Below, one piece after another: positions 1 to 64,000 of a stretch of DNA of 64,000 nucleotides; within the stretch, counting starts at the first letter, position 1, and every line of letters begins with the position of its first letter. The DNA is from Promethearchaeota archaeon. GTDB taxonomy: Archaea; Asgardarchaeota; Lokiarchaeia; Sigyniarchaeales; SOKP01. A program made the position numbers and the translations under genes. The notes below the pieces were generated by a model. The model ran no database searches. It was not told the origin of the DNA and worked only from the letters and a program-made list of their open reading frames with translations. The DNA is taken from NCBI GenBank assembly GCA_048939995.1, contig JBHLOY010000001.1, positions 366,449 through 430,448 of the forward strand, given 5' to 3'.

Positions 1-1
1 T

Positions 2-2563
2 ATCTATGAACAAGCAAGAAATTTAGTATTAAAGAAAGGATTTGAAAAAGAAGCAACTGTTTATTCAAATCAAATCAAAAAATATTCAGAGTTATTAGAG
101 AAGGAAAAAAGGTTACATGAAATAGAAGTTGAGAAGGCTAAAAAGCAAGAAAATTTTATAAAAATGAAAAAACGAGGAAAAGATAATCAGATTCCTGAAT
201 CAGATATTCAAAGGATTAAAGAAGTTGAAGTTAGAAGAAAATTTGAACAAGAGGAACAAGCTTTTGAAGCAGAAATAGATCAATTGGTAGATATTGCTGA
301 AAAGATGGCACGTGAGTATGAACTTACCATCAAACGCGGTAATTTCGAAAAGGAATGTCCTTATCCTAGGATAATAGAGATGTATAAGGATATAAGGGAA
401 AAAGTATATCTCAGAGATTGGACGGAGGAAGCAAAGATCTATACTAATCAAATCATTCTCTATCAAGAAAAATTGGAGAAAGACAGTAAACTACGTGAAT
501 TAGAAGCTAAGAAAGTAATAGAAAAACAAGAATTTGAAGAGAGTCTTAAGAGGATTGATAAAATTGAACCACAAAAGCTACCAGAAGATAAGGAAAAGGA
601 CCAAAATGCAAAATTGCTAGATGAGGCTATGAATCTTATAAATGATGCTGAGAATGAAGTAAAAAGTTATGAACTAAGTTTGAAAAAGGATATCCTTATT
701 TACAAAAGTCCTTATGAAAAAGCTCTATCTAATTATGAAAAGGCAAGAAAGATATTTAAAGAAGTTGGATGGGTGGAGGAAAGTAATCGCCTACTTAATA
801 CAATAAACTTTTATAAAGATAAAAAAGAAAGGGATGATAATTTAAGAGAAATTGAAAAAACTAAATTAGAGAAAGCGAAAATGGAAGAGGCTAGAGTTAA
901 ATATATACCTGAACATAAGCCATTTGCTCAGGAAGAAAAAGTCATTGATTTTGAAAAATTAAAGAAAGAGGAAGCTCAAGTTTCTGAACCAATATTCCAG
1001 TTAATAAATAAAGCTGAGAAAATGTCTCAAGAATATGAAATTAGAAAGAAAGAGGGCATTTTGAATGTTCCCTCCCCATACCTAGAAATAATTGATTTAT
1101 ATAAACAAGCTAAGGCTCAATTTGAAAAAATTGAATGGAATGAAGAAGCAATTCAATTGGTTAATTCAATTAACTATTATAAAGAAAAATTAGAATCAGA
1201 CAAAAAGGTTAGAGATTTTGAGCTTCATAAATTAAAGAAAGAAGAAGCTTTAGAGGAAAAAAGAAAATTGGAAGCTAAATTTGCACGGGAAGCAGAAGCG
1301 GAATTATTAAAACAGAAAGTACATGCTCTTGAATTAAAGAGAATAAAGAATTTAGAGTACGAAGCAAAAAAGGAACAGGCTTTTAATTTCATGGATCTAG
1401 CCAAAAAAGAATTAAAACAAAATCATTTTGAGAAGGCAATAAGATTTTATCAAAATGGTGAAAAAAATTTTTCTGAAATAAATTGGCCAGAGGGTATTCG
1501 GATGGTAAATGAATCTATTAATCTGATCAAGAAGAAGCAGGAAGCATTGGAAAGAGAACGACAATTATTAAAAATTAAAGAAGAGGAAGAGATAAAGGTA
1601 AAAGCTCAGTTAGAGGAACAAATTGCTAAAGCTCAGGATCTAAAGGATATGCAAGAAGAAAAACGAAAACAAGAGCTAATAGCAATCCAAAAACAACAAG
1701 ACTATGAAAGGAAAGTGTCAGAACAAGCATATAAATTATTAGAAGATGGTACTGAATTAAAAAATCTGAAAAAGTTTGAACAAGCATACGAAAAATATAT
1801 AATGGGAAGGGACTTATTCGAAAAAATTGGTTGGGTCCATGAGGTAAGTCGTATTAATAATGATTTACTATTTATCTTAAAAAAGGAAATGAAGCAAGTT
1901 GAAAGGATAAAAGTGATGCAGAAAAGAAAACTAGAAGAAGAAAAAGAGATTGAGGTATTACTAAGAGAAGCTGATGAAAAACGTAAAGAGGGGGAAAAAG
2001 TAAAAAAAGAAGAGAAACGCGAAAAGCGAGAATTAGTGATGCATCAAAAGTTAGAGGAAGCGAATAATATTATAAACGATTTAAAATATAACGAAGGAAT
2101 CTTAAAACTTAGAAAACTGATTGGAAAGTTAGAAAAAATTGGTCAAGAAAAACAAATTAAACAGATATTAAAACAAATTGAAGATTTAGAAAATGCAAGT
2201 AAAGTACCTTTAATTACCATAGAAGATTTTGAGAAGAATGAAAATCTTGAAAGATTTTCTACTGCTTATAAAGCCCTAGATAGAGCACAGATATCTATAT
2301 CGGAAAATCAGTTTATGAAAGCAATTTCAGAATTTAATGAGGCAAAATTTAATTTGAAAAATACGATTGTAGGTCAAAAATATATTCCAATAATTAAGGA
2401 AAAAATTAATGTTTACAAGAGGATTTTAGGCATTAAAATAGAACCAGAAGAAGAGTTAGAAGTTAAAAAACCTTTAGCTGAAGAGGATACATTAAGAGAG
2501 AAGATAACAGCTCGGAGAGAAGAAAGAAGGAAGAGAGTCAATAAATTACTCGGAAAGATGTAG
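2..2563 (+). CDS. Large Glu/Lys-rich helical repeat/coiled-coil protein, 5'-truncated by window edge
   Basis: Frame is open from position 2 (IYEQARNLVLKKGFEKEA...) into the 164..2563 ORF. Recurring motif (PY/F)xxAxxxYxxAxxxFxxxxWxEE (TPR-like helical hairpins) separated by charged coiled coils. Confidence 0.8.
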   Translation: MYEQARNLVLKKGFEKEATVYSNQIKKYSELLEKEKRLHEIEVEKAKKQENFIKMKKRGKDNQIPESDIQRIKEVEVRRKFEQEEQAFEAEIDQLVDIAEKMAREYELTIKRGNFEKECPYPRIIEMYKDIREKVYLRDWTEEAKIYTNQIILYQEKLEKDSKLRELEAKKVIEKQEFEESLKRIDKIEPQKLPEDKEKDQNAKLLDEAMNLINDAENEVKSYELSLKKDILIYKSPYEKALSNYEKARKIFKEVGWVEESNRLLNTINFYKDKKERDDNLREIEKTKLEKAKMEEARVKYIPEHKPFAQEEKVIDFEKLKKEEAQVSEPIFQLINKAEKMSQEYEIRKKEGILNVPSPYLEIIDLYKQAKAQFEKIEWNEEAIQLVNSINYYKEKLESDKKVRDFELHKLKKEEALEEKRKLEAKFAREAEAELLKQKVHALELKRIKNLEYEAKKEQAFNFMDLAKKELKQNHFEKAIRFYQNGEKNFSEINWPEGIRMVNESINLIKKKQEALERERQLLKIKEEEEIKVKAQLEEQIAKAQDLKDMQEEKRKQELIAIQKQQDYERKVSEQAYKLLEDGTELKNLKKFEQAYEKYIMGRDLFEKIGWVHEVSRINNDLLFILKKEMKQVERIKVMQKRKLEEEKEIEVLLREADEKRKEGEKVKKEEKREKRELVMHQKLEEANNIINDLKYNEGILKLRKLIGKLEKIGQEKQIKQILKQIEDLENASKVPLITIEDFEKNENLERFSTAYKALDRAQISISENQFMKAISEFNEAKFNLKNTIVGQKYIPIIKEKINVYKRILGIKIEPEEELEVKKPLAEEDTLREKITARREERRKRVNKLLGKM

Positions 2564-2608
2564 ATATTCTCAAATTGGTTAATTAAGATTAAAAAAAAAG
2601 AAGTAAAA

Positions 2609-2824
2609 TTATAATAATTCTTGTATTTGATGTTCAACTTCCGTTTGTACTATAGTTGAGGCGATATTTCTTTTTACAGATTCTTCGATTAAATACTCTG
2701 TTTTTATTAAATCCCGAATTCCGACACGTATTGCTTCGGATCGATTAGGAAACTTACCTTCAGCAACTAGTATTTCTAATACTTTTAAATAGGATTCTGG
2801 TAAATTTACTGAGATTAATTTCAT
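2609..2824 (-). CDS. Ribbon-helix-helix (CopG/Arc/MetJ) regulator, CdrS-like
   Basis: N-terminal beta strand LISVNLP, then G-x-FPNRSEAIR helix motif typical of archaeal CdrS-type RHH proteins. Confidence 0.85.
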   Translation of the reverse strand: MKLISVNLPESYLKVLEILVAEGKFPNRSEAIRVGIRDLIKTEYLIEESVKRNIASTIVQTEVEHQIQELL

Positions 2825-2893
2825 ATTATTTCATTTTATTATGTAAGTTCATATATATATCATATTATTGACGTATTATATTATTATCACGCA

Positions 2894-2909
2894 CATATAT
2901 AAACCTTTC
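2894..2909 (-). promoter_or_regulatory. Putative BRE/TATA promoter of RHH gene
   Basis: Minus strand reads GAAAGG-TTTATATAT about 70 nt upstream of the start codon. Confidence 0.5.
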
Positions 2910-3050
2910 AATGGAAATTGACCCCAAGAAAACCGACAAAAAGAATATCATAACTTTTAACTACTATCTTTTAGATTTAGTTAGTATTAATAGATATTTC
3001 AAATATCCCATAGATAATTTAACTTTTTTATATAAAAATTTAGTAAAATA

Positions 3051-3082
3051 TTTATATGTAACACTATATGTAACATGTAACA
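3051..3082 (+). promoter_or_regulatory. TATA box overlapped by three TGTAACA direct repeats (candidate operator)
   Basis: TTTATAT at 3051; TGTAACA at 3057, 3069 and 3076 (TATATGTAACA twice). Confidence 0.5.
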
Positions 3083-3113
3083 TTAAAATTAAAAAAAAGT
3101 AAGAAGATATATT

Positions 3114-3437
3114 ATGTCAAGTATTCAATCTCAATTAAAAGAGCATTTAGACAAAGCTACGGACTGGGCAAAAATGGAAACTCCGGTCCCCGGTGTATTC
3201 GTAGTGAAAGTTCCTGCTACTAAGACCAGACCTTCATTATTATTTATAGAGGTTAATCCACTCAATGAAGATGGCACACCCATGAAAAGGAAGGGTTTAT
3301 TTGTAGGGTCCAAAGAAATGTTAATCAAGTTTGGTGAAACTTTGAATGATGACAAAGTTTTTCAATTAATTGGAGAAATAGAAAAGGTTAATCCGAAAGA
3401 GGTTAAATCTAAATCCACTAAAAAACTTGAAATGTAA
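3114..3437 (+). CDS. Conserved archaeal hypothetical protein
   Basis: 107 aa ORF with upstream TATA; motif DW..TPVPGVFVVKVP...EVNP...G.P.KRKG resembles an uncharacterised archaeal family. Confidence 0.75.
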   Translation: MSSIQSQLKEHLDKATDWAKMETPVPGVFVVKVPATKTRPSLLFIEVNPLNEDGTPMKRKGLFVGSKEMLIKFGETLNDDKVFQLIGEIEKVNPKEVKSKSTKKLEM

Positions 3438-3515
3438 TTTTTTACTTCAAAATAACTGTTTTTTTCCTATTCCATATTATAGTCTTAATTTTATAATAAG
3501 GATAAAGAAAAATAA

Positions 3516-3800
3516 TCAACGAGCAGATACTCCATCCCAGGCTTTAACCTCAGGATCCTCGTATCCACAAACAGGGCATTTTTGATTGACTTCCCATGCT
3601 TCTAGAGCAGGATGTACACGTGTAAATAGAGATCCGCATTTCTGACAAACTAAATATTTAGCACCGCACTTATCACACATCTTTAGTTGCCCTTTTTCAA
3701 CGAACCTAAAAGTTCGAGCCATCCATTCGTCGTGTACTAAGCGAAAGGTATTACCACCACACTGAGAACAGTTCTTACCATTTTCTTCCATTTCTACCAT
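3516..3800 (-). CDS. Small double zinc-ribbon protein
   Basis: Four CxxC pairs (CSQC, CDKC, CQKC, CPVC) in 94 aa. Confidence 0.8.
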   Translation of the reverse strand: MVEMEENGKNCSQCGGNTFRLVHDEWMARTFRFVEKGQLKMCDKCGAKYLVCQKCGSLFTRVHPALEAWEVNQKCPVCGYEDPEVKAWDGVSAR

Positions 3801-4012
3801 CTTTTCAAAAGAATTATATAAAAAGTATATTATTTTACAAATATAAATTTTACACTTAGAGAAAGGCGGTTATAAGAAGAACCACTAGTCCATTTAACTC
3901 AAAAAAAAGTTTTAATCAGAGTAATTATTAATTATTTTTTTAACCTATACTTTTTTAAATAGGTATATACTGAATACTATATTGTAATTAATAAACATTT
4001 AAGTATTTAAAA

Positions 4013-4486
4013 ATGTCAATTAAGATAGACCTTGCGACTCCTGAGCAAATTGACGCGTTAAGAAAGCTTACTAAGCAGCTTGTAGAGGGATTAGGACAAG
4101 ATTTTGACCCAAAAAGATTCGATTGGGGGATTTCTCGAAGAATCTATGATAAATTGCAGAGACACGGAATACTTATTGCTGTAGATGAAGATAAAGATGA
4201 TGAAGTTGTAGGGATGGTTATTGCTGAGTTACGTATTGATCCTTTTGGAACCTCTGAAGGATATATCAAACAAGTATTTCTTAAGGAGGAATACCGTGGT
4301 AAAGGAATTGGAGAATTACTTATAAAAAAAGCTATTGAACATTTACGTAAGATTAAAGTGGAAAAAATTAAGGTAAATATTAAAGAACAAGCTAAACTAG
4401 CAGCCAATCTCTATGCTAAAATGCATTTTAAAAAAGTTTATGAAGTTTTAGAACTAGATCTATCAAAAGAAAAATTTGAAGATTAG
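4013..4486 (+). CDS. GNAT family N-acetyltransferase
   Basis: Motif A VFLKEEYRGKGIGELL; A..LY.KM.F motif B. Confidence 0.9.
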   Translation: MSIKIDLATPEQIDALRKLTKQLVEGLGQDFDPKRFDWGISRRIYDKLQRHGILIAVDEDKDDEVVGMVIAELRIDPFGTSEGYIKQVFLKEEYRGKGIGELLIKKAIEHLRKIKVEKIKVNIKEQAKLAANLYAKMHFKKVYEVLELDLSKEKFED

Positions 4487-4504
4487 ATTAAAAGCACTAA
4501 ATAG

Positions 4505-5482
4505 ATGATTGATTTAGAAACACCTTGGGTTGAAAAATATCGTCCAAAAACATTTGATGATATAGTTAGTCAAAACATTGCTGTAAACAATTTAAGAGAG
4601 TTTACTAAATCGGGAGATATGCCCCACTTGATTTTTGCTGGTCCTGCTGGCACTGGAAAAACTAGTACAGCTTTAATTGTCGCAAGAGAGATGATTACGA
4701 AAGATAGATATCATAGAAACGTTCTTGAACTAAATGCTTCGGATACCGTAAGGATGGATTATGTCAGAAACGTTATTAAAGATTTCGTGAGTCAGAAAAT
4801 GATAATTGATGATGCTTCTCTAAAATTTATAATTTTAGATGAAGCTGATAATATTCCAGGACAAGTCCAACAAGCTCTTAGAAGGATAATTGAATTATCA
4901 TCTAATAATGTTAAATTCATATTATTATGTAATTACATTAATAGAATTATCGATCCTATTGTTTCTAGATGTGCTGTATTCAGGTTTGTATCTCTCTCAG
5001 AAAAAAAAATAATTGAAAGATTGAAATATATCGTTAAGCAAGAGAATATTAAGATCTCACAAGATAAACGAGACCTATTATATAAAACTTTATTCTTTAT
5101 ATCAGGTGGAGATCTTAGGAAAGCTATAAACACTTTACAGATGTCTGTAGCATTAAAATTAACAGATGATTTAGATTTAGATGAGATTTTAAGAATATCA
5201 GGTTTTCTGGATGAAGAGACATTAGAGAAGTTAGCTAGTAAAATTATTGAACGAGATATGGCGAATGTTAGAGAGATTGTAGATGGAATCATTAACTTTG
5301 ACAGTAGAAATTTGATAAAACAAATTATAGAAATTCTTCCTCAACTTAAAATTAACCCTAAAAACTTAAGCTCTGTAATATCCCATATTGGAACTGTTGA
5401 TTATCGGTTAAGTCAGAGTGCTGATGAAAACATTCAATTAACTTCATTAATAGCAGAAATAATAAAGAATGTTAATATTTAA
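4505..5482 (+). CDS. rfcS: Replication factor C small subunit
   Basis: PWVEKYRP, Walker A GPAGTGKT, ELNASD, Walker B ILDEAD, SRC arginine finger, GDLRKAIN. Confidence 0.96.
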   Translation: MIDLETPWVEKYRPKTFDDIVSQNIAVNNLREFTKSGDMPHLIFAGPAGTGKTSTALIVAREMITKDRYHRNVLELNASDTVRMDYVRNVIKDFVSQKMIIDDASLKFIILDEADNIPGQVQQALRRIIELSSNNVKFILLCNYINRIIDPIVSRCAVFRFVSLSEKKIIERLKYIVKQENIKISQDKRDLLYKTLFFISGGDLRKAINTLQMSVALKLTDDLDLDEILRISGFLDEETLEKLASKIIERDMANVREIVDGIINFDSRNLIKQIIEILPQLKINPKNLSSVISHIGTVDYRLSQSADENIQLTSLIAEIIKNVNI

Positions 5483-5500
5483 GACTTTATAGGGTTAAGT

Positions 5501-6547
5501 ATGAGTACAGAACCTCCAATTTGGCGTATTAAGTATTTGCCTTATACATTAGAGGAAATATGCGGAAGAGAAGTGATAAAAGATAGACTTAATAATTTCA
5601 TCAAGTCAAAAAACTTTCCTCATCTTCTATTTTTTGGACCAGAAGGTATAGGAAAAACTACCATTGCCAGATTGTTCTCAAAATTATTTCTGGGGGATTT
5701 TTTCGATGTTAATTTTAGAATTGTTTATGCAAACGTCCCTTTAACTAGTGAAGAACTAAAAGAGGCTCGTTCTGAAGCTTATATTTCTACAAGTAGGATA
5801 GGAAGTTTAGCTGGAAAAACAATTACTACTCCTGCATTTTTACAAGTAAAAATTAAACCATTTATTCAGTTGAAGGTTTTGGGAGGAGCTCCATTTAAAA
5901 TTTTAATTATAAAAAATTTTGAATCATTGGGATCAAACCAACAAGGATTTCGAAGATTAATGGAAAGTTATGGGACTAATTGCCGGATGATATTAATAAC
6001 TACTAAAATTTCCAATATTATAGATCCTATTATTAGCCGTTGTCAAATATTTCTAGTCCCTCCACCTGATTTTAAATCATTTACAGAATTAATATCTGAT
6101 ATTGCAATTAAGGAATCATTAAAGATTGATAATGAAGCAATTAAATTACTTTACAGATATACTGAAGGTAAAATAGCCAACGCTATAGATTTATTACAAC
6201 TGAGCAGTATAAAAAGCAAAATTGTTGATATTAACAAACTATACGATAATTTAATCAGCTCACAAAAAGATTTAGTAAGAAGTCTGTTACTCTTATGCTT
6301 TAAAGGAGATTTTTTAAAAGCAAGAGATTTATTTCGTAAAATTCAGGGTAGTTATAGATATTCAGCTCATGAAATTTTTAATTTTTTAATGCTTGAGTTG
6401 TTAAAGTTGCCTATTAGCACATTTAGCAAATGCAAATTAATGGATTTAATTTCAAAAGCAGATTTTAGAGCGGTAGATGGAATAGATGTGGATATCCAAA
6501 CTTCTAATCTCATAGCAAAAATATGTTACTTCTCAAACTTTATATAG
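5501..6547 (+). CDS. Second, divergent RFC small subunit (degenerate Walker B)
   Basis: PIWRIKYLP, Walker A GPEGIGKT, SRC kept (IISRC); Walker B position reads IIKNFE; sensor-2 Arg absent (GKIANAI). Confidence 0.9.
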   Translation: MSTEPPIWRIKYLPYTLEEICGREVIKDRLNNFIKSKNFPHLLFFGPEGIGKTTIARLFSKLFLGDFFDVNFRIVYANVPLTSEELKEARSEAYISTSRIGSLAGKTITTPAFLQVKIKPFIQLKVLGGAPFKILIIKNFESLGSNQQGFRRLMESYGTNCRMILITTKISNIIDPIISRCQIFLVPPPDFKSFTELISDIAIKESLKIDNEAIKLLYRYTEGKIANAIDLLQLSSIKSKIVDINKLYDNLISSQKDLVRSLLLLCFKGDFLKARDLFRKIQGSYRYSAHEIFNFLMLELLKLPISTFSKCKLMDLISKADFRAVDGIDVDIQTSNLIAKICYFSNFI

Positions 6548-6555
6548 GTGATTAA

Positions 6556-7914
6556 TTGCCAAGAAAAGTAAGAAATCTTCCTTGGGTGGAAAAATATCGA
6601 CCCCAATCTATTAAAGCTATGGCATTACCAATGGCTAAGCTAAAAGGACATAGAATCAAACTTGATGAAGAATTACGGTCCTTTGTCAATGAATTTTTCA
6701 CGGAAATAGAGAGAATTAACATCGAGAATAGAAAAATTAGACAGTTTAATCGTATGCATATAGAAAAAGAACAAAAGGAGGAAATTAAAATTGCTCCCGA
6801 TAAAGCAGCAGTTCTTTTAGAAGGACCCCCAGGAGTTGGTAAGACTTCAATAGTATATGCGCTAGCAAATGATTTAAATATGGAAATAATTGAGACTAAT
6901 GCTTCTGACACAAGAACAAAAGCAAAATTGGAAGCTAAACTAAAAGAAACTGTGAAATCAAGAGGTATCATGGATTTTATAACTGATAGCAAGCGTAAAT
7001 TAATACTTATTGATGAAGTGGATGGTATTTACGGTGTTTCTGACAGAGGTGCAGTACCCACAATTTTAAATCTAATTGAAGAAACTCAGTTTCCTATAAT
7101 TTTGTGTTCAAATGAATATAAACAAAATTTACAATCACTTTATAATAAAATCAAAAGGTATGAAGTTAATCCTCTCTCAACTCAGGAAATGTTAAAGGTG
7201 GCAAGAAGTATTCTTAAAGAAGAGAAAATTTTCGATTTGATTGATGAAGATTTAAGCTTAGTAATTTCTAAAAATAATGGAGATCTTCGGGGTGTAATTA
7301 ATGATCTCGAAGCATTGAGCCATGGAGCTATGGATAAAAATTATAAAGATTTAATTTTAAAACTAAATAGAGATAGCTATGAAGTGATTTTCACTATAAT
7401 TAGAGAACTATTTCAAGAAGTAAAAACACTTAGAGAAGCTCGTAATTTAACGGATAAATCTGATGTTGATTATAATTTCCTATATAAATGGATTAATGAA
7501 AATCTTCCTAACTTTATTGAGCTTAAAAATGAAATAGTTGACGCGTATGAAAATCTTTCAATAGCAGATGAAGTTTTTGGAAGAATAAGGAAAAATCAAT
7601 ACTGGTCACTTCTACCTTATTTCTACGATCTCTTTGCTGGAGGTGTAGCCCTATCTAAGGCGGATAAGGCATCAAAATCAGGATTTCAAAGAGTTCAATT
7701 CCCTAGATACAGCTCATCTTCATTTTTTTCTTTAAGTGCAACAGAAAAATTATTTACTGAAAAAGTTATAGAAAAGTATTCTATTTCTGAAATTGAAATA
7801 ATTCAGAATTTTTTACCATTTTTGAGAATATTGTGTAGCAGTTCGAGAAAACATCTGAAAGAAATAAGTGATTGGCTGGAATTAGATGCTAAAGAGAAGA
7901 AGCTTTTAAAGTAA
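6556..7914 (+). CDS. rfcL: Replication factor C large subunit
   Basis: LPWVEKYRP, GPPGVGKT, ETNASDTR, LIDEVDG, GDLRGVINDL, W-I-N-E-N collar motif; TTG start after AGGTGA RBS. Confidence 0.93.
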   Translation: MPRKVRNLPWVEKYRPQSIKAMALPMAKLKGHRIKLDEELRSFVNEFFTEIERINIENRKIRQFNRMHIEKEQKEEIKIAPDKAAVLLEGPPGVGKTSIVYALANDLNMEIIETNASDTRTKAKLEAKLKETVKSRGIMDFITDSKRKLILIDEVDGIYGVSDRGAVPTILNLIEETQFPIILCSNEYKQNLQSLYNKIKRYEVNPLSTQEMLKVARSILKEEKIFDLIDEDLSLVISKNNGDLRGVINDLEALSHGAMDKNYKDLILKLNRDSYEVIFTIIRELFQEVKTLREARNLTDKSDVDYNFLYKWINENLPNFIELKNEIVDAYENLSIADEVFGRIRKNQYWSLLPYFYDLFAGGVALSKADKASKSGFQRVQFPRYSSSSFFSLSATEKLFTEKVIEKYSISEIEIIQNFLPFLRILCSSSRKHLKEISDWLELDAKEKKLLK

Positions 7915-7985
7915 CATGAAATTTATAAAGATGGACTTTATTATTTATAGTAACTTAATCTTGATTATTTTCTTGAATAAAGAGT

Positions 7986-8246
7986 ATGGCAGTTGAACCA
8001 AAGCACGCTAGAATTCAAGTTTATTTTGATTGTATCTGTGGGATAATTTGCTCATCACTTTCAATCTCAGGGATAATTGTAACTACTTTGTTAAAAGGGA
8101 TATTTAATCCTTTCTGGTATAGCTTAAGTCTAACTTTCTGGATTATATGGCTAATTCTTTCCATATTTCTAATTTTATTAGGAATGTATACTAAAAGAAA
8201 AGAAGAAGCAATGTATAGAAAGGTTTTCAATCAGAGTCAGGGATAA
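7986..8246 (+). CDS. Small two-helix membrane protein
   Basis: 86 aa, two hydrophobic segments, basic C-tail. Confidence 0.65.
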   Translation: MAVEPKHARIQVYFDCICGIICSSLSISGIIVTTLLKGIFNPFWYSLSLTFWIIWLILSIFLILLGMYTKRKEEAMYRKVFNQSQG

Positions 8247-8483
8247 TCCCTCAAAATTGAGTAGATCTTATCTTATCTTATACGAAACCTTTGTGCTATT
8301 AACATTTAAATTTTAATCCAAATTATGGGATTGATTCCTTAGACAAGTATATTCTTCAAATAAGTAGTTTAAGTAACTCATTTGGGTCATTTCTTTACCT
8401 AATTCAGTATTAATTAATATAAATAAAGCTTTTATATTTGAGTTGACTTAGGTTATTATAAAAATATAACATTATGTTTTAAA

Positions 8484-9173
8484 ATGGCAGAATTAAAAGA
8501 AAAGAAAGTAGTTGAACTTAATGATACTACTAATGTAGAAAAAGAAACTAAGATATCAAGAAGTTCTCGTATTAACCTACAAATTAGTGGAGCTGCATAT
8601 TTTGGTGCTCTTTCTATTGTTTTATCAGCAATTTTGGCACCAATAATTCCAAGAGTTCCTGGGTGGGGTATCGCATACTTTGACCCAGTTTCAATTGTAT
8701 GGGTTATGTGTTTCTTTATATTTGGCACAAAAGCTGGATTATTATGTTGCGGAATAGGAACTTTAGGTTTAATGCCTTTTGATCCTTTCGCTCCAATAGG
8801 TCCTCTGATGAAACTTTTTGCAACACTTTCTTTAATAATTATTCCAATTATATTATTAAGATTATATAAAACAGAGGAAGGGATTAGAAACAGTCAGAAA
8901 CTTAAGAATAGCTCAAATTTCATAATAACAAGTATTTTGGGTATTTTTCTAAGAATAGTAGTGATGATGTTCTTCAATGTATTACTATTTTTGACGTTAT
9001 TTCCTTTAGAATATGCAAATCTAGGATTCTTAGGCATGAGTGACGTAACAGGATGGACTGCAGTTATTATAGTAGTTATTCTTATAAATGCTGAAACTAG
9101 TTTGTGGGATTTATTGATTCCTTATGCGGTTACCTTTGGAGCTAGATTAGATCAAAAATTTGAAATTTGGTAA
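8484..9173 (+). CDS. ECF transporter S-component-like membrane protein
   Basis: About six hydrophobic helices, AxxxALSIVL first helix, FDPVS...GxxAG pattern. Confidence 0.7.
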   Translation: MAELKEKKVVELNDTTNVEKETKISRSSRINLQISGAAYFGALSIVLSAILAPIIPRVPGWGIAYFDPVSIVWVMCFFIFGTKAGLLCCGIGTLGLMPFDPFAPIGPLMKLFATLSLIIIPIILLRLYKTEEGIRNSQKLKNSSNFIITSILGIFLRIVVMMFFNVLLFLTLFPLEYANLGFLGMSDVTGWTAVIIVVILINAETSLWDLLIPYAVTFGARLDQKFEIW

Positions 9174-9179
9174 CCTTAC

Positions 9180-9198
9180 TTTTCTTCTTTTTTTTTTT
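9180..9198 (+). terminator. Oligo-T terminator
   Basis: Long T tract directly after the stop codon at 9173. Confidence 0.55.
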
Positions 9199-9298
9199 GA
9201 GTTTAAATATCTTTTTATAATTTTCGGACTTAATCTTTAAATAAGTCTTAGTTTAGTTTATTTAGAATTTGTAGGATCTTGAGAGGATTAAAATTAGC

Positions 9299-10090
9299 TT
9301 GAAAAATTATGAATTCATAAAATATAATGAAGAAGAGGGAATAGCCACAATTAGTTTAAATCGTCCAGACGTTATGAATGCTTTAAGTTATCCATTATTA
9401 ATGGAAATTATAGACGTATTAGAATCAAAGAAAAAGGATAAATCAATTCATGTTTTAGTAATACAAGGTTCTGAATTGGCTTTTAGTTCTGGTGATGATT
9501 TAAAAAGCATGGGCCCAGAAGGTGTTCGTTTTCAGCCTTTAGAAGATGGTTCTAGAATGCCTCATCATAGAGTAATCAGACTTATTCGTGAAATTAGAAA
9601 ACCTGTAATCGCATTAATTCAAGGTTATTGTATCGGAGCGGGATTCGAACTATCTCTCGCTTGTGATTTTAGGTTAGCAGCCAGTAATTTAAAGATTGGA
9701 GACTATCGCGCTTCAAAAGCGATTTGTGTAATGAGTGGAGCAAGTTGGTTCCTCCCAAGAATTATAGGATTTAGTCGTGCTACAGAGATGATTTTGACTG
9801 GTAGACTTCTCGATGCTCAAGAGGCTTTAGAAATTGGGTTAGTAAATAAAGTTTATCCTGTCTCAAATTTCAAAGCAAAAACTATGGATTATATACGAAA
9901 AATGGCTGATATGCCGACAATATGCTTGGGTTATAACAAATCTATGTTAAATTTTTCACAATATAATGAACTATTTCCGTCATTACAATATGAGTTTAAG
10001 TTATATTTAAAGAATATAAGAACTCAAGATTTTGGTGAAGGAATGAAATCTTTCATTAAAAAGCGAGAACCTAAATTTAAAGGAAAATAA
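9299..10090 (+). CDS. Enoyl-CoA hydratase/isomerase (crotonase) family
   Basis: ISLNRPDVMNAL, AFSSGDDL, KPVIALIQGYCIGAGFELSLACDFR, KREPKFKGK. Confidence 0.93.
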   Translation: MKNYEFIKYNEEEGIATISLNRPDVMNALSYPLLMEIIDVLESKKKDKSIHVLVIQGSELAFSSGDDLKSMGPEGVRFQPLEDGSRMPHHRVIRLIREIRKPVIALIQGYCIGAGFELSLACDFRLAASNLKIGDYRASKAICVMSGASWFLPRIIGFSRATEMILTGRLLDAQEALEIGLVNKVYPVSNFKAKTMDYIRKMADMPTICLGYNKSMLNFSQYNELFPSLQYEFKLYLKNIRTQDFGEGMKSFIKKREPKFKGK

Positions 10091-10125
10091 GGGATTCTTA
10101 TAATTAAAATTAAGGATAAATCAGA

Positions 10126-11385
10126 ATGTCCATATCAGAAGAAATTCGGGATTTTTTATTAAATGATGTGCTAGAGAGGTTCTTAAGATATGTCAAAGTT
10201 TGTACTACTTCAGATATTACCTCTACTTCTTTTCCATCAACAGTTAATCAATTTGAGTTAGGTAAAATATTATTAGATGAATTGAAACAACTAGGGTTAA
10301 AAGAAGTCATTCAAGATAAAAATGGATTTGTATATGCGAATTTTCCACCTAGTAAAGACCGTGAAATGGCACCTAATATTGGTTTATTAGCACATTTAGA
10401 TACATCCTCTGCCGTAAGTGGAAAGAATGTAAAACCCGTTATCCATAGGAACTATAAAGGAGGGGAAATAACATTATCAAAAAATTTAAGCATAACTATG
10501 AACGATTCAACTAATTTAGCTAACTATATCGGACTTGATATAGTAACCTCAGAAGGAGACACTCTTTTGGGTGCTGATGATAAAGCAGGTATTGCTGAGA
10601 TTATGGCTGCTTGTGCAGCTTGGAAGAAATTCCCTGAATTAAAGCACGGTCCAATCTCTATATGTTTTTCACCAGATGAGGAGACAGGAAAACAAGCAAT
10701 TCTCAGAGCTGATGAGAAGCGAATACCTAAGATTTGTTATACCATTGATGGAGGTGAAATTGGTGAATTAGAATATGAGTGTTTTGATGCTTGGTTGGCA
10801 ATTATTGACTTTAAAGGATTAAGTGTCCACACTGGATACGCTAAAGATAAAATGATTAATGCTATCCATATAGCTTGTCGATTTCTCTCAGAACTGCCAG
10901 AATCCGAATCACCAGAACATACTGAAGAAAGAGAAGGCTTTTTTCATATTGCTCAAATAACTGGAAGTGCTGAGGAATCTTCAGCAAGAATAATGTTAAG
11001 AGATTTTGAATTAGAAGGAAGCGAAAGGCGAATAAACTTTCTTAAGATTTTAAAAAACTTATATGAAATCAGATATCCTGGTCTTATAATTGAATTAAAT
11101 TTTACACATCAATATGAAAACATGCTTAGATATGTGGAGAAAGAACAAAGAGTGATTGATTTAGCTAAGAAAGCAATAGAATTAGCGGGATTAGATGTAA
11201 GAGTTCATTCTATTAGAGGAGGGACGGATGGATCTTCACTTAGTGCCAAAGGAATTCCAACACCGAATATTTTCACTGGTGGAGAATTATTTCACTCCAG
11301 AAAAGAATATATTCCAACCCTATCGTTGCAGAAAGCTACTGAAACTATAATTCATTTAGCAGAATTATGGTCAAAAGAAAAGTAG
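10126..11385 (+). CDS. pepT: Peptidase T (tripeptide aminopeptidase, M20B)
   Basis: AHLDTS, TLLGADDKAG, PDEE, IRGGTDG, PTPNIFTG..FHSRKE. Confidence 0.95.
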   Translation: MSISEEIRDFLLNDVLERFLRYVKVCTTSDITSTSFPSTVNQFELGKILLDELKQLGLKEVIQDKNGFVYANFPPSKDREMAPNIGLLAHLDTSSAVSGKNVKPVIHRNYKGGEITLSKNLSITMNDSTNLANYIGLDIVTSEGDTLLGADDKAGIAEIMAACAAWKKFPELKHGPISICFSPDEETGKQAILRADEKRIPKICYTIDGGEIGELEYECFDAWLAIIDFKGLSVHTGYAKDKMINAIHIACRFLSELPESESPEHTEEREGFFHIAQITGSAEESSARIMLRDFELEGSERRINFLKILKNLYEIRYPGLIIELNFTHQYENMLRYVEKEQRVIDLAKKAIELAGLDVRVHSIRGGTDGSSLSAKGIPTPNIFTGGELFHSRKEYIPTLSLQKATETIIHLAELWSKEK

Positions 11386-11400
11386 AAAGAAACGCAATAA

Positions 11401-12603
11401 TTACATTTTAATGAGTTTTGTGAAATTTGTCATCGCAAATACAATAATACAGAAGAGTAATAAAATAGAGATGTAAATAAACGCCCATGTAAATGAATAA
11501 TCATAAATTAATCCAAAAATAAAAGATTCTGCCAAGGAGATAAGACCTACTGATAGGTAATAATATCCATATGCACGTCCACGTTTCCTTGCCCCCGTTA
11601 AGTCGGCTATATATGCTCTTGAAATAGGATCAACAGATGCCAAATAATAACCATATAAAACAAAAATAATAAAAATTAATATAATAGAATATAAAGATAC
11701 ATCTATTGGGAAAGCTAGAATAATACAGCATAGTAGTAATATTGATAAACCGATTAAAATAACCGGTTTACGACCAATTTTGTCTGATAAAGTTCCAGTT
11801 AGGGGGGAAAACAACGCATAAATGAGATTACTCACTAAGTATAAAATTGGGATAAAAAGTTCCAGAGGAATATAGTATAGAGCTCTTATTTGAAGGAAAG
11901 CTATGTTTAAACTAGCAAATTCAATTACTCCTAAAACAATTACTAATTTAATAAAATTTTTGTCAATTTTTCTATCATTTTCGATAGAACGCTTCTTAAA
12001 AGCTATATTTTCATCTATTTTAGTTGGATCTATATCTTTTACAGTGAAGATTAGAGCAATTGCTAAAATCCCCGGAAAAATAGAAAAAAGTATGATCTGT
12101 GGATAAGTCCATGCCAAAAACAAAAATAAAAAGGCCACAAGTGAACCTATGGCAGCACCTATGGTATCCATTGCTCTATGTAATCCAAATGTCTTTCCTT
12201 TTTCAGTCGCATAATAAGAGATTAATGCATCTCTCGCAGAAGTTCTTAATCCTTTTCCAAAGCGATCAATTGACTTTAAGCCAAGAACATATTCCCAGGA
12301 TGGGCTAAAAGCTATAAAAGGTTTTGATATATTAGATAACGCATAACCAGCAACCACAAAGGGTTTTCTTTTGTTAAACTTGTCACTTAGCCAACCTGTT
12401 ACTCCTTTTAAAATATTCGCTATAGCTTCAGTGACTCCCGAAATCAAACCAAGAGCTACAGCACCCCCCCCAATATATAAAATAAATACCGGTAGAATAC
12501 TTTGAATCATTTCACTTGAAATATCTGTAAAAAGAGATACTAATCCCATTATGAAGACTTGAATTGAAACACCGAGGATTAATCTCTTTTTTTGATATGT
12601 CAT
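11401..12603 (-). CDS. MFS transporter
   Basis: GWLSDKFNKRKP and GTLSDKIGRKP motif A; about 12 hydrophobic segments. Confidence 0.93.
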   Translation of the reverse strand: MTYQKKRLILGVSIQVFIMGLVSLFTDISSEMIQSILPVFILYIGGGAVALGLISGVTEAIANILKGVTGWLSDKFNKRKPFVVAGYALSNISKPFIAFSPSWEYVLGLKSIDRFGKGLRTSARDALISYYATEKGKTFGLHRAMDTIGAAIGSLVAFLFLFLAWTYPQIILFSIFPGILAIALIFTVKDIDPTKIDENIAFKKRSIENDRKIDKNFIKLVIVLGVIEFASLNIAFLQIRALYYIPLELFIPILYLVSNLIYALFSPLTGTLSDKIGRKPVILIGLSILLLCCIILAFPIDVSLYSIILIFIIFVLYGYYLASVDPISRAYIADLTGARKRGRAYGYYYLSVGLISLAESFIFGLIYDYSFTWAFIYISILLLFCIIVFAMTNFTKLIKM

Positions 12604-12685
12604 CTTACTTGTATCTTGAAACTAAAAAAATTTTTTAAAAGAATGAATATATTAAAATTAATTGAAAAAAAAAATTTGTGATCCA

Positions 12686-13375
12686 ATGTCAGAAAAAAAT
12701 ACATTAGAGGTAATTGAAGGAACGCTTAAGTCAGTCGAAGATAATTTTAAGCAATTTATTAATGTATTAGAAACAGCTAAGAATGAACTTATTGTTTTAG
12801 AGAAAGAAAAGACTAAATTAAATCAAGATAAAAATCTTTTAGAGAACGAAAAAAGCCAGTTAGAAGAAGCAACAAAAATATTAGAAGCTGAAAAAAAAGC
12901 GCTGGAACAAAAGAAAGGAGAATTAGAAGCAGAAAAGAAAAAATTAGAGCTAGAGAAGGAAGAAAAAGAACAAAAGATAGGAGAATTAACAAGTGAACAA
13001 TTACGTTTATTAGATGAATATAAAAATTTAAAGATTGAATTAAAGAAATTTATGAAAATTGCTCAAGATCAAGAAGAATCTGAATATAACTTCGAAAGAA
13101 TTAAGGCATTGTTGTCTATCACTATGCTTTTAATACAAGAAATATGGCAAGGTCAGCCACATTACCGGATATTATTAACTCTCCATGGTGATAAAGAGGA
13201 AATGACACGTGATGAAATAAAAAATACTACTGGGATTTCTGGGGCAATGGTTCTAAGAGCAGTTCATGAATTAGTTAATATTGATGTATTAGAATATAAT
13301 GAAGAAAAATCTCTTGTTAAATTAAAAAGACGCCTTTTTCCAAGAAAAGCTTTAGAAAAAAAAGCAGAAAAATAA
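12686..13375 (+). CDS. Long coiled-coil protein with C-terminal winged-helix domain
   Basis: Regular L-E-x-E-K-x-x heptads; C-terminal RILLTLH..EMTRDEIKNTTGISGAMVLRAVHELVNIDVLEY wHTH pattern; ATG at 12686 preferred over TTG 12662. Confidence 0.8.
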   Translation: MSEKNTLEVIEGTLKSVEDNFKQFINVLETAKNELIVLEKEKTKLNQDKNLLENEKSQLEEATKILEAEKKALEQKKGELEAEKKKLELEKEEKEQKIGELTSEQLRLLDEYKNLKIELKKFMKIAQDQEESEYNFERIKALLSITMLLIQEIWQGQPHYRILLTLHGDKEEMTRDEIKNTTGISGAMVLRAVHELVNIDVLEYNEEKSLVKLKRRLFPRKALEKKAEK

Positions 13376-13437
13376 AAATAACTGAATTCACTATAATCAC
13401 TTCGCGTAAAATATCTCTCACTTATCCTATAGCAATT

Positions 13438-14424
13438 TCAAGCGAATATGTATTTAGCTTGGTCAGCTGAACCTAAAACTTCTATATTTTTTCTTTTTAC
13501 CATTTTAATCAATTCCTGTCGTGCTAAACCTAGATATTGTCTAGGATCAAAATGGTCGGGGTGTTCAAATAAATATTTTCTTACTATAGCAGTGAAAAGC
13601 AATCGACTGTCAGTGGCTATATTAATTTTGCATACCCCATATTCGGTTGTCTTTTTTAGTTGGGCTTCGGGGACCCCAAAAGCTCTTTTAATAGAGCCAC
13701 CGTATAAATTTATGAGTTCAATCGAATCTTTTAAGACAGATGAGGCTCCATGAAGAACTATAGGAAATCTACCTAATCTTCTTCTTATATCTTGTAGAAT
13801 GTCAAATCTCAGTTTGGGTATGTCCTGTTCATTTTCCACTTTAAACTTATATGCTCCATGAGAAGTCCCAATAGCTATAGCCAAAGAATTGCATTCAGTT
13901 CTATTTACAAAGTCCTTTACCCGTAAGGGATCAGTAAATTGTGGTATACCTATTTTTTGTTTACTATTTGGTCTACTTACTATACCTAATTCAGCTTCAA
14001 CGCTCACATCCCTTTCTTGGGCATATTTTACAACTTCTTTTGTCATTGAGATATTTTTTTCATAATCTAAATGACTTCCATCAATCATGACACTTGAAAA
14101 TCCGTGATCAATGCAAGATTTGCATAATTCAAAAGAATTTCCATGATCTAAATGAAGGGTAATTGGAATCTTATAACCTAAATTTTTTACCATTTTAATA
14201 ATTCCTTCACCCAAATATCTTAAAATAATCGTATTTGCATAATTTAAGGATTTAGGATTAATTTGTAATATTACTGGAGAATCTGATTGACAGCATCCTA
14301 ATATAATTGCTTGAATTTGCTCTAGATTGCTAGCATTGTAACCAGGTATAGCGAATTTCTTCTCTAAAGCTACTTCAAACATGTGTTTAGTATTATAAAA
14401 TCCTAGCTCTCTAAAAGAAACCAT
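13438..14424 (-). CDS. fba: Class II fructose-1,6-bisphosphate aldolase
   Basis: LHLDHG, SVMIDGSH, VEAELG, AIGTSHGAYK, VLHGASS, KINIATD. Confidence 0.95.
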   Translation of the reverse strand: MVSFRELGFYNTKHMFEVALEKKFAIPGYNASNLEQIQAIILGCCQSDSPVILQINPKSLNYANTIILRYLGEGIIKMVKNLGYKIPITLHLDHGNSFELCKSCIDHGFSSVMIDGSHLDYEKNISMTKEVVKYAQERDVSVEAELGIVSRPNSKQKIGIPQFTDPLRVKDFVNRTECNSLAIAIGTSHGAYKFKVENEQDIPKLRFDILQDIRRRLGRFPIVLHGASSVLKDSIELINLYGGSIKRAFGVPEAQLKKTTEYGVCKINIATDSRLLFTAIVRKYLFEHPDHFDPRQYLGLARQELIKMVKRKNIEVLGSADQAKYIFA

Positions 14425-14461
14425 AAATTATATAATGATAAATAGAAAAAATAATTTTATC

Positions 14462-15349
14462 TTAATCAAATTTTATTTTTAATTTTTGAGTGATTTCTTT
14501 ATACCTTGAACGTAGGGTGACTTCAGTAATACCTATTAAATCGGCTATCTGTTTTTGGGTTAAAGATAGTCCTTTAAGTTTACAACTAATATAAATTGCT
14601 CCACCTACAATGCCTTTTGGATCTTTACCGCTAGTACCAAAATTTGAAGTAAACAGTTTGACTATTTTTGTAGCGATAGTTTCAATTTCTGATGACAACC
14701 CCAGTTCTGCAATGTATCGTGGAACGAGATTAATTGGTTTAGTGTTGGGTGCCTTTAAGTTTAATTCCCGAATTAAAACACGATAGCATCTTCTAACATT
14801 TTTATCTTTTTCTGCTGTTTCCTTTAATATTTCATGAAGTGTTCTAGATACTTTATATTTTCTTACAGAATAATAAAGAGAGGCAGCAATCATAGAATTT
14901 ATAGACCTACCACGAAGTAATTTACGTCTAAATACCTCTTTATAGAGTCGCATAGCTTCTTCCTTAACATGATTAGGTAAATTCAAATTATTTGCAATTC
15001 TTTTTAATTCTGTTGTCGCAATTAAGAGATTACGCTTTTCCCATGTCATTCTAGTGTCCCATTTTGCTGCTCTTTTTAAGTCAGGATTATTGATTTTCTT
15101 TCTATCAATTGTAGTAGTTAATCCTATATCCGGAACTAACCCTGAAATGGGGGACCCAGTTCTTTCTCTTTGAGATTTTTCCTCTGTACTATACGCTCTT
15201 CTCCCATTATGGGAAAAATCAACACTTTTTTCTTGAATAACTAAACCACATTGATTACATACAATATCTCCAGTTTCCTGGATTGAAATGATATTGCCCC
15301 CACATTCTGGGCATAAACTAACAATTTTATTTACATAAACAGCATTCAT
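14462..15349 (-). CDS. tfb: Transcription initiation factor IIB (TFB) paralog
   Basis: Zn ribbon CPEC..CNQCG, two cyclin repeats, GKDPKG and TEVTLRSRYKE motifs. Confidence 0.95.
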   Translation of the reverse strand: MNAVYVNKIVSLCPECGGNIISIQETGDIVCNQCGLVIQEKSVDFSHNGRRAYSTEEKSQRERTGSPISGLVPDIGLTTTIDRKKINNPDLKRAAKWDTRMTWEKRNLLIATTELKRIANNLNLPNHVKEEAMRLYKEVFRRKLLRGRSINSMIAASLYYSVRKYKVSRTLHEILKETAEKDKNVRRCYRVLIRELNLKAPNTKPINLVPRYIAELGLSSEIETIATKIVKLFTSNFGTSGKDPKGIVGGAIYISCKLKGLSLTQKQIADLIGITEVTLRSRYKEITQKLKIKFD

Positions 15350-15417
15350 TTTTTCATCACTTTAAATATCTTATAAAAATAAATATTAAAACATAAAAAA
15401 AATTCAATTTTTAGCAT

Positions 15418-18030
15418 TTACTCCTTCAGAATTTTTCCTACTTTTTCAAAAACTAAGGATTCATGTTTATTTACATCAATTTTAATTAAATCCTCATCAT
15501 CTACATCTCCTTCTAAAATTTTGTGTGATAAAGGATTTTGAATATAGTTCTGGATAGCTCTTTTGAGGGGTCTTGCTCCATAATCCGGGTCAAACCCTTT
15601 TCTAGCAAGCATCTGTTTTGCGGATTCTGATAGTTTGATCTGTATCTTATGCTCAGAGAGGATTTTATTTAAGTTGTTAATTTGTATATCAACAATATGT
15701 TTAATCTGTTCTTCTTCTAAAAAGTTAAATAAGACAATTTCATCTACTCGATTAATAAATTCAGGTCTAAAGTAATTTTTGAGAGTATTCAAAATCAATT
15801 CTTTATTTTCTATTTTATTATCTTTTCGTGATTCAAGTATGTATTGACTTCCAATATTACTTGTCATAATTATTATAGTATTTTTAAAATCAACAGTTCT
15901 GCCATGTCCATCGGTTAATCTTCCATCATCCATAATTTGGAGCAATATGTTAAATACTTCTTGATGAGCTTTTTCAATTTCATCAAATAAAATTACAGAG
16001 TAAGGTCGTCTTCTTATAGCTTCTGTTAAATATCCGCCTTCGTCATATCCTACATAACCAGGAGGAGCACCAATTAATCTTGCGACGCTATGCTTTTCCA
16101 TAAATTCAGACATATCAATCCTCACCATTGCATTTTCATCATCAAAAAGGAATTCAGCTAACGCTTTTGCTGTTTCAGTTTTTCCTACACCTGTAGGACC
16201 CATAAAGATAAATGTTCCTATTGGCCGATTTGGATCTTGTATTCCAGCTCTAGCTCTTCTAATAGCATTAGAGATTATTTTCAAAGCTTCATTTTGACCT
16301 ATTACTCGCTCTTTTAATCTATCTTCCATCTTTAATAACTTTTCACGTTCTCCTTCTAACATTCTTGAAACAGGAATCCCTGTCCATTGAGATACTATTT
16401 TTGCAATGTCCTCCTCATCAACTTCTTGTTTTAGCATTGTTTTACTTTTTTGAATTTCGTTTAATTCATTATTATATTTCTCTAAATCCTTTTGAAGTTG
16501 ATTTAGAACACCATAAGTTAATTCAGCGGCTTTTCCTAGATCCCCTCTTTTTTCTGCTCTTTCAGCTTCAATCTTAGCTTCTTCCATTTTCTTTTTAATT
16601 TCATTAATTCTTGAAATTATCTCTTTTTCATTATTCCATTGTAATTTTAAGTGATCACTTTCTTCTAGTAAGTTATTTAGTTCTTCTTCTAACCTTTTCA
16701 TTTTTTCTTCTATTGATTTATTACTTTCCTTTTTTAAAGCCTCCTTCTGGATTTCTAATTGAATAATTTTTCTTTCAATCTCATCAATTTCAGTTGGCAT
16801 ACTATCAATCTCAATTCTTAATCTTGAGGCGGCCTCATCCATTAGATCAATGGCTTTATCTGGTAAAAATCGATCGGCAATATATCTATGCGATAAGGTC
16901 ACAGCGGCTATAATTGCTGAATCTGTTATTCTTACACCATGATGAATTTCATATTTTTCTTTTAATCCTCTTAAAATGGCTATTGAATCCTCTACTGTTG
17001 GTTCATTCACAAATACAGTTTGAAATCTACGAGTTAATGCCGCATCTTTCTCAATATATTTCCTATATTCGTCAATAGTGGTTGCTCCTATTGCTCGTAA
17101 TTCTCCTCTTGCTAATGCAGGTTTTAACATGTTTGAAGCATCAATTGCTCCTTGAGCTGCGCCTGCTCCAACTAAAGTATGTAATTCATCAATAAATAAT
17201 ACATATTTTCCTGCTCCTTTTTCAACTTCCTTGAGAAAAGCCTTTAAGCGATCTTCGAATTCTCCACGATATTTGGCACCAGCCACCATTGCGGCTAAAT
17301 CCATTGCAATTATATCTTTATCTTTTAATGATTCTGGCACGTCATTATTTGCTATACGTTGAGCTAATCCTTCAACGATTGCAGTCTTTCCCACTCCAGC
17401 CTCTCCTATTAAAACCGGATTGTTTTTTGTTCTTCTTGATAAAATATGCATGACTCTTCTTATCTCATCGTCTCGACCGATAACAGGATCAATTTTATTT
17501 CTTCTTGCCAAATCTGTTAGGTTTCGGCTATACTTTTCAATTGCTTGATACTTTCCTTCAGGATCTTGATCATTAATAGTTTGATTCCCTCGTATTGAGG
17601 TTAATGCTTGCAAAATTCGATCATGAGTTATACCATTCTTCTTTAAAATAGGGTAAATAGATGAAGATTGTTCTTTAGACAGTGCTAAGATTAAATGTTC
17701 CGTGCTTAAATATTGATCTCTCATTGCCTCAGCTTCTTTCCATGCATTATCAAAAATTTTTCCTAAGACTGTTGACAAAACAACATCTGTTGCTCCTGCT
17801 CCTGTAACTTTTGGTATCCTTTCTAGAGTGCTACTTAAGTCGTGTAGCAATTGTGAAGTATTTATTCCTAATTTGTTGAATAAAGGAGTTGTTATTCCAT
17901 CAGGTTGTTCTATCATTGAGATTAATAGATGTACGGGCTCAATTTGCTGATTATCATTCGTTTGCGCTAATGTTCTAGCAGCCATAAGAGCCTCTTGAAC
18001 TTTTATCGTAAATTTATCAAATTTCATCAT
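15418..18030 (-). CDS. clpB: ATP-dependent disaggregase ClpB
   Basis: Clp N domain, two AAA+ modules ([16 protein letters not shown]), coiled-coil middle domain, GYVGY pore loop. Confidence 0.97.
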
Positions 18031-18049
18031 TTTTCAAATCACCTATATT

Positions 18050-19057
18050 CTATAATCCTACTGCTTGTAATTTTTCAATTAATTGCTTTTGGGTTTTATT
18101 TATCTTTTCTGGTACTTTAATTTTTATTTTAACCAATAAATTGCCTCTTTCATTAGAATTTATTATAGAAAATCCTTGATTTTTTAACCTTAAAGTAGAC
18201 CCATCTGTTGTCCCTGGTGGAACGGTTACATTTAGATTATTCTCAATACTTGGAACCGTAATCTTCCCACCTAACGCAGCAACTGAAAAAGGAATTTCTT
18301 GTTCTATATAAAGATCATCTTCTTTTCTCTCAAAAATAGGATGTGGTTTTATATGTACTGCAATATATAAATCTCCATCAGCACCACCATTCTCACCTGG
18401 CATTCCCTTTCCTTTTAATCTTAATTTCTGGTCATCTTTAATGCCTTTTGGAACATTCACTGTTAAGTTCTTATTTTCACCGGATACAGGATCTTTATAT
18501 TGAATTTTTATTTTACCGCCATAAAATGCATCCATAAAGTTGATTTCCATGTCATATCGTAAATCATCTCCTTCTCTTGGGTAGTTATATGAAGATGGGC
18601 GAGCTCTTGTACTTCCAGTGCCTCCTCTTGAAAAAACATCAAAAATATCTCCTAAATCATTAAAAAAATCAAATCCACCTCCTCTGGAGGATCTTCTATT
18701 TCCAAAGATTTCGTTAAAATCAAAACCTCCAGGGCTCCCTGATGTTGAGTAATAGTAAGTTGTTCTTCCATCAGGACTCGTGTGGACTCTTCCACCTCCT
18801 GGAAAACCTTCCGTCCATTGCTGATAAGAAGTTGGATCTCCTCCTACTACTCCAAACTTATCATACATTTCCCTTTTTTTGTCATCACTTAAAATACCAT
18901 AAGCTTCATTTATTTCTTTGAATTTTTCACCTGATTTTGGCTCATCCGGATTCACATCTGGGTGATATTTACGAGCCATTTTCCTAAATGCTCTTTTAAT
19001 TTCTTCTTTTGTAGCATTTTTTGGTACTCCCAAAATTTCATAATAATCTTTACCCAT
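18050..19057 (-). CDS. dnaJ: DnaJ class B (CbpA-like, no zinc finger)
   Basis: J domain with HPD, G/F-rich linker, C-terminal substrate-binding domains; no CxxCxGxG repeats. Confidence 0.93.
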
Positions 19058-19100
19058 CTTTTAAACCCCTCTACATAAAATAATCATAATAATCGTGAAT

Positions 19101-19125
19101 AAATAAAAAAAATTAAAAAAAAAAA
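19101..19125 (-). terminator. Oligo-T terminator between dnaK and dnaJ
   Basis: Long A tract on + strand (U tract in transcript) right after the dnaK stop. Confidence 0.5.
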
Positions 19126-19128
19126 GAA

Positions 19129-21033
19129 CTATTCATATTCTGCATCTACTACATCATCTTGGCCTGTAGCTCTTCTGAATTGCTCTTCTTCGATTTCATC
19201 TTGAGACTTTTCTTGATATCCATAGTTACCACTTGTTCCTCCCATTCCTCCAGGAGGAGCTCCTTGATAAGCCTCTTGCGTTGGACCTTGCTGTTGACCA
19301 TAAATGCGCGCTGAAACCTCATGTAATGATTTCTGTAATGTTTCCATTGACTTCTTTATTTTTGAAACATCTTCTGATTCCATAGCACTCCTTAAATCTG
19401 AGATTTTACTTAAGATTTTTGTTTTGAGATCACCGATTACAGCAGTATTTTCATTCAGTAATTTCTCTGTTTGATAAATAAGAGCTTCCGCTTGGTTTTT
19501 GGTTTCTGTTAATTCTTTGAACTTTTTATCTTCTTCAGCGTGCCTCTCAGCTTCTCTAACCTTTTGATTGATCTCATCTTCAGACATTTTAGTTGAGGCA
19601 GTGATAGTTATGCTCTGACTCTTCCCAGTTCCCTTATCTTTAGCTGAGACATTTAATATACCGTTTTGGTCAATATCAAACGTCACTTCGATTTGAGGTA
19701 CGCCCCTTGGCGCAGGTGGAATGCCAGTCAAATGAAATTTGCCTAAAGTTATATTATCAGCAGCTCTAGGTCGTTCTCCTTGTAAAACATGAATCTCAAC
19801 AGCGGGTTGATTATCAGCAGCAGTACTAAACACCTCAGTTTTTCGGGTTGGAATCGTTGTATTTCTTTCAATTAATTTTGTAAAGACGCCTCCTAGCGTT
19901 TCAACGCCTAAGGATAAGGGAGTTACATCTAACAATAATAAATCTTCTACTTCACCAGTTAGGACTCCCCCTTGAACAGCAGCACCCATAGCAACACATT
20001 CCATAGGATCGATACTTCGTTCTGGTTTTGTCCCTAAGAAATTTTCAAATTTTTCTTGTACACTAGGCATTCTTGTAGGTCCACCCACTAATATGACTTT
20101 ATCGACTTCGCCTTTCTTTATATCTGCATCAGTTAAAGCTTTAATAATTGGAGCCTCCAATCTTTTTAACACAGGATCAATCAATTGCTCTAATTTTGCT
20201 CTTGTCAATGTTAAATTAAGGTGTTTAGGACCGGAATTAGTAGCAGTAATATACGGCAAATTTATATCAGTGGTGATTGAAGTTGATAATTCAATTTTAG
20301 CTTGTTCAGCAGCCTCTTTAACCCTTTGTAATGCCATAGAGTCCTTTCTTAAATCAATTCCTTCTTTAGCTTTAAATTCATCAACGATATAATCAACTAG
20401 AATTCTATCCATGTCAGTACCTCCAAGTTGAGTATCTCCAGCAGTAGAAATAACCTCAAATACCTGATTATCCATCTCCATTATTGTGACATCAAAAGTA
20501 CCTCCTCCGAGATCTAAAACTGCAATCTTTAAACGGGCATTCTTCTTATCTAATCCATAAGCTACAGCTGCGGCAGTTGGTTCGTTAATTAAACGTTTAA
20601 CGTTTAATCCCGCGATCTTTCCCGCATCTTTAGTAGCTTGTCTTTGATTGTCATTAAAGTAGGCAGGTACAGTTATTATAGCATCTGTTACCTCCTCACC
20701 CAGATAAGCACTTGCATCTTCTTTGATTTTTCGTAAAATCATTGCTGAAATTTCTTGTGGAGTATAATCTTTTCTGTCGATGGTAACCTTATAAGAAGTT
20801 CCCATTTTTCGCTTAATTGCTGTAATTGTACGATCTGGATTTGATATGGCTTGTCTTCTTGCAGGCTCACCAACTAATCTCTGTCCATCCTTCGTAAATG
20901 CAACCACAGATGGAAATGCCTTTCCACCTAATGTATTTCCCTCAGCGCTCGGTATTATTGTAGGTTTTCCTCCAATTAATATAGCAGCAGCTGAATTGCT
21001 AGTTCCTAAATCGATGCCAATTATTTTTCCCAT
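19129..21033 (-). CDS. dnaK: Chaperone DnaK (Hsp70)
   Basis: [38 protein letters not shown]; ATG at 21033. Confidence 0.98.
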
Positions 21034-21070
21034 AAATTTCACTCTCTTTTTATTCTTTTATTTAATTTTT

Positions 21071-21736
21071 TTAATTAGATTTTAATTTTGATATTTTAAC
21101 CCCTGCGGGTTTCAAAACTATGTTATTAAAATAATAACCTTTATCAATTTCTTCAATGATCGTATTTTCAGGAAGATTTTCATTTTCTTCAACCAGGAGA
21201 GCTTCATGCTTGTAAGGATCAAATTTTTGTCCTTCACAATCCATTGCTCTTACTCCCTCTTCTTCAAGAATTTTCTTAAAGTTTTTTACAATCATCTCGA
21301 ACCCCTTTTTAATATGCTCATCATTTTGCAATGTCTCTAAAATCTTTAATCCCCTTTGTAAATCTTCATAATGTTTGACTATTTTTCTCAATATATTCTC
21401 CTTAGCTCCTAAAGCATACCGCTCACTTTCACGTTGATTTGATTTCTTGTAATTTTCAAAATCTGCTTGAACTCTGACTAGTGCATTCAAATATTTTTCA
21501 GTTTTTTCCTCTAATTCTTTAAGCTTCCTCCCATCATCTTTCATGTCTTCAAGCAATTTATGCATTTCGGTATTCTTAGCTTCAACATCCTTAAATTTTT
21601 TCACAAGCATTTCATATCGTTCAGCAATTTCCATTAATTGCTTATATTCAGACCTAGATATCGTTATCTTATTATAAGGATTCTCTAATGACCTTCGACC
21701 ATTGATAAAATCATCATAAAAATCTTCAAATACCAT
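21071..21736 (-). CDS. grpE: Nucleotide exchange factor GrpE
   Basis: QADFENYKK, FDPYKHEAL, KGY....VLKPAGVKI; adjacent to dnaK. Confidence 0.93.
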   Translation of the reverse strand: MVFEDFYDDFINGRRSLENPYNKITISRSEYKQLMEIAERYEMLVKKFKDVEAKNTEMHKLLEDMKDDGRKLKELEEKTEKYLNALVRVQADFENYKKSNQRESERYALGAKENILRKIVKHYEDLQRGLKILETLQNDEHIKKGFEMIVKNFKKILEEEGVRAMDCEGQKFDPYKHEALLVEENENLPENTIIEEIDKGYYFNNIVLKPAGVKISKLKSN

Positions 21737-21755
21737 AATTAAATTCAATTTATTT

Positions 21756-21780
21756 TTGTCAATAAACTATTTATTGTCAA
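21756..21780. promoter_or_regulatory. 25-bp imperfect palindrome, candidate operator of the chaperone operon
   Basis: TTG-T-CAATAAA-CTA-TTTATTG-T-CAA between a putative minus-strand TATA (about 21810) and the grpE start. Confidence 0.55.
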
Positions 21781-22036
21781 CTATTAATTTACATATATTG
21801 ACTGACCAATTTAAATGTTTCGATTTTAAATAATAGATCCTTAAAAATAACCAATCGATGAGATTTAAAAGGATATTGTTTGATACTTCCTCGAAGTGAA
21901 CGGAATTTAGAATTAGGAATACAATTTTAACAAAAAAATGATTTAAACATAATTTATATAAAAAATTACACTTAAATGTTTTCGAGAATAGTATTATTAA
22001 TATTCACTCTAATAAATTGAAAGTGTGAATTAAATT

Positions 22037-23248
22037 ATGAAATATCGAAGAATGGGATCACTTGGTTGGGAGGTATCAGCATTAGGATTTGGTTGTATGC
22101 GTTTACCTACTAATAAGATAAAGGATGAAGAAACGAATCAAATAAAAACAAAACTCGATGAGGCGGAAGCAATTAAAATTATTCGTCATGGCATTGATAA
22201 TGGGATTAACTACATTGATACTGCTTGGCCTTATCATGAAGGGGAAAGCGAGATCCTTGTAGGTAAAGCTTTAAAAGATGGATATAGACAAAAGGTGAAG
22301 TTAGTTACTAAATCACCTACCTGGTTAATTAAGGAGGCAGGAGATTTTGATAATTTTCTTTATAAACAACTCGAAAAATTACAAACAAGTTATTTAGATA
22401 TTTATCTGTTTCATGGGTTAAATCAAAGTCGATTCAAACTTATTAAAGAGAAGAACTTAATAATTAAAATGGAGGAGGCAAGGGAGAAAGGGTTGATTAA
22501 ACATTTTGGTTTTTCGTTTCACGATAATTTTAAGACATTTAAAGAAATCGTTGATTATTATGATTGGGATGCTACGCAAATTCAACATAATTATATGGAT
22601 ATTGAGTATCAGGCGGGTACTATGGGCTTAAGATATGCTGCTGATAAAGGAATTGCGGTTATAATTATGGAACCCATTCAAGGAGGCAAGCTTGCTAAAG
22701 TATTTCCTAAAATTGATGGTATTCTTAAAAGTGCTAACTCAAAAAGAAAGTTAGCTGATTGGGCACTTCAATTTCTATGGAATCAACCTGAAGTATCGGT
22801 TGTTTTAAGTGGAATGAGTGCTAAATGGATGGTAGATGAAAATCTTGAAAGTGCTGATAATTCAGGAATTAATGCACTTACAAATTATGAATTAAAGGTT
22901 ATTTCAGATTTGAGAGCCGTTTATAGAGAATATATTTCTATTCCATGCACAAATTGTGAGTATTGCCTTCCATGTCCTAATTCTGTGAATATTCCCTTTA
23001 ACTTTCGAATCCTAAATGATTTTATCTGGTATGGAGAAGAATTACGAGAAAAATATCTTGGTTTTTATAACCGATTTTTATGTAATGCAGAAGAAATAGA
23101 GCAAGAGAATAATGGGAATGCGAGTGTGTGTACACAATGTGGAGAATGCCTTGAAAAGTGTCCTCAGCAAATTAATATACCTGAAGAATTGAAAAAAGTA
23201 GACTTAATCTTCGCACAAAGTAAAAAAATATCAGAAGTAATGACGTAA
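22037..23248 (+). CDS. Aldo/keto reductase with C-terminal 4Fe-4S domain
   Basis: ALGFGCMRLP, IDTAWPYH..SE, CTNCEYCLPCP and CTQCGECLEKCP. Confidence 0.93.
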   Translation: MKYRRMGSLGWEVSALGFGCMRLPTNKIKDEETNQIKTKLDEAEAIKIIRHGIDNGINYIDTAWPYHEGESEILVGKALKDGYRQKVKLVTKSPTWLIKEAGDFDNFLYKQLEKLQTSYLDIYLFHGLNQSRFKLIKEKNLIIKMEEAREKGLIKHFGFSFHDNFKTFKEIVDYYDWDATQIQHNYMDIEYQAGTMGLRYAADKGIAVIIMEPIQGGKLAKVFPKIDGILKSANSKRKLADWALQFLWNQPEVSVVLSGMSAKWMVDENLESADNSGINALTNYELKVISDLRAVYREYISIPCTNCEYCLPCPNSVNIPFNFRILNDFIWYGEELREKYLGFYNRFLCNAEEIEQENNGNASVCTQCGECLEKCPQQINIPEELKKVDLIFAQSKKISEVMT

Positions 23249-23424
23249 AATCTCTCTTTATCATTCTAAATTTCATTTGTATGATTTTTTTGTTCAAATT
23301 TAACCAATTTTGTTTAGAATAAGTTTTTGATATTTTAGGTTATCATAAATATCACTTAAAAATATCAATGGACTTATAAGTGTACACTTTATTAGTATCT
23401 TAAAGATCAATTAGGTATAGGAGC

Positions 23425-23583
23425 ATGAAACTTAACTGGAAACAATTTAAAAAGACATATCCATTTATTTGTGTTAATTGCGGAGAAATATCTAATACGG
23501 AAAGAGAATATTGTGAAAAATGTGGTTTAAGTAATTTTAGGGCGGTAAAAAAAGAAGATTATGAAAAAATCATGAAAGAATAA
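23425..23583 (+). CDS. 52-aa zinc-ribbon microprotein (absent from ORF track)
   Basis: MKLNWKQFKKTYPFICVNCGEISNTEREYCEKCGLSNFRAVKKEDYEKIMKE; AGGAG RBS upstream; CxxCG-x9-CxxCG. Confidence 0.8.
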   Translation: MKLNWKQFKKTYPFICVNCGEISNTEREYCEKCGLSNFRAVKKEDYEKIMKE

Positions 23584-23609
23584 AAAATAAAAAAATTTGA
23601 ATGAAAAGA

Positions 23610-24086
23610 CTATTTTGTCCATTCATATTTTTTTGGTCCAGCAAACAGTAATACAAAGGCTGGAATTAAGATCATTAAACCACCCCAACCCCAGAAACCA
23701 AATATTTCAATAAATGCACCCCAAAATAGCATCCAAGGAAATCTAAGTTTGCCCAGGTTTAAAACCCATCCATATAATGAATCCCAATCCTTTTCAGCAC
23801 ATTTATTTGAAAACTTTGGCTTGATAATGACAAATGCTAGAATTGCTATAATTACTCCCCAAATCATATTCCATATAGGTAAAAATAATGGAGCAAGGAA
23901 TAGATAAGGTCCATACCAAGATATATAGGTAGCTAGCCACGCTATGCCATAAATAATACCTATAATCCCATTAATAAGTACAACCAACCAAGCCCATTTG
24001 CCAAGAGGAGATACCCATGATGCGTGTTTCCATTCCGAGGTTGAAATTTTTTTTTTTGGAGCTGCTGGCTCAGCTTCTTCTCCCAT
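23610..24086 (-). CDS. Trp/Gly-rich hypothetical membrane protein
   Basis: About four hydrophobic segments; ATG at 24086 after GAGG. Confidence 0.75.
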   Translation of the reverse strand: MGEEAEPAAPKKKISTSEWKHASWVSPLGKWAWLVVLINGIIGIIYGIAWLATYISWYGPYLFLAPLFLPIWNMIWGVIIAILAFVIIKPKFSNKCAEKDWDSLYGWVLNLGKLRFPWMLFWGAFIEIFGFWGWGGLMILIPAFVLLFAGPKKYEWTK

Positions 24087-24236
24087 ATTTATCTGCCTCA
24101 ATTTTTAAAGTTAAATATTTTTTTTATTATTAGATAAAAACTCATATTTATGCATTTAAATTTATTTTAATTATTTTAATAATTTATTATTATGGTTTGA
24201 TTAACGTACTGAAATTAAATCTTAGAATTTAAATTT

Positions 24237-25697
24237 TTAAGCCTCCTTTGGTTCAATAATCTCTCCTACATAGTAAAGCCCTACTAGATTTCCTCTAGTT
24301 TGAAATTTCCTTGAAACAAGTAAAATGATAACGTGTTCGTTCTCATCTAATATATCTATTTCTACACCAAACTTAACAGATTCCTCAATTAAACTCTCAG
24401 CATCCAAATTGAAAAAGTCAATGTTTTCAATATGAATAGCTTGAACGCCCCAAACCAAATGTAATTCACGAGCTGTCCGTTTAAAAGGTGTCATAGCGAT
24501 TATAGGTAATGGAGGTCGAAATTTCGATATCATTCTTGCTCCGAAACCTCGGCGGGTTATTACTAAAATCTTTCCTCGAAAGTTTAATTCTTGCATTTCT
24601 TTAGCTAACGCATGAATTGCATGACCAAGTGTTTGAGTATGTGTTAGTCTATCAGAATCATAGTCATCTGGAGACCTTAATGGTGTATGTTGAGTAGCAG
24701 TGGTTGCGATTTTATTCATATAATCAACACTATTTATAGGGAATTTACCCACAGCAGTCTCAGCGGAAAGCATAACAGCATCAGTGCCATCTATTACTGC
24801 ATTATAAATATCATTAGCTTCTGCGCGAGTAGGGATGGGAGAGTTTACCATTGATTCTAACATTTGTGTAGCAACAATAACTGGTTTCCCTTCTTTATTA
24901 CATTTGTAAATAAGTTCTTTCTGTTTAATAGGAACTTGATCTGGAGAGATTTCTACCCCCAAATCTCCTCTAGCTATCATAATTCCGTCGGATACTTCTA
25001 AAATTTGATCAAAATTATCCAAAGCGACAGGTCTTTCGATTTTAGAAATTAATTTTATTTCATTATTCCCATAATTTTCAAGAAGTTTTTTTACAGTAAG
25101 AACATCATCTCCACTGGATACGAATGATATTGCCACATATTCAGGATTTAGCTGAGCAATAAATTCAAGATCTTTAATATCTTTTTCAGTGGGTACTTTT
25201 GTGATTAATTCACCACTAGGGATATTAACACCCTTATTATTACTGACTAAACCACCTGCAATTACTTCTCCAACAAGATGATCCTTCTCTTTATTCTTGA
25301 CTTTAATTTTAATTATTCCATCATTCACATAGAAATGATCACCTTTCTTTAAGCTTTTTAGAAAACCTGCTAAAGGTATAGAGAATTGAGTTTGATCTCC
25401 TTCAATTTCACTCTCGTAAACTTTTACTTCCTGACCTACATTTAGATTATAGGCCTCGTCATTTTTGAATTTCCCTACTCTGATTTTAGGTCCTTGTATA
25501 TCTGCTAAAATTCCCACATAGTCATCTATCCCTCTAATTTTCTCAACTAATTGTCCTTTTTCTTCATGCGTGCCATGAGAAAAATTCAATCTGAAAATAT
25601 CAATACCAGCATCAATTAATTTTTTAATCATGTTTTTTGAATCTGAAGCAGGACCTAAAGTAGCTATAATTTTAATCGTATTTTCTCGAAAAGACAT
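24237..25697 (-). CDS. pyk: Pyruvate kinase
   Basis: IIATLGPAS, FRLNFSHG, QGPKIR, IMIARGDLGVE, ATQMLESM, MLSAETAVG. Confidence 0.97.
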   Translation of the reverse strand: MSFRENTIKIIATLGPASDSKNMIKKLIDAGIDIFRLNFSHGTHEEKGQLVEKIRGIDDYVGILADIQGPKIRVGKFKNDEAYNLNVGQEVKVYESEIEGDQTQFSIPLAGFLKSLKKGDHFYVNDGIIKIKVKNKEKDHLVGEVIAGGLVSNNKGVNIPSGELITKVPTEKDIKDLEFIAQLNPEYVAISFVSSGDDVLTVKKLLENYGNNEIKLISKIERPVALDNFDQILEVSDGIMIARGDLGVEISPDQVPIKQKELIYKCNKEGKPVIVATQMLESMVNSPIPTRAEANDIYNAVIDGTDAVMLSAETAVGKFPINSVDYMNKIATTATQHTPLRSPDDYDSDRLTHTQTLGHAIHALAKEMQELNFRGKILVITRRGFGARMISKFRPPLPIIAMTPFKRTARELHLVWGVQAIHIENIDFFNLDAESLIEESVKFGVEIDILDENEHVIILLVSRKFQTRGNLVGLYYVGEIIEPKEA

Positions 25698-25782
25698 AAA
25701 TATCTAATTTCCTATTATTAATAATCTATTATAAGAAAGATAATTAACACATTTATATTATTTTTGATTAAAAACAATAATT

Positions 25783-26265
25783 TTATAGTAGATTCTTTAT
25801 ATTTGCTATTCTTTTTCTAAAAATATTTCTTAAATCTCTTAATAATTCAATTGAATTCGAAAATTCATCTTGATTTTTAATTTCATATAATGCTAATAGA
25901 CTAATTCGTAAATTCTTAGGATGAATAGAGAATTGGATTAATTTGATATTATCCTTATCTTTAATATAATCTTTTGCTATAATCACTAAAAAGTCAGAGC
26001 TTTGAGATGCTAATATAATTGCTAAGAAATATCTAACTTTTGGATTATCTTGGTAATTTCGAACTTTAATTATATAGAAATTTCTATATTGTTTACTCAA
26101 TTCGTAGAGATCCTGGACTTTTAGAACCTTTCTTGCACCATCTACCATCTCTGAAATCGGAGGATATCTGTTTTTTAACCTCTTTGCATTTTTAATTACC
26201 TCAGAATTGAGATATGAGTCTAAGGAGTTACGCTTTGATAATTTTTCTTTTTTAATTTCATCCAA
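25783..26265 (-). CDS. Hypothetical protein
   Basis: 160 aa ORF with RBS, between aor and pyk on the same strand. Confidence 0.6.
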   Translation of the reverse strand: MDEIKKEKLSKRNSLDSYLNSEVIKNAKRLKNRYPPISEMVDGARKVLKVQDLYELSKQYRNFYIIKVRNYQDNPKVRYFLAIILASQSSDFLVIIAKDYIKDKDNIKLIQFSIHPKNLRISLLALYEIKNQDEFSNSIELLRDLRNIFRKRIANIKNLL

Positions 26266-26301
26266 ATTTTATTTCCCTCTATAATAATAAAAAACCAAGA
26301 T

Positions 26302-28266
26302 TCAATATAAATCCTTAAGTACGAATTCTAGATCAAGTTTTTTTAACGTTTCTTTTAAAGGAACTCCCGTCTCTGGATTCCAGCCCATTTCTTGGCAATA
26401 ACCTTTATAAAAATCTTTATATTCAACAGTGATGTTCTTAGTTGGACCAATTTCATCAGGAGGATTTCCGATAATTCTACCAGGTAGTTCATTTTCGATA
26501 ATTCTAACACCCTCTCTTAGCGTGAATGCTTGTCGTAAAGTCTGAATTCTCCATCCGATTTCTATTAATTCATTTGCATCTATATCCCAGCCCGTAAGTG
26601 AGTTAATTAAGTCGACAAAAGGATAAGGACCAAAAAGCGTAGAAAACATACATAAACCTGTACTATTTAGAGTTTGATGGAAGCATGTAGCTAATTTTTG
26701 AGCCTCGTATCTTTTTCTTTCATTTTTGTTCCATCCTTTCGGTAGGTTAAATCCTTTCTGAAAAGTATCAATAGGACCTATATCGATGAAATCTACACTT
26801 GCGGCCGTATGTCTACCAGGAGTAGGATCATAAGCATAAGTAAAAGCTAATGAAGGAAACAATCTGGGATTGTGCATAGCTACTTCGCAACCGTGAGAAA
26901 CCATCGCATATTTACGACTTGCCTTCCCAATTTTAGTCGCAGCAATTTCACATCCATCGGCTAAGATATCTCCTATTCCCTCACGAGTTATAATTTTTTT
27001 TACTAATTCAACAATAGTTCTTGAATCACCCCACTTTAACTCTAATCCATCTGTATCTTCCAAACTTAGTATCTTATTTTCATAACATTCAATGGCGAAA
27101 GCTACTGTGGCACCTGTTGATATAGTATCAATCGCAGCACGATTACATAAGTCATTGAGTTCGAAGATTGATAATAGATCGTTATTCAGTAGTAAAGCTC
27201 CAAATGCACAACAAGTTTCATATTCAGGTAAATGCATTTCCTCTAATTCTAATTCTGGAACTTTTAATATTGCGCCGCATTGAATTGGGCAGCTAAAACA
27301 TCCATAACCTCTAATTTTATAATTATGAATGATATTACTTGAAAGCTGTCTTGATTTTGAAAAAGGAAAATCATACATTCCTATTCCAGCCCAATTTTTA
27401 ATTGGTGAATCTCCTGTTTCAGCAGATAAAGTATTAGCTACACTAGTTCCATAATTCTGATATATATATCTCACCATGCTTGCAGATCCAGAAAATTTAA
27501 ATTTAAAACGACGCATTATCTTAGCCAGATTCGGAGCCTTATTTAAAATAGATTTTGTTAATCTGCCGGGCTTTTTATTTTGTCCTATTTTATTGTACAT
27601 TTTTACTAAATTCATAAATTTCTCTTTATTAAAGACATCCAATCTCTTGCTTCCCTTTAAAACGAGAGCTTTCAAATTCTTTGAACCCATTATAGCTCCT
27701 AAACCAGATCTAGCAGCAATTCGGCCTTTATCATTAGCAATTCCCGAGATTTTTGATAAATTCTCGCCTGCTTGCCCAATACCTGCTATTTTTGTAGAAG
27801 TCCCATGTTTCTTTTTCAAAAGTTCTTCACTTTTGACAATGTCTTTTCCCCATATATCAGATGCTCCTAATATCTCCTTATCTTCGTTCCTAATTGTGAT
27901 GTAGACTGGATTTTCTGCTTTACCTTTAATTAATATAGCATCATAACCACATCTTTTGATTTCAGGTCCGAATGTTCCACCACTATTCGCATCACCCCAA
28001 GTTCCTGTCAGTGGAGATTTTCCCACCACCATATATCTCCCGGATAAAGGAGCTGTTGTACTAGTAAACAATCCTGGAATGAAACCAAGAATAGCATCTT
28101 TTGAAAATGAATCAACACGGGGTTTCATATTATCATAGATTATTTTGCAACCTAAACCATATCCTCCCAAAAATTGCTGATAGGTCTTTTCTGAGATTTC
28201 TCGATCCTCAAACTTACTATTTGACAAATCTACCCATAAAATTTTACCATAGTATCCGTTAGGCAT
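26302..28266 (-). CDS. Aldehyde:ferredoxin oxidoreductase family (tungstopterin)
   Basis: GKILWVDLS, KSPLTG, AARSGLGAIMGSKNLKA, CFSCPIQC, PEYET, DTIS. Confidence 0.95.
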   Translation of the reverse strand: MPNGYYGKILWVDLSNSKFEDREISEKTYQQFLGGYGLGCKIIYDNMKPRVDSFSKDAILGFIPGLFTSTTAPLSGRYMVVGKSPLTGTWGDANSGGTFGPEIKRCGYDAILIKGKAENPVYITIRNEDKEILGASDIWGKDIVKSEELLKKKHGTSTKIAGIGQAGENLSKISGIANDKGRIAARSGLGAIMGSKNLKALVLKGSKRLDVFNKEKFMNLVKMYNKIGQNKKPGRLTKSILNKAPNLAKIMRRFKFKFSGSASMVRYIYQNYGTSVANTLSAETGDSPIKNWAGIGMYDFPFSKSRQLSSNIIHNYKIRGYGCFSCPIQCGAILKVPELELEEMHLPEYETCCAFGALLLNNDLLSIFELNDLCNRAAIDTISTGATVAFAIECYENKILSLEDTDGLELKWGDSRTIVELVKKIITREGIGDILADGCEIAATKIGKASRKYAMVSHGCEVAMHNPRLFPSLAFTYAYDPTPGRHTAASVDFIDIGPIDTFQKGFNLPKGWNKNERKRYEAQKLATCFHQTLNSTGLCMFSTLFGPYPFVDLINSLTGWDIDANELIEIGWRIQTLRQAFTLREGVRIIENELPGRIIGNPPDEIGPTKNITVEYKDFYKGYCQEMGWNPETGVPLKETLKKLDLEFVLKDLY

Positions 28267-28434
28267 AAGTAAGATTTATTTTTTGGTTTTAAATTGTTCA
28301 AGGTTCAATTCAATATATATATTCTTATATCAGAAGCGTTGTTAAGTGTGGATAAGAATTCAATTATTAACTCAATCTTTAACTCTTTTTTTTATTCATC
28401 GAAACTTATAAATATGTCGTTTTTTCTATAATAG

Positions 28435-28524
28435 TGGTTCGAACATATATACAAGATGTTTGGATAGAGCCATTAGTTTAATAGAATTGAATGGTTAAAG
28501 GGTGTTTTTGAAAAACATTTGCCA
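28435..28524 (+). ncRNA. Candidate structured leader RNA (three hairpins with closing stem)
   Basis: Three stems with G-U pairs valid only on the + strand, starting about 25 nt after BRE/TATA GAAACTTATAAA (28401-28412). Confidence 0.35.
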
Positions 28525-28580
28525 AGAAATTTAATTAATAAAATATTAAGGCTTAAATAATTAAATTTTGGAGGAATCGC

Positions 28581-28796
28581 ATGTCACTAATCCCAACCAT
28601 AAAAAGTAATAAGTTAACTATGAGTAAGTTCATTGATTGGGACAAATTTGAGAATTGCTTTTATAACAATATCTACTTAGAGGATTACAAGATTGTTATT
28701 AAAATGCCTTTAATTTCTAGCAAAGACATCAAGAAAGATATAAAAATAAAGAGATTTGATTTAACCAAATATACTTATTTAGTTTCATATGATTAA
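28581..28796 (+). CDS. Small hypothetical protein
   Basis: 71 aa, strong GGAGGA RBS. Confidence 0.7.
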   Translation: MSLIPTIKSNKLTMSKFIDWDKFENCFYNNIYLEDYKIVIKMPLISSKDIKKDIKIKRFDLTKYTYLVSYD

Positions 28797-29110
28797 TGAT
28801 TTTTCCTAATTGAAATTGAATTGTAAATCAATTACTTATTTAGACCTTTTTCTTTAAGATATTTATTCCAACATGAAAAACAGATAAAATTGTCTTTATC
28901 AATTTTTACCACGTCTTTGATGGCTCTAATCATTCCACATTTTTTGCATCTTTTTTTCATTACTAAAATGATCTTTTTAATTAACTATATGTGGATAAGT
29001 AATTGAACGTTTTTAACGTTTACATTATTTAGTTATGGTTATTTTAAATTTATATTAAAAAAAGCGAAAGAGATCCATAGTTCGAGCAAAATTTATAAGG
29101 TTTAGAAATA

Positions 29111-29130
29111 ATTAAGCAATAATGCTTAAT
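29111..29130. promoter_or_regulatory. Perfect 8-4-8 palindrome downstream of a TATA box
   Basis: ATTAAGCA-ATAA-TGCTTAAT; TTTATAA at 29092. Confidence 0.45.
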
Positions 29131-29365
29131 AGAGGGCGAAATCCAATGTTTAGCTCGAATAAATGGAATCCTTCCGTTTCTTAAAGTAACAATCAATTTT
29201 GTGAAATAAATAACTTAATAAATATATCATTGTTTGTGTCAATAACACGGAATAGTATTACATTTCGACAAAAATATCATTTATACTTAAAAATCGATAA
29301 TTTTATTTTTTGTTCACTTTAAAAAGTTTTTAATTAATTAATTTTTAATTATTATTCTTTAAAGA

Positions 29366-29590
29366 ATGCTTATGAATGAACAAACTTTGTTGAAAGAAAA
29401 GAAGAAAGAACAATTTTACGATAGTCTTGAGAATATGTGGGGTAAAAGGTCTAATGGAACTAAAAAGTTGAAAATTAAATTATCCTCAGGAACTCAAATT
29501 TTATCATTAAAATTAGAAAATAGTAATGATGGGAAAATTAAAGATACTTATAATTTAATATCAAATATATTGAAAGATTTTTTTTCCTAA
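29366..29590 (+). CDS. Small hypothetical protein
   Basis: 74 aa ORF, plausible composition. Confidence 0.5.
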   Translation: MLMNEQTLLKEKKKEQFYDSLENMWGKRSNGTKKLKIKLSSGTQILSLKLENSNDGKIKDTYNLISNILKDFFS

Positions 29591-29639
29591 TTTCATTAGT
29601 TTTAAAATGATCTTATATATCTAGAATCTAAAAGTTGAT

Positions 29640-30194
29640 ATGCTTAAAACTAAGAGAGCTCTGATTAAAAAAATTGTAAAATTAGAGTTTGAAATGTTTG
29701 AAAATGTAAGAACAATTCAACCATCTTTATGTCAAGAAAGATCAGAGACATTTAAGCTAATGAGGGAAATGAATCATAATGTATTATCTATAAATACTCT
29801 TAAATCCTATCTGGAGGATCTAAAAACTGCAAAGTTAAGTAAAAGGAATCTTATGACAGAAAAATATGCTCGAATGAATAATCTAATCCCTGTACTTAAG
29901 CTTAATCCACTTATTTATGAAATTGTATCTATTGAATCAAAATGGATAAAAGAATTTTCTCAGAAGTATCCTTTAATAGCAAATTACAAACCGAATTATT
30001 TTAAGCAATATCTATCTTGTGAATTAGAGACCTATTCAGATAATTCAATTGATTCATATTTCCATGACATAAAAATTGCTGAAAAAAAAGACAGAAACCT
30101 GGCACAAGAAAGATTTGAATATCTTATTAAGAAATTAGGCTATTCTTCTTTAGAAGATTTTAATTCGAAAAGAGAAAGAGAGAAAAAATTGTAA
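29640..30194 (+). CDS. DUF4125-like protein
   Basis: LEFEMF..V, CQ...TF.LMR, SYLEDL..A....RNLMTEKYARM, YL..EL.TYS. Confidence 0.8.
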   Translation: MLKTKRALIKKIVKLEFEMFENVRTIQPSLCQERSETFKLMREMNHNVLSINTLKSYLEDLKTAKLSKRNLMTEKYARMNNLIPVLKLNPLIYEIVSIESKWIKEFSQKYPLIANYKPNYFKQYLSCELETYSDNSIDSYFHDIKIAEKKDRNLAQERFEYLIKKLGYSSLEDFNSKREREKKL

Positions 30195-30325
30195 TATTTA
30201 TTTTTTACTAAATAACATTATATTTTACTTCTGAAAAATTTTAGAATTCTTTATTGTTCTTATGAGGTATTAAACCTACTTTTATGATTAATATTTTTGT
30301 TATAATGTTAAGGAGTTGAGAATTT

Positions 30326-30925
30326 ATGTTTGAAACTGAGATGGTAAAAAAGAGTTATAATAAGATTGCTTCTAAATATTATACTCAAAGAGATTTAAAC
30401 AAATTTAATGGTGAATTAGATAAATTTATTGAACTCTTACCTCAAGATGCACATGTTTTAGATGCAGGATGTGGAGCAGGAATACCTACAGCCAAGTATT
30501 TAGTAAACAAAGGATTAAAGGTGACTGGTATTGATATATCAGATACTATGTTAAGGATGGCTAGGAAAAATGTACCAGAGGCGATTTTTCTTAATAGGGA
30601 TTTGAACGAGCTTGATTTTAAAAAAAAGAGCTTTGATGGAATCATTTCAGTATATACTCTGTTTCATATCCCCAAAGAGCAACATAAGAAGATCTTGAAA
30701 AGTTTTTTCGAAATTTTAAAACCTGGGGGCATTTTACTGATTAATACTGGGGTTTCAGAATTAGAGGGAGTGAGTATTTTTTTTGGAGAACCAATGTTTT
30801 GGAGTAATTATGAACCTAAAAAGACATTAGAATTAGTTAAATCCATTGGATTTTCAATATCATTTGAAGGAGTTCTTGTGAGAGGTGCAGAATTTCAATA
30901 TTGGATTTTTGCTAAAAAAGAATGA
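30326..30925 (+). CDS. Class I SAM-dependent methyltransferase
   Basis: VLDAGCGAG, GIDIS, LKPGG. Confidence 0.93.
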   Translation: MFETEMVKKSYNKIASKYYTQRDLNKFNGELDKFIELLPQDAHVLDAGCGAGIPTAKYLVNKGLKVTGIDISDTMLRMARKNVPEAIFLNRDLNELDFKKKSFDGIISVYTLFHIPKEQHKKILKSFFEILKPGGILLINTGVSELEGVSIFFGEPMFWSNYEPKKTLELVKSIGFSISFEGVLVRGAEFQYWIFAKKE

Positions 30926-31132
30926 ATAATGTGATTCCTGCTGTTAAAAAGGTTCTACTACTTAATTATCTTTCAATCTTTTTATTAAAATATATTACAC
31001 CCTTAATCTTTGTCATTTGTGAAATTATCAGAAAAACTGAAAGAGTTTAAATTTATAGAAATTTTTGAAAATTTTTTCTTTAATTTTGTTTAAATTATTT
31101 TACAATGAAAAAAAAAGAATAATAAATAAAAT

Positions 31133-31909
31133 TTAATCTCTAAAGCCATAATATACGTTAATTAAGAGTAATAAGGTGTCTCTTAGAGAAAAGTTGATAA
31201 AAGGAATAGTTAAGATGACAATATTTAAGGAATACAATATTAAGGCAAATACAATTGCTAGTAATAATAATATAGATATTAAACTTTTGCCAAAAGTCTT
31301 CCATCCACTTGACCTTTCGGTTGTAATTTTTTCTACTATAATGTCAGCAGATAGCGTCTTATAATCGGGAATTTCTTCAATTTCGTCTTTTATCTTTCCT
31401 TTTCTTAATGCCATTCCTAGTGCTCTAAAAATAGCTCCAATTATAAATAGGACAATTATGATCAAAAGATCTTGCAACGTATTCGTTGTTACAAAAGGAA
31501 TTTTAGGTCCTAATTCATTATAAATTAGAGTTATAATTAATATTATTATTAATGAAATTCTTACTGAATATTTCGGTAAGTATAAGGGATAGTATTTCCG
31601 TTTTTTTTCTTCGAGAATCTCATCAGGATGCTGTATACTCTTAACAATTTGAATTAATTTTTCTTTAATTCCTTTTCTGGCTTCAAAATAAAAAGCAACT
31701 AAAATAAATATCCCATTAATAATGAGGGGAGGTACATCTTTTGAAAGGAGTAGATTATTCAATGGAAATGAAACAATTAGTAGAGTTATTAATCCTCTTA
31801 TTGTACCCCTTGGTAGTGATAATGGTTCTCCTTCGACTTTTCCTTCAATACTAAAGCGTCTTATTATTATCCAAATAATAAAAATAATTCCTAAAATCCA
31901 AGTTAACAT
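31133..31909 (-). CDS. Hypothetical membrane protein with internal duplication
   Basis: PLSLPRGTIR and PLYLPKYSVR each precede a TM pair. Confidence 0.75.
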   Translation of the reverse strand: MLTWILGIIFIIWIIIRRFSIEGKVEGEPLSLPRGTIRGLITLLIVSFPLNNLLLSKDVPPLIINGIFILVAFYFEARKGIKEKLIQIVKSIQHPDEILEEKKRKYYPLYLPKYSVRISLIIILIITLIYNELGPKIPFVTTNTLQDLLIIIVLFIIGAIFRALGMALRKGKIKDEIEEIPDYKTLSADIIVEKITTERSSGWKTFGKSLISILLLLAIVFALILYSLNIVILTIPFINFSLRDTLLLLINVYYGFRD

Positions 31910-31995
31910 AATTCAAAACAAAAAAAATTTAGTTGGATATTATAAAAGTATTAACACTTCGTAAAAAAGGTTAATCTATCTAGTAATAATTATTA

Positions 31996-33486
31996 TTATA
32001 TTTCTATAGCTGGTATAAATTTAGGTGCTTTACGTTTTTTGGTTGCTTGCTCAAAAGAATAGGCTATCTGAAGTAGTTTCGGTTCTTGAAATGCTCCCCC
32101 GAAAAATGAAATTCCAATGGGTAAATTAAATACAAAACCTGCTGGAACAGTGATATTGGGATACCCAGCAACTGCTGCTAAAGAGGAACTGCCACCTGTA
32201 AAGTGATCTCCATTAATATAATCTATTAACCAAGCAGGACCTCCGCTTGGAGCAACAATTGCATCTAATTGGTACTCATTTATAGCGGCATCAATTCCTT
32301 CCTCTCGGGCAAAACGTTGGCATTTTTGTATTGCTTCTTTGTACTCTTCACTCGTTATTGACTCTTTTTCATTTGCCATAAGGAATAGTTCTTGCCCAAA
32401 ATATGGCATAATATCTTGCCTATGGTTTTCATTAAACCTTATTAAATCCTCGAGATTTCTTATAGAATTTATTGGTCCATATTTAAGTAGATATTGATTT
32501 AAGTCATGCTTAAAATCATATAAAAGAACTACTAATTCAGGTTCCTCTAAACTATCAAGAGATTTAAATTCGATGGGATCTATTATATCAGCACCTAAAG
32601 CCTTCATTTTATCAACGCTTTCTTCCATAATTTTATCAATATGTTCATTCTTACTAAAGAAGTTGCGAGCTACACCTATTCTAGCATTTTTCATTCCATC
32701 TGGATCTAAAAATTGGATGTAATCATGAATTTTAGTTTTGTTATCGATTGTGCTTGGATCATCTGGATCAGTTCCAACTAACACGTTTAATAAAATTGTT
32801 GCATCATAAATAGATCTCGCCATAGGTCCAGCAGTATCTTGATGATGAGAAATTGGGATAATTCCATTTCTGCTAATCAATCCGATTGTTGGTTTAATTC
32901 CAACAACTGAATTAATATGTGATGGGCATATGATTGATCCATCAGTTTCAGTACCAATGGCTATTGGACATAAATTAGCTGCTACTGCAGCAGCAGAACC
33001 AGAGCTTGAACCACATGGACTTCTGTCTAGAGCATATGGATTGAGCGTCTGCCCACCTCGGCTACTCCAACCACTGGTAGAACGAGTTGAACGAAAATTA
33101 GCCCATTCACTTAAGTTAGCTTTCGCAATGATAATAGCACCCGCTTTCCGTAAGTTTTTAACTATAAAAGCATCTTCTGATGCATAATGTCCTTCTAAAG
33201 CTAAGGATCCCGCTGTAGTCTGCATTTTATCAGCAGTATTAATATTATCTTTAATGATGATTGGAATACCATGTAATGGTCCACGAATATTGTTGTCCTT
33301 CCATTCTTTATCTAAATTTTCTGCAATTTCTATTGCATCAGGATTCAGTTCAATTACAGAATTAATTTTTGGTCCAGATTTATCAATTTCATGGATGCGC
33401 TGTAAATACAATCCAGTAAGTATTCTAGCAGAAATTTCCCCGCTTTTCATTAATACATTAATTTCTTTAATGCTATATTCCTTCAT
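31996..33486 (-). CDS. Amidase signature family enzyme
   Basis: GPLHGIPIIIKDN, GSSSGS, GTETDGSI (Lys-cisSer-Ser triad). Confidence 0.95.
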   Translation of the reverse strand: MKEYSIKEINVLMKSGEISARILTGLYLQRIHEIDKSGPKINSVIELNPDAIEIAENLDKEWKDNNIRGPLHGIPIIIKDNINTADKMQTTAGSLALEGHYASEDAFIVKNLRKAGAIIIAKANLSEWANFRSTRSTSGWSSRGGQTLNPYALDRSPCGSSSGSAAAVAANLCPIAIGTETDGSIICPSHINSVVGIKPTIGLISRNGIIPISHHQDTAGPMARSIYDATILLNVLVGTDPDDPSTIDNKTKIHDYIQFLDPDGMKNARIGVARNFFSKNEHIDKIMEESVDKMKALGADIIDPIEFKSLDSLEEPELVVLLYDFKHDLNQYLLKYGPINSIRNLEDLIRFNENHRQDIMPYFGQELFLMANEKESITSEEYKEAIQKCQRFAREEGIDAAINEYQLDAIVAPSGGPAWLIDYINGDHFTGGSSSLAAVAGYPNITVPAGFVFNLPIGISFFGGAFQEPKLLQIAYSFEQATKKRKAPKFIPAIEI

Positions 33487-33674
33487 TTTTTACATCTTTT
33501 TAATAATAATAGTTGATAGTCATATTCTTATAAAATTCTTTGTTTCCATTCCTTAGATTCATGTATATTAGTAATTTTTAAGTTTTAATAATCCAATCAA
33601 TGAAAATGATGTAATACTAGAAAATTAATTATAAGAAATATAATTATGTTACTTAATTTCATTAAATTAATAAA

Positions 33675-33863
33675 ATGATTAATACGAGTAAAAAATACCA
33701 AAAGAGAGTAAAACGTCTTAAAGATCATAAAAATGATGAAGAAGGAAGACCACATCAAGAAAAAATAAAATCATATTCGAGTAATATTAAAGTAAGCCAA
33801 TTAAAAAAAAATGATAAAAAAATTCATAAAAAGCTTGATAAAAGTGAGTATACTTGGTTATAG
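33675..33863 (+). CDS. Small basic hypothetical protein
   Basis: 62 aa Lys-rich ORF; no motif. Confidence 0.4.
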   Translation: MINTSKKYQKRVKRLKDHKNDEEGRPHQEKIKSYSSNIKVSQLKKNDKKIHKKLDKSEYTWL

Positions 33864-33945
33864 AGAGAGATGAGAAGATTAACTCGAATTTCTCTAAAAG
33901 ACTCACATACTTAAACCTTTTATTGAAAATCTAAGTGCGAAAAAA

Positions 33946-34722
33946 ATGAACTTTGAAATTATAGATATAAATTCAACAAACTTAGTTAAGTATGGATTAT
34001 TCTGTAAGAAATCTCAGAAGAAAGAAGTAGGATACAAAAATAAAATTGAATGGATAAAGGAGAGATTTAAGGAAGGTTTAAAGTATAAACTTCTGCGAAT
34101 AAGAGAGCAAAATAAAGTATCATTAGGAGGATTTATCGAATATATTCCTGGTAAATATAATTGGAGAGGGATAGCAGCAGATGATTGGATGGTTATTCAT
34201 TGCATTTGGATTGTGGGAAAATTTAAGAAAAAGGGGTATGCATCTAGGCTCTTAGAAGAATGTATGAAAGATGCAGCAGAAGTTGGTATGCAAGGAATCG
34301 TATGTATGACTGCTGAAAAAGGAGGTTGGCTTCCGAATAAAAGACTTTTTGAAAAACATGGCTTTAAAAAGGTTGATGAATTCAAACCCTATTTCGGTTT
34401 ATATGCCAAAGCACTTTCAGATAAAGCAAGATTACCAAAATTTTTTCCCATCTCTAACGATAAGATAAAGGAGTATGATACGAGAGTTACGGTCCTATAT
34501 TCTCATCAATGTCCTTATATCTCACGTACAATTGAAGAAATTAGAGATTTTGCTGAAACTAAGGCTCTGTCCTTTCAGGCTATTAACTTAAAAAGTTGTA
34601 AAGAAGCCCAACAGAATCAAATACATCCATATGGAACATATTGCATTTTTTCTGATGGTAAATTGTTATCATATATACCTGGAGAGAGAAGGAGAATCTT
34701 GGATTTATTAAATGAGAAATGA
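33946..34722 (+). CDS. YoaP-like GNAT acetyltransferase
   Basis: GFIEYIPG, IHCIW, KKKGYASRLL, C-terminal QCPY thioredoxin-like domain. Confidence 0.85.
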   Translation: MNFEIIDINSTNLVKYGLFCKKSQKKEVGYKNKIEWIKERFKEGLKYKLLRIREQNKVSLGGFIEYIPGKYNWRGIAADDWMVIHCIWIVGKFKKKGYASRLLEECMKDAAEVGMQGIVCMTAEKGGWLPNKRLFEKHGFKKVDEFKPYFGLYAKALSDKARLPKFFPISNDKIKEYDTRVTVLYSHQCPYISRTIEEIRDFAETKALSFQAINLKSCKEAQQNQIHPYGTYCIFSDGKLLSYIPGERRRILDLLNEK

Positions 34723-34742
34723 AGGAGAAATCTAATCCGTTA

Positions 34743-35216
34743 CTATTTGTTAATATATACACCTTCACTTAATTTTTGTTTTAAATCTGCAAAGGCTTTT
34801 TTCCATGCTTTATCAAAAAAGTTACGGGCTTCCTCCCATTCTGAGCTTTTCCTCCAACCAATATGGAAGAGATAAACAATAGTATTATTCTTGTTATCAC
34901 TTGGAAAGAAAAATATCACAACATGAGTCAATGGATCAGCAAAATTCATAAATGAATGAAATTGTTCAGGTCCCTTCCAATCAAATGATATAAATTTATT
35001 CAGTTCAATTCCTGTAATTTTACAACCTATTGTACTATTCAAATCAGGATTAGTAGGGTCCCAAAACAGTTCATACTTACCTCCAACTCTAGGTTCCACA
35101 TCAGCTTTTTCAGGTAACCAACTTTCTAGTAAAGAGTTTACAGTAAACATCTTAAAAGCTAAGTCTAAATCACAATTTAATTCAATTTTATGAAAGATTA
35201 TTCTTTCTATTTTCAA
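34743..35216 (-). CDS. SRPBCC/AHSA1 domain protein
   Basis: AFKMFT...LESW, EPRVGGKY, ISFDW, H.GW, C-terminal W helix. Confidence 0.88.
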   Translation of the reverse strand: MKIERIIFHKIELNCDLDLAFKMFTVNSLLESWLPEKADVEPRVGGKYELFWDPTNPDLNSTIGCKITGIELNKFISFDWKGPEQFHSFMNFADPLTHVVIFFFPSDNKNNTIVYLFHIGWRKSSEWEEARNFFDKAWKKAFADLKQKLSEGVYINK

Positions 35217-35320
35217 TCACTTTTAGCTATTTTCTTATAGAATATTTAATATAATTATATATTAGTTTATTAATACAATTTATTTAATTTAGAGTGAAAA
35301 TTTGAGGGTAGAATCATATT

Positions 35321-36115
35321 ATGAATAATGAAGATTTAATATTATATGAAGTGGAGAGTCGTATTGCTACAATTACAATAAATAGACCAGATAAAGCTAA
35401 CTCTTGTAATGTTGATATGTTGAAGAAGATACATAGGAGCTTAATTGAAGCTGATGAAAATCAGAAAGTAAAATGTATTCTCATTAAAAGTAAAGGTGAA
35501 AAGTTCTTTTCAGCTGGATATGATCTAAAAGACATTCAAGGTTCTCCTGAACAAGCAAGGATGATTACAGAATGGGGGAGAAATGTGAATGAAACAATTG
35601 TTCTTTTAAAAAAGCCAGTGGTCGTCCAAGTTCAAGGTATCGCAGTTGGCTTTGGTGTTTTAATTACACTTGCATCGGATTTACGTGTTTTTGCCGATAG
35701 ATCTAAAGAGGAGTTATATTTAAGGCTACCAGAAATAGCTATTTCAGCCTTTCCTCAAACTGGTGCAACTTTTCTTCCTTTAATGGCTTTTGGGCTGACA
35801 ATAGCGAAAAATCTTTTATTCACTACAGATACAGTAGGAGTTCAGGAACTTAAAAATATTAATTTTCCAACCCGAGTATTTCCATTAGAAACCCTTGAAG
35901 AGGATACCCTTTCTTTTGTTAAACAGTTAACCAAATATAAAACTGAGTTTTTATTTTTTATTAAGTCTATGTTAGCAATTATGAATAAACGTTATATTAA
36001 ATCTTGTTTTGATCTAGAAGATGAATGCGGTAAAGTGGCTTATGAAAAAGGAAAAAAATTAATGAAAGAGCTAGATAATTTTATTAAAGGTTTACATAGA
36101 AAATATTCTGATTAA
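35321..36115 (+). CDS. Enoyl-CoA hydratase/isomerase family
   Basis: ITINRPDKAN, FFSAGYDL, KPVVVQVQG.AVGFG, LPE. Confidence 0.88.
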   Translation: MNNEDLILYEVESRIATITINRPDKANSCNVDMLKKIHRSLIEADENQKVKCILIKSKGEKFFSAGYDLKDIQGSPEQARMITEWGRNVNETIVLLKKPVVVQVQGIAVGFGVLITLASDLRVFADRSKEELYLRLPEIAISAFPQTGATFLPLMAFGLTIAKNLLFTTDTVGVQELKNINFPTRVFPLETLEEDTLSFVKQLTKYKTEFLFFIKSMLAIMNKRYIKSCFDLEDECGKVAYEKGKKLMKELDNFIKGLHRKYSD

Positions 36116-36121
36116 ACATTA

Positions 36122-36179
36122 CTTTTGCTCTAACTTCCTCTGCTTGGATTATTAAGGCTTCAATTGTGAAATTTAAATG
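36122..36179 (-). pseudogene. Remnant of a paralog of the 40937..41611 nuclease-like gene
   Basis: 48/58 nt ungapped identity to 41209..41266 (manual alignment); translates HLNFTIEALIIQAEEVRAK vs HYNLTIEVLLIQAEELRVK. Confidence 0.8.
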
Positions 36180-36526
36180 GTTAAATTCAAAGAATCATAA
36201 TTTGGAACGGGATCATATTCGGATTTAAGATTGAGGTTTTGTCGAATCTACTTTTTACCTTTTTCACCTAAAATTGTTTTTTTTCTGAGAAAAAACTTTT
36301 TTATTTTTTAGAGAAGGAAAGCGAAACATAGTTAATAAGATCTATCTTAGACCTTCACTTCCTTCTGATAAATTGGCTTTTTCAGCTATTACATTTAGCA
36401 TTCTCTCTGTATATAGTTGCATACATTACAATTTTTCTGATATGTATGAAAAATATGAATTATATGAGAAACTTTAATTAATTGATATCTTTTTACTTGT
36501 TAATTAGTTAATTTAGGGGAAAAATT

Positions 36527-36802
36527 ATTTTTGGAAAATTAGAATTTTATGGTAGTGCAACCGTAGGTGAACGGGGACAAGTCGTTTTACCAATTGAATT
36601 AAGAAAGAAAATACAACTTGAAGCAGGAGAGAAATTAATTGTAATGGGGACAGAGGGAAAAAATGTAGTTCTTTTACTCAAAGCAGATTTCTTGACTCAC
36701 ATTCTTAATAAGATGGAAAAAGGGCAAAACGAATTAAGGAAATATCTAATGGACAATCCTCTTTCTATAGAAGCTGAAGACAAAGAAATAGAAACTAAAT
36801 AA
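36527..36802 (+). CDS. AbrB/MazE/SpoVT family regulator, probable ATT start (absent from ORF track)
   Basis: FYGSATVGERGQVVLPIELRKKIQLEAGEKL is a typical AbrB-fold motif; in-frame stop at 36509 and no ATG/GTG/TTG before the domain; AGGGGA RBS precedes ATT codons at 36524 and 36527. Confidence 0.8.
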   Translation: MFGKLEFYGSATVGERGQVVLPIELRKKIQLEAGEKLIVMGTEGKNVVLLLKADFLTHILNKMEKGQNELRKYLMDNPLSIEAEDKEIETK

Positions 36803-36820
36803 GTTAATGGTGATTTTAGA

Positions 36821-39052
36821 ATGAAAGTCAGAATGATTAAGTATTCAAAACCTTATCTTATTATGATTGCTGTTTCTATTGCGTTGTTATTTGGACAAGC
36901 AAACTTTAACCTAACGCTACCTGATTATCTCGCAAAGATAGTGAATGTAGGCATTCAACAGAAGGGTATAGAGAATGCGGTACCCGAAGCAATTCGGGGG
37001 ATCGAAATGAACCATACTCTGCTATTTCTTACTCCAGAAAATCAGACAGACGTGCTTAATGCTTATACTCTGGTGCAAAATGGCACTATAGAAGCTAATC
37101 AATATGTCAATAAATACCCCGCTCTGCATAACCAGTCTATTTATGTATTGACCGATTCTGATAGCATGACAATCACACTTTTAAACCCAGTTATGGCCAG
37201 GGGGCTCTTATCGGTATCCTTCGTCGAATTACTTATGGTTAATGACACATTACGTATGCTTGTAAATATTCAATTAAATATTTCTCTCCCTGGTGGTACA
37301 GATTTATTTGAATATCTTAAAACACAACCTATAGAATTGGGATTGATAACTGCTCTGGTTAACTCACGATTTAGCGCTCTTGGAGAAGCTTTTTTAATAC
37401 AGGCAGCAATTCAAGTTGTAAGAGTTGAGTATGAAAAACTTGGCATAAATGTAGATCAAATGCAACTTGATTACATGTTCTATTACGGTGGTTTGATGCT
37501 TCTTCTTACATTTCTTGCAATGGCTTGCACAATTGGAGTCGGATATTTTGCCGCTAAAATTGCCACCGGAATGTCTCGTGATATGCGAAAGGATATATTT
37601 GAGAAGGTTGAAAAATTCTCGAGTACTGAATTTGATACATTTTCCACAGCATCATTGATCACGCGCTCAACGAATGATATAACTCAAGTCCAAATGGCCA
37701 TAATGATGATCATCCGTTTAGTGTTTTATGCTCCTATTTTGGGGATTGGTGGAGTAATCCACGCCCTTGAATTAGCTCCCTCGATGTGGTGGATACTAGC
37801 AATGGCGGTGGGGGTATTACTTGCCCTGATCCTTGTAGTCTTTTACATAGCCTTACCGAAGTTCAAGAGCATCCAAAAGTTAGTAGATCGCCTTAATCTC
37901 GTAGCTCGAGAGAGTTTGTCGGGTTTAATGGTTGTAAGAGCTTTCAATAAACAAAAGTTTGAAGAACATCGATTTGATAAGGCTAATATTGATCTTACTA
38001 AGGTTTCACTGTTTATAAACCGAGTCATGGTGATCATGATGCCAGTGATGATGATGTTAATGAATGCTTTGGTAATTATTATTATATGGGTCGGATCACA
38101 CGATGTAGCCAATGCAAATATCCAAGTCGGTGATATGATTGCTTTTATGCAATATGCTATACAGGTAACTTTTGCCTTCCTTATGCTTTCGTTAATGTTT
38201 ATCATCTTACCTCGAGCTTTAGTATCTGTAAATCGTATTGCCGAGGTTTTAAAAGTTGATATAATGATCCAAGACCCCGAAAATCCAATACATTTTGATG
38301 AACCATTTAAGGGAGAAATTGAATTTCGAGATGTTTCTTTCCGTTATGCTGGAGCGCCAGAGAATGCGTTGAATGATATATCTTTCACCGCTCAAGCAGG
38401 CCAGTTCACTGCTCTTATTGGACCGACCGGATCTGGTAAATCTACGCTTGTAAACTTGATTCCTCGCCTATATGAGGTGTCATCGGGAGCGATATTAATC
38501 GATGGCGTCGACGTACGTGAAGTAAATCAACAAGAACTTCATGAAAAAATTGGATATGTACCTCAAACAAGCGTGTTATTTTCCGGAACTATTGAAAGTA
38601 ATCTCTTGTTTGCAGATGAAAACGCGAGTGAAGACATTCTTGAATCATCAATAGAGACTGCTCAAGCTACTGAGTTCATAACTTCTAACCCTGAGGGCAT
38701 GGCTACTGAAATAGCCCAAGGTGGTAAGAATGTATCTGGGGGTCAAAAGCAGCGCCTTTCGATAGCTCGGGCATTAGTCAAAAAAGCCCCAATTAACATT
38801 TTAGACGATAGTTTTTCTAATTTAGATTTTAAAACTGATATTGCTTTAAGAAAAGCCCTTCGAAAATCTATATCAGCAAGTACAGTAATTATAGTGACAC
38901 AAAGGGTTTCCACAATAAAAGATGCTGATCAGATCATTGTTCTCAATAAGGGAAAGATTGTTGGAATGGGTAAGCATGCTGAGCTCATGGAAGATTGTGC
39001 TATATATAGGGATATAGCCATTTCACAACTAAATTTGGAGGAATCATCATGA
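36821..39052 (+). CDS. Heterodimeric ABC exporter subunit (degenerate site), with large extracytoplasmic insertion
   Basis: TMD+NBD; GPTGSGKS, VSGGQKQR, Walker B LDDS and switch Gln (TQR). Confidence 0.95.
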   Translation: MKVRMIKYSKPYLIMIAVSIALLFGQANFNLTLPDYLAKIVNVGIQQKGIENAVPEAIRGIEMNHTLLFLTPENQTDVLNAYTLVQNGTIEANQYVNKYPALHNQSIYVLTDSDSMTITLLNPVMARGLLSVSFVELLMVNDTLRMLVNIQLNISLPGGTDLFEYLKTQPIELGLITALVNSRFSALGEAFLIQAAIQVVRVEYEKLGINVDQMQLDYMFYYGGLMLLLTFLAMACTIGVGYFAAKIATGMSRDMRKDIFEKVEKFSSTEFDTFSTASLITRSTNDITQVQMAIMMIIRLVFYAPILGIGGVIHALELAPSMWWILAMAVGVLLALILVVFYIALPKFKSIQKLVDRLNLVARESLSGLMVVRAFNKQKFEEHRFDKANIDLTKVSLFINRVMVIMMPVMMMLMNALVIIIIWVGSHDVANANIQVGDMIAFMQYAIQVTFAFLMLSLMFIILPRALVSVNRIAEVLKVDIMIQDPENPIHFDEPFKGEIEFRDVSFRYAGAPENALNDISFTAQAGQFTALIGPTGSGKSTLVNLIPRLYEVSSGAILIDGVDVREVNQQELHEKIGYVPQTSVLFSGTIESNLLFADENASEDILESSIETAQATEFITSNPEGMATEIAQGGKNVSGGQKQRLSIARALVKKAPINILDDSFSNLDFKTDIALRKALRKSISASTVIIVTQRVSTIKDADQIIVLNKGKIVGMGKHAELMEDCAIYRDIAISQLNLEESS

Positions 39053-40896
39053 TGCGACGATCTGGAGGCCCTATGAGGGGAGCTGGTCCACATGGATCTA
39101 GATTCGGAGTTCGTGAAAAAGCTACCGATTTTCGTGGAACTATGGGAAAATTATTTCGGTATATGGGTAGATATAAATGGTTAGTACTATTGGTATTTAT
39201 TTTTGCGGCAGCTTCTACTACAGCAAGCATTATAGGACCAAAGATTCTAGGAACTGCCACCACTACTTTGGTTAATGGAGTAATAGCCAAAGTTAGTGGT
39301 ACAGGTGAAATTGACTTTGTTAAAATTGGAGGAATTCTATTAGAAGTATTGATAATATACATTGTATCAGCGGCGTTTGGTTTTGTCCAAGGTTGGATTA
39401 TGGCAAATATTTCAACTAATATTGCTTATCGACTTCGTCGAGACATTTCGGAAAAGATTAATCGCTTACCCCTCAAATATTATGATGGAACGACTCACGG
39501 AGAAGTACTCTCTCGAATTACAAATGATATAGACACTATAAATCAAACTTTGAGTCAGAGTCTCACATCAATTATTACATCAGTAGTTACTGTTGTTGGT
39601 ATCGTGATTATGATGTTAACTATAAATTGGATAATGACATTAGTAGCACTTGGAATGCTTCCACTGACACTTCTACTAATAGGCGTCATCATTGGTCGAT
39701 CACAGAAGTATTTTAAACAACAACAAGATTATTTAGGGCATGTGAATGGACATGTGGAAGAAATGTATGGTGGTCATATTGTAGTAAAAGCTTTCAGCGG
39801 AGAGGAAAAAAGTGTCGAAAAATTCAAAGGATTAAATAATCGATGGTATCAAGGATCCTGGAAAGCCAATTTTTTATCGGGATTGATGATACCAATCACG
39901 TTTTTCATCAGCAATTTGGGATATGTTGTTGTTACTATACTTGGCGCGTATTTAGCTATCCAAAATGTTATAACTATAGGGGATATTCAAGCATTTATCC
40001 AATACATCCGTTCATTCACTCAGCCTCTCAGCCAAATTGCTAATGTTTCAAATGTCCTCCAGCAAACAGCTGCTGCAGCAGAACGTGTATTTAAATTTCT
40101 TGAGGAAGAAGAGGAAGTCAATGAAGTATCCAATCCTATTAAGTTAGAACAAGTTAAAGGTTTGGTAGAATTCCGTAATGTGAATTTCGGATATAACCCA
40201 GATAAGATTATTATCCACAACTTCTCTGCAATAGCTAAACCAGGGCAAAAAGTCGCAATTGTGGGTCCAACAGGTGCAGGCAAGACCACATTGGTCAAGT
40301 TACTTATGCGTTTCTATGAATTAAATAGTGGAGCAATTTTGGTTGATGGTCAAGACACTCGAGAGATGACACGTGAAGATTTGCGCCAAATGTTTGGAAT
40401 GGTGCTTCAAGATACCTGGCTTTACAATGAATCTATTATAAATAACATCCGCTTTAGTAATCAAGATGCAACCGATGAAGAAGTGTACACTGCTGCACGC
40501 ATAGCTAATGTAGATCACTTTGTTAAAACTTTACCCGATGGGTATAACATGATAATCAATGAAGAGATAACGAATATCTCTCAGGGTCAAATGCAATTAC
40601 TTACTATCGCCCGTGCTGTTCTTGCCGATCCACCAATACTTATCCTCGATGAGGCTACAAGTTCCGTGGATACACATACGGAGATCCTAATTCAAAATGC
40701 TATGGATGCATTAATGCAGAATAGAACCAGCTTTGTTATTGCTCACCGCTTGTCAACTATTCGAAATGCCGATTTAATCCTCGCAATTCGTGATGGAGAG
40801 ATCGTGGAGCAAGGTACACATAAAGAATTATTAGTTCGGAATGGATATTACGCTGAATTATATAATAGCCAGTTTGAAGCGTTAAATTCTACTTAA
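39049..40896 (+). CDS. Heterodimeric ABC exporter subunit (consensus catalytic residues)
   Basis: GPTGAGKT, ISQGQ, LDEAT, AHRL; ATGA overlap with partner gene. Confidence 0.95.
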   Translation: MMRRSGGPMRGAGPHGSRFGVREKATDFRGTMGKLFRYMGRYKWLVLLVFIFAAASTTASIIGPKILGTATTTLVNGVIAKVSGTGEIDFVKIGGILLEVLIIYIVSAAFGFVQGWIMANISTNIAYRLRRDISEKINRLPLKYYDGTTHGEVLSRITNDIDTINQTLSQSLTSIITSVVTVVGIVIMMLTINWIMTLVALGMLPLTLLLIGVIIGRSQKYFKQQQDYLGHVNGHVEEMYGGHIVVKAFSGEEKSVEKFKGLNNRWYQGSWKANFLSGLMIPITFFISNLGYVVVTILGAYLAIQNVITIGDIQAFIQYIRSFTQPLSQIANVSNVLQQTAAAAERVFKFLEEEEEVNEVSNPIKLEQVKGLVEFRNVNFGYNPDKIIIHNFSAIAKPGQKVAIVGPTGAGKTTLVKLLMRFYELNSGAILVDGQDTREMTREDLRQMFGMVLQDTWLYNESIINNIRFSNQDATDEEVYTAARIANVDHFVKTLPDGYNMIINEEITNISQGQMQLLTIARAVLADPPILILDEATSSVDTHTEILIQNAMDALMQNRTSFVIAHRLSTIRNADLILAIRDGEIVEQGTHKELLVRNGYYAELYNSQFEALNST

Positions 40897-40936
40897 ATAG
40901 ATTTAAATTTTTTTTTTATCCTAATTCATTAATTTA

Positions 40937-41611
40937 TCAAACCGTTAAGCAAAAGATATAATTATTACCTTTTTTTCCAAAAACAGTAAGTAGGTTGATT
41001 TTTCTAAGAGTGTATGTCATCATTTGAGCTAACCTAACTGAAATATTTAGAGAATCTGAAAGCTCACGATTTGTAAATGGATTTTTAAGTGTTATTGGAA
41101 TTAATTGTAATAATTGTTTAGGATTAGAAAATATCTTCCAATCCAATACTTTAAGCAATCTTCGGTCACTAACACTCCATCCTTTTCGCCTCCAACTTCC
41201 TTTATTGTCTTTTACTCTAAGTTCTTCTGCTTGGATTAATAAAACCTCAATTGTGAGATTATAATGTGATATTAGATGAGGAATGTAAATTAGTTCTTTA
41301 AAAATATTGAGGAAGGAACCATGTTTTGGGGATAATCTTTTTGAATTTATTTTGTTACCAATTGGCTGTAGTTTTATAATCCATTTATCTTTAATTATGG
41401 GACAAATTAGAAGCACTTTGTTATTTTTAAGAAGTTCTTCGAGTTTTCTTCTTATTCCTGCAAAATTTTTTGTTTGAATTTCTATTAATAAATCTTCACG
41501 GGCAAGGTCAACTACGTATTTACCAATTGGGCTCTCAACCTTATCACCTGATTGTTTGAAGATTTGTTTTAAGGCTGCATGTAGGGATGTTTCATTTAAA
41601 GTGCCAATCAT
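40937..41611 (-). CDS. PD-(D/E)xK-like putative nuclease
   Basis: ETSLHAALK, E....YVVD.....IEIQT restriction-endonuclease-like motif; C-terminal HTH-like segment. Confidence 0.7.
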   Translation of the reverse strand: MIGTLNETSLHAALKQIFKQSGDKVESPIGKYVVDLAREDLLIEIQTKNFAGIRRKLEELLKNNKVLLICPIIKDKWIIKLQPIGNKINSKRLSPKHGSFLNIFKELIYIPHLISHYNLTIEVLLIQAEELRVKDNKGSWRRKGWSVSDRRLLKVLDWKIFSNPKQLLQLIPITLKNPFTNRELSDSLNISVRLAQMMTYTLRKINLLTVFGKKGNNYIFCLTV

Positions 41612-41715
41612 TTATAATTAGAATTTTATAGAAAAAATTAAAAATTGAATATTATTAGGAAAATATGCATCCTAAAATAATAGAAATATATTTCTAACAA
41701 ACTTTATCTGAGATT

Positions 41716-41898
41716 TTGGATTCAATACTCTATATGAAAGATGAGATTGAAAAAAGATTACATCGAGTTAAAATAATTAAGAATAGGAATAAGAATAATA
41801 TTAAATGCCCTATTTCTAAACAATGTAATTTTTCAGAAAATTCTTATAGATGTAGTCAGTTCTATAGGAAGTGTACATTTTATAGAATTTTCAAGTAA
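41716..41898 (+). CDS. Small Cys-rich protein
   Basis: CP-x4-C-x8-C-x6-C pattern in about 60 aa. Confidence 0.55.
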   Translation: MDSILYMKDEIEKRLHRVKIIKNRNKNNIKCPISKQCNFSENSYRCSQFYRKCTFYRIFK

Positions 41899-41918
41899 CT
41901 CTTTTTAGGCAAAAATTT

Positions 41919-41948
41919 ATATATGCAATTTTCATATTTTGCATATAT
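41919..41948. promoter_or_regulatory. 10-10-10 inverted repeat overlapping TATA box (candidate PadR operator)
   Basis: ATATATGCAA-N10-TTGCATATAT; TTTATATA at 41916. Confidence 0.65.
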
Positions 41949-41987
41949 TGTCAATTTATCAAAAATGCAAATAATATTGAATGAATA

Positions 41988-42611
41988 TTGACTGAAAATT
42001 ATGACATAAAACATCGAGCTTTTGTTATATTAGGTTTAATTAATGAGAAAATGCATGAAGGTGGATGTCATGCATATGATATTAATAAAAGGATTGAAGA
42101 AAGGGGAATGAGGGATTGGACAAACATAGGTATTGATTTTTCATTCTCAACAATTTATCGAACCTTGGATAGACTAGAAAATGATGAGCTAGTAGAGAGT
42201 TTTGAGGAAGAAATAGATGGGAGAAATCGAAAAACATATAGAATTACACCTTATGGATATAAAATTCTGAAAAGTAACGTGTATGATGTTTTATATAATT
42301 ATAGGGGGAAGAAAGATGAAGATTTTTATGTTGCTTTTTCAATGTTTCCAATTCTTAATATTGAGGAACAAATTGAAGCTTTTACCCATTCATTAGTAAA
42401 TGTAAAGAATCATAGGAAAGAATTAGAAATCATGTTAAATGAAATGCTAGTTAATTTCCCAAAAATGCCAATCAACGTAACTGGTCTCTTTATCCACCCT
42501 ATTAAAATTCTCAAAACTGATGAAGAATTTTTCGAAATGGTGATAGATGAAATCAAAAAGTTTAGAGGAAATATCAATCCTAATGATTATAAACCAAGAG
42601 AGGCAGAATAA
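41988..42611 (+). CDS. PadR family transcriptional regulator
   Basis: ILGLI, HAYDI, STIYRTLDRLE, RKTYRITPYG. Confidence 0.9.
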   Translation: MTENYDIKHRAFVILGLINEKMHEGGCHAYDINKRIEERGMRDWTNIGIDFSFSTIYRTLDRLENDELVESFEEEIDGRNRKTYRITPYGYKILKSNVYDVLYNYRGKKDEDFYVAFSMFPILNIEEQIEAFTHSLVNVKNHRKELEIMLNEMLVNFPKMPINVTGLFIHPIKILKTDEEFFEMVIDEIKKFRGNINPNDYKPREAE

Positions 42612-43748
42612 ATGAAATATATGGTTAAAAATTTTAAACATCGAATCGGTTCTCATTGCGAATCTGCATCAATGAGAGATCTTTTTGAATATTATGGTTT
42701 TCCTATGTCAGAGGCTATGGCATTCGGTTTAGATGGTACAATGGGTTTCGGTTTTTTTGATATGTCTGATCAAACCTCATTCGTTATTGACTTTGATATA
42801 CCTTTCTTCTTAGGAGGGAAACAAGGAACGATTGACCCTAATAGCCTAGCGTGCCGTTTGTTAGGTATCACTCTTAGAAAACAATCTTTCACCAGTGCAG
42901 ATAAAGCATGGGAAGAATCAAAGAGATTGATTAAACAAAATGTGCCTCTTATAATACGGGTAGATATTGTCTATATGCCGTATGAAGATTTTGGAAATCA
43001 GAGTGATGAAACGCATTTTGGTGGACATGCAATAACATTAGCAGGATTCGATGAAGAGAAAGGTCTAGCTTATTTAGGTGATACAGAATTCGATGGTTTT
43101 CAATCAATCCCAATTAGTATTTTGAAAACAGCTAGAAGTTCAACTTATGGACCTAAATTTTTGCATCCGCAGAATACTCAATTTTCTATGAAATGTGGTC
43201 CTGATAATAAACATCCCCCCTTAGCTGCAGGAATAAAACTTGCAATTCAGCAAGTTGTAAACAATATGCTTCGAGCTTCGATGAATTATAACGGAATACA
43301 AGGGTTAAAGAGATTTGCGAGTTCTATACTCTCATGGGATGATAAATTGAAAAAAAAGGTGACTAATTCTAAGGGACATGAAACTTATTTAGCAAGCATA
43401 ATGTTTGATCTTATTTATGGATATATTGAGACTTGGGGTACAGGAGGGGCATGCTTTCGAAATTTATATAAAAATTTTCTTGAGGAATTGATACAACTTC
43501 CGGAGATAAAGAAAGGTCCTATGGCATGGAAGAATGAAGAAATAAAGATAATAGAAGATTGTTTACCTCTTATAGATGCTTCTAGGAAAAAGTGGACATT
43601 GTTTGCTCAATCACTAAAAAATTCTGTTGAAGAATATAAAAGTGAATGTTTATTGCATGTTAACTTGAATGAATTACAAAACACTGTTTTAGATATTTTA
43701 AAGAATGAAGAGATTTTATTTAAAAACTTATCAAGGATAAAAATCTAA
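42612..43748 (+). CDS. BtrH-N/DUF4872-like papain-fold protein
   Basis: GSHCES (Cys), SEAMAFGL, HFGGHAITLAGFD (His), GTGGACFRNLY. Confidence 0.85.
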   Translation: MKYMVKNFKHRIGSHCESASMRDLFEYYGFPMSEAMAFGLDGTMGFGFFDMSDQTSFVIDFDIPFFLGGKQGTIDPNSLACRLLGITLRKQSFTSADKAWEESKRLIKQNVPLIIRVDIVYMPYEDFGNQSDETHFGGHAITLAGFDEEKGLAYLGDTEFDGFQSIPISILKTARSSTYGPKFLHPQNTQFSMKCGPDNKHPPLAAGIKLAIQQVVNNMLRASMNYNGIQGLKRFASSILSWDDKLKKKVTNSKGHETYLASIMFDLIYGYIETWGTGGACFRNLYKNFLEELIQLPEIKKGPMAWKNEEIKIIEDCLPLIDASRKKWTLFAQSLKNSVEEYKSECLLHVNLNELQNTVLDILKNEEILFKNLSRIKI

Positions 43749-43750
43749 AG

Positions 43751-44767
43751 GTGAAAAAATTGAGCAATTGGGAATCTATGTTAAATAAAAACCCATTAGA
43801 TTGGTTATTAGAAGAAAATAATCCTTCAGTTAGATATTTTACTTTAGTAGATATATTAGAAAAAAGTCCAACTTCTGCTGAAGTTAAAGATGCTAAACAA
43901 AAAATCATGAGAAGTGAGATTGTATCTAAAATTCTGAGTAAGCAAAAGGAAGGAGGGTACTGGGTGAATCATGATAACTTCTATGTATATACCAAGTATA
44001 AAGGTACTGTATGGACTTTTATCATCTTAGCAGAACTTAATGCGGATGGAAATGATGATAGAATTAAACAGACTTGTGAATTTATTCTCAAAAATTCTCA
44101 AGACCGCAATAGCGGAGGTTTTTCTGTCCATGGAAATGAAGAGAAGGGTGGTGTCCATGAGCAAGTTATACCTTGCCTAAACGGAAATATGATTTGGGCT
44201 TTAATCAGATTTGGATATCTAGACGACCCACGAATTCAACATGCTATTAATTGGATTGTACAATATCAAAGACTTGATGATGGGGTTGACAAAACACCTC
44301 AAGGGTGGCCTTATGAAAAACATAAAAATTGTTGGGGAAAGCATACATGTCATATGGGCGTTGTAAAAAATTTAATGGCGTTAGCTGAGATTCCATTAAA
44401 TAAACGATCGCGTAAAGTTAGTAATTTTATTCCTAAAGCAGTTGAATATATACTCGACCATCATATTTATAAAAAAAGTCATGAAAAGAATGTGGTAGCT
44501 AAGGAGGAATGGACTAAGTTTGGTTTTCCTTTATTATGGAAAATAGATGCTTTGGAAATTGTGAACATTTTAACACAATTAGGTTATAAGGATGCCAGAA
44601 TGCAAGAAGCTATTGATTTAGTTCTATCAAAACAAACTCAAGAAGGTAAATGGATATTAGAAAAAAGCTTTAATGGACGTGTTCAGGCAAACATTGAACA
44701 ACAAGGTAAAGAGAGTAAATGGATTACCCTGAACGCAGTTAGAGCGTTAAAACAATATTATGAATAA
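43751..44767 (+). CDS. Prenyltransferase/squalene-cyclase repeat (alpha-alpha barrel) protein
   Basis: QW-like repeats ILSKQKEGGYW, QDRNSGGF, LSKQTQEGKW; SKWITLNA. Confidence 0.8.
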   Translation: MKKLSNWESMLNKNPLDWLLEENNPSVRYFTLVDILEKSPTSAEVKDAKQKIMRSEIVSKILSKQKEGGYWVNHDNFYVYTKYKGTVWTFIILAELNADGNDDRIKQTCEFILKNSQDRNSGGFSVHGNEEKGGVHEQVIPCLNGNMIWALIRFGYLDDPRIQHAINWIVQYQRLDDGVDKTPQGWPYEKHKNCWGKHTCHMGVVKNLMALAEIPLNKRSRKVSNFIPKAVEYILDHHIYKKSHEKNVVAKEEWTKFGFPLLWKIDALEIVNILTQLGYKDARMQEAIDLVLSKQTQEGKWILEKSFNGRVQANIEQQGKESKWITLNAVRALKQYYE

Positions 44768-44796
44768 AGTTTAATTAGTTTATTAATGGGAAATAT

Positions 44797-45459
44797 ATGG
44801 TAAATGAAATAGATATAAAAATCGAAGAACTTCGCAAAAATTTTCTACAATATACCAGAAAAGCATTTGAAATGCTTCCAAGAATAGATTACCCTCACAT
44901 ACTTGATGTAGGTTGTGGTTCAGGAATACCAGCTATAGAATTAGCGCAATTGAGCAATGCAGAGATAATTGGAATAGATATTGATCAAGAAGCTCTAGAA
45001 AAGTTTAATGAAAAAATTAAAAAATTCAACTTATCAGATCGAGTGAAAACTATTAATTGTTCTTTATTAGATATAGATTTTCCGAATGAGAATTTTGATA
45101 TTATCTGGGCAGAGGGAGTAATGCAATTTATTGGATTTGAAAAAGCTTTGAAAGAATGGAATAGAATGCTCAAAAAGAATGGTTTTATTGTTGTGCACGA
45201 TGATTTGAGAGATAAAGAAAAGAAATTAAAAACTATACCCAAATATGGATATAAATTAGTAGATTATTTCCTATTACCTGATGATGTATGGTGGAGGGAT
45301 TATTTTATGCCATTAGAACTTCAAATCGAGAAGTTTAGTAATTTCCCCAGAAAGCTTAAGAAATTAAAGAGTTTTATAAAAGAAATTAATTCCTATAAGA
45401 AAAATCCAGGAAATTATCGGTCGATGTTTTATTTAATCCAGAAAGTAGATAGAGTTTAA
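44797..45459 (+). CDS. Class I SAM-dependent methyltransferase
   Basis: ILDVGCGSG, GIDID, FDIIWAEG. Confidence 0.92.
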   Translation: MVNEIDIKIEELRKNFLQYTRKAFEMLPRIDYPHILDVGCGSGIPAIELAQLSNAEIIGIDIDQEALEKFNEKIKKFNLSDRVKTINCSLLDIDFPNENFDIIWAEGVMQFIGFEKALKEWNRMLKKNGFIVVHDDLRDKEKKLKTIPKYGYKLVDYFLLPDDVWWRDYFMPLELQIEKFSNFPRKLKKLKSFIKEINSYKKNPGNYRSMFYLIQKVDRV

Positions 45460-45475
45460 TTTTAGTGAAAATATT

Positions 45476-45901
45476 ATGATAGATAATAATTTAGCAGCTC
45501 CATGTGGTATATATTGTGGTGCTTGTCGCCAATATCTCGTCTTGAAAAAAGACTTACTAAAAGAGAGAGGCTTTAAATTAGGTTGTAGAGGATGTCGAAT
45601 TCGAAACAAGAATTGTGTCTTTATAAGAAGAGATTGTTCAGCATTGAGGAAAAAAGAATTAGAATTTTGTTTCGAGTGCGAGAAATTTCCATGTCAAAAA
45701 TTGAGTAAAATTGATGCTCTTTATCAAGAGAGATATCATGTAAACTTGATTAAGAATCTGAAAAGAATTCGAGATATAGGTGTCGATAAATGGCTTAAAG
45801 AGCAAGAGATACTCTACACTTGCCCTAAATGTGAAGGTGAGATTTGCGTCCATGATGCTGAATGTTATGATTGTGGGAATAAATTAAATCCAAATACATA
45901 A
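45476..45901 (+). CDS. DUF3795-like Cys-rich metal-binding protein
   Basis: APCGIYCGAC, CRGCR, FCFECEKFPC plus C-terminal CPKC/CYDC. Confidence 0.85.
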   Translation: MIDNNLAAPCGIYCGACRQYLVLKKDLLKERGFKLGCRGCRIRNKNCVFIRRDCSALRKKELEFCFECEKFPCQKLSKIDALYQERYHVNLIKNLKRIRDIGVDKWLKEQEILYTCPKCEGEICVHDAECYDCGNKLNPNT

Positions 45902-45915
45902 TAAGGAGGATAAAA

Positions 45916-48417
45916 ATGGATGAGATAAGAATTGTAGGTGCACGAATTCATAATCTAAAAAATGTAAAGATAAATATTCCTAAAAATAAGATTATACTCA
46001 TTACAGGAGTGTCAGGTTCAGGTAAATCCAGTTTGGCTTTTGATATTATTTTTGATGAGGGTATGAACAGATATTTGCAATCAATTGGTTTTCCACCGAA
46101 GTTTGAAGATGAAAAACCATTTGATATAATAGAAGGTCTTAGCCCTACCGTGGCAGTAGAACAAAGGACAACAAGAGTTTTTAATCCTCGTTCTACGGTA
46201 GGTACTAAAACGGGGCTATATGGACTTCTTCGGATGCTTTATGCCACTGAAGGGGTTTTGATTTGCCCAATTTGTAAAGAACCCGTCAACGAAGCTACTT
46301 TAGAGTGTGGTATATGTGGAATGGTTATTGAACGTAAGCAAATCAAATATTTTTCATTTAACGAGCCTTCAGGGATGTGCTTAGAATGCAAAGGAAGGGG
46401 ATATACAATGCATCTTAATGAGGAAATGATCATTCAAGACTATAATAGAAATTTAATAGAAATTACGAAAGCGGGTTCTGGCTGTTTTGCTGATCAGATT
46501 AGATTTGTTGAACAATTACCAAGATTTTATGATTTTGATATTAAAACAGCCTATAAGGATCTACCAGAAAAAATTAAGAAGATCTATCTTTATGGAAGTG
46601 GAAAAAAGCTACAGTTTAAATGGGAGTCAAAAAGATTTAGTGGTGAATTAGAAAGAGAATTTGAAGGAATTATTCCACATTTAGAGAGAGCTATGACTGA
46701 GAGTACGAGTGCCTATCGAAGAAGTAAAATTGCGAAGGATTATATGAGCATGAAAAAGTGTGAGGGATGTTTTGGCTATAGAATAAATGAACAAGCTAGA
46801 GAGATTAAGATTAATAGTAAGCATATAGGAGAATTATCAAAAATGACTATTGATGAGTTAATCGATTTCTTAGAAAACTTAAGTAAAAAAAATATAAAAA
46901 GTCCTCAAGGTAAATCAATGCTAGAAAGCTTGATTAAAGGTTTGAAGCGCATGATTAATGTTGGTCTTTCCTATTTACACTTACATCGTTCCTTGCCTAC
47001 TTTAAGTGGAGGGGAATTACAAAGACTATCTCTCATGACTCATCTTGATGGAGGGCTTGATTCTCTTATTTACATATTGGATGAACCGAGTATGAGTCTA
47101 CATGAAAAAGAAAAAGAATCATTGATTAATATTCTAAAAGAACTTAAAGATTTAGGAAATACTGTAATTATTGTTGAACATGACAAACAATTTATCAAAA
47201 TCGCTGATGAAATTATAGATATTGGACCAGGAGCAGGAAAGAATGGAGGAAAAATAGTTTATCAAGGGGATTTAGATGGGATTAGGCAAATTAATAATTC
47301 TTATACAGGTCAATTTTTATTAGGTAAAATAAAATTGCCAAATAAGACAGTTCAACAAATTAAGGTAATTAATGGTAAGACCAAATTCTTAATTATTAAA
47401 AATGCTAATACAAATAATCTTAAAAGCGTTAATATTAAGATTCCGCTCGGTATGCTGGTTGGAATTGCAGGAGTTTCCGGATCGGGTAAGAGTTCTTTAG
47501 TATTAGATACCTTAGTGCCGCTTTTAAGACCATACTTTTCAAGAAGTACTCGAAAAGTTGTAAAAAACCAAAATGAAAATGAAGATGATGCTGAAAATGG
47601 AGAAGATCTAACAGAATTTTCTGGAATTCTAGAAGGATGGAAAAATCTAGATGGTGTAGTTGTTGTAAACCAAAAACCAATATCTAGAGTGAGAACTTCC
47701 ACTCCTTCTTCATTTATTGGTATTTGGGATAAAATAAGGAATATTTATGCTAAAACTCCTGAAGCAAGGAAGAGAAAATATTCAGCAGGACACTTTTCAT
47801 ATAATTCTGATAATGGTAGGTGTCCCATTTGTAGAGGTAGTGGAGTTCAAGATTTACAAATTTCTTTTTTAAGTAGTTTCACCATACCTTGTAAAGAATG
47901 TAAAGGTTTAAGATATAAAGCAGAAATTTTAGAAATCAAATATAAAGGGAAGACAATCGCAGATTTACTTGATATAACGGTAAAGGAAGCATTAGAATTA
48001 TTCAGATCCGAAACTAGAGTTTCTAATATATTAAAGATTCTTGAAAAGATTGGCATGGGATATATTACACTAGGGCAACCTGCCCCTACGTTAAGTGGAG
48101 GTGAAGCTCAACGAATCAAATTAGCGAAAGAACTTGGAAAAGTCCGTAAGGGTAAATCATTGTATATATTGGACGAACCTACTGTTGGTTTATCATTCTA
48201 TGATGCCGTAAAACTAATAGAGTTGTTAGATCAACTAGTAGAGGAAGGAAATAGTGTTATAATAATTGAGCATGACCCTGAAATTCTCTCTTATATGGAC
48301 TATATAATCGAGCTAGGTCCAGAAGGAGGGTCAAAAGGGGGAAAAGTAATTGCTGTCGGAACACCAAAGCAATTAAAAGAAAATAAAAGTTCAATTACAG
48401 GTAATTATTTAAACTAA
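45916..48417 (+). CDS. UvrA-like ABC ATPase, class II (no UvrB-binding domain)
   Basis: Two GVSGSGKSSL/LSGGE/LDEP cassettes and Zn modules; CPIC and CGIC lie only 10 aa apart where canonical UvrA carries the UvrB-binding domain. Confidence 0.92.
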   Translation: MDEIRIVGARIHNLKNVKINIPKNKIILITGVSGSGKSSLAFDIIFDEGMNRYLQSIGFPPKFEDEKPFDIIEGLSPTVAVEQRTTRVFNPRSTVGTKTGLYGLLRMLYATEGVLICPICKEPVNEATLECGICGMVIERKQIKYFSFNEPSGMCLECKGRGYTMHLNEEMIIQDYNRNLIEITKAGSGCFADQIRFVEQLPRFYDFDIKTAYKDLPEKIKKIYLYGSGKKLQFKWESKRFSGELEREFEGIIPHLERAMTESTSAYRRSKIAKDYMSMKKCEGCFGYRINEQAREIKINSKHIGELSKMTIDELIDFLENLSKKNIKSPQGKSMLESLIKGLKRMINVGLSYLHLHRSLPTLSGGELQRLSLMTHLDGGLDSLIYILDEPSMSLHEKEKESLINILKELKDLGNTVIIVEHDKQFIKIADEIIDIGPGAGKNGGKIVYQGDLDGIRQINNSYTGQFLLGKIKLPNKTVQQIKVINGKTKFLIIKNANTNNLKSVNIKIPLGMLVGIAGVSGSGKSSLVLDTLVPLLRPYFSRSTRKVVKNQNENEDDAENGEDLTEFSGILEGWKNLDGVVVVNQKPISRVRTSTPSSFIGIWDKIRNIYAKTPEARKRKYSAGHFSYNSDNGRCPICRGSGVQDLQISFLSSFTIPCKECKGLRYKAEILEIKYKGKTIADLLDITVKEALELFRSETRVSNILKILEKIGMGYITLGQPAPTLSGGEAQRIKLAKELGKVRKGKSLYILDEPTVGLSFYDAVKLIELLDQLVEEGNSVIIIEHDPEILSYMDYIIELGPEGGSKGGKVIAVGTPKQLKENKSSITGNYLN

Positions 48418-48455
48418 TAATATAAAACTAATAACAGATAAAAAGATAATGAGAA

Positions 48456-49091
48456 ATGGAAAATTTGAATAAGAAAGAGTTCAAACCGGAAACTCTTGTA
48501 GGTAAAGCTATAAAAGATCCAATATTACGCGAAAAATTAATAAAAAATTTGCTTGTTAAAGATGACTATACAAGGTTTAATAGCCATAAAGTTTTGCTAA
48601 TTTTAAGTGAAAAGAAACCCGAAATTCTTTATCCTAATTGGGATTTTTTTGCTAATTTATTGAAAAGTAGCAATAATTTTCAAATCGTTATTGGAATTCA
48701 ATTAATTGCAAACCTTGTTAGAGTTGACCATCAAGCTAAGTTTGAAGGTTTGTTTGATGAATATTGCAGATTAATTGATACTAAAAGTGTGATGACGTCA
48801 TCACATATAGCATTGAATTTAGGTAAGATTGCCAAAGAGAAACCAAACTTAAGAGAGAAAGTAACCAAACGATTACTGAGTATAGATAAGACCCATCATG
48901 AGCCACAAAGAAAAGATCTAATAAAAGCATATGCAATCGAATCTCTAAATGAGTATTTCGATATGGTTGAAGATAAAGCAGAAATAATTAATTTTGTAAA
49001 AAGTCAATTAAAATCTCGAAGCCCTAAAACTAAGAAGATAGCTGAGAGTTTTCTTAAAAAAAAAGCTCTAAAGAACAATTTCCAATGTTAA
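48456..49091 (+). CDS. HEAT/ARM-repeat hypothetical protein
   Basis: All-helical pattern (PEILYP.WD.F..LL, LGKIAKEKP.L). Confidence 0.7.
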   Translation: MENLNKKEFKPETLVGKAIKDPILREKLIKNLLVKDDYTRFNSHKVLLILSEKKPEILYPNWDFFANLLKSSNNFQIVIGIQLIANLVRVDHQAKFEGLFDEYCRLIDTKSVMTSSHIALNLGKIAKEKPNLREKVTKRLLSIDKTHHEPQRKDLIKAYAIESLNEYFDMVEDKAEIINFVKSQLKSRSPKTKKIAESFLKKKALKNNFQC

Positions 49092-49151
49092 CAAGTGTAG
49101 ATTCAAAGATTAATTAATAATATGTTCTAATAATTTCTTTCAATTAATAAG

Positions 49152-49700
49152 ATGAATATTAAGGATTGGCAAGATTTTAAGGGAGAACAGGTACTTAGAG
49201 AATTAGGAATTACAGAAAGTCAAAAAGTATTAGATTTTGGATGTGGCTCGGGAGTATATTCGATTATTGTAGCAAAAATTGTAAAAAGTCAAGGAAAAAT
49301 TTATGCTCTCGATTATAATGAAGATTCTTTAGGAGTACTAAAACATAAAATTAGAACACATAATATTAAAAATATTGAAATCATTAAGACATCAAAAGAA
49401 ATATCAATCCCTTTGAAATCTAATTTTTTAGATACGGTATTACTATATGATGTTTATCATTTATTAGATAAAGATAATAGATTTATATTATTAGGTGAAA
49501 TTTATCGTGTTTTAAAGAGGAAATCTGGAATTTTATCTTATTTTGCTACTCATATTGATTCTTATGGAATTAATTTAAATGAAGTTCAAGAGCAATTGAC
49601 AAATGCAGGTTTTGAATTTAAAGGGAAGTTTAAAAGACCTATGTTTCATTGGAATTGGATTGAAGAAGGTATTATTCTTAACTATAATAAAAAAGGATGA
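49152..49700 (+). CDS. Class I SAM-dependent methyltransferase
   Basis: VLDFGCGSG, IYALD, EIYRVLK. Confidence 0.9.
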   Translation: MNIKDWQDFKGEQVLRELGITESQKVLDFGCGSGVYSIIVAKIVKSQGKIYALDYNEDSLGVLKHKIRTHNIKNIEIIKTSKEISIPLKSNFLDTVLLYDVYHLLDKDNRFILLGEIYRVLKRKSGILSYFATHIDSYGINLNEVQEQLTNAGFEFKGKFKRPMFHWNWIEEGIILNYNKKG

Positions 49701-49733
49701 TCTTGTATTTATATCAATTTAAATAAGTTAAAA

Positions 49734-50324
49734 TTAAATTTCTTCTTTAATCTGAGTATAAAAATCCGCAATAATTTTATGTTTTTTTGTTGCAATTTTC
49801 TTTGAAATATCTAGGATCAAACCGTCCTTTATTTTAAGAATTTTTTCTTCTAAATGATTAATTACATCATTCAGATTGCCCTTATTTTGAATTGTATAGC
49901 CTATTGTTCGATACAACCCAATCGCCCCAATTGCATCTATTTTATCCACATCTGACAAAATCTTTGCTTCAAGAGTTTTAGGTCTTACTTGATTTGAAAA
50001 AGAATGTGCCTTAATACAATGAAGAATATTTTTCATGTTCTCATCTGGAAGATTGAAGTCTTGGGAATTTAAGTATACTTTAGCCAGCTTTGCAGAAATT
50101 TCTGCGTGATTTTCACGAATATCTTTATTTTTCTTTTTATTTCTTGCTAGATCATGAAGTAAAGATGCTATTTTTAACACATCTAGATTAGCATTTAATT
50201 TTTTACCTAAAGTTATGCATAAATTATAAACTCTCTCAATATGAGGAAATCCATGAATATCATTTAATTCAGAATTCTTAATTGTATATTTACGAACAAC
50301 TTCAATGAGGTTTTCTTTTACCAT
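49734..50324 (-). CDS. HD-domain phosphohydrolase
   Basis: HGFPHIERV, LLHD, H..HS, EAKILSDVDKIDAIGAIG. Confidence 0.92.
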   Translation of the reverse strand: MVKENLIEVVRKYTIKNSELNDIHGFPHIERVYNLCITLGKKLNANLDVLKIASLLHDLARNKKKNKDIRENHAEISAKLAKVYLNSQDFNLPDENMKNILHCIKAHSFSNQVRPKTLEAKILSDVDKIDAIGAIGLYRTIGYTIQNKGNLNDVINHLEEKILKIKDGLILDISKKIATKKHKIIADFYTQIKEEI

Positions 50325-50407
50325 TAGAAATTTCTTTATAATTTATTATCTATTAGAAAAAATTAAAAAAGAAATATTTAAGTTTAACCCAAAGATTTAA
50401 TAAAGGA

Positions 50408-52096
50408 CTATACTTCTTCTCCTCGTCTTTTAGCTTCAATATCCTTTAACTCTTTCCTCTGTACTTTCCCAACCATTGTTTCTGGAAGTTCTTTCCTAAA
50501 TTCTATGAATTTTGGTACTTTATAGGGAGCCATATTTTGTTGGCAGAAAGCCTTAATTTCATTTTTCATCTCATCAGTTTCTTGATAGCCATCTTTTAAT
50601 ACTACATAAGCTTTTACTTTTTCGCTACCCGGGAGATCAGGATTAGGAACACCTATAATAGCAACATTCTCAATTGCTTCGTGTTCAAATAAAATATCTT
50701 CAAGCTCTCGTGGATATACCTTAAACCCACTTACATCTATCATATCCTTCTTTCGATCAACAATATAGAAATAACCATCTTCATCCATTTTACCAATATC
50801 TCCTGTCAGAACCCACCCATCTTTTAATTGATTATCTGTCTCTTCTGGTTTATTCCAGTACCCTTTAAATACTTGAGGTCCTTTCATCATAATTTCTCCA
50901 GCTTCTCCAAGAGGGACAATTTTGGTGTAATCTTCAATATCAACTATTTTAACCTCTGTATCAGGTATTGGCATTCCAACAGAACCTATTTTTCTTTCTC
51001 CAACTATTGGATTACTATGAGTTACTGGTGAAGTTTCTGTCATTCCATATCCTTCTAATACTTTTCCTCCAGTTCTTTGTTCAAATTCTTTAAGAACTTC
51101 GGGAGGCATTGGTGCGGCTCCAGTATTGCAAATTCTGATAGATCTAAGATATTTAGCATAATCTTCTAAGTCATCTCTTTCCAATAGACGCATATACATT
51201 GTTGGGACTCCTGGAAATATTGAAGGTTGTGTAGCTTTTATTATTTCAAAAAGGGACTTCTGATCTCGTGCATCGGGGTTTAATGCGACTGTTGAAGCAA
51301 GATAAATATGTAGGTTCATGCATACTGTTTGGCCATAAATATGAAAAAGAGGTAGATTGGTTAAGATAGTTTCTTTTCCTCTTTGTAATGCTTGGCCTAT
51401 CCAAGAAAGTGTAGCCACAGAATTAGAAACAAGATTATAATGAGTTAACATAGCACCTTTTGGAACACCAGTTGTGCCTCCTGTATATTGAAGGCAAGCA
51501 ATATCTTCCTTTGCATTAGTTTCAAATTTAGGAGGATCCGGTTTTGTGTTCTCGATAATATTGAGGAATTGATGAGTTCCTGATATCTCAGGAGGATTTC
51601 TCGGAGCCATTGGGGCGTAATCAAAAACGTTTGTGATTATTACCTGCCTTAAGCGGGTCCTATCTCTAATTTTATTAATCTTTTCTACCTGATTATCCCA
51701 TGCAATAATTATCTCTGCCCCAGAATCGTTAAGTTGGTACATCAACTCGTGCTCAGTATAGAGAACACTAACACAAGTCACTATTCCACCTGCTTTTAAT
51801 ATTCCATAATAACTCATTATGAATTGTGGAAAATTTGGAATCATAATGGCTACAACATCACCTCTTTTGACTCCCATTTTAACAAGTGCAGTTGCTAATC
51901 TATCGGCTGTATCCTTCAATTTTTTGTATGTTATTTTATTTTTTAAAAACCAAATTGCGGTATGGCTACTAAAATCACTTGCAGCATCATCTAAAAACTT
52001 ATAAATGTTTATTTCAGGATAATCTATGTGAGCCGGAACGCCCTCATCATAATTCTTTAACCATGGTTTAGAAGCATATGGATCCATTTCACTCAT
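50408..52096 (-). CDS. Long-chain fatty-acid--CoA ligase
   Basis: YTGGTTGVPKG, EGYGMTE, TGD, DRKKD, VGK. Confidence 0.95.
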   Translation of the reverse strand: MSEMDPYASKPWLKNYDEGVPAHIDYPEINIYKFLDDAASDFSSHTAIWFLKNKITYKKLKDTADRLATALVKMGVKRGDVVAIMIPNFPQFIMSYYGILKAGGIVTCVSVLYTEHELMYQLNDSGAEIIIAWDNQVEKINKIRDRTRLRQVIITNVFDYAPMAPRNPPEISGTHQFLNIIENTKPDPPKFETNAKEDIACLQYTGGTTGVPKGAMLTHYNLVSNSVATLSWIGQALQRGKETILTNLPLFHIYGQTVCMNLHIYLASTVALNPDARDQKSLFEIIKATQPSIFPGVPTMYMRLLERDDLEDYAKYLRSIRICNTGAAPMPPEVLKEFEQRTGGKVLEGYGMTETSPVTHSNPIVGERKIGSVGMPIPDTEVKIVDIEDYTKIVPLGEAGEIMMKGPQVFKGYWNKPEETDNQLKDGWVLTGDIGKMDEDGYFYIVDRKKDMIDVSGFKVYPRELEDILFEHEAIENVAIIGVPNPDLPGSEKVKAYVVLKDGYQETDEMKNEIKAFCQQNMAPYKVPKFIEFRKELPETMVGKVQRKELKDIEAKRRGEEV

Positions 52097-52180
52097 TCTA
52101 ATAATATACCTCCTAAAATTAGATTATTCATAATAATTCAAAAGATTTATTATAAAATAAAAAGATTTTGAAAATAAATA

Positions 52181-53683
52181 TCACTGTTCTAAGCTATCTA
52201 AGGCAGTAATAGCAGATTCACAAACATAATCACATTCGTCGTGTATAAGACCCTTTAAACCTGAAATAATTTCAGGTGTAGTTATACCAATTTTTGCAAG
52301 AGCTTCAGTGGATCTCCATCTAACATCAGGATTTTTATCACTTAAAGCATTCATCAACGATGGAATCGCTCTTTCAGCAAATTTGCCCATTTTACCAATG
52401 GATAATGCCGCCTCTCGTCGTACAATTTTAGATTTATCATTTAGAGCTTGTTCAAGAGCAGATAAAGCATCTTCCGAGCCAATTCCGATACTTCCTAGTG
52501 CCCTTGCAGCCTCAACTCGAATATGCTTTTTTCCACTTTGCATTATTTCAATCATAAATGGGATAGCTTCTTCAGCGTCTACACCAATACCTCCAATTGA
52601 AGAAATAATTATTAGTTTACGCCTATTATTGGTTATAAAATATTTTATTATATAATAAGGGGTTAAAATTAGAGGTACTAATAGAGTTAAAATGAATATG
52701 AAAATAGGAAGAAAATCTGATGATTCTAATAATATGTATGGGGCAACCAAAAAAGGTAAGATCCAATACAATATCCAACCAAATGAAAATTTCATATACT
52801 CATTATAAGATTTGATTAATGACGGTATAGAGTCTTTTCCAATTGAGCGAAGCGCATCAGCAGCTTTTCCGTGGATAATTTCATTATTATCTCTTAATAA
52901 CAAATAAAGGCTCTCAATAACTTTTGGATCTGCTTTTTTTATTTCACCCAAAGTTTCAATAGCTTCTTTTTTTATAATCAGATTTTTGTGTTTTATTATA
53001 CCTAATAAACTTGGTATCGCTGCTTCTCCCATCTCAGCTAAGGTGCTAACTATTCTATATCTTACTCTCCAATCCTTATCATCAATTGAAGAGATCAAAC
53101 TTGGAAGAGCCTTTATAGATCCTTTTCCAATTTTACTTATTGCCTGAGCTGAAGCAGTCCTAACTGCCCAACTTATATCTTTAAGGCTCTTCATTAAATA
53201 AGGAACTGAATCACCTGCCTCAGGACCAATAGATCCAAGAGCATTAGCAGCTTCTGCACGAACTTCTTCATTATTATCCTTTAATGCTTTATTTAGGCTA
53301 TTTAATGACTCCGGAGTTGGATTTTTGATCTTACCTAATGAGATTGCTGCCTCTTTTCGAATTGATTCATATTCACTACTTAGTAATTTAGCGAGTTCTG
53401 GCACAGCATCCTTTATACTAGTCCCAATCTTTCCTAAAGTTCGAGCAGTCTCACGACAGATACTCCAATCCTCATCTGAAAGACAAGCCAATAATTCTGA
53501 GACTGCATTTATTGATTTATCTCCTAATTCTCCTAAAATGTATATCGCGTTAAATTTTATTGATCGAATTTCACTATCTAAATTTGCAATTACTTCTTTG
53601 ATTACTGAGGGATCCTTTTCAATTCTAGATAATACTAAATCAATCCTAGAGTCTCTTAAAAGTGTTTCTAATGGGGCAGACAA
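52181..53683 (-). CDS. HEAT (PBS-lyase-like) repeat protein with internal transmembrane hairpin
   Basis: Repeated VRxxAAxALGxIG units either side of two hydrophobic helices (FGWILYWILPFLVAPYILL / FLPIFIFILTLLVPLILTPYYII). Confidence 0.9.
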   Translation of the reverse strand: MSAPLETLLRDSRIDLVLSRIEKDPSVIKEVIANLDSEIRSIKFNAIYILGELGDKSINAVSELLACLSDEDWSICRETARTLGKIGTSIKDAVPELAKLLSSEYESIRKEAAISLGKIKNPTPESLNSLNKALKDNNEEVRAEAANALGSIGPEAGDSVPYLMKSLKDISWAVRTASAQAISKIGKGSIKALPSLISSIDDKDWRVRYRIVSTLAEMGEAAIPSLLGIIKHKNLIIKKEAIETLGEIKKADPKVIESLYLLLRDNNEIIHGKAADALRSIGKDSIPSLIKSYNEYMKFSFGWILYWILPFLVAPYILLESSDFLPIFIFILTLLVPLILTPYYIIKYFITNNRRKLIIISSIGGIGVDAEEAIPFMIEIMQSGKKHIRVEAARALGSIGIGSEDALSALEQALNDKSKIVRREAALSIGKMGKFAERAIPSLMNALSDKNPDVRWRSTEALAKIGITTPEIISGLKGLIHDECDYVCESAITALDSLEQ

Positions 53684-53694
53684 TTTTTATCACC

Positions 53695-54408
53695 TTATAT
53701 ACCTAAATAAACCTTTTTTATTCGGGGTTCCTTTTCTAACTGTTCTTTGGTTCCCCGCATTTCTATTTTACCTTCTTCTAAGACATGGATATTTTCTCCT
53801 ACTTGCATCCCCAATACAGCATCCTGTTCAACTAAAAGCGCAGTAGTACCTTCATTTTTGATTTTCTCAATAGCATTAAATATATTTGCTTTAATTTTAG
53901 GAGCTAAACCTAATGAAGGTTCATCCATTAATAGAAGTTTCGGATTAGCCATAAGTGAGCGAGCTATTGCTAGCATTTGTTGTTCTCCACCACTAAGTGT
54001 TCCAGCTCTTTGTTTTTTCCTTTCTTTAAGACGTGGAAAAAGTTCAAAAACAAAATTAATTAATTCTTTATATTTTGATTTATCCTTAAGAGAATATGCT
54101 CCCATACGAAGATTTTCCTCAACACTCATATCATAAAAAAGTCTCCTACGTTCTGGGCAATGTGAAATTCCCAATCTAGCAATTTCATTAGCTTTCATAT
54201 CATCTATTCTTACTCCCATGAAAGTAATTTTACCTCGATCAGGTTCTTCTAAACCCGAAATTACTCTAAGAAGTGTAGATTTACCAGCACCATTAGGCCC
54301 TATAACTACGTCAAGAGATTTTTCTTCCACATTTAAATTAATTTCTTCGAGGGATTTTGCCTTACCATAATAATGATATATTTTTTTTAATTCAAGCAAA
54401 TTCTTCAC
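53695..54408 (-). CDS. livF: Branched-chain amino acid type ABC ATPase (LivF-like)
   Basis: GPNGAGKS, LSGGEQQM, DEPSLGLAP, VEQ. Confidence 0.9.
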   Translation of the reverse strand: MKNLLELKKIYHYYGKAKSLEEINLNVEEKSLDVVIGPNGAGKSTLLRVISGLEEPDRGKITFMGVRIDDMKANEIARLGISHCPERRRLFYDMSVEENLRMGAYSLKDKSKYKELINFVFELFPRLKERKKQRAGTLSGGEQQMLAIARSLMANPKLLLMDEPSLGLAPKIKANIFNAIEKIKNEGTTALLVEQDAVLGMQVGENIHVLEEGKIEMRGTKEQLEKEPRIKKVYLGI

Positions 54409-55132
54409 CTTTACCTAAATATGCTTCTAATACAATTTTATTACTTGCAACTTCTTTGGGAGTTGCATCAATAATGAATTTACCTTGGTGCATTGCTATT
54501 ACTCTCGGTACAAGATGCATTAGTTCTCTTAATACATGACCAGTCATAAAGATTGTGGCTCCATCCTCATGTAGTGCTTTGATTAATTCAGTAATAACAT
54601 CTGATTCTTCACGAGATAGCCCACTAAAAGGCTCATCAAGGAGTAAAAGTTGAGGATTAGTACCAAGTGCTTTGGCGATTTGAAGTTTTCTTAAATCCCC
54701 ATGAGGTAATACAATTGGAGGGATTCTAGCTTTATCAACTAAACCTGTAGATGCTAATATAGTACTAGCATATTCTTCTACTCCATAATTTTTTGCAACT
54801 CTCTTACCTCTTGGTGAAAGACAAGATACTGTTACATTATCCAGTAAAGTTAAAAACTTAAAAGATCTCACCAGTTGGAAGGTACGAGCTATTCCTAAGT
54901 TGACTATCTTATAGGGTTTCATACCAGTAATGTTTCGTCCATCAAATCTAATCCTTCCTAAACTTGGTTTCTCAAATCCAGATATTAGATTAAAAATTGT
55001 GGTTTTTCCTGCACCATTTGGTCCAATTAATCCTACAAATTCACCACGATTAATCTCAAAGCTAAAATCATTAACAGCTGTTAAACCGCCATATTTTTTG
55101 GTTAAATTTTTTACTTCTAAAAGAACTCCCAT
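54392..55132 (-). CDS. livG: Branched-chain amino acid type ABC ATPase (LivG-like)
   Basis: YGGLTAV, GPNGAGKT, GIARTFQ, LLDEP, EAYLG. Confidence 0.9.
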   Translation of the reverse strand: MGVLLEVKNLTKKYGGLTAVNDFSFEINRGEFVGLIGPNGAGKTTIFNLISGFEKPSLGRIRFDGRNITGMKPYKIVNLGIARTFQLVRSFKFLTLLDNVTVSCLSPRGKRVAKNYGVEEYASTILASTGLVDKARIPPIVLPHGDLRKLQIAKALGTNPQLLLLDEPFSGLSREESDVITELIKALHEDGATIFMTGHVLRELMHLVPRVIAMHQGKFIIDATPKEVASNKIVLEAYLGKGEEFA

Positions 55133-55159
55133 TTTAAAATTCACATATTTTTTTAATAA

Positions 55160-56188
55160 TTATCGTCCTATTAAAATGTCATATAAATCTTTAAGTTTTT
55201 CTACTATTGGCTTCAAAATACCATGTTCAGCAAATCGTATTACTATTATTAAGATGATAGAAAATATAAATACTGATACATCAGGCCATTCACTAAAAAT
55301 TTCGGCAACAAACCAAAAGAAATATGAGCCTAATGCTGATCCCGAAATAGTTGCTATTCCTCCTAGAGAGGCCATAACTATCGCATAAAATGAATATAGA
55401 GGCTGGTAGACTCCCGGATTTACACCTCGATTATGCATAGCGAATAAACTGCCTGCAATACCCGCAAAAAAAGCGCTAATCATAAAGGCAATGATTTTAT
55501 ATTTTGTTAAATTGATACCAGACGCTTCTGCTCCTTTATTATCGTCTCGGATTGATTTAAGGACAGTTCCCATCTTTGATTTGGTGATCCAAATTAAAAT
55601 TTCAAAAGTAGCGATCATTAAGATTAAATGGATATAATAATTATCTATAGCATTCCTTGAAATTTGTGGGATTTGGGAAATCCCTTCAGATCCTCCCAAC
55701 CAGGGTTCAAACCTAACGTTAAGGAATACATTAAACATAATTAACCCTAAAACCATTGTCCCTAATCCTAAATAGGGCCCTTTAAGTCTTAGGGCTGGAA
55801 TTCCAATCAACAATCCGAATACTACTCCAACCAGAGCTCCAATAATAAGCGCTAGCCACCAGACTGTTTCACCAAATAAAGGAGTGAAAACATAACGAAT
55901 AAAAAATGATGTAATGTAGCCAGCAATCCCGAAAAATATCGCATGCCCAAAGCTAACTTGCCCTGTAAAGCCAGCTAAAAAATCCCAACTTGCCGCAAAA
56001 ATCGCAAAGATCATCGAAGTAATAAAAATACCTAAATAATACCTATTTTGAGTGAAAAGAGGTACAATAAAAAGTGCTATCAAACAAATAACAGTTAATT
56101 TTCCCCTAAAAGTTTTTAGCCAATTAATAAGATAGATTTTTGAACTAGATACTTTTTTCTTTAAACGACTTTTTTCTTTTAATGACAT
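55160..56188 (-). CDS. livM: ABC permease (LivM-like)
   Basis: GQVSFGHA, LRLKGPYL, SIRDD...AEASGIN. Confidence 0.9.
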   Translation of the reverse strand: MSLKEKSRLKKKVSSSKIYLINWLKTFRGKLTVICLIALFIVPLFTQNRYYLGIFITSMIFAIFAASWDFLAGFTGQVSFGHAIFFGIAGYITSFFIRYVFTPLFGETVWWLALIIGALVGVVFGLLIGIPALRLKGPYLGLGTMVLGLIMFNVFLNVRFEPWLGGSEGISQIPQISRNAIDNYYIHLILMIATFEILIWITKSKMGTVLKSIRDDNKGAEASGINLTKYKIIAFMISAFFAGIAGSLFAMHNRGVNPGVYQPLYSFYAIVMASLGGIATISGSALGSYFFWFVAEIFSEWPDVSVFIFSIILIIVIRFAEHGILKPIVEKLKDLYDILIGR

Positions 56189-56218
56189 TTTTTATAATTT
56201 CTCCTATAAGCTTTAGAA

Positions 56219-57079
56219 TTAATAGACTTCTTTTTTTCCAAATAAACCTCTTGGTCGAATTAAAAGTACTAAAATAATCACTATAATCGGTACTATTGCA
56301 GAAAAAGCTGGATCAATAAAATAATTAACAATATTTCTAGTATATCCCATAATAAATGCTCCAACTACACTTCCTTTCAAACTTCCTAATCCACCAAAAA
56401 TTACAATGGCAAAAGAATTTGATAAGACTTCCCAACCCATATGAGGGGCTATAGATGCAGCTGGTACGTATAATATTGCTGCGATTCCTGCTAAAAATGC
56501 TGAAATCATAACAGTATACATAAGTGTCCTATCAGCATTAATGCCCATTAGCATTGCAGCTTCTCTATCTTGAGAAATCGCTCTTATTGATTTTCCAAGT
56601 TTTGATTTATTTATAAAAACCCCTATAATAATTACGATCACAAATGAAGATATTAATATAACAAGAAATTGTGCTGGAAATGACACGCCAAGAATAGTAA
56701 AAGTATAATCCTTTACAGGGCTTGGAACCGTGTGAGGTATGGCATCCCCAAAAACTTTTATGAATTGTTCAAAAAAGAATCCCAATGAAAATGTAATAAT
56801 AAGAATAGCCACATGGTTCTCTTGCAAAGGTTTTATTAGAAGAAGATAGGAAGCCCCACCGACAATAATAATAATAACTAGCGAGAGAATAGTTCCTCCT
56901 ATAAAACCCATTATATTGAATGTCCAGAACAGAATATATCCTGTTAACAAATAAAATAATCCATGAGATAAATTCAAAATTCCCCCAACTCCATAAACTA
57001 ATGAAAATCCCAAGGCAAGTAGCATATAAACAGAAGCTTCAATTGTTCCAAAAATTATTACTTCGGCAATAGGTACCAT
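56219..57079 (-). CDS. livH: ABC permease (LivH-like)
   Basis: ALGFSLVYG...NLSHG, GKSIRAISQD..AA.LMGI, RPRGLFG. Confidence 0.9.
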   Translation of the reverse strand: MVPIAEVIIFGTIEASVYMLLALGFSLVYGVGGILNLSHGLFYLLTGYILFWTFNIMGFIGGTILSLVIIIIVGGASYLLLIKPLQENHVAILIITFSLGFFFEQFIKVFGDAIPHTVPSPVKDYTFTILGVSFPAQFLVILISSFVIVIIIGVFINKSKLGKSIRAISQDREAAMLMGINADRTLMYTVMISAFLAGIAAILYVPAASIAPHMGWEVLSNSFAIVIFGGLGSLKGSVVGAFIMGYTRNIVNYFIDPAFSAIVPIIVIILVLLIRPRGLFGKKEVY

Positions 57080-57226
57080 TTTTTATCCTCGATTTATTCC
57101 TAAAATTATTTATAAGTTTAATTTTACTTTAAAGTTTATAAAGCTTTTCTATCAATTTCTAAATTGGCATAAATAAGAATAATAGAGAAAAAAAAAAAAA
57201 ATTGAGGTTACAAGATTGTTTTCTTT

Positions 57227-58615
57227 TTAATCATTGATCCCCCAGGGAGGAATTGCTATAGCTCCTGTTACAATACTATCTGGATAAAGTACATTTCCAG
57301 ATGATATAACACTTTTTGAACCATCTGGTTTCCATTGACAATATAAAGTAGTACCATATGGCCAACCCACTACTGCATCATGAGCCTTATTCCAACCCAC
57401 GTAACCTGTTGAAACACTGTCTCCAATCCATGGGCTAGCTCTATTAAAGCTTTCGAGATACGTTATTAGCGTTTCAGTCTTAAAACTTCCAGTCGCGTTA
57501 ATGCTAGCAGCTATTGTGTTTACAGCGTCATAGGCTCCTACTGCTGTATATAAAGGTTCATGATCAAATGTAGCTATAAAATCATCCCAGAAGGCTATTG
57601 TTAAGTCAGTTTTATTTGTCCTATGAACAGACTGCATTATCGTTTCATAAGCACAATCTCCGCCAGTATCGTCCCAGAATGTATCTAATTGCGATTGAAC
57701 ATCGATGCCTACTAAAAGACATTGGGGTTGGAGAGCTGCATATTGAGTCATCATGTAAATTCCACCTTGAGCTGAGATTACGGGGATTGTTATTTGTGCA
57801 TTTGCCGCCTCTATTTGATTCCAGTAGGTAGCAAAATCTGTTGCTGTAGCAGTAATGGGATATGCAATGTCAGCTACTATGGTATATCCATATAATGGAA
57901 GGTAAGTATTAAGTGCAGTATCCATTGGAATGGTCCAGTCTAAAGCTTCTCGTAAAACTGCCACCTTGTTTATGGTTTTGTTAAGTACAAGAGGATTTTG
58001 TAAATATGCCTTGAGGAAAGCCATTTGGCCGATTTGTGATCCTCCTAATGCAGATGAATTAATAGGCATAACCCTAAACCAATACTTATATCTATTATAA
58101 CTAGAATACGCTTCTCCGTAAACATTATAGCAGAAATAATCGGTTGATGCTCCAGTTCCAAGAAATAACTTTTTAGCATCCATAACGACTTCTACATACG
58201 CTTTTAAAGCCTCTGTTCTAAATCCTCCTATTATATATTCTGCACCATCTACTTCAATAATTTTTTCTGCTGCACCAACTCCCTTAGTAACGTCAAGTAC
58301 AGGGTTTGATTCATCCGTATCTTCAGCTACGAGCCCTATATAGTAAGTCGTACCATTAACTTGAACTCCGCCACCGGTATTTATATTATAGGCTGCAAGC
58401 CAGGCTCCCTCATAATTTCCCTGTCCTTGTATTTCAGTTATACCTCCAAGTAAACCAATCTTAATTATTCGATTATCTGGTATACCTGAAACTCCCGGAG
58501 TTATAAAAGCAGATGCAGCTGGAGTTAATAAAAACCAGACGCCAACGCCTATACCTGCACCAGCGATAGCTAAGACAGCAACTATGGCTAAGATTCTTTT
58601 CATATTTCGTTCCAT
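57227..58615 (-). CDS. ABC substrate-binding protein (LivJ/K-type fold), N-terminal membrane anchor
   Basis: N-terminal TM, IKIGLLG, IN..GG, AYDAV; heads the liv cluster; followed by a U tract (A run at about 57188-57200). Confidence 0.9.
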   Translation of the reverse strand: MERNMKRILAIVAVLAIAGAGIGVGVWFLLTPAASAFITPGVSGIPDNRIIKIGLLGGITEIQGQGNYEGAWLAAYNINTGGGVQVNGTTYYIGLVAEDTDESNPVLDVTKGVGAAEKIIEVDGAEYIIGGFRTEALKAYVEVVMDAKKLFLGTGASTDYFCYNVYGEAYSSYNRYKYWFRVMPINSSALGGSQIGQMAFLKAYLQNPLVLNKTINKVAVLREALDWTIPMDTALNTYLPLYGYTIVADIAYPITATATDFATYWNQIEAANAQITIPVISAQGGIYMMTQYAALQPQCLLVGIDVQSQLDTFWDDTGGDCAYETIMQSVHRTNKTDLTIAFWDDFIATFDHEPLYTAVGAYDAVNTIAASINATGSFKTETLITYLESFNRASPWIGDSVSTGYVGWNKAHDAVVGWPYGTTLYCQWKPDGSKSVISSGNVLYPDSIVTGAIAIPPWGIND

Positions 58616-58782
58616 ATTTTAATCACTTTTTAGAAAGTTATTATTTTTAACAAATTTTTATATCTAAATTAGATTTGACAATTAGTATTTCAGATAAACA
58701 TATATTTAAATATTTATAATTGAACTCTGTATTTTTCTATAGACAGTCTAAAAAACAGTTATTAATTTACTAGCTTAGAAGG

Positions 58783-59736
58783 CTATTGATTTATTTTAAA
58801 CAGGTTAAATCCATTAGAAACATGGTCAATTATATCTGATCTTTTGTTAAAAGTCACTTTTAGACCATATACTGATCCTCGGAAATAACTTTCTGCCAGG
58901 ACTAGTATGACACTGCAATGTTCATCAGTTTTTTTAATAATCGGTATTTGTGCCTCCCATTTCGTAAAAAACACATAATTTTTTGCGATATTTATTGCTT
59001 TTTTATAATACTTCATATCTTCAGATGCATTTGATAACTGAGTTTCAAAAATTTTACTATTTTTTTTTGAAAATTGAATTTTCTTTCTTAATCTAAAAAT
59101 GCATAAGTTATCTGAAGAAATTTTTTCATAAATAAAATATCTAAATGGGAATAGACCAGGAATGTAAAGCGCATTAGAAGGCAATTTTGCTTGAATCCAA
59201 ATTTTAGAAATAATGCGATACATGAAATAGAGTAAATAAAATCCAAAAAAGTATTGAAATAGATATGAAAAGAATAGTTGTGGAAAAAAGAAGTATAATA
59301 TTGAATAAAATATTATTACTGTACCTGAGATAAGAGCTAAAACAAAATTAATTGCCCTATCTATAAAAAATCTATACCTTCTTTTCGAGAAGGGATAAAA
59401 AATAGGAATTTTGGACGCTGTCATTAAATCAAGTGAAATATGAAGACTGTAAAAAAGGAATCCGACAACCCAGACAATAACAAAATTTTCATTGGTAATA
59501 AGAGTAAATATACTTGCTGTAAAAAAAGAAAAGATGATTGCAGTAAAATAAGAATGGGATAATCCTTTGTGTGAGAGAAAATTTGATTTTTTAATTAATT
59601 GTAATGGTTCCAAGACAATATCAAAATCAGCAATGATAGCCATAATTATAGCATAGAGAACGATACTAAATGGTAATGAGTTAAGCGTGTAGATACTTAT
59701 AAATATTGCCATTAAAAAGTGTGTGAAAAAATCCAT
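58783..59736 (-). CDS. Membrane metal-dependent hydrolase (YdjM-like)
   Basis: MDFFTH, ADFD, HKGLSHS, LHISLD motifs. Confidence 0.85.
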   Translation of the reverse strand: MDFFTHFLMAIFISIYTLNSLPFSIVLYAIIMAIIADFDIVLEPLQLIKKSNFLSHKGLSHSYFTAIIFSFFTASIFTLITNENFVIVWVVGFLFYSLHISLDLMTASKIPIFYPFSKRRYRFFIDRAINFVLALISGTVIIFYSILYFFFPQLFFSYLFQYFFGFYLLYFMYRIISKIWIQAKLPSNALYIPGLFPFRYFIYEKISSDNLCIFRLRKKIQFSKKNSKIFETQLSNASEDMKYYKKAINIAKNYVFFTKWEAQIPIIKKTDEHCSVILVLAESYFRGSVYGLKVTFNKRSDIIDHVSNGFNLFKINQ

Positions 59737-59841
59737 AAAAGCTCGAAGATTTAAATAAGGAATTATTTTTTAAGTTTCAGATTTTAAAATAAAGAGGAAA
59801 GAATTTAAATATTTTTTGCAATAAATTAAGGAGGCAATCCT

Positions 59842-59885
59842 TTTGTCAATCTCTTACTATAATTTTCTAAAAGATTTCATTCAAA
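59842..59885 (-). promoter_or_regulatory. Candidate SECIS-like kink-turn hairpin in 3' UTR
   Basis: Minus strand UUUG-A-AUGA-AAUCUUUUA-G-AAAAUUAUA-G-UAAGAGAUU-GA-CAAA: lower stem, 3-nt bulge, tandem GA/AG, 9-bp upper stem, A-rich loop. Confidence 0.45.
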
Positions 59886-59999
59886 TTATTATAATTGTTT
59901 GTTAAAATAATGGATAAAATATTTATTCTCTTTACCATATTTTTGGCGCAGTATTGTTTTAAGTGACCCCATATCTAATCGTTCTTTTACTTTTTCTCA

Positions 60000-60356
60000 T
60001 CAACATCCTACATCTGGTTGTAATTGAATAAAGCTATTAGGATAGATATTGAATTCAATATTTTCCCTAATGGGGTTAAATTTACGTAAAATTCCATCCT
60101 CATCAGGTGCGTAGGCAAATACTCCGACGTCCTCATATATTAAACCTTCCTCTAAATTTACAAATAGTTGAAGATAACTATGAATGTAACTCTCATATAG
60201 TGGAAATATTGAATTCATAGAATCTTCCATTTCAATTTTATCAACCAATGCTAAAGCTTGGATAAATGTTGCGTTATCATTGAGTTCAAGAGAATACTTC
60301 TTACCCTGTTGGAGACCTTTAATTGGTATACTAATTTCAAATTCTACCTTTTTAAT
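60000..60356 (-). CDS. MoaD/Urm1/SAMP-like beta-grasp protein ending Gly-Cys, probable ATT start; possible selenoprotein
   Basis: Frame extends 36 codons upstream of the track ORF to ATT 7 nt after AGGTGA: KKVEFEISIP..KKYSLELNDNATFIQALALVD...NIYPNSFIQLQPDVGC then TGA TGA. Confidence 0.7.
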   Translation of the reverse strand: MKKVEFEISIPIKGLQQGKKYSLELNDNATFIQALALVDKIEMEDSMNSIFPLYESYIHSYLQLFVNLEEGLIYEDVGVFAYAPDEDGILRKFNPIRENIEFNIYPNSFIQLQPDVGC

Positions 60357-60378
60357 CTTTAATTCACCTATCGTATGA

Positions 60379-60648
60379 TTATATTAAGCCTTTTTCTTTA
60401 AGGAGAATGGGTAAATCTTTTTTCAGTAGAAATGCAGCAGTATATTTTCTTTCATTATCTACTACAATTGAGTTTCCATGTAAATTAAGGCTTCTAGCTT
60501 CTTCAGAATTAAGATTTTTTGTGCTATAATCAATATGTTTAATGTAAGGAGTTAAAACAATGAATACACGGTTCATAAACTTATCCCATTCGCAAGCACA
60601 GCTATCTAATGGCACATAAATGTCCACTTTTAATTTGCTATTTTCCAT
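60379..60648 (-). CDS. Small thioredoxin-fold CxC protein, ArsD-like metallochaperone candidate
   Basis: KVDIYVPLDSCAC resembles the ArsD N-terminal strand/Cys cluster; IVVD strand; ars-type context. Confidence 0.6.
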   Translation of the reverse strand: MENSKLKVDIYVPLDSCACEWDKFMNRVFIVLTPYIKHIDYSTKNLNSEEARSLNLHGNSIVVDNERKYTAAFLLKKDLPILLKEKGLI

Positions 60649-60659
60649 GGTTTAGATCC

Positions 60660-60965
60660 TTAAGAACAATTACATGATTGGTTTGAATTTTTTACTCTAC
60701 TTCTCACATTCCATAAACATCCACAACCAGGCTGTTCTTGCATAATGATAGCTTGGGTGGGGCAATTTCTCTTACAGGCACTGCACTCAGTACAGAGATT
60801 TTCATTAGTTATTTCATACTTTCCATTTTCATTTGGTTTTGGTAATCCAAAAGGGCAAATCTCTCCACACAACCCACAACCATTACAGATATCTTTATTA
60901 ATAAAGATACGCAGATTCTTCATGATTTGTGTGATATTTAAAGACTTAAAATCTATTTCAGTCAA
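60660..60965 (-). CDS. HgcB-like 2x[4Fe-4S] ferredoxin with extra Cys
   Basis: CNGCGLCGEICP, CTECSACKRNCP, then GCGC and terminal CNCS; TTG start after GGAGG; directly after the HgcA-like gene. Confidence 0.85.
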   Translation of the reverse strand: MTEIDFKSLNITQIMKNLRIFINKDICNGCGLCGEICPFGLPKPNENGKYEITNENLCTECSACKRNCPTQAIIMQEQPGCGCLWNVRSRVKNSNQSCNCS

Positions 60966-61010
60966 ACTTAACACCTCCTAATCTACAATATTATTAATTT
61001 TTTATATTAT

Positions 61011-62672
61011 TTAAACAAATATAACTCCAATTGTTAATGAAATCAAGCCTATTATTAAAAAAACCTTATTTAATAAGCTAAATAGGGGATATTCATTTTC
61101 AATTTTTCTTGGGCTTGTTGCCATTGTATAACCACTGGAAGACATAGTGGAAAAAAAAGCAATCCAAAAGAAAAATCCAATATTTATGAGGACATAAAGA
61201 ATTGAACTATGAAGCCACCACGTTAGTAATCCCAAAATACTAATATTAATGAATCCATAGAATATTCCCTTAAATACAAATTTTTGGGTAAAATCTGAAA
61301 GAGGAAACAATAAAAATATAATTAGATTTGTAATTATGACCCAAAGGCAGATTTCCCCAATCCACCAAACCTTATCAAAGTTTGTAAAAATTGCTAGTCC
61401 TAAGAATAGGAAGAATAAAGCGATTATAGGTAAAAGAAACACTTTACGGAAGAGAAATGTAGTGTGGGTTATTACTGCACGCATGCGATGAGACAATTTA
61501 AATTTAGCGAGCTTCATTTTATCTGATTTTTTAGACGGCTTTTCTTTTAAATAGTCTGGTATAAACTTGGACCATACTGGGCCATATTTAACCTTAAATG
61601 GAAATTTTTCGGAACTTTTAGGTAGTTCTGGAATAGCTATTCCGCCAGCAGAAAGTTGAGGAAGCAGAAGTGTTTTTTTATTAGAAATATATTGAATTCC
61701 AGAAGTTTCTACAGCTTCGAGGAGTTGGGAATTACCAAAATTATTTCCGCGAGCCGCACACCATACATTAATCCCATTAGAATCGACACATAATACCCAT
61801 GCGTTGATCTTTTTCAAATCTCGCATAACTTTAATATATGTATAATCATAATTTGCAGTAACAATAATAGGGGAATCTTTATCGGGAGTCCCAGATTCAT
61901 AAATCCCTGGCTCAATAGGAACATGATCCACTTGACCGGTGAAGGTGCAACGGTATATCCTTAATTGAGATTTTATTCCTTTAAATTTTCTCGGTTTAGG
62001 ACGATAATAACCAGGTTCATTTTTTTGATTGACAATTACTTTTTGAAGCTCTAATGCTTGGATAGAGCCATGTTTCCACTTTTTTTGAGTTTTAATTTTG
62101 AATCCGATTGATTCTAGATAATTAAAGAACCATTTAACACGGAAAGTATTTTGTAATCGAAGTCTTCTAATTTTTTTCTTGTACCACCATCTTTTAATAT
62201 TAAAGATTAATCTCCAAAATCCTGAAGGCACAAATTCAGCTCCAATTATTAAACTTCCTTCTGGTTTTAGGACTTTCCATGCATTTCGAAGGAAAATTTG
62301 CTGTTCAAATGGACGTAATTCTGATAACATAAAAGTACTTACTACCACATCCTTAGAAGAATCTTCCATATGTATATCTGAGAAAGTCCCAATTTGATAA
62401 GTTAGTTTCAAATTTTCTTCTTGAGGATAATTCTGCATTGCAAAAGTAATCATCTTAAAATTTTTGTCAATTGCAATAACATTATTACCCTTTAATGCCA
62501 TTTTAGCAGCGAGTACACCTGTACCACATCCAATCTCTAAAACATCTGAAGCATTTACACGATCAAGAATCCATTTCTGGACTTCTTTATTAACTCCCTT
62601 TGTAAGAGTGGTAAATTTTGAATCATATGTATCTGGTTCCTGTTCCAATTTCCTCATATATACGACAGCCAT
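61011..62672 (-). CDS. SAM methyltransferase fused to HgcA-like corrinoid-binding membrane protein
   Basis: N-term VLEIGCGTG..LKPEG; middle PIIVTANY, GINVWCAARG cap helix (61746-61769), LPQL, YGPV; five C-terminal TM helices; ATG 62672 after AGGTG. Confidence 0.9.
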   Translation of the reverse strand: MAVVYMRKLEQEPDTYDSKFTTLTKGVNKEVQKWILDRVNASDVLEIGCGTGVLAAKMALKGNNVIAIDKNFKMITFAMQNYPQEENLKLTYQIGTFSDIHMEDSSKDVVVSTFMLSELRPFEQQIFLRNAWKVLKPEGSLIIGAEFVPSGFWRLIFNIKRWWYKKKIRRLRLQNTFRVKWFFNYLESIGFKIKTQKKWKHGSIQALELQKVIVNQKNEPGYYRPKPRKFKGIKSQLRIYRCTFTGQVDHVPIEPGIYESGTPDKDSPIIVTANYDYTYIKVMRDLKKINAWVLCVDSNGINVWCAARGNNFGNSQLLEAVETSGIQYISNKKTLLLPQLSAGGIAIPELPKSSEKFPFKVKYGPVWSKFIPDYLKEKPSKKSDKMKLAKFKLSHRMRAVITHTTFLFRKVFLLPIIALFFLFLGLAIFTNFDKVWWIGEICLWVIITNLIIFLLFPLSDFTQKFVFKGIFYGFINISILGLLTWWLHSSILYVLINIGFFFWIAFFSTMSSSGYTMATSPRKIENEYPLFSLLNKVFLIIGLISLTIGVIFV

Positions 62673-62712
62673 TAAATACACCTATTTTCTTGTATTTTAT
62701 AATAAAATAAAC

Positions 62713-63771
62713 CTATTGAGATTTCCAAAAACCTCGTTTTTTTAGATACCTGCCTAAATAAACTATTGAAAGCATTATGGGGACTTCCCAAAATAATCCC
62801 ATAGTAGTCCCCAATGCTGCAATTGAACCAACACCATAGATTGCGATAGCAGTAGCGATTGCAATTTCAAAATGACTTGAAGATCCAATAATTACAGTTA
62901 TTACAGCCTCTTTGTATTTTAATTTAAAAAATTTGGTAATTAGGATATTGTATCCAACAACAATAGCAAAACCAACCAGAAGTGGTATTGAAACCAATAA
63001 TAACAAATCTGGATTAAGTACTAGAACTTGTCCATTTAAAGAAAAAAGCACAGCTAGAGTAGTCAATAGAGCTAAAATAGAAATTTTTCCTACTAGAGGG
63101 CGATAAATATTATTAAACCAATCTATTCCCTTGGAAGAAATAATAAGTCTTTTAGATATAATACCAAGTAATAAAGGAAGCCCAATAAAAATTAATGTTG
63201 AAAATAATAAAAGGATCCAATTTATTGGGATGCTTTGAATACCTGTTAATAACGTTACCATTGGAGCATAACCAAATATTATAGTTATGGTGTTTAAACT
63301 AGTATTAATTACATTCTGTTCTTGATTTCCTCGTGCCATCCAGCCCCATACAAGAACCATCGCTGTACACGGTGAACTAGAGAGTAATATAATAGCGACT
63401 GAAAGTTGTTGATTTCCAGCTAAAAACAAATTAACCATCAGTAACCCTATAAAAGGAGCAACTAACCAATTAGAGATTAATGTTAAAATGATAGGTTTAG
63501 GATTTCTTCCCAATTTCTTTAATTCTGAGGCCTGAATATTTAACATTGCAGGATACATCATCAAAAACAAACAAATCCCAATAGGAACTGAAATTTCCCC
63601 TATTTTTATAGCATCAATTGCTTCACTGATGCCTGGAAAAAATTGCGATAAAAGAATTCCAATAAGAATACATAAAGCAACCCATAGGGGAAGAAATTTC
63701 TCAAAAAAACCAATATCTTTCCCTTTCTCTTTCGAAACTTGTTCTATTCGATTTAATCTTTCTTTTTGCAT
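62713..63771 (-). CDS. acr3: ACR3 family arsenite efflux transporter
   Basis: FEKFLPLWVALC, MMYP, NW...P, PCTAMV, FEIAIA, EVPIML. Confidence 0.93.
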   Translation of the reverse strand: MQKERLNRIEQVSKEKGKDIGFFEKFLPLWVALCILIGILLSQFFPGISEAIDAIKIGEISVPIGICLFLMMYPAMLNIQASELKKLGRNPKPIILTLISNWLVAPFIGLLMVNLFLAGNQQLSVAIILLSSSPCTAMVLVWGWMARGNQEQNVINTSLNTITIIFGYAPMVTLLTGIQSIPINWILLLFSTLIFIGLPLLLGIISKRLIISSKGIDWFNNIYRPLVGKISILALLTTLAVLFSLNGQVLVLNPDLLLLVSIPLLVGFAIVVGYNILITKFFKLKYKEAVITVIIGSSSHFEIAIATAIAIYGVGSIAALGTTMGLFWEVPIMLSIVYLGRYLKKRGFWKSQ

Positions 63772-63774
63772 AAT

Positions 63775-63999
63775 TTATTGAATAACCTCTTCTAAAATAA
63801 GTGTTGAATCTTTATTCCTTCTTTCATACTCTCTTCTAATGTTTTTAATAAAAGATTTTAAATTATTTGTAAGTTTATTGAAACTTTCCAAGGAGATACC
63901 ATTAAATATTGAGACTAAATGGATAATACCAGCCACTTCCTTATCGCATGTATGACCAAAACGCGGAGCACGGCATTCATAACAAACATTTAAAGCGAA
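63775..63999 (-). CDS. C-terminal part of a Cys-containing protein, truncated by window edge
   Basis: Open frame FALNVCYECRAPRFGHTCDKEV...EEVIQ*; stop 3 nt before the acr3 ATG. Confidence 0.65.
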   Translation of the reverse strand, partial: FALNVCYECRAPRFGHTCDKEVAGIIHLVSIFNGISLESFNKLTNNLKSFIKNIRREYERRNKDSTLILEEVIQ

Positions 64000-64000
64000 A

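What the first reader, a model, noticed from the sequence alone, without database searches (positions are those of the whole stretch)
59842..64000. Operon coupling arsenite efflux to an HgcAB-like corrinoid methylation module and Cys-rich carriers
Seen: six co-oriented genes with gaps of 3, 40, 45, 11 and 22 nt: a CxxC protein (partial), acr3, MTase-HgcA-like fusion, HgcB-like ferredoxin, CxC thioredoxin-fold protein and a beta-grasp protein ending Gly-Cys. Known: HgcA/HgcB methylate Hg(II); hgcAB genes are often near ars genes; hgcA homologues have been reported in Asgard genomes. Inference: a self-contained metal(loid) detox pathway in which SAM methylates a membrane corrinoid, the ferredoxin re-reduces cobalt, small thiol/selenol proteins deliver the substrate, and Acr3 exports As(III). 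The substrate may be As (or Sb) rather than Hg. I do not recognise this gene combination as described.
Basis: partly seen in the sequence, partly recalled or inferred. Interest (0 to 1): 0.92.

Follow-up and report, generated by a model that had tools for sequence, protein, structure and literature searches.

The report
Asgard arsenic operon with double-selenocysteine protein
This Asgard archaeon's arsenic-resistance operon joins an arsenite pump to an undescribed relative of the mercury-methylating enzyme and to a hidden small protein that reads two neighbouring 'stop' codons as selenocysteine; what the enzyme methylates is untested.

Summary
The six genes and five gaps are as described, in a Lokiarchaeia (Promethearchaeia) genome. 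A divergent arsR lies just outside the window.

Two corrections.
1. The last gene does not end Gly-Cys. It reads on through TGA-TGA for 35 more codons and is followed by a eukaryote-type SECIS. Of 135 homologues, 132 carry the tandem UGA; two without it read straight through. The family is missing from the selenoprotein catalogues I could read. This scan found it before on other DNA.
2. The cluster is two separable modules, not one self-contained pathway. One is arsR-acr3-thioredoxin-selenoprotein. The other is a SAM-methyltransferase::HgcA-like fusion plus ferredoxin (paired in 48/48 loci, arsR near 37, acr3 near 27).

The fusion keeps the cobalt-ligand Cys but fails the HgcA and HgcB motifs, lies outside the HgcA clade and has no ArsM-type cysteines. 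The genome has a true ArsM elsewhere. Arsenic links are strong: the thioredoxin is fused to ArsM in two relatives, and arsM or arsC join the operon in others. Arsenic is the likeliest methyl acceptor (about 40%, Hg about 15%). Nothing here is biochemically tested.

The parts
63775..64000 (-). 3' part of a 251-aa DUF166 protein that runs out of the window; optional member of the operon. The divergent arsR (134 aa, CVC motif) lies 130 nt beyond its start, outside the window, at G000:C11:431108-431512 (+)
   Evidence: PF02593 E 1.5e-27; below the DfsP cut-off, 42.7 of 200; in 13/48 loci. arsR: NF033788 74 bits, cut-off 55; PF01022; CVC in 50/51 Loki neighbours
62713..63771 (-). Acr3 arsenite efflux permease, 352 aa; the genome's only copy
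   Evidence: TIGR00832 E 2e-80, 270.4 of 282.8; SPCTAMV and SHFEIA in 29/29 orthologues
61011..62672 (-). 553-aa fusion: CpaM-like class I SAM methyltransferase (aa 3-210), HgcA-like corrinoid domain, five predicted TM helices
   Evidence: 1114 proteins at E<=1e-20
61746..61769 (-). Variant cap helix NVWCAARG; Cys305 (putative cobalt ligand) invariant
   Evidence: sequence; Cys305 in 129/129; motif
60660..60965 (-). HgcB-like 2x[4Fe-4S] ferredoxin, TTG start behind AGGAGGTG; second cluster motif CTECSAC; tail GCGC ... CNC
   Evidence: (NF040864 55 of 99); follows the fusion in 48/48 loci
60379..60648 (-). 89-aa thioredoxin-fold protein with invariant CxC; fused to ArsM in two relatives
   Evidence: fusion in L206 and L211
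59889..60356 (-). 155-aa beta-grasp selenoprotein, Gly-Cys-Sec-Sec plus a 35-residue helical tail; probable ATT start
59997..60002 (-). Tandem UGA UGA codons (predicted Sec119, Sec120)
   Evidence: TGA at both positions in 86/86 genes tabulated, never TAA or TAG; 131 of 135 distinct homologues plus one partial copy
59846..59880 (-). Eukaryote/Loki-type SECIS: AUGA, 8-9 bp stem, A-rich loop, GA; 122 nt after the first UGA
   Evidence: (helix 1: 98.9% of cells paired, 3 pairs with changes on both sides)
59828..59843 (-). Second small covarying hairpin just after the SECIS; role unknown
   Evidence: (helix 2)

Best explanation
An As(III)-responsive operon of Lokiarchaeia built from two modules. 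MODULE 1 (arsenite handling): ArsR releases the promoter when it binds As(III) [inferred from family and motif]. Acr3 exports As(III) [established for the family; motifs shown]. A CxC thioredoxin-fold protein and a beta-grasp selenoprotein bind or reduce trivalent arsenic in the cytoplasm [inferred]. The selenoprotein is made by reading UGA-UGA as Sec-Sec under a 3' SECIS [strong comparative evidence, about 90%; no protein evidence]. It offers three soft ligands (Cys-Sec-Sec), as an As(III) chaperone or buffer would [inferred, about 50%]. MODULE 2 (corrinoid methylation): the ferredoxin reduces the Cys305-ligated corrinoid to Co(I), the fused CpaM-like domain hands it a methyl group from SAM, and methyl-Co passes it to a soft metal(loid) held by the ferredoxin's Cys-rich tail [chemistry inferred from HgcAB, about 70%]. 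The likeliest acceptor is a trivalent arsenical or antimonial (about 40%), complementing rather than replacing ArsM. The modules share a regulator; they are not one obligatory pathway [modularity shown].
For: Synteny: fusion+Fd 48/48; arsR 37/48; acr3 27/48; arsC 7/48. Selenoprotein loci of family f1: arsR 27/40, acr3 26/40, Trx 26/40, fusion 5/40. True ArsM (NF008823 above cut-off) is fused to the CxC domain in L206 and L211, directly upstream of the selenoprotein, and arsM sits in the operon in L157/L308 (one genome) and L287. ArsR lies directly upstream of fusion+Fd in 4 of 9 loci of the Thorarchaeota-containing sister clade. Sec-Sec: invariant TGA TGA; tail pN/pS 0.14-0.24 with third-position bias; tail frame open in 85/86 while each other frame is stopped in 50-82/86; two non-UGA homologues read through into the same tail (P0031, P0022); SECIS 113/122 at 107-142 nt against a 1.2% background; the same scan recovers SECIS behind this genome's PrxL and VhuD; SepSecS, SelD with an in-frame TGA and a SelB-like factor are in the genome; tRNA-Sec in four relatives. 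Each subtype has three S/Se residues: C-U-U, U-U plus a Cys at Y-x-D-C (18/19), or U-G-U-U. SAM is the methyl donor of HgcAB through a Cys-ligated methylcobalamin (PMC11588087). Methylcobalamin can methylate arsenic (PMC13262295).
Against: No expression, binding or activity data. Only 2 of 20 selenoprotein loci in more distant Loki families lie near acr3, so its older role may not be arsenic. Bacterial methyltransferase fusions: 0 of 5 near ars genes. P. mercurii ND132, with canonical hgcAB, made no methylarsenicals (bioRxiv 10.1101/2022.10.17.512643). The genome already has ArsM. Relatives are not independent samples. tRNA-Sec was not found in this assembly, which lacks most tRNAs. The SelB-like hit is just under the cut-off (235.6 of 242.25). 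The three-ligand pattern rests on few evolutionary events, and the spatial closeness of the AD-type Cys was not tested.
Confidence: 0.6

Rival explanations
1. One reading: one self-contained pathway in which the small thiol/selenol proteins deliver As to the corrinoid methylase and Acr3 completes detoxification.
For: All six genes are co-oriented with gaps of 45 nt or less, and this full order recurs in about a dozen genomes; 25/48 fusion loci carry the selenoprotein.
Against: The modules occur apart in many genomes. Acr3 exports the substrate. The thioredoxin's fusion partner is ArsM, not the corrinoid protein.
Confidence: 0.15
2. The fusion + ferredoxin is a divergent mercury methylase that came under ArsR control, as canonical hgcAB often has.
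For: The Co-ligand Cys, five TM helices, an adjacent 2x[4Fe-4S] ferredoxin with GxGC and terminal Cys are all kept. Canonical hgcAB is often flanked by acr3/arsC/arsR (PMC7438021). A sister relation to HgcA is not rejected (AU p 0.25).
Against: Fails the N[VI]WC[AS][AGS]GK and C[MI]ECGA criteria (PMC10087281). Below the NCBIfam HgcA and HgcB cut-offs. Outside the 100%-supported HgcA clade. The other non-canonical group, fused HgcAB, does not methylate Hg where tested.
Confidence: 0.15
3. The corrinoid module methylates or demethylates something else (an organic compound, a thiol, Se/Te/Bi) and only hitch-hikes on the ars operon in Loki and Thor archaea.
For: Bacterial fusions lie beside TetR/Rrf2 regulators, an F420-dependent reductase and ABC exporters. 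11/48 Loki loci have no ars gene nearby, some with MarR-like neighbours. The genome has a second, unlinked CpaM-like + HgcAB-like pair.
Against: The NVWC[AG]ARG clade keeps a CVC-type ArsR next to it in both Loki and Thor lineages, even without acr3; arsM and arsC are recruited next to it.
Confidence: 0.3
4. UGA-UGA is a real double stop. The product is a 118-residue ubiquitin-like protein, and the tail is a separate peptide made from a start codon just downstream.
For: In family f1 a start-like triplet follows closely: GTG in 36/41 GC-type genes (16% of Val codons elsewhere), ATG in 19/19 AD-type, ATG/TTG in 5/5 UGUU-type. Databases hold the pieces separately (P0002, P0024).
Against: Always TGA although TAA is 66% of this genome's stops. 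This gene has GTA there, and 23/86 genes have no start within six codons. Non-UGA homologues are one continuous ORF. A SECIS follows at a fixed distance. A third in-frame UGA occurs in 7 genes. The residue before UGA is not conserved (Cys, Asp, Gly), so a truncated C-terminus is not a common functional end.
Confidence: 0.08
5. The selenoprotein is real but is a general redox, selenium-handling or cobalamin-binding protein rather than an arsenic chaperone.
For: Found across the whole class, mostly away from ars genes in distant families and as unlinked paralogues. The B12-binding beta domains of transcobalamin and intrinsic factor tie with SAMP1 in the fold search (Z 7.2 and 7.0 against 7.4).
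Against: It follows acr3 or arsR directly in many loci, even with no other gene between (L114, L139, L147, L164, L210, L225). Z under 8 may show only the common fold.
Confidence: 0.35

Closest known systems
HgcA/HgcB mercury methylase (NF040863/NF040864; PMC11588087)
   Same: Corrinoid domain with cap-helix Cys, five TM helices, adjacent 2x[4Fe-4S] ferredoxin with a Cys-rich tail, frequent ars neighbourhood and ArsR upstream (PMC7438021; bioRxiv 2022.10.17.512643).
   Different: Cap helix NVWCAARG, ferredoxin motif CTECSAC, an N-terminal SAM methyltransferase domain, scores below both cut-offs, separate clade.
CpaM (NF043040) + HgcAB-like fusion protein (NF043039)
   Same: The same methyltransferase family joined to an HgcA-like corrinoid protein and a ferredoxin; this genome also has such a two-gene pair (G000:C14).
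   Different: The fusion is the other way round (methyltransferase fused, ferredoxin free), both scores are below cut-off, and it forms its own clade; the C14-type pairs fetched are not next to acr3.
ars operons with Acr3, ArsC, ArsM and a chaperone (ArsD) or PF13192 thioredoxin (ArsE)
   Same: ArsR + Acr3 core; optional arsC and arsM; small Cys proteins; nearest named look-alikes of the CxC protein are PF13192 clusters (score 0.89, a lead only).
   Different: CxC instead of CxxC; no sequence hit to ArsD in Pfam or NCBIfam; a selenoprotein and a corrinoid module are added.
Asgard selenoproteins with lokiSECIS (SelD, HdrA, VhuD/FrhD, VhuU/FrhA, PrxL, DsbA-like, AhpF-N-like; PMC4989117, PMC11227280, PMC13188914)
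   Same: AUGA...AA...GA hairpin in the 3' UTR just after the true stop; same Sec machinery.
   Different: Beta-grasp fold, two adjacent Sec (three Sec in one subtype), no Cys-aligned homologues found; not among the Asgard families or the 119 prokaryotic families tabulated.
SAMP/MoaD/CysO ubiquitin-like carriers
   Same: Beta-grasp fold; the last strand ends in a GG-like position (P-D-V-G-C).
   Different: No free C-terminal Gly-Gly; the chain continues through Sec-Sec into a 32-53-residue helical tail, so thiocarboxylate or isopeptide chemistry is unlikely.

Membership tests
HgcA | Cap helix N[V/I]WC[A/S][A/G/S]GK (PMC10087281) | tested here: not met
   NVWCAARG; NVWC[AG]ARG in all Loki members. 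It does meet the looser N(V/I)WC(A/S) rule of PMC10083202.
HgcA | Cobalt-ligand Cys (Cys93 equivalent) and TM anchor | tested here: met
   Cys305 in 129/129; five hydrophobic segments, aa 411-551
HgcA | NCBIfam NF040863 cut-off (275 bits) | tested here: not met
   163.3 bits
HgcA | Falls inside the HgcA clade | tested here: not met
   55 canonical sequences form a clade with SH-aLRT 100 that excludes it; a sister position is not rejected, AU p 0.25; quick trees, no bootstrap
HgcA | Methylates Hg(II) | not testable with these tools
   needs an assay
HgcB | Two CxxCxxCxxxCP motifs, gene next to hgcA | tested here: met
   adjacent in 48/48 loci
HgcB | C[M/I]ECGA motif and NF040864 cut-off (99) | tested here: not met
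   CTECSAC; 55 bits
HgcB | C-terminal vicinal Cys-Cys | tested here: inconclusive
   C-N-C here; CC in many orthologues
HgcAB-like fusion (NF043039) | Ferredoxin fused at the C-terminus; cut-off 285 | tested here: not met
   ferredoxin is a separate gene; 173.5 bits. The C14 paralogue passes with 361.
CpaM (NF043040) | Cut-off 180; linked to a corrinoid protein | tested here: inconclusive
   147.6 bits, E 3e-43, far above other methyltransferase families; fused to the corrinoid domain
ArsM (NF008823) | Cut-off 263 and conserved As-binding cysteines | tested here: not met
   35.4 bits; the only conserved Cys in aa 1-210 is Cys49 in the SAM motif
Acr3 | TIGR00832 match; conserved Cys and Glu motifs (motif roles from my own knowledge) | tested here: met
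   E 2e-80, 270.4 bits, just under the cut-off that many class orthologues pass; motifs 29/29
Asgard selenoprotein (lokiSECIS type) | Conserved in-frame UGA with coding sequence beyond it | tested here: met
Asgard selenoprotein (lokiSECIS type) | AUGA_AA_GA SECIS in the 3' UTR | tested here: met
   Rfam gave no family match
Asgard selenoprotein (lokiSECIS type) | Sec machinery in the genome | tested here: inconclusive
   SepSecS and SelD met, SelB-like just under cut-off, tRNA-Sec not assembled here but present in four relatives; PSTK not tested
Asgard selenoprotein (lokiSECIS type) | Cys-containing homologues aligned to Sec | tested here: not met
   the two non-UGA homologues have Ile-Thr and Val-Ser; this may be why homology-based surveys missed it (inference)
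Asgard selenoprotein (lokiSECIS type) | Selenium incorporation shown | not testable with these tools
   needs 75Se labelling or mass spectrometry
SAMP/MoaD | Beta-grasp fold | tested here: met
   Z 7.4, rmsd 3.0, 83 aligned to 4hro
SAMP/MoaD | Free C-terminal Gly-Gly | tested here: not met
   GCUU/ADUU/UGUU followed by a tail
Thioredoxin fold | Fold; CxxC at the start of helix 1 | tested here: inconclusive
   fold met (Z 9-10); motif is CxC, both Cys invariant in 35 sequences

The most novel reading that the evidence does not exclude
Asgard archaea carry a second, cobalamin-dependent enzymatic route for methylating arsenic (a self-charging HgcA relative), working in the same regulon as a tandem-selenocysteine As(III) chaperone. 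This would point to arsenic as the original substrate of the HgcA family and give the first natural Sec-Sec metalloid-binding site I could find described.
Probability: 0.25. Interest if true: 0.93.

Novelty: new variant of a known kind. Interest (0 to 1): 0.78.

Why it matters
The native function of HgcAB is an open question, and arsenic is the leading hint. This clade carries its own SAM domain and keeps an ArsR beside it in two Asgard lineages, so it is a direct test case. It also passes the loose N(V/I)WC(A/S) rule but fails the strict one, so it could inflate counts of Asgard mercury methylators. The selenoprotein adds a class-wide family (138 of 400 phylum genomes, all in this class) to the few known in Asgard archaea. 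It would need two consecutive UGA codons decoded from one eukaryote-type SECIS, in a lineage where no SBP2 has been found, which bears on how eukaryotic Sec decoding arose. Both parts occur in Ca. Lokiarchaeum ossiferum B35, which from my own knowledge is in culture.

Tried and rejected
Pfam/NCBIfam: no hit for the CxC protein or the selenoprotein. Foldseek/PDB: nothing at E<=0.001 for the selenoprotein. No PDB sequence match for the CxC alignment and no solved HgcA among the fusion's matches. Rfam: no SECIS family. The single SECIS hairpin is not unusually stable (z -1.3); the case rests on conservation, position and covariation. Promoter/terminator scan at chance level and built for bacteria. 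RNA runs: none was listed, which is no evidence on expression; read laying not used. The ARAGORN 'tRNA-SeC' at C19:68368-68455, seen only at a lowered threshold, was rejected: Rfam did not support it. Genome-wide UGA recoding rejected: 679 ORFs end in TGA. An antisense or shifted frame as the cause of tail conservation rejected. ArsM-type chemistry in the fused domain rejected. Two papers I wanted were not held (the ISME J 2023 paper on Asgard hgcA; Haft and Gwadz 2023), so novelty against them is unchecked. Complex prediction not used: no binding claim is made. I then sent the model built from it to the atlas fold library.

Full report
1. What is there. The window comes from a 3.75-Mb genome. 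Its close relatives are recorded as Promethearchaeota/Lokiarchaeota. On the minus strand lie DUF166 (runs out of the window), acr3 (62713-63771), a 553-aa methyltransferase::HgcA-like fusion (61011-62672), a ferredoxin (60660-60965), a CxC protein (60379-60648) and a beta-grasp protein starting at 60356. The gaps are exactly 3, 40, 45, 11 and 22 nt. A divergent ArsR-family gene lies 130 nt beyond DUF166, outside the window at G000:C11:431108-431512. Family matches: Acr3 TIGR00832 E 2e-80; CpaM NF043040 aa 3-210 (147.6 of 180); HgcAB-like NF043039 (173.5 of 285) and HgcA NF040863 (163.3 of 275) aa 250-547; HgcB NF040864 (55 of 99); DUF166 PF02593. The CxC protein folds as a thioredoxin, the last protein as a beta-grasp.

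2. The last gene was misread. After Gly-Cys come TGA TGA, 35 sense codons, TAA and an AUGA-stem-AA-stem-GA hairpin. All 22 orthologues from the same operon show this. A profile search found the family in 138 of 400 phylum genomes, all in this class, 117 of 134 in this family, almost every full match with two TGA. Of 135 distinct homologues, 131 have UU, one more is a partial copy with UU, one is cut by a contig end, and two have Ile-Thr or Val-Ser instead and run as one ORF into the same tail. The tail is under purifying selection (pN/pS 0.14-0.24). Its frame is open in 85 of 86 genes, while each other frame is interrupted in 50-82. A SECIS-like element lies 107-142 nt after the first UGA in 113 of 122 genes, against 37 of 3123 ordinary ORFs. 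Its stem is 98.9% paired, with changes on both sides at three pairs (related sequences inflate such counts). The same scan picks out this genome's PrxL and VhuD selenoprotein genes and an unlinked paralogue on C16. SepSecS, a SelD with an in-frame TGA and a SelB-like factor are present. tRNA-Sec is missing from this tRNA-poor assembly but present in four relatives. I put Sec-Sec readthrough at about 90%. The caveat is a start-like triplet three or four codons after the UGA pair in most genes of this family, which could allow re-initiation. It is absent from this gene, and 23 of 86 genes have no start within six codons. The family is not among the Asgard families of PMC4989117 and PMC11227280 or the 119 prokaryotic families of PMC13188914. 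I reached this reading before looking at the scan's notes, which show it was noted on this window and confirmed on other genomes.

3. Two modules. Loci chosen by the fusion (48 with enough flank) have the ferredoxin in 48, arsR in 37, the thioredoxin in 29, acr3 in 27, the selenoprotein in 25, DUF166 in 13 and arsC in 7. Loci chosen by the selenoprotein in this family (40) have arsR in 27, acr3 in 26, the thioredoxin in 26 and the fusion in 5; in distant families only 2 of 20 lie near acr3. These samples were picked by hand or by score, and kin are not independent. The full six-gene order recurs in about a dozen genomes. So arsR-acr3-Trx-selenoprotein and (arsR)-fusion-ferredoxin are separable units that often share a locus. 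The arsenic link is reinforced by a true ArsM fused to the CxC domain in L206 and L211, directly upstream of the selenoprotein, and by arsM inside the operon in L157/L308 and L287. This genome keeps its ArsM elsewhere.

4. The fusion is not an HgcA. Its cap helix is NVWC[AG]ARG throughout the Loki members, and the ferredoxin has CTECSAC. Both fail the consensus criteria of PMC10087281, though the fusion passes the looser rule of PMC10083202. In a 158-sequence tree of the corrinoid and TM region, canonical HgcA forms a clade (SH-aLRT 100) that excludes it. The Loki fusion groups with a Thorarchaeota-containing fusion clade (93-95), apart from HgcAB-like fusions and from bacterial methyltransferase fusions. 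The deep order is unresolved, and a sister position to HgcA is not rejected (AU p 0.25). It keeps what the chemistry needs: an invariant Cys305, five TM segments and a partner ferredoxin with a Cys-rich tail. The methyltransferase domain has no ArsM-type cysteines, so it more likely methylates the cobalt than arsenic (inference). A CVC-type ArsR lies directly upstream in 4 of 9 loci of the Thor clade. Five bacterial fusions have no ars neighbours.

5. How it most likely works. Shown: gene content, modularity, motifs, folds, and the comparative case for Sec-Sec. From established knowledge: ArsR derepression by As(III) and Acr3 efflux; SAM as methyl donor to a Cys-ligated cobalamin in HgcAB (PMC11588087); arsenic methylation by methylcobalamin (PMC13262295). 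Inferred: the selenoprotein binds As(III) through three S/Se ligands (each subtype has three) and works with the CxC thioredoxin as a chaperone or reductant; the corrinoid module charges itself from SAM and methylates a soft metal(loid). My odds for the acceptor: As or Sb species 0.4, another substrate 0.3, Hg 0.15, no such transfer 0.15. Against arsenic: ND132 with canonical HgcAB made no methylarsenicals, Acr3 competes for the substrate, and ArsM is already present.

6. Novelty and verdict. hgcAB beside acr3, arsC, arsM and arsR is published (PMC7438021; bioRxiv 2022.10.17.512643), and CpaM and HgcAB-like proteins have NCBIfam models. I found no paper on the methyltransferase-fused NVWCAARG clade, on this operon, or on the tandem-Sec family, but two relevant papers were not held. 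Observation partly confirmed; interpretation partly supported; a new variant of a known kind of system that contains an undescribed selenoprotein family. Interest 0.78.

Noticed in passing
G000:C16:9345-9794 (L145:6337-6804): Second copy of the tandem-UGA selenoprotein (HADUU subtype) with its own SECIS, not near ars genes.
   Followed up: partly
G000:C14 (L070:7360-9156): Separate CpaM-like gene + HgcAB-like fusion (cap helix NVWCGACG; NF043039 361 bits), away from ars genes; in relatives it is often followed by a 179-191-aa gene of one family (not identified with a tool).
   Followed up: partly
L140, L146, L148, L163, L164: A subtype with three in-frame UGA (S-U-G-U-U) and almost no Cys; tandem pairs of different subtypes occur in one operon, the upstream copy sometimes without a detected SECIS (L139, L154).
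   Followed up: partly
L206:6444-7556, L211:6550-7671: ArsM fused to the CxC thioredoxin domain, directly upstream of the selenoprotein gene.
   Followed up: yes
window 59828-59843 (-): Second covarying hairpin immediately after the SECIS; terminator or part of the recoding element.
   Followed up: partly
codons 3-4 after the UGA pair, family f1: Strong bias to GTG/ATG/TTG; possible re-initiation that would make the tail as a separate peptide.
   Followed up: partly
window 60354-60356 (-): Probable ATT start behind AGGTGA; many orthologues also lack ATG/GTG/TTG at this place.
   Followed up: no
L204, L210, L214, L215, L217, L220: A second family-wide cluster: small arsR, a CxC-thioredoxin paralogue, several Cys-rich proteins and DUF166, often near acr3 and the selenoprotein.
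   Followed up: no
L034, L046 and others, next to arsR: Cys-rich DUF2769 (PF10967) gene co-oriented with arsR in many loci; absent here.
   Followed up: no
L324, L326, L327, L335 (Thor clade); L329-L338 (family f16); L343-L346 (bacterial-type; L343's protein is named Chloroflexi): Other clades of methyltransferase::HgcA-like fusions with a free ferredoxin; some f16 ferredoxins carry the canonical CIECGAC motif.
   Followed up: partly
window 50408-59736 (-): Downstream: YdjM-family membrane protein (58783-59736), a branched-chain amino acid-type ABC transporter, a HEAT-repeat protein interrupted by a TM segment (52181-53683), and an acyl-CoA ligase-like gene (50408-52096).
   Followed up: no
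G000:C11 just beyond arsR, outside the window (L031): SMC-like gene with two small downstream genes; the ars operon sits beside this block in most of the family.
   Followed up: no

Follow-up and report, generated by a model that had tools for sequence, protein, structure and literature searches.

On the minus strand of the 64,000-nucleotide stretch of Promethearchaeota DNA analyzed here (the window), direct reading of the sequence shows a gene that runs through GGA TGT (60008-60003) into TGA TGA (60002-59997), behind which 35 further codons stay open up to a TAA at 59891-59889. The question is whether neither, one or both of these UGA codons encode selenocysteine (Sec), and what a protein with such a site would do. 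A first-pass annotation had put the gene forward as a candidate selenoprotein with a ubiquitin-like fold and a downstream SECIS-like hairpin, and the gene end and all the hairpin parts that it named are present where it had placed them. The features of the gene and its 3' region are as follows.

60364 to 60369, minus strand: ribosome-binding site AGGTGA, from the sequence; a GGTG-type motif is similarly spaced in many orthologues
59889 to 60356, minus strand: full coding sequence of 155 amino acids with ATT start, two in-frame TGA codons and TAA stop, from an alignment of 42 full-length homologues
60009 to 60356, minus strand: predicted beta-grasp (ubiquitin/SAMP/MoaD-like) domain with insertions, residues 1-116, from an AlphaFold2 model and a match to SAMP1
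59997 to 60005, minus strand: putative Cys118-Sec119-Sec120 (TGT TGA TGA), with TGA TGA in 83 of the 83 UGA-bearing homologues read
59892 to 59996, minus strand: 35-residue helical tail behind both putative Sec residues, R126 and Y150 invariant, from pN/pS, frame closure and model helices
59843 to 59884, minus strand: lokiSECIS with kink-turn lower stem, AUGA, 9-bp stem, 11-nt A-rich loop ending in AG, and GA, from its match to the definition and covariation
59828 to 59842, minus strand: short second hairpin immediately behind the SECIS core on its 3' side, whose loop contains GC or GU, from covariation and folding

The list of open reading frames shows only an 82-aa piece of this gene because the gene begins at an ATT (60356), a position at which the orthologues L033, L034 and L038 have an ATG in the same register. 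Across the homologous loci (L023-L051), the start position (60354-60356 in the window, minus strand) is occupied by ATT, GTT, GTC, TTT, ATA or ATG, varying by genome, which suggests that the family may be tolerant of non-AUG initiation. The gene directly upstream, the one member of the operon whose stop codon was checked, ends in TAA.

Judging from sequence comparison, it is highly probable that both adjacent UGA codons are read as Sec through the 3' lokiSECIS, tRNA-Sec and EFSec, and just as probable that the product is a ubiquitin-fold selenoprotein in which Gly-Cys-Sec-Sec is followed by a 35-residue helical tail. Orthologues within the genus all keep the TGA-TGA pair, and the reading frame beyond it is conserved at the protein level, with a pN/pS of 0.24 over 31 codons of the tail compared to 0.22 over the 30 codons preceding the UGAs. 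Variation in the tail peaks at third codon positions, and the tail of a paralogue clade has a pN/pS of 0.18. Both alternative frames of the tail are closed in 25 of 25 genes, and their pN/pS is 0.9-1.3. Moreover, TGA-TGA follows only 5 of the 1974 long ORFs in the genome, so its invariance in this family does not reflect ordinary double-stop usage. That the frame might continue through both UGAs to the TAA had been a side remark of the annotation, and this conservation bears it out.

The annotation's principal proposal, in which the first UGA encodes Sec and the second is a stop, giving a terminal Gly-Cys-Sec like that of thioredoxin reductase, has become very improbable. Between 32 and 50 residues follow the UGA pair in 43 of 43 genes measured, so that Sec is neither the last nor the last-but-one residue; the tail, conserved in a single frame, lacks its own start codon, a reading from the ATG within TG-ATG-A extends over at most 22 codons in 41 of 43 genes and gives no conserved frame, and UGA-free homologues have the tail as well. 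On the other hand, UGA does act as a true stop when it is near the SECIS (14 of 43 tails end in TGA), and incomplete read-through of the two UGAs could give such a form as a by-product. The suggestion that QPDVGCU corresponds to a MoaD-type tail fails too, as no homologue has a C-terminal Gly-Gly and the conserved tail follows. Equally improbable is a reading of the UGAs as Trp, Cys or Gly, or of the tail as a separate peptide, since the genome uses TGA as an ordinary stop (315 of 1974 long ORFs), neither TGG nor TGY replaces the pair in any homologue read, and a canonical SECIS lies downstream, its AUGA about 100-155 nt past the last UGA in the homologous genes, whereas the W-W forms given by some gene callers (P0007, P0013, P0027) are probably best explained as translation-table-4 calls.

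The homologues were expected, if the proposal was right, to carry TGA invariably or to align it with Cys. TGA-TGA is indeed found in all UGA-bearing genes read, and the alignment with Cys is seen at column 118 but not at the two UGA positions: no homologue has Cys at 119 or 120. At column 118, the D-U-U paralogue clade has TGA, and the window gene and the Bathyarchaeota-type homologues have Cys, which is the only Sec/Cys pairing observed. Three side observations concern stop and UGA usage. In L035, L050, L054, L062 and L103, the actual termination codon is the UGA within the AUGA of the SECIS, an arrangement already reported for other Loki selenoprotein genes. In one orthologue (L030:1501-1968, genome G017), the position of a conserved Gly in the tail is taken by a third TGA, which lies 89 nt ahead of the SECIS and may be an error, a pseudogene or an extra Sec. 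Tandem paralogues of different motif classes also occur (L045, L104 and L111 versus L078, L102, L103 and L113), some pairs having one common SECIS behind the second gene (4 or 5 UGAs in total) and others one each.

The gene was detected in 105 of 121 genomes drawn evenly from its class, Lokiarchaeia, and every full-length match has two or three TGA codons. Among the 83 UGA-bearing genes read, the motif is C-U-U in 61, D-U-U in 18 and U-G-U-U in four; the D-U-U paralogue is also present in the same genome as the window gene (contig C16). The homologues bear the names Promethearchaeota, Helarchaeota and Ca. Lokiarchaeum ossiferum, the last of which is cultured and carries the gene annotated in shortened form as NEF87_003065, with a divergent SECIS core (UA for GA). 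Most matches in a search of 1.8 billion proteins are forms cut off at the first UGA. The others include a clade of single-Cys homologues with the first tail helix, including Bathyarchaeota UCH02879.1, and UGA-free homologues that keep the entire tail and nest within Loki sequences, such as P0008 (L120:1274-1747), which has C-V-S at the site and the whole tail. The presence of the tail in UGA-free and single-Cys homologues indicates that body and tail form one chain. Within the Loki clade, the derivatives without Sec comprise P0008, P0049 and P0076, and the latter two have no Cys at the site but keep the tail. No member of the family was found outside the class in the genomes searched; two weak partial matches there lacked TGA, and the one that was read is an ordinary MoaD-type protein. 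NEF87_003065 is absent from the proteomic supplements searched, and neither of two RNA libraries demonstrates transcription of the homologue in G050: in the first, the stretch lies inside a 38-kb contig, so DNA is likely to be in that library, and in the second it is represented by one 155-base contig with a depth of 3.9.

The 3' hairpin agrees with each point of the lokiSECIS definition of Mariotti 2016 (PMC4989117), namely AUGA, a 9-bp stem, an 11-nt A-rich loop ending in (A)G, and GA, near the gene end. On the minus strand, AUGA occupies 59880-59877, the stem pairs 59876-59868 with 59856-59848 around a loop at 59867-59857, GA lies at 59847-59846, and a UUG/CAA lower stem pairs 59884-59882 with 59845-59843. 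Its distance from the first base of the TAA to the first base of the AUGA is 11 nt, compared with -1 to +28 in homologues. The annotation had cautioned that AT-rich DNA may form such hairpins by chance, and rightly so: the hairpin alone does not fold beyond chance (z -1.1 to -1.6), and an Rfam scan of the 3' region gave no relevant match. However, although the lone hairpin is unremarkable, comparison across homologues settles the SECIS as real. In 55 aligned elements, AUGA is invariant, the pair closing the kink-turn is G-C in 51 and A-U in four, and all 17 pairs, including the kink-turn lower stem, vary on both sides, which bears out the eukaryote-like AUGA/GA type with a kink-turn given in the annotation; covariation was one of the checks that it had named. 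Of the cells in these pairs, 88% are paired compared to 77% in shuffled and 43-52% in slid alignments, figures from a set in which kin are not independent and three distant rows are poorly aligned. A simple SECIS pattern lies behind 71 of the 83 homologous genes. Among the 12 genes without it, three are the first genes of tandem pairs and one is cut by a contig end; in most of the others the SECIS overlaps the end of the coding tail or is slightly degenerate, and no convincing SECIS was found behind two distant genes. A stricter pattern has 16 matches in the genome versus 3 and 7 in simulated sequence, and half of these 16 follow genes with an internal UGA: three VhuD, VhuU, PrxL, the window gene, its paralogue and one further candidate.

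The second hairpin directly behind the core varies on both sides in five of five pairs and folds with a z of -2.5 on its own, and similar hairpins stand behind other SECIS cores of the genome (VhuD, VhuU, PrxL). It could belong to the lokiSECIS without having been recognised as such, and it is apparently undescribed, as the available portions of the two Asgard surveys (PMC4989117, PMC11227280) contain no mention of it.

All components of the Sec machinery that the annotation named, tRNA-Sec among them, were found in the genome. SelD (with an in-frame TGA) and SepSecS are encoded, together with a PSTK-like protein (161 bits, below the family cut-off) and an EFSec-like protein (236 bits, just below it), both cut-offs having been set on other lineages. 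A tRNA-Sec with anticodon TCA lies upstream of SepSecS, as in the relative G019, but unlike the intronless gene of that relative it contains two introns, each about 30 nt long and non-canonically placed (L147; G000:C23, about 113475-113631, plus strand); ARAGORN and Rfam missed it because of these introns, and it was located by means of the relative's gene. As a separate observation, a second candidate selenoprotein lies outside the window: a Zn-ribbon ORF of about 37 aa ending in R-F-K-TGA and then a stop (L148:1567-1680; G000:C17). Seven genomes of the genus have it; the neighbouring paralogue carries a Cys at the position of its TGA, and in at least four genomes the gene is followed by a lokiSECIS (in G000:C17 at 215786, plus strand) with compensatory changes. 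In sum, the selenoprotein candidate of the annotation is borne out by the invariance of TGA-TGA, selection on the tail, the SECIS and the Sec machinery.

The predicted fold agrees with the ubiquitin-like assignment. AlphaFold2, with Cys in place of Sec, gave a model with a pLDDT of 91.3 that includes the tail helices (129-140 and 148-151), and residues 111-120, likewise modelled with Cys, average 79. The best structural match of residues 1-116 is SAMP1 (4hro; Z 7.0, rmsd 3.2, 84 residues aligned), and beta-grasp chains dominate the top of the match list; CysO and the cobalamin-binding domain of transcobalamin are tied with SAMP1, as Z values within 1 count as ties and those below 8 may mean a common fold only. 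Foldseek and Atlas agree weakly with a beta-grasp fold, Foldseek giving no match at E <= 0.001, and a PDB sequence search gave no credible match. None of 42 family members matches Pfam or NCBIfam at E <= 1, and there is no match to Pfam ThiS. The model thus has the fold of the MoaD/ThiS/SAMP/Urm1 carriers, but in the absence of a terminal Gly-Gly the family is not a member of them, and activation by an E1-like enzyme is not expected without a free Gly-Gly end.

The neighbouring genes bear on the possible function, and the following features lie upstream.

60379 to 60648, minus strand: thioredoxin-fold protein of 89 aa with an invariant CxC-x-W and no known family, from a model with pLDDT 94.6 and an alignment
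60660 to 60974, minus strand: 2x[4Fe-4S] ferredoxin, HgcB-like (NF040864, 54.6 bits, below the cut-off of 99)
61011 to 62681, minus strand: SAM methyltransferase fused to an HgcA-like corrinoid/membrane protein (NF043040 147.6/180, NF040863 163.3/275, NF043039 173.5/285; below the cut-offs)
62713 to 63771, minus strand: Acr3 arsenite efflux transporter (TIGR00832, 270.4 bits, cut-off 282.8)

The window gene thus follows genes for Acr3, the methyltransferase-HgcA-like fusion (cap motif NVWCAARG), the HgcB-like ferredoxin and the CxC thioredoxin-fold protein, whose layout resembles that of ArsD, a name that no search returned. In 56 of 83 loci, a CxC thioredoxin-fold, HgcA-like, ferredoxin, Acr3, ArsR-like, ArsC-like or DGC-like neighbour lies within four genes, the last three kinds being named from sequence only. 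The CxC gene is directly upstream in 35 of 83 loci, and an HgcA-like gene lies within four genes in 30. These arsenic-context loci are not independent, as they come mostly from one family; a second family has the same link, with ArsR-like and Acr3-like genes adjacent in G045 and a CxC protein near the gene in G039, and in four other families, including that of Ca. Lokiarchaeum ossiferum, the gene stands alone. The HgcA-like fusion is common in the host's family and present in 86 of 121 genomes of the class, weak paralogue matches included; the wider occurrence of the selenoprotein gene (105 of 121) suggests a more general role.

As(III) is coordinated by three sulfur ligands, and selenolate is a preferred ligand of Hg. 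From the arsenic and HgcA-like neighbours and the reported concentration of the otherwise rare CU dipeptides in heavy-metal systems (HgcA, SaoL and MerT; 10.1101/2022.07.06.499078), we infer a site of adjacent chalcogens for soft metal(loid)s. The selenoprotein would then be a binder or carrier of As(III)- or Hg-type ions, for which we see an even chance, and the odds are likewise balanced for this function and the double Sec decoding taken together. The 3' lokiSECIS would direct tRNA-Sec and EFSec to both UGAs, placing Cys-Sec-Sec in a loop past the last strand of the 155-aa beta-grasp protein, ahead of the helical tail. Two or three neighbouring thiolate or selenolate groups (C-U-U, D-U-U or U-G-U-U) could create a site with high affinity for ions such as As(III), methyl-As(III) or Hg(II), which the protein might bind, buffer or pass on. 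In the host genome, it would serve the Acr3/methyltransferase-HgcA-like/HgcB-like cluster, perhaps contributing in trans the CU motif that in HgcA selenoproteins is part of the N-terminus of HgcA itself. The fullest version, a class-wide Asgard family with adjacent Sec residues (up to three in four residues), a eukaryote-like SECIS with a second hairpin, and a role as a selenolate arsenic/mercury carrier or sink, falls slightly short of an even chance.

The main rival, a redox catalyst, is clearly less likely. The same tandem-Sec protein would form a vicinal diselenide or selenenylsulfide that is re-reduced by the CxC neighbour, with As(V) species, peroxides or protein disulfides as its substrates. 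Redox enzymes make up the majority of selenoproteins (PMC13188914), and both the frequent thioredoxin-fold gene directly upstream and the presence across the class, as befits housekeeping, fit this role. However, the single-contig genomes G044, G050 and G055 all carry the selenoprotein gene and no CxC gene was found in them, most homologues of the Bathyarchaeota type carry a single Cys at the site, and the variable motif spacing suits ligand packing better than a fixed redox pair. A complex prediction for residues 1-118 and the CxC neighbour, without the Sec site and tail, scored 0.04, which speaks neither for nor against a pairing of the two.

It is improbable that the protein descends from sulfur carriers of the SAMP/MoaD type and now carries or stores selenium, which it would deliver or buffer for the synthesis of Sec or of cofactors. 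The fold is nearest to SAMP1, CysO and MoaD, the distribution is near that of SepSecS (105 versus 116 of 121 genomes), and SepSecS is about 2 kb away from the gene in G047; yet that neighbourhood occurs only once and the arsenic-cluster context frequently, C-terminal Gly-Gly is missing, and Cys-only homologues exist outside the class. Marginally less probable still is a corrinoid-binding or methyl-carrier partner of the HgcA-like protein, whose Sec would take or pass on a methyl group or ligate cobalt. In the structural match list, SAMP1 is closely followed by the cobalamin-binding beta domains of transcobalamin, intrinsic factor and haptocorrin (Z 6.2-6.7), and the HgcA-like neighbours in 30 loci would suit such a partner, but these Z values are subject to the same ties and common-fold reading as above, and the gene is also present in genomes where the query used found no HgcA-like fusion.

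As a selenoprotein family, it would add to the 11 archaeal families counted in a 2026 review, which lists 119 prokaryotic ones, and with 105 of 121 genomes it would rank among the commonest in Lokiarchaeia. It would link selenium use to arsenic and mercury gene clusters in sediment archaea, and the back-to-back decoding of UGA from a 3' SECIS would be a natural test of how UGA is dealt with, in the absence of SBP2, by the system closest to the eukaryotic one. As the gene is present in a cultured organism, public proteomes (for L. ossiferum, PXD074767, named in PMC13716822) can test the double read-through: the tail peptides of NEF87_003065 read through both UGAs include LTPTEFIQGMK and ELFGDEDPIYQIYQK.

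None of the 119 prokaryotic families in that review is listed with a ubiquitin-like fold or an adjacent Sec-Sec motif, and the available parts of both Asgard selenoproteome surveys (PMC4989117, PMC11227280) include neither the family nor such a motif. In the later one (Huang 2024, PMC11227280), Asgard genomes were searched only by homology to known families and seven were found, this family not being among them. Our literature search on adjacent or tandem Sec, with most subscription journals outside its scope, found no description; adjacent Sec may occur in animal selenoprotein P variants.

Compared with mammalian thioredoxin reductase, which ends in Gly-Cys-Sec-Gly, the window protein shares the Gly-Cys-Sec tripeptide, but here it is internal, is followed by a second Sec and the tail, and belongs to no flavoprotein body. 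With SAMP1, MoaD, ThiS and Urm1 it shares the beta-grasp, and its reactive residues lie past the last strand, where the carriers have Gly-Gly; unlike them, it has no terminal Gly-Gly, a 35-residue tail and about 30 residues of insertions. The Cys-Sec proteins of the heavy-metal systems, HgcA (with an N-terminal PCUGP), SaoL, SaoB, SaoC and MerT (10.1101/2022.07.06.499078), resemble it in a Cys-Sec dipeptide hidden by UGA truncation (C118-U119 here; absent from the D-U-U and U-G-U-U clades), in extra chalcogen residues at the site and in an organometal(loid) gene context. It is unrelated to them in sequence, with no NCBIfam match to HgcA, SaoL, SaoB or SaoC, and it is archaeal, with a 3' SECIS, a beta-grasp and a second adjacent Sec. 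The closest parallel in decoding is with the lokiSECIS selenoproteins SelD, HdrA-VhuD, VhuU/FrhA and PrxL (PMC4989117, PMC11227280): SECIS shape, position and machinery are alike, and so are the occurrence of several Sec residues per SECIS and the ability of tandem genes to share one. The decoding system is a known one, whereas the family, unrelated to those proteins, and its adjacent-Sec site appear to be undescribed.

Follow-up and report, generated by a model that had tools for sequence, protein, structure and literature searches.

The fusion gene and its operon

The window, that is, the whole stretch of 64,000 nucleotides that we analysed from an Asgard archaeon (Lokiarchaeia), carries on its minus strand an open reading frame without interruption at 61011..62681. 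It begins with GTG and encodes 556 aa. The likely start is the ATG at 62672 (MAVVYMRKLEQ...), because homologues align from residue 3-4, and this gives a protein of 553 aa. This start agrees with the coordinate at which the initial annotation had placed the end of the feature. Its domains and the neighbouring genes are listed in Table 1.

Table 1. Fusion gene, domains of its product and neighbouring genes (positions refer to the window unless a locus is given)
Feature	Position	Strand	Remarks
CpaM-like methyltransferase::HgcA-like corrinoid membrane protein	61011..62672	minus	likely ATG start at 62672
Class I SAM methyltransferase domain	62037..62672	minus	residues about 4-215
Conserved linker	61932..62036	minus	residues 216-250; consensus PGYYRP...FKG.RSQLRIYRC.FTG; helix at 236-247
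Corrinoid-binding domain	61527..61931	minus	residues 251-385; homologous to C-terminal domain of CFeSP large subunit / CdhE
Cap helix NVWCAARG	61746..61769	minus	putative Co-ligating Cys308 and clade-invariant Arg311
Membrane domain, five predicted helices	61017..61496	minus	residues 396-555; AlphaFold2 model
HgcB-like 2x[4Fe-4S] ferredoxin	60660..60974	minus	104 aa; separate gene, 36 nt downstream of the fusion
ACR3-family arsenite efflux permease	62713..63771	minus	352 aa; TIGR00832 270.4 bits, cut-off 282.8
DUF166 (PF02593) gene, 3' part	63775..64000	minus	251 aa; continues past the window end
ArsR with CVCEL	L005 7109-7513	divergent	beyond the DUF166 gene
CxC protein	60379..60648	minus	89 aa; co-oriented with the operon; no Pfam family
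Small protein, last operon gene	59889..60356	minus	two TGA codons (..GC-U-U..), read through if selenocysteine

Pfam assigns residues 48-146 of the fusion protein to Methyltransf_11 (E 7e-17) and residues 245-345 to CdhD PF03599 (E 2e-13). The AlphaFold2 model (mean pLDDT 89.9, pTM 0.87) ends in five long helices at residues 396-432, 439-462, 468-491, 494-519, and 524-555, and a fold search with this model gave the HgcAB integrative model 9a0b_A as the top match (E 3e-12). The protein is therefore predicted to combine a corrinoid domain with a C-terminal transmembrane bundle, as in HgcA. The initial annotation had described a methyltransferase, a Cys-retaining corrinoid domain, and five transmembrane helices in a single reading frame, and Pfam, NCBIfam, and AlphaFold2 agree on this anatomy. 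Current database labels for such genes read only “methyltransferase domain-containing protein” or, wrongly, CdhE.

The genome has a single ACR3 gene, whose end lies 31-40 nt upstream of the fusion. In the window's family, ACR3 lies immediately upstream of the fusion in 20 of 29 species loci, and ACR3 and/or ArsR are adjacent in 28 of 29. The 89-aa CxC protein recurs behind the ferredoxin in 17 of the 29 family loci; its resemblance to Thioredoxin_3 is only a lead. Loci L049 and L055, from a different family within the same taxonomic order, have the same gene order ArsR/ACR3/fusion/ferredoxin, and ArsR adjoins the fusion in another class (L045, L046). No ACR3 or ArsR lies within 6 kb of the fusion in L040-L044, L047, and L050-L054, and at some loci (L006-L008, L035) MarR takes the place of ArsR/ACR3. 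Outside the window's family, the arsenic context is thus patchy. Between arsR and the operon there is an imperfect palindrome, which was not counted as an operator, since the surrounding DNA is very AT-rich.

The ArsR/ACR3 operon is the strongest functional clue at the locus and had not been weighed in the initial annotation. Canonical hgcAB genes are likewise flanked by acr3/arsR and are arsenic-induced (PMC7438021; bioRxiv 10.1101/2022.10.17.512643), and the canonical locus L069 is a further example of an ars-gene neighbourhood. ArsR/SmtB regulators are also able to sense other metals or SAH.

Relationships of the methyltransferase, corrinoid, and ferredoxin parts

Methyltransferase domain: The CpaM model NF043040 matches the fusion protein over profile positions 2-215 of 216 with 147.6 bits, below the cut-off of 180. 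In a six-frame search of the genome with this model, the fusion reached 150.7 bits and the next of about 30 methyltransferases 68.7, which places the fusion 82 bits above every other methyltransferase in the genome. The CpaM likeness of the N-terminus, noted in the initial annotation, thus corresponds to by far the best methyltransferase model. Fusions of neighbouring clades exceed the cut-off, with 211-283 bits. Judged by its sequence, the domain belongs, as a divergent member, to NCBIfam's CpaM, a family that is itself catalogued as a “hypothetical equivalog.” Our literature searches on CpaM, corrinoid protein-associated methyltransferase, and HgcAB-like proteins returned nothing relevant.

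The SAM motifs are present as motif I EIGCGTG and motif II Asp72; G51, G53, and G55 are invariant in 59 aligned fusions, and D72 is nearly so. The domain also has the CpaM signature M-(K/R)-x-L-E...P..Y-(D/E), S-E-L (120-122), Glu149, and Pro152, whose residues are common to the fusion, stand-alone CpaMs, and triple fusions. In A2, M9, E13, D72, D111, S120, G142, and P152 are invariant, and L12, P16, Y19, E121, and E149 are nearly invariant. By these residues, the domain looks functional and CpaM-specific.

ArsM resembles the fusion in its class I SAM methyltransferase fold, its placement in ars operons, and arsenite as a possible substrate. However, the ArsM model NF008823 gives only 35.4 bits with the fusion (cut-off 263), and C52 of motif I is the only conserved cysteine in the methyltransferase domain of the 59 aligned fusions, so that an As(III)-binding cysteine triad like that of ArsM is missing. 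An ArsM-like reading of the domain was ruled out on these two grounds. Methyl transfer by the fusion would run through cobalt and not directly. A bona fide ArsM (341 bits) is encoded elsewhere in the genome.

Corrinoid domain: HgcAB_like NF043039 is the best-scoring corrinoid model with 173.5 bits, yet it stays below its cut-off of 285; HgcA NF040863 follows with 163.3 bits (cut-off 275), against 360-496 bits for the true members that we collected. The HMM comparison proposed in the initial annotation therefore leaves the protein below the CpaM, HgcAB_like, and HgcA cut-offs, with CdhD PF03599 as a significant match. A PDB sequence search with the fusion found no solved HgcA and matched only CFeSP and generic methyltransferases, with CFeSP 2h9a_A aligning to the corrinoid domain over residues 247-381 (E 2e-9). 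The large subunit of CFeSP (AcsC / CdhE, Wood-Ljungdahl) has a homologous corrinoid-binding Rossmann domain but lacks the transmembrane domain, the cap-helix Cys ligand, and the methyltransferase domain, and the true CdhE of the genome is a separate gene. The MK-D1 orthologue of the fusion is misnamed “acetyl-CoA decarbonylase/synthase gamma.”

Translation of 61746-61769 gives NVWCAARG and bears out the variant cap helix reported earlier. The helix keeps the Cys (Cys308 is invariant across the 59 aligned fusions) and lacks the GK of N(V/I)WCA(A/G)GK. NVWCAAGK is absent from all methyltransferase-fused forms collected, and a methyltransferase domain is missing from all 101 NVWCAAGK proteins collected, which agrees with the earlier statement that canonical HgcA is free of one. 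NVWCAARG is a signature of the clade of the window protein.

In canonical HgcA, the corrinoid domain is likewise derived from CFeSP, cobalt is ligated Cys-on, and a C-terminal transmembrane bundle follows. hgcB is a separate gene encoding GxGC and terminal cysteines, SAM is the (here proposed) methyl source, and the loci are often ArsR- or MarR-regulated with ACR3 nearby. The differences are the methyltransferase domain, which canonical HgcA lacks, and the end of the cap helix, which is GK in canonical HgcA and RG in the window protein. In our trees, the canonical HgcA clade (support 100) leaves out the window protein, and the caution in the initial annotation against assuming Hg activity is therefore apt. 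FastTree gives a polytomy of canonical HgcA, the NVWCAARG clade, and the HgcAB-like clade. A quick IQ-TREE ML tree weakly groups NVWCAARG with canonical HgcA (SH-aLRT 87-92), whereas a constrained alternative tree that unites all methyltransferase-associated forms has a log-likelihood 8.65 higher (p-AU 0.74). The deeper branching order could not be resolved with FastTree and IQ-TREE, and we claim no form as ancestral.

Ferredoxin: The HgcB model NF040864 gives 54.6 bits with the ferredoxin (cut-off 99). Its second cluster is followed by a GCGC-L-W-N motif and a CNCS tail. Across 22 ferredoxin homologues, both cluster motifs, GCGC, and the terminal CC/CxC are conserved, and the gene lies directly downstream of the fusion in all complete loci. 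GxGC and the terminal Cys pair are said to be the residues that define HgcB. The fused ferredoxin domain of L003, a second system in the same genome, lacks the GCGC motif and the Cys tail.

The same corrinoid fold, Co-ligating Cys, transmembrane domain, and HgcB-type partner with GCGC and terminal Cys pair would also suit a mercury methylase that works like canonical HgcAB and has the SAM-binding step built in. The weak joining of the NVWCAARG clade to canonical HgcA in the quick ML tree and the occurrence of canonical loci in the same ArsR- or MarR-plus-ACR3 contexts point in this direction. We consider such a function quite improbable, as the scores are far below the cut-offs (HgcA 163 vs 275, HgcB 55 vs 99), the cap helix lacks the diagnostic (A/G)GK, the protein falls outside the strongly supported canonical clade, and the topology uniting all methyltransferase-associated forms is likelier. 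Furthermore, organisms with related fused HgcAB made no methyl-Hg, according to the citation of Podar 2015 in PMC10083202.

Distribution and layouts of the fusion

The fusion has 603 database homologues, the best 120 of which are all full-length with 63-100% identity. Fused reading frames occur in many of the 400 Asgard species genomes, in several classes and also in single-contig (closed) genomes. An assembly artefact or a chance reading frame is ruled out by these homologues and closed genomes, and the fusion is not unique to this genome; an artefact and uniqueness to the genome had been named as possible objections in the initial annotation. At 50% identity, the methyltransferase-corrinoid fusions form about 25-30 clusters. 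The fusion is also found in the cultured Promethearchaeum syntrophicum (identity by database name), and L049 is identical over the aligned part to a protein named for Ca. Prometheoarchaeum syntrophicum. Databases also hold close “halves” with only the corrinoid or the methyltransferase part; these were rejected as split forms of the clade because almost all are contig-end fragments marked partial.

Other clades have a triple fusion CpaM-HgcA-HgcB (L048). The genome studied here additionally encodes a separate bona fide CpaM and HgcAB-like pair (L003; 254 and 361 bits), to which the halves of the fusion are only 33-34% identical. Stand-alone HgcAB-like genes have a CpaM gene upstream, adjacent or translationally coupled, in all four loci examined (this genome and 3/3 others). 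Association with a methyltransferase, fused or adjacent, is thus obligatory through the whole non-canonical branch. Complex prediction for the split pair of this genome scored 0.41 against 0.00 for the best control. Of 80 solved complexes, 58 reach the mark applied, as do 2 of 110 mismatched pairs; scores of 0.60 or lower among those reaching it comprise only 7 of the 80 solved complexes and both mismatched pairs. At least 50% of contacts are shared between the runs, the partner pLDDT is at least 74, and the predicted model lends weak support to the CpaM and HgcAB-like pairing in this genome.

NCBIfam defines CpaM as “corrinoid protein-associated methyltransferase” beside an HgcAB-like fusion protein. 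This catalogued system (NF043040/NF043039) and the fusion share the methyltransferase signature, the HgcA-type corrinoid and transmembrane module with the cap-helix Cys, the same kind of two-cluster ferredoxin, and the obligatory methyltransferase-corrinoid partnership. The catalogued form consists of a free methyltransferase and a corrinoid-ferredoxin fusion, whereas here the methyltransferase and the corrinoid protein form one chain and the ferredoxin is free. In addition, the fusion halves stay below the cut-offs (148 of 180; 174 of 285), and the window's clade has its own NVWCAARG cap helix and ArsR/ACR3 operon. The gene is an alternative fusion layout of the catalogued but uncharacterised CpaM / HgcAB-like system. 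In literature searches, we found no description of a methyltransferase-HgcA fusion; the single evolutionary study to include Asgard sequences dropped the first 327 poorly aligned positions, where the N-terminal methyltransferase domain would fall.

The initial annotation had read the gene as a Rosetta-stone fusion that identifies the enzyme loading the methyl group on the corrinoid. The analysis supports this idea only in part, as the link between methyltransferase and corrinoid protein was already catalogued in NCBIfam. That SAM is a methyl donor for HgcAB, as the initial annotation also stated, is published, and purified canonical HgcAB takes the methyl group from SAM without any methyltransferase (PMC11588087). 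As none of the 101 NVWCAAGK proteins is fused either, the fusion does not show what loads canonical HgcA. For the fusion itself, we infer that the attached domain methylates cobalt.

One CpaM and HgcAB-like pair (L065) lies amid ketoacyl synthase / acyl-carrier genes, and the nearest solved methyltransferase folds include the lipid/quinone methylases PmtA 8ys9, UbiG 4kdc, and Coq5. Both would fit an acceptor that is not a metal(loid) at all, such as a membrane lipid or a quinone-like or other small organic molecule; alternatively, Co(I) could carry out reductive dehalogenation of halomethanes, as CCl4 dechlorination by HgcAB is described in a 2026 preprint (10.64898/2026.04.26.720869). The ars genes, which are missing at many loci outside the window's family, would then be regulatory neighbours only. 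Such a function has a low probability: the fold matches are generic class I with 12-25% identity, the ferredoxin retains the thiol-rich motifs tied to metal handling by HgcB, and 28 of 29 family genomes retain the operonic setting with ACR3, ArsR, and small proteins rich in Cys/Sec.

Proposed methyl transfer and its acceptor

We tentatively favour, at somewhat less than an even chance, a single-chain CpaM / HgcA-like corrinoid methyl-transfer system with a separate HgcB-like ferredoxin, whose acceptor is most likely As(III)/Sb(III). With its two [4Fe-4S] clusters, the ferredoxin would bring the bound cobamide to the Co(I) state. The fused class I domain of CpaM type would bind SAM and methylate Co(I), yielding a methyl-Co(III) ligated by Cys308. 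From there, the methyl group would pass to a thiophilic metal(loid) that the cysteine-rich ferredoxin tail would present at the membrane face; the CxC protein and the putative Cys-Sec-Sec protein encoded downstream might assist. The chemical steps and the substrate of this cycle we infer from the domain identities, conservation, key residues, and operon that were observed. For canonical HgcAB, the sequence SAM to Co to Hg is demonstrated (PMC11588087). Here, the gene lies between the only ACR3 and the ferredoxin and under a divergent ArsR; hence, As(III) or Sb(III) is a likelier acceptor than Hg(II), and the methyl acceptor is probably a thiophilic metalloid, As(III).

In its strict form, this proposal makes the fusion and the ferredoxin a cobalamin-dependent arsenite (or antimonite) methyltransferase that acts independently of ArsM, which we regard as possible but rather unlikely. 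As ArsM is present elsewhere in the genome, a second arsenite methylase is not obviously needed. ACR3 exports inorganic As(III) and no methylated product, which also counts against methylation.

Methionine synthase (MetH) has a SAM-binding reactivation domain and uses flavodoxin, and its reductive, SAM-dependent reactivation of cobalamin is established biochemistry. By analogy, the methyltransferase domain and the ferredoxin might be a repair module that re-methylates a Co(II) cofactor, with the donor and the acceptor of turnover being something else. In one possible variant, As(III) for export by ACR3 would arise through demethylation of a methylated arsenical; the operonic link with an As(III) exporter suits an As(III)-producing better than an As(III)-consuming reaction, and ArsM is already in the genome. 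Since canonical HgcAB methylates cobalt from SAM without a methyltransferase (PMC11588087), a loading domain is not chemically required, and the fused domain may therefore do something else. Nevertheless, we consider repair improbable, because the domain is a class I Rossmann methyltransferase and does not have the MetH activation fold, the operon contains no conserved separate methyl-donor or methyl-acceptor methyltransferase, and the obligatory methyltransferase association in the whole non-canonical branch suggests a stoichiometric role.

The purpose of HgcAB-type enzymes is a long-standing question because mercury methylation brings no known benefit; the methyl source came under study only in 2024, when SAM emerged as an unexpected donor. 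The clade described here supplies a natural construct, a corrinoid protein with a covalently linked SAM methyltransferase, on which cobalt loading can be tested. In Lokiarchaeia, the gene is wired into an arsenite-export operon, so that As(III) as the acceptor becomes testable as well, and its presence in a cultured Asgard archaeon makes induction experiments possible. If the reading as an arsenite methyltransferase is true, methylated arsenic in anoxic sediments would have a second origin, besides ArsM. The HgcA family as a whole would then natively serve to handle metalloids, with mercury methylation as a side activity in one of its branches.

Domain make-up and distribution of the fused protein

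ATG 62672 is the probable start of the fusion, because homologues start at residue 3-4. Pfam assigns residues 48-146 to Methyltransf_11, a class I methyltransferase family (E 7e-17), and residues 245-345 to the CdhD/corrinoid family PF03599 (E 2e-13). The NCBIfam matches lie below their cut-offs: residues 6-213 cover the whole profile of CpaM, the corrinoid protein-associated methyltransferase (NF043040; 147.6 bits, cut-off 180), and the fusion scores 173.5 bits against the HgcAB-like fusion protein (NF043039, cut-off 285) and 163.3 bits against HgcA (NF040863, cut-off 275). An AlphaFold2 model built from an alignment of 59 fusions is confident (mean pLDDT 89.9, pTM 0.87), and its C-terminal part forms five long helices. 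The PDB entry with the best fold match is 9a0b_A, an integrative model of HgcAB (E 3e-12); for the N-terminal domain, the matches are ordinary class I methyltransferases. Among solved structures, the corrinoid part has sequence relatives only in large subunits of the corrinoid iron-sulfur protein. The initial annotation had described a methyltransferase domain, a corrinoid domain retaining its Cys, the cap helix NVWCAARG and five TM helices in one ORF; Pfam, NCBIfam, the translation and AlphaFold2 bear out every element.

The fusion is neither an assembly artefact nor unique to this genome, two of the outcomes which that annotation had named as refuting it. By word-indexed protein search, 603 homologues were retrieved, and the top 120 are without exception about 550 aa long and contain both domain types (94-100% query coverage, 63-100% identity); where named, they come from MAGs of Promethearchaeota, Hodarchaeota, Hermodarchaeota, Odinarchaeota and Lokiarchaeota, and their sole annotation is "methyltransferase domain-containing protein". 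In a set of 400 species genomes from the phylum, most members of the window's family carry a full-length fused ORF (55-100% identity). Such ORFs recur in sister families within the order and class (43-58%) and in at least three further families (f16, f19 and f31; 29-36%), and single-contig genomes are among the carriers. P0161, an orthologue named for the cultured Asgard archaeon Candidatus Prometheoarchaeum syntrophicum, is identical over the aligned columns to the gene at L049, which belongs to a closed 4.3-Mb genome. In nr, P0161 is mis-annotated as "Acetyl-CoA decarbonylase/synthase complex subunit gamma", the true CdhE being a different gene family member. When 1.84 billion representatives at 50% identity were searched exhaustively, about 25-30 distinct methyltransferase-corrinoid clusters of 524-644 aa emerged. 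The interdomain linker is also conserved in the alignment.

Coordinates of the fusion, its neighbours and the loci used for comparison
Feature	Position	Strand	Remarks
Fusion ORF	GTG 62681 to stop 61011-61013	minus	556 codons open
Cap helix NVWCAARG of the fusion	61746-61769	minus	contains Cys308, putative Co ligand
DUF166 (PF02593)	63775-64000 and beyond (6224-6979 of L005, locus reaching past the window end)	minus	operon's first gene; CYECRAPRFGHTC motif
89-aa CxC protein	60379-60648	minus	DSCAC motif
Small ORF	59889-60356	minus	..DVGC then TGA TGA, in-frame continuation
ABC uptake system and YdjM-family membrane protein	54392-58615 and 58783-59736	minus	downstream of the operon
ArsR	L005 7109-7513	plus	divergent, just past the window end; N-terminal CSC and helix-3 CVCEL
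CpaM, 220 aa	L003 (G000:C14:25624-28968) 736-1398	plus	bona fide, 254 bits; other contig of the window's genome
HgcAB-like fusion protein, 365 aa	L003 1435-2532	plus	bona fide, 361 bits; 36 nt after CpaM
Triple fusion	L048 (G102:C116) 5682-7472	minus	CpaM, HgcA-like domain and ferredoxin in one chain
Canonical locus	L069 (ENA ERZ21831104 ctg97504c) 2529-5717		MarR, hgcA (360 bits), hgcB (116 bits), ACR3 (387 bits, bona fide)
ArsM	L070 (G000:C38:112500-120500) 3662-4576	minus	bona fide, 341 bits; window's genome

Layouts of the module and its relation to HgcA and HgcB

The same genome also carries CpaM and the HgcAB-like protein as a split pair (L003); their identity to the window protein is 33% and 34%, respectively. 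This HgcAB-like protein has the cap helix NVWCGACG and lacks the Cys tail. Hence, two paralogous corrinoid methyl-transfer systems coexist in one genome, presumably with different targets. Among about 30 class I methyltransferases of the genome, the CpaM model gives 253.7 bits for the split-pair gene, 150.7 for the window domain and at most 68.7 for every other one. Beyond the SAM motifs, the methyltransferase domains of all architectures share an N-terminal M-(K/R)-x-L-E...P..Y-(D/E) signature, Asp111, Ser-Glu-Leu 120-122, Glu149 and Pro152.

In three loci from unrelated metagenomes, the stand-alone HgcAB-like gene is directly preceded by a gene for a bona fide CpaM (257-278 bits), in two of them with a 4-nt overlap. 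In other clades, triple fusions of CpaM, HgcA-like domain and ferredoxin (582-644 aa; L048, P0254, P0256, P0257, P0265, P0267, P0268, P0272 and P0285) exceed both NCBIfam cut-offs. We therefore regard split pairs, window fusion and triple fusions as one module of methyltransferase (M), corrinoid protein (A) and ferredoxin (B) in several layouts: M + AB, MA + B and MAB. M + AB combines a free methyltransferase with a corrinoid-ferredoxin fusion, whereas the window has MA + B. Complex prediction for the L003 pair lends weak support to the pairing. It scored 0.41 (best control 0.00); its runs share at least 50% of their contacts, and the partner pLDDT is at least 74. Of 80 solved complexes, 58 reach the mark applied, as do 2 of 110 mismatches; however, only 7 of the 58 reach it with a score of 0.60 or below, whereas both mismatches do so.

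Cap helices were tallied in 380 collected proteins. The motif NVWCAARG is carried by 162 methyltransferase-fused proteins and by 42 fragments. NVWCAAGK is carried by 101 proteins, all of them stand-alone and none methyltransferase-fused; those sampled score 360-496 bits against the HgcA model. Trees built on the corrinoid plus TM region place the canonical proteins in a single clade (support 100) and the window protein in a separate clade of NVWCAARG fusions, whose Lokiarchaeia core has support 100. A quick ML tree joined this clade to canonical HgcA (SH-aLRT 87-92), but a constrained tree with all methyltransferase-associated forms together has the better likelihood (p-AU 0.74). The partner ferredoxin resembles HgcB rather than the fused ferredoxin domain, although its 54.6 bits against the HgcB model stay below the cut-off of 99. 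In 22 homologues from several classes, an invariant GCGC-(L/I)-W-(N/D) follows the second cluster, and the C-terminus retains CC or CxC.

NCBIfam already encodes the partnership of methyltransferase and corrinoid protein, as CpaM and HgcAB-like; our literature search found no publication on it. Lin et al. 2023 (PMC10083202) put Asgard sequences in a "fused HgcAB" clade after removing the first 327 alignment columns, and the methyltransferase domain goes unmentioned there. Four features appear to be undescribed in the searchable literature: the MA + B layout, the NVWCAARG signature and HgcB-type partner that go with it, and the consistent siting of this layout in the Lokiarchaeia ars operon.

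Operon and arsenic context

The fusion sits in a co-oriented row with gaps of 3-40 nt, in the order DUF166, ACR3 (arsenite efflux permease, the only one in the genome), fusion, HgcB-like ferredoxin, 89-aa CxC protein and small two-TGA protein. The CxC protein has no Pfam match. Its language-model neighbours are Thioredoxin_3 (PF13192) proteins (0.86-0.89, below the trust line), a family called ArsE in one paper, and we take this likeness as a lead only. With both TGA read as selenocysteine, the small ORF contains a GC-U-U motif. The four-cysteine arrangement of the divergent ArsR resembles CadC-type sites; hence, its effector need not be arsenite alone. The ABC uptake system downstream is of the branched-chain type (binding protein, two permeases, ATPase) and is syntenic in another locus (L009).

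Of 29 further species genomes from the family, 20 have ACR3 immediately upstream of the fusion, and ArsR was detected beside it in 13; 28 loci have ACR3 and/or ArsR, and one has MarR instead. DUF166 precedes ACR3 in at least 11 of the 29, and homologues of the two-TGA protein follow the CxC protein in 17. A broader set comprised 24 loci with flanks of 6 kb: ArsR adjoins the fusion in ten (two from another class, L045 and L046), ACR3 in six, including the presumed P. syntrophicum locus, and MarR occurs at two; 11 loci, from other families, have neither ACR3 nor ArsR within these flanks. As the genomes are related to one another, these counts measure conservation and not independent events.

Canonical hgcAB has the same neighbour habits: one locus examined has the order ArsR-hgcA-hgcB, and in L069 the regulator and ACR3 context matches that of the fused clade. 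Neighbouring acr3, arsR and arsM, and ArsR control responsive to arsenic and SAH, have been reported for canonical hgcAB (PMC7438021; bioRxiv 10.1101/2022.10.17.512643).

Proposed methyl transfer and its possible acceptor

Several points speak against metalloid methylation by the fusion. ACR3 exports inorganic arsenite, and the ars context is patchy outside the window's family. The genome's true ArsM lies away from any ars gene, amid an acyltransferase, an AbrB/MazE-like protein, a HAD hydrolase and an EamA transporter, and the alignment of fusions shows no cysteine triad in the methyltransferase domain. Moreover, canonical HgcAB works without a methyltransferase (PMC11588087). The main rival follows from this last point: domain and ferredoxin would form a reductive repair module of the MetH type, and turnover would be a different reaction, possibly demethylation to As(III). 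For HgcAB itself, transfer from SAM via methyl-Co to Hg has been demonstrated (PMC11588087); mercury methylation by the fusion is possible at lower odds, as is a non-metal acceptor or, from a preprint, halomethane dehalogenation. At L065/L066 (metagenomes JGI 3300057035 and 3300057048), a CpaM and HgcAB-like pair lies amid two ketoacyl synthases, two acyl-carrier proteins, a nitroreductase and an SBF-family transporter, a hint that the substrate in that lineage is organic and not a metal.

Parts list, conserved residues and gene context of the fusion are direct observations; for the chemistry, the best-supported reading is drawn by analogy with HgcAB. The ferredoxin would reduce the cobalt, the fused CpaM domain would methylate Co(I) from SAM, and the Cys308-ligated methyl-cobalt would pass the methyl group to a thiophilic metal(loid), in this lineage most probably As(III)/Sb(III).
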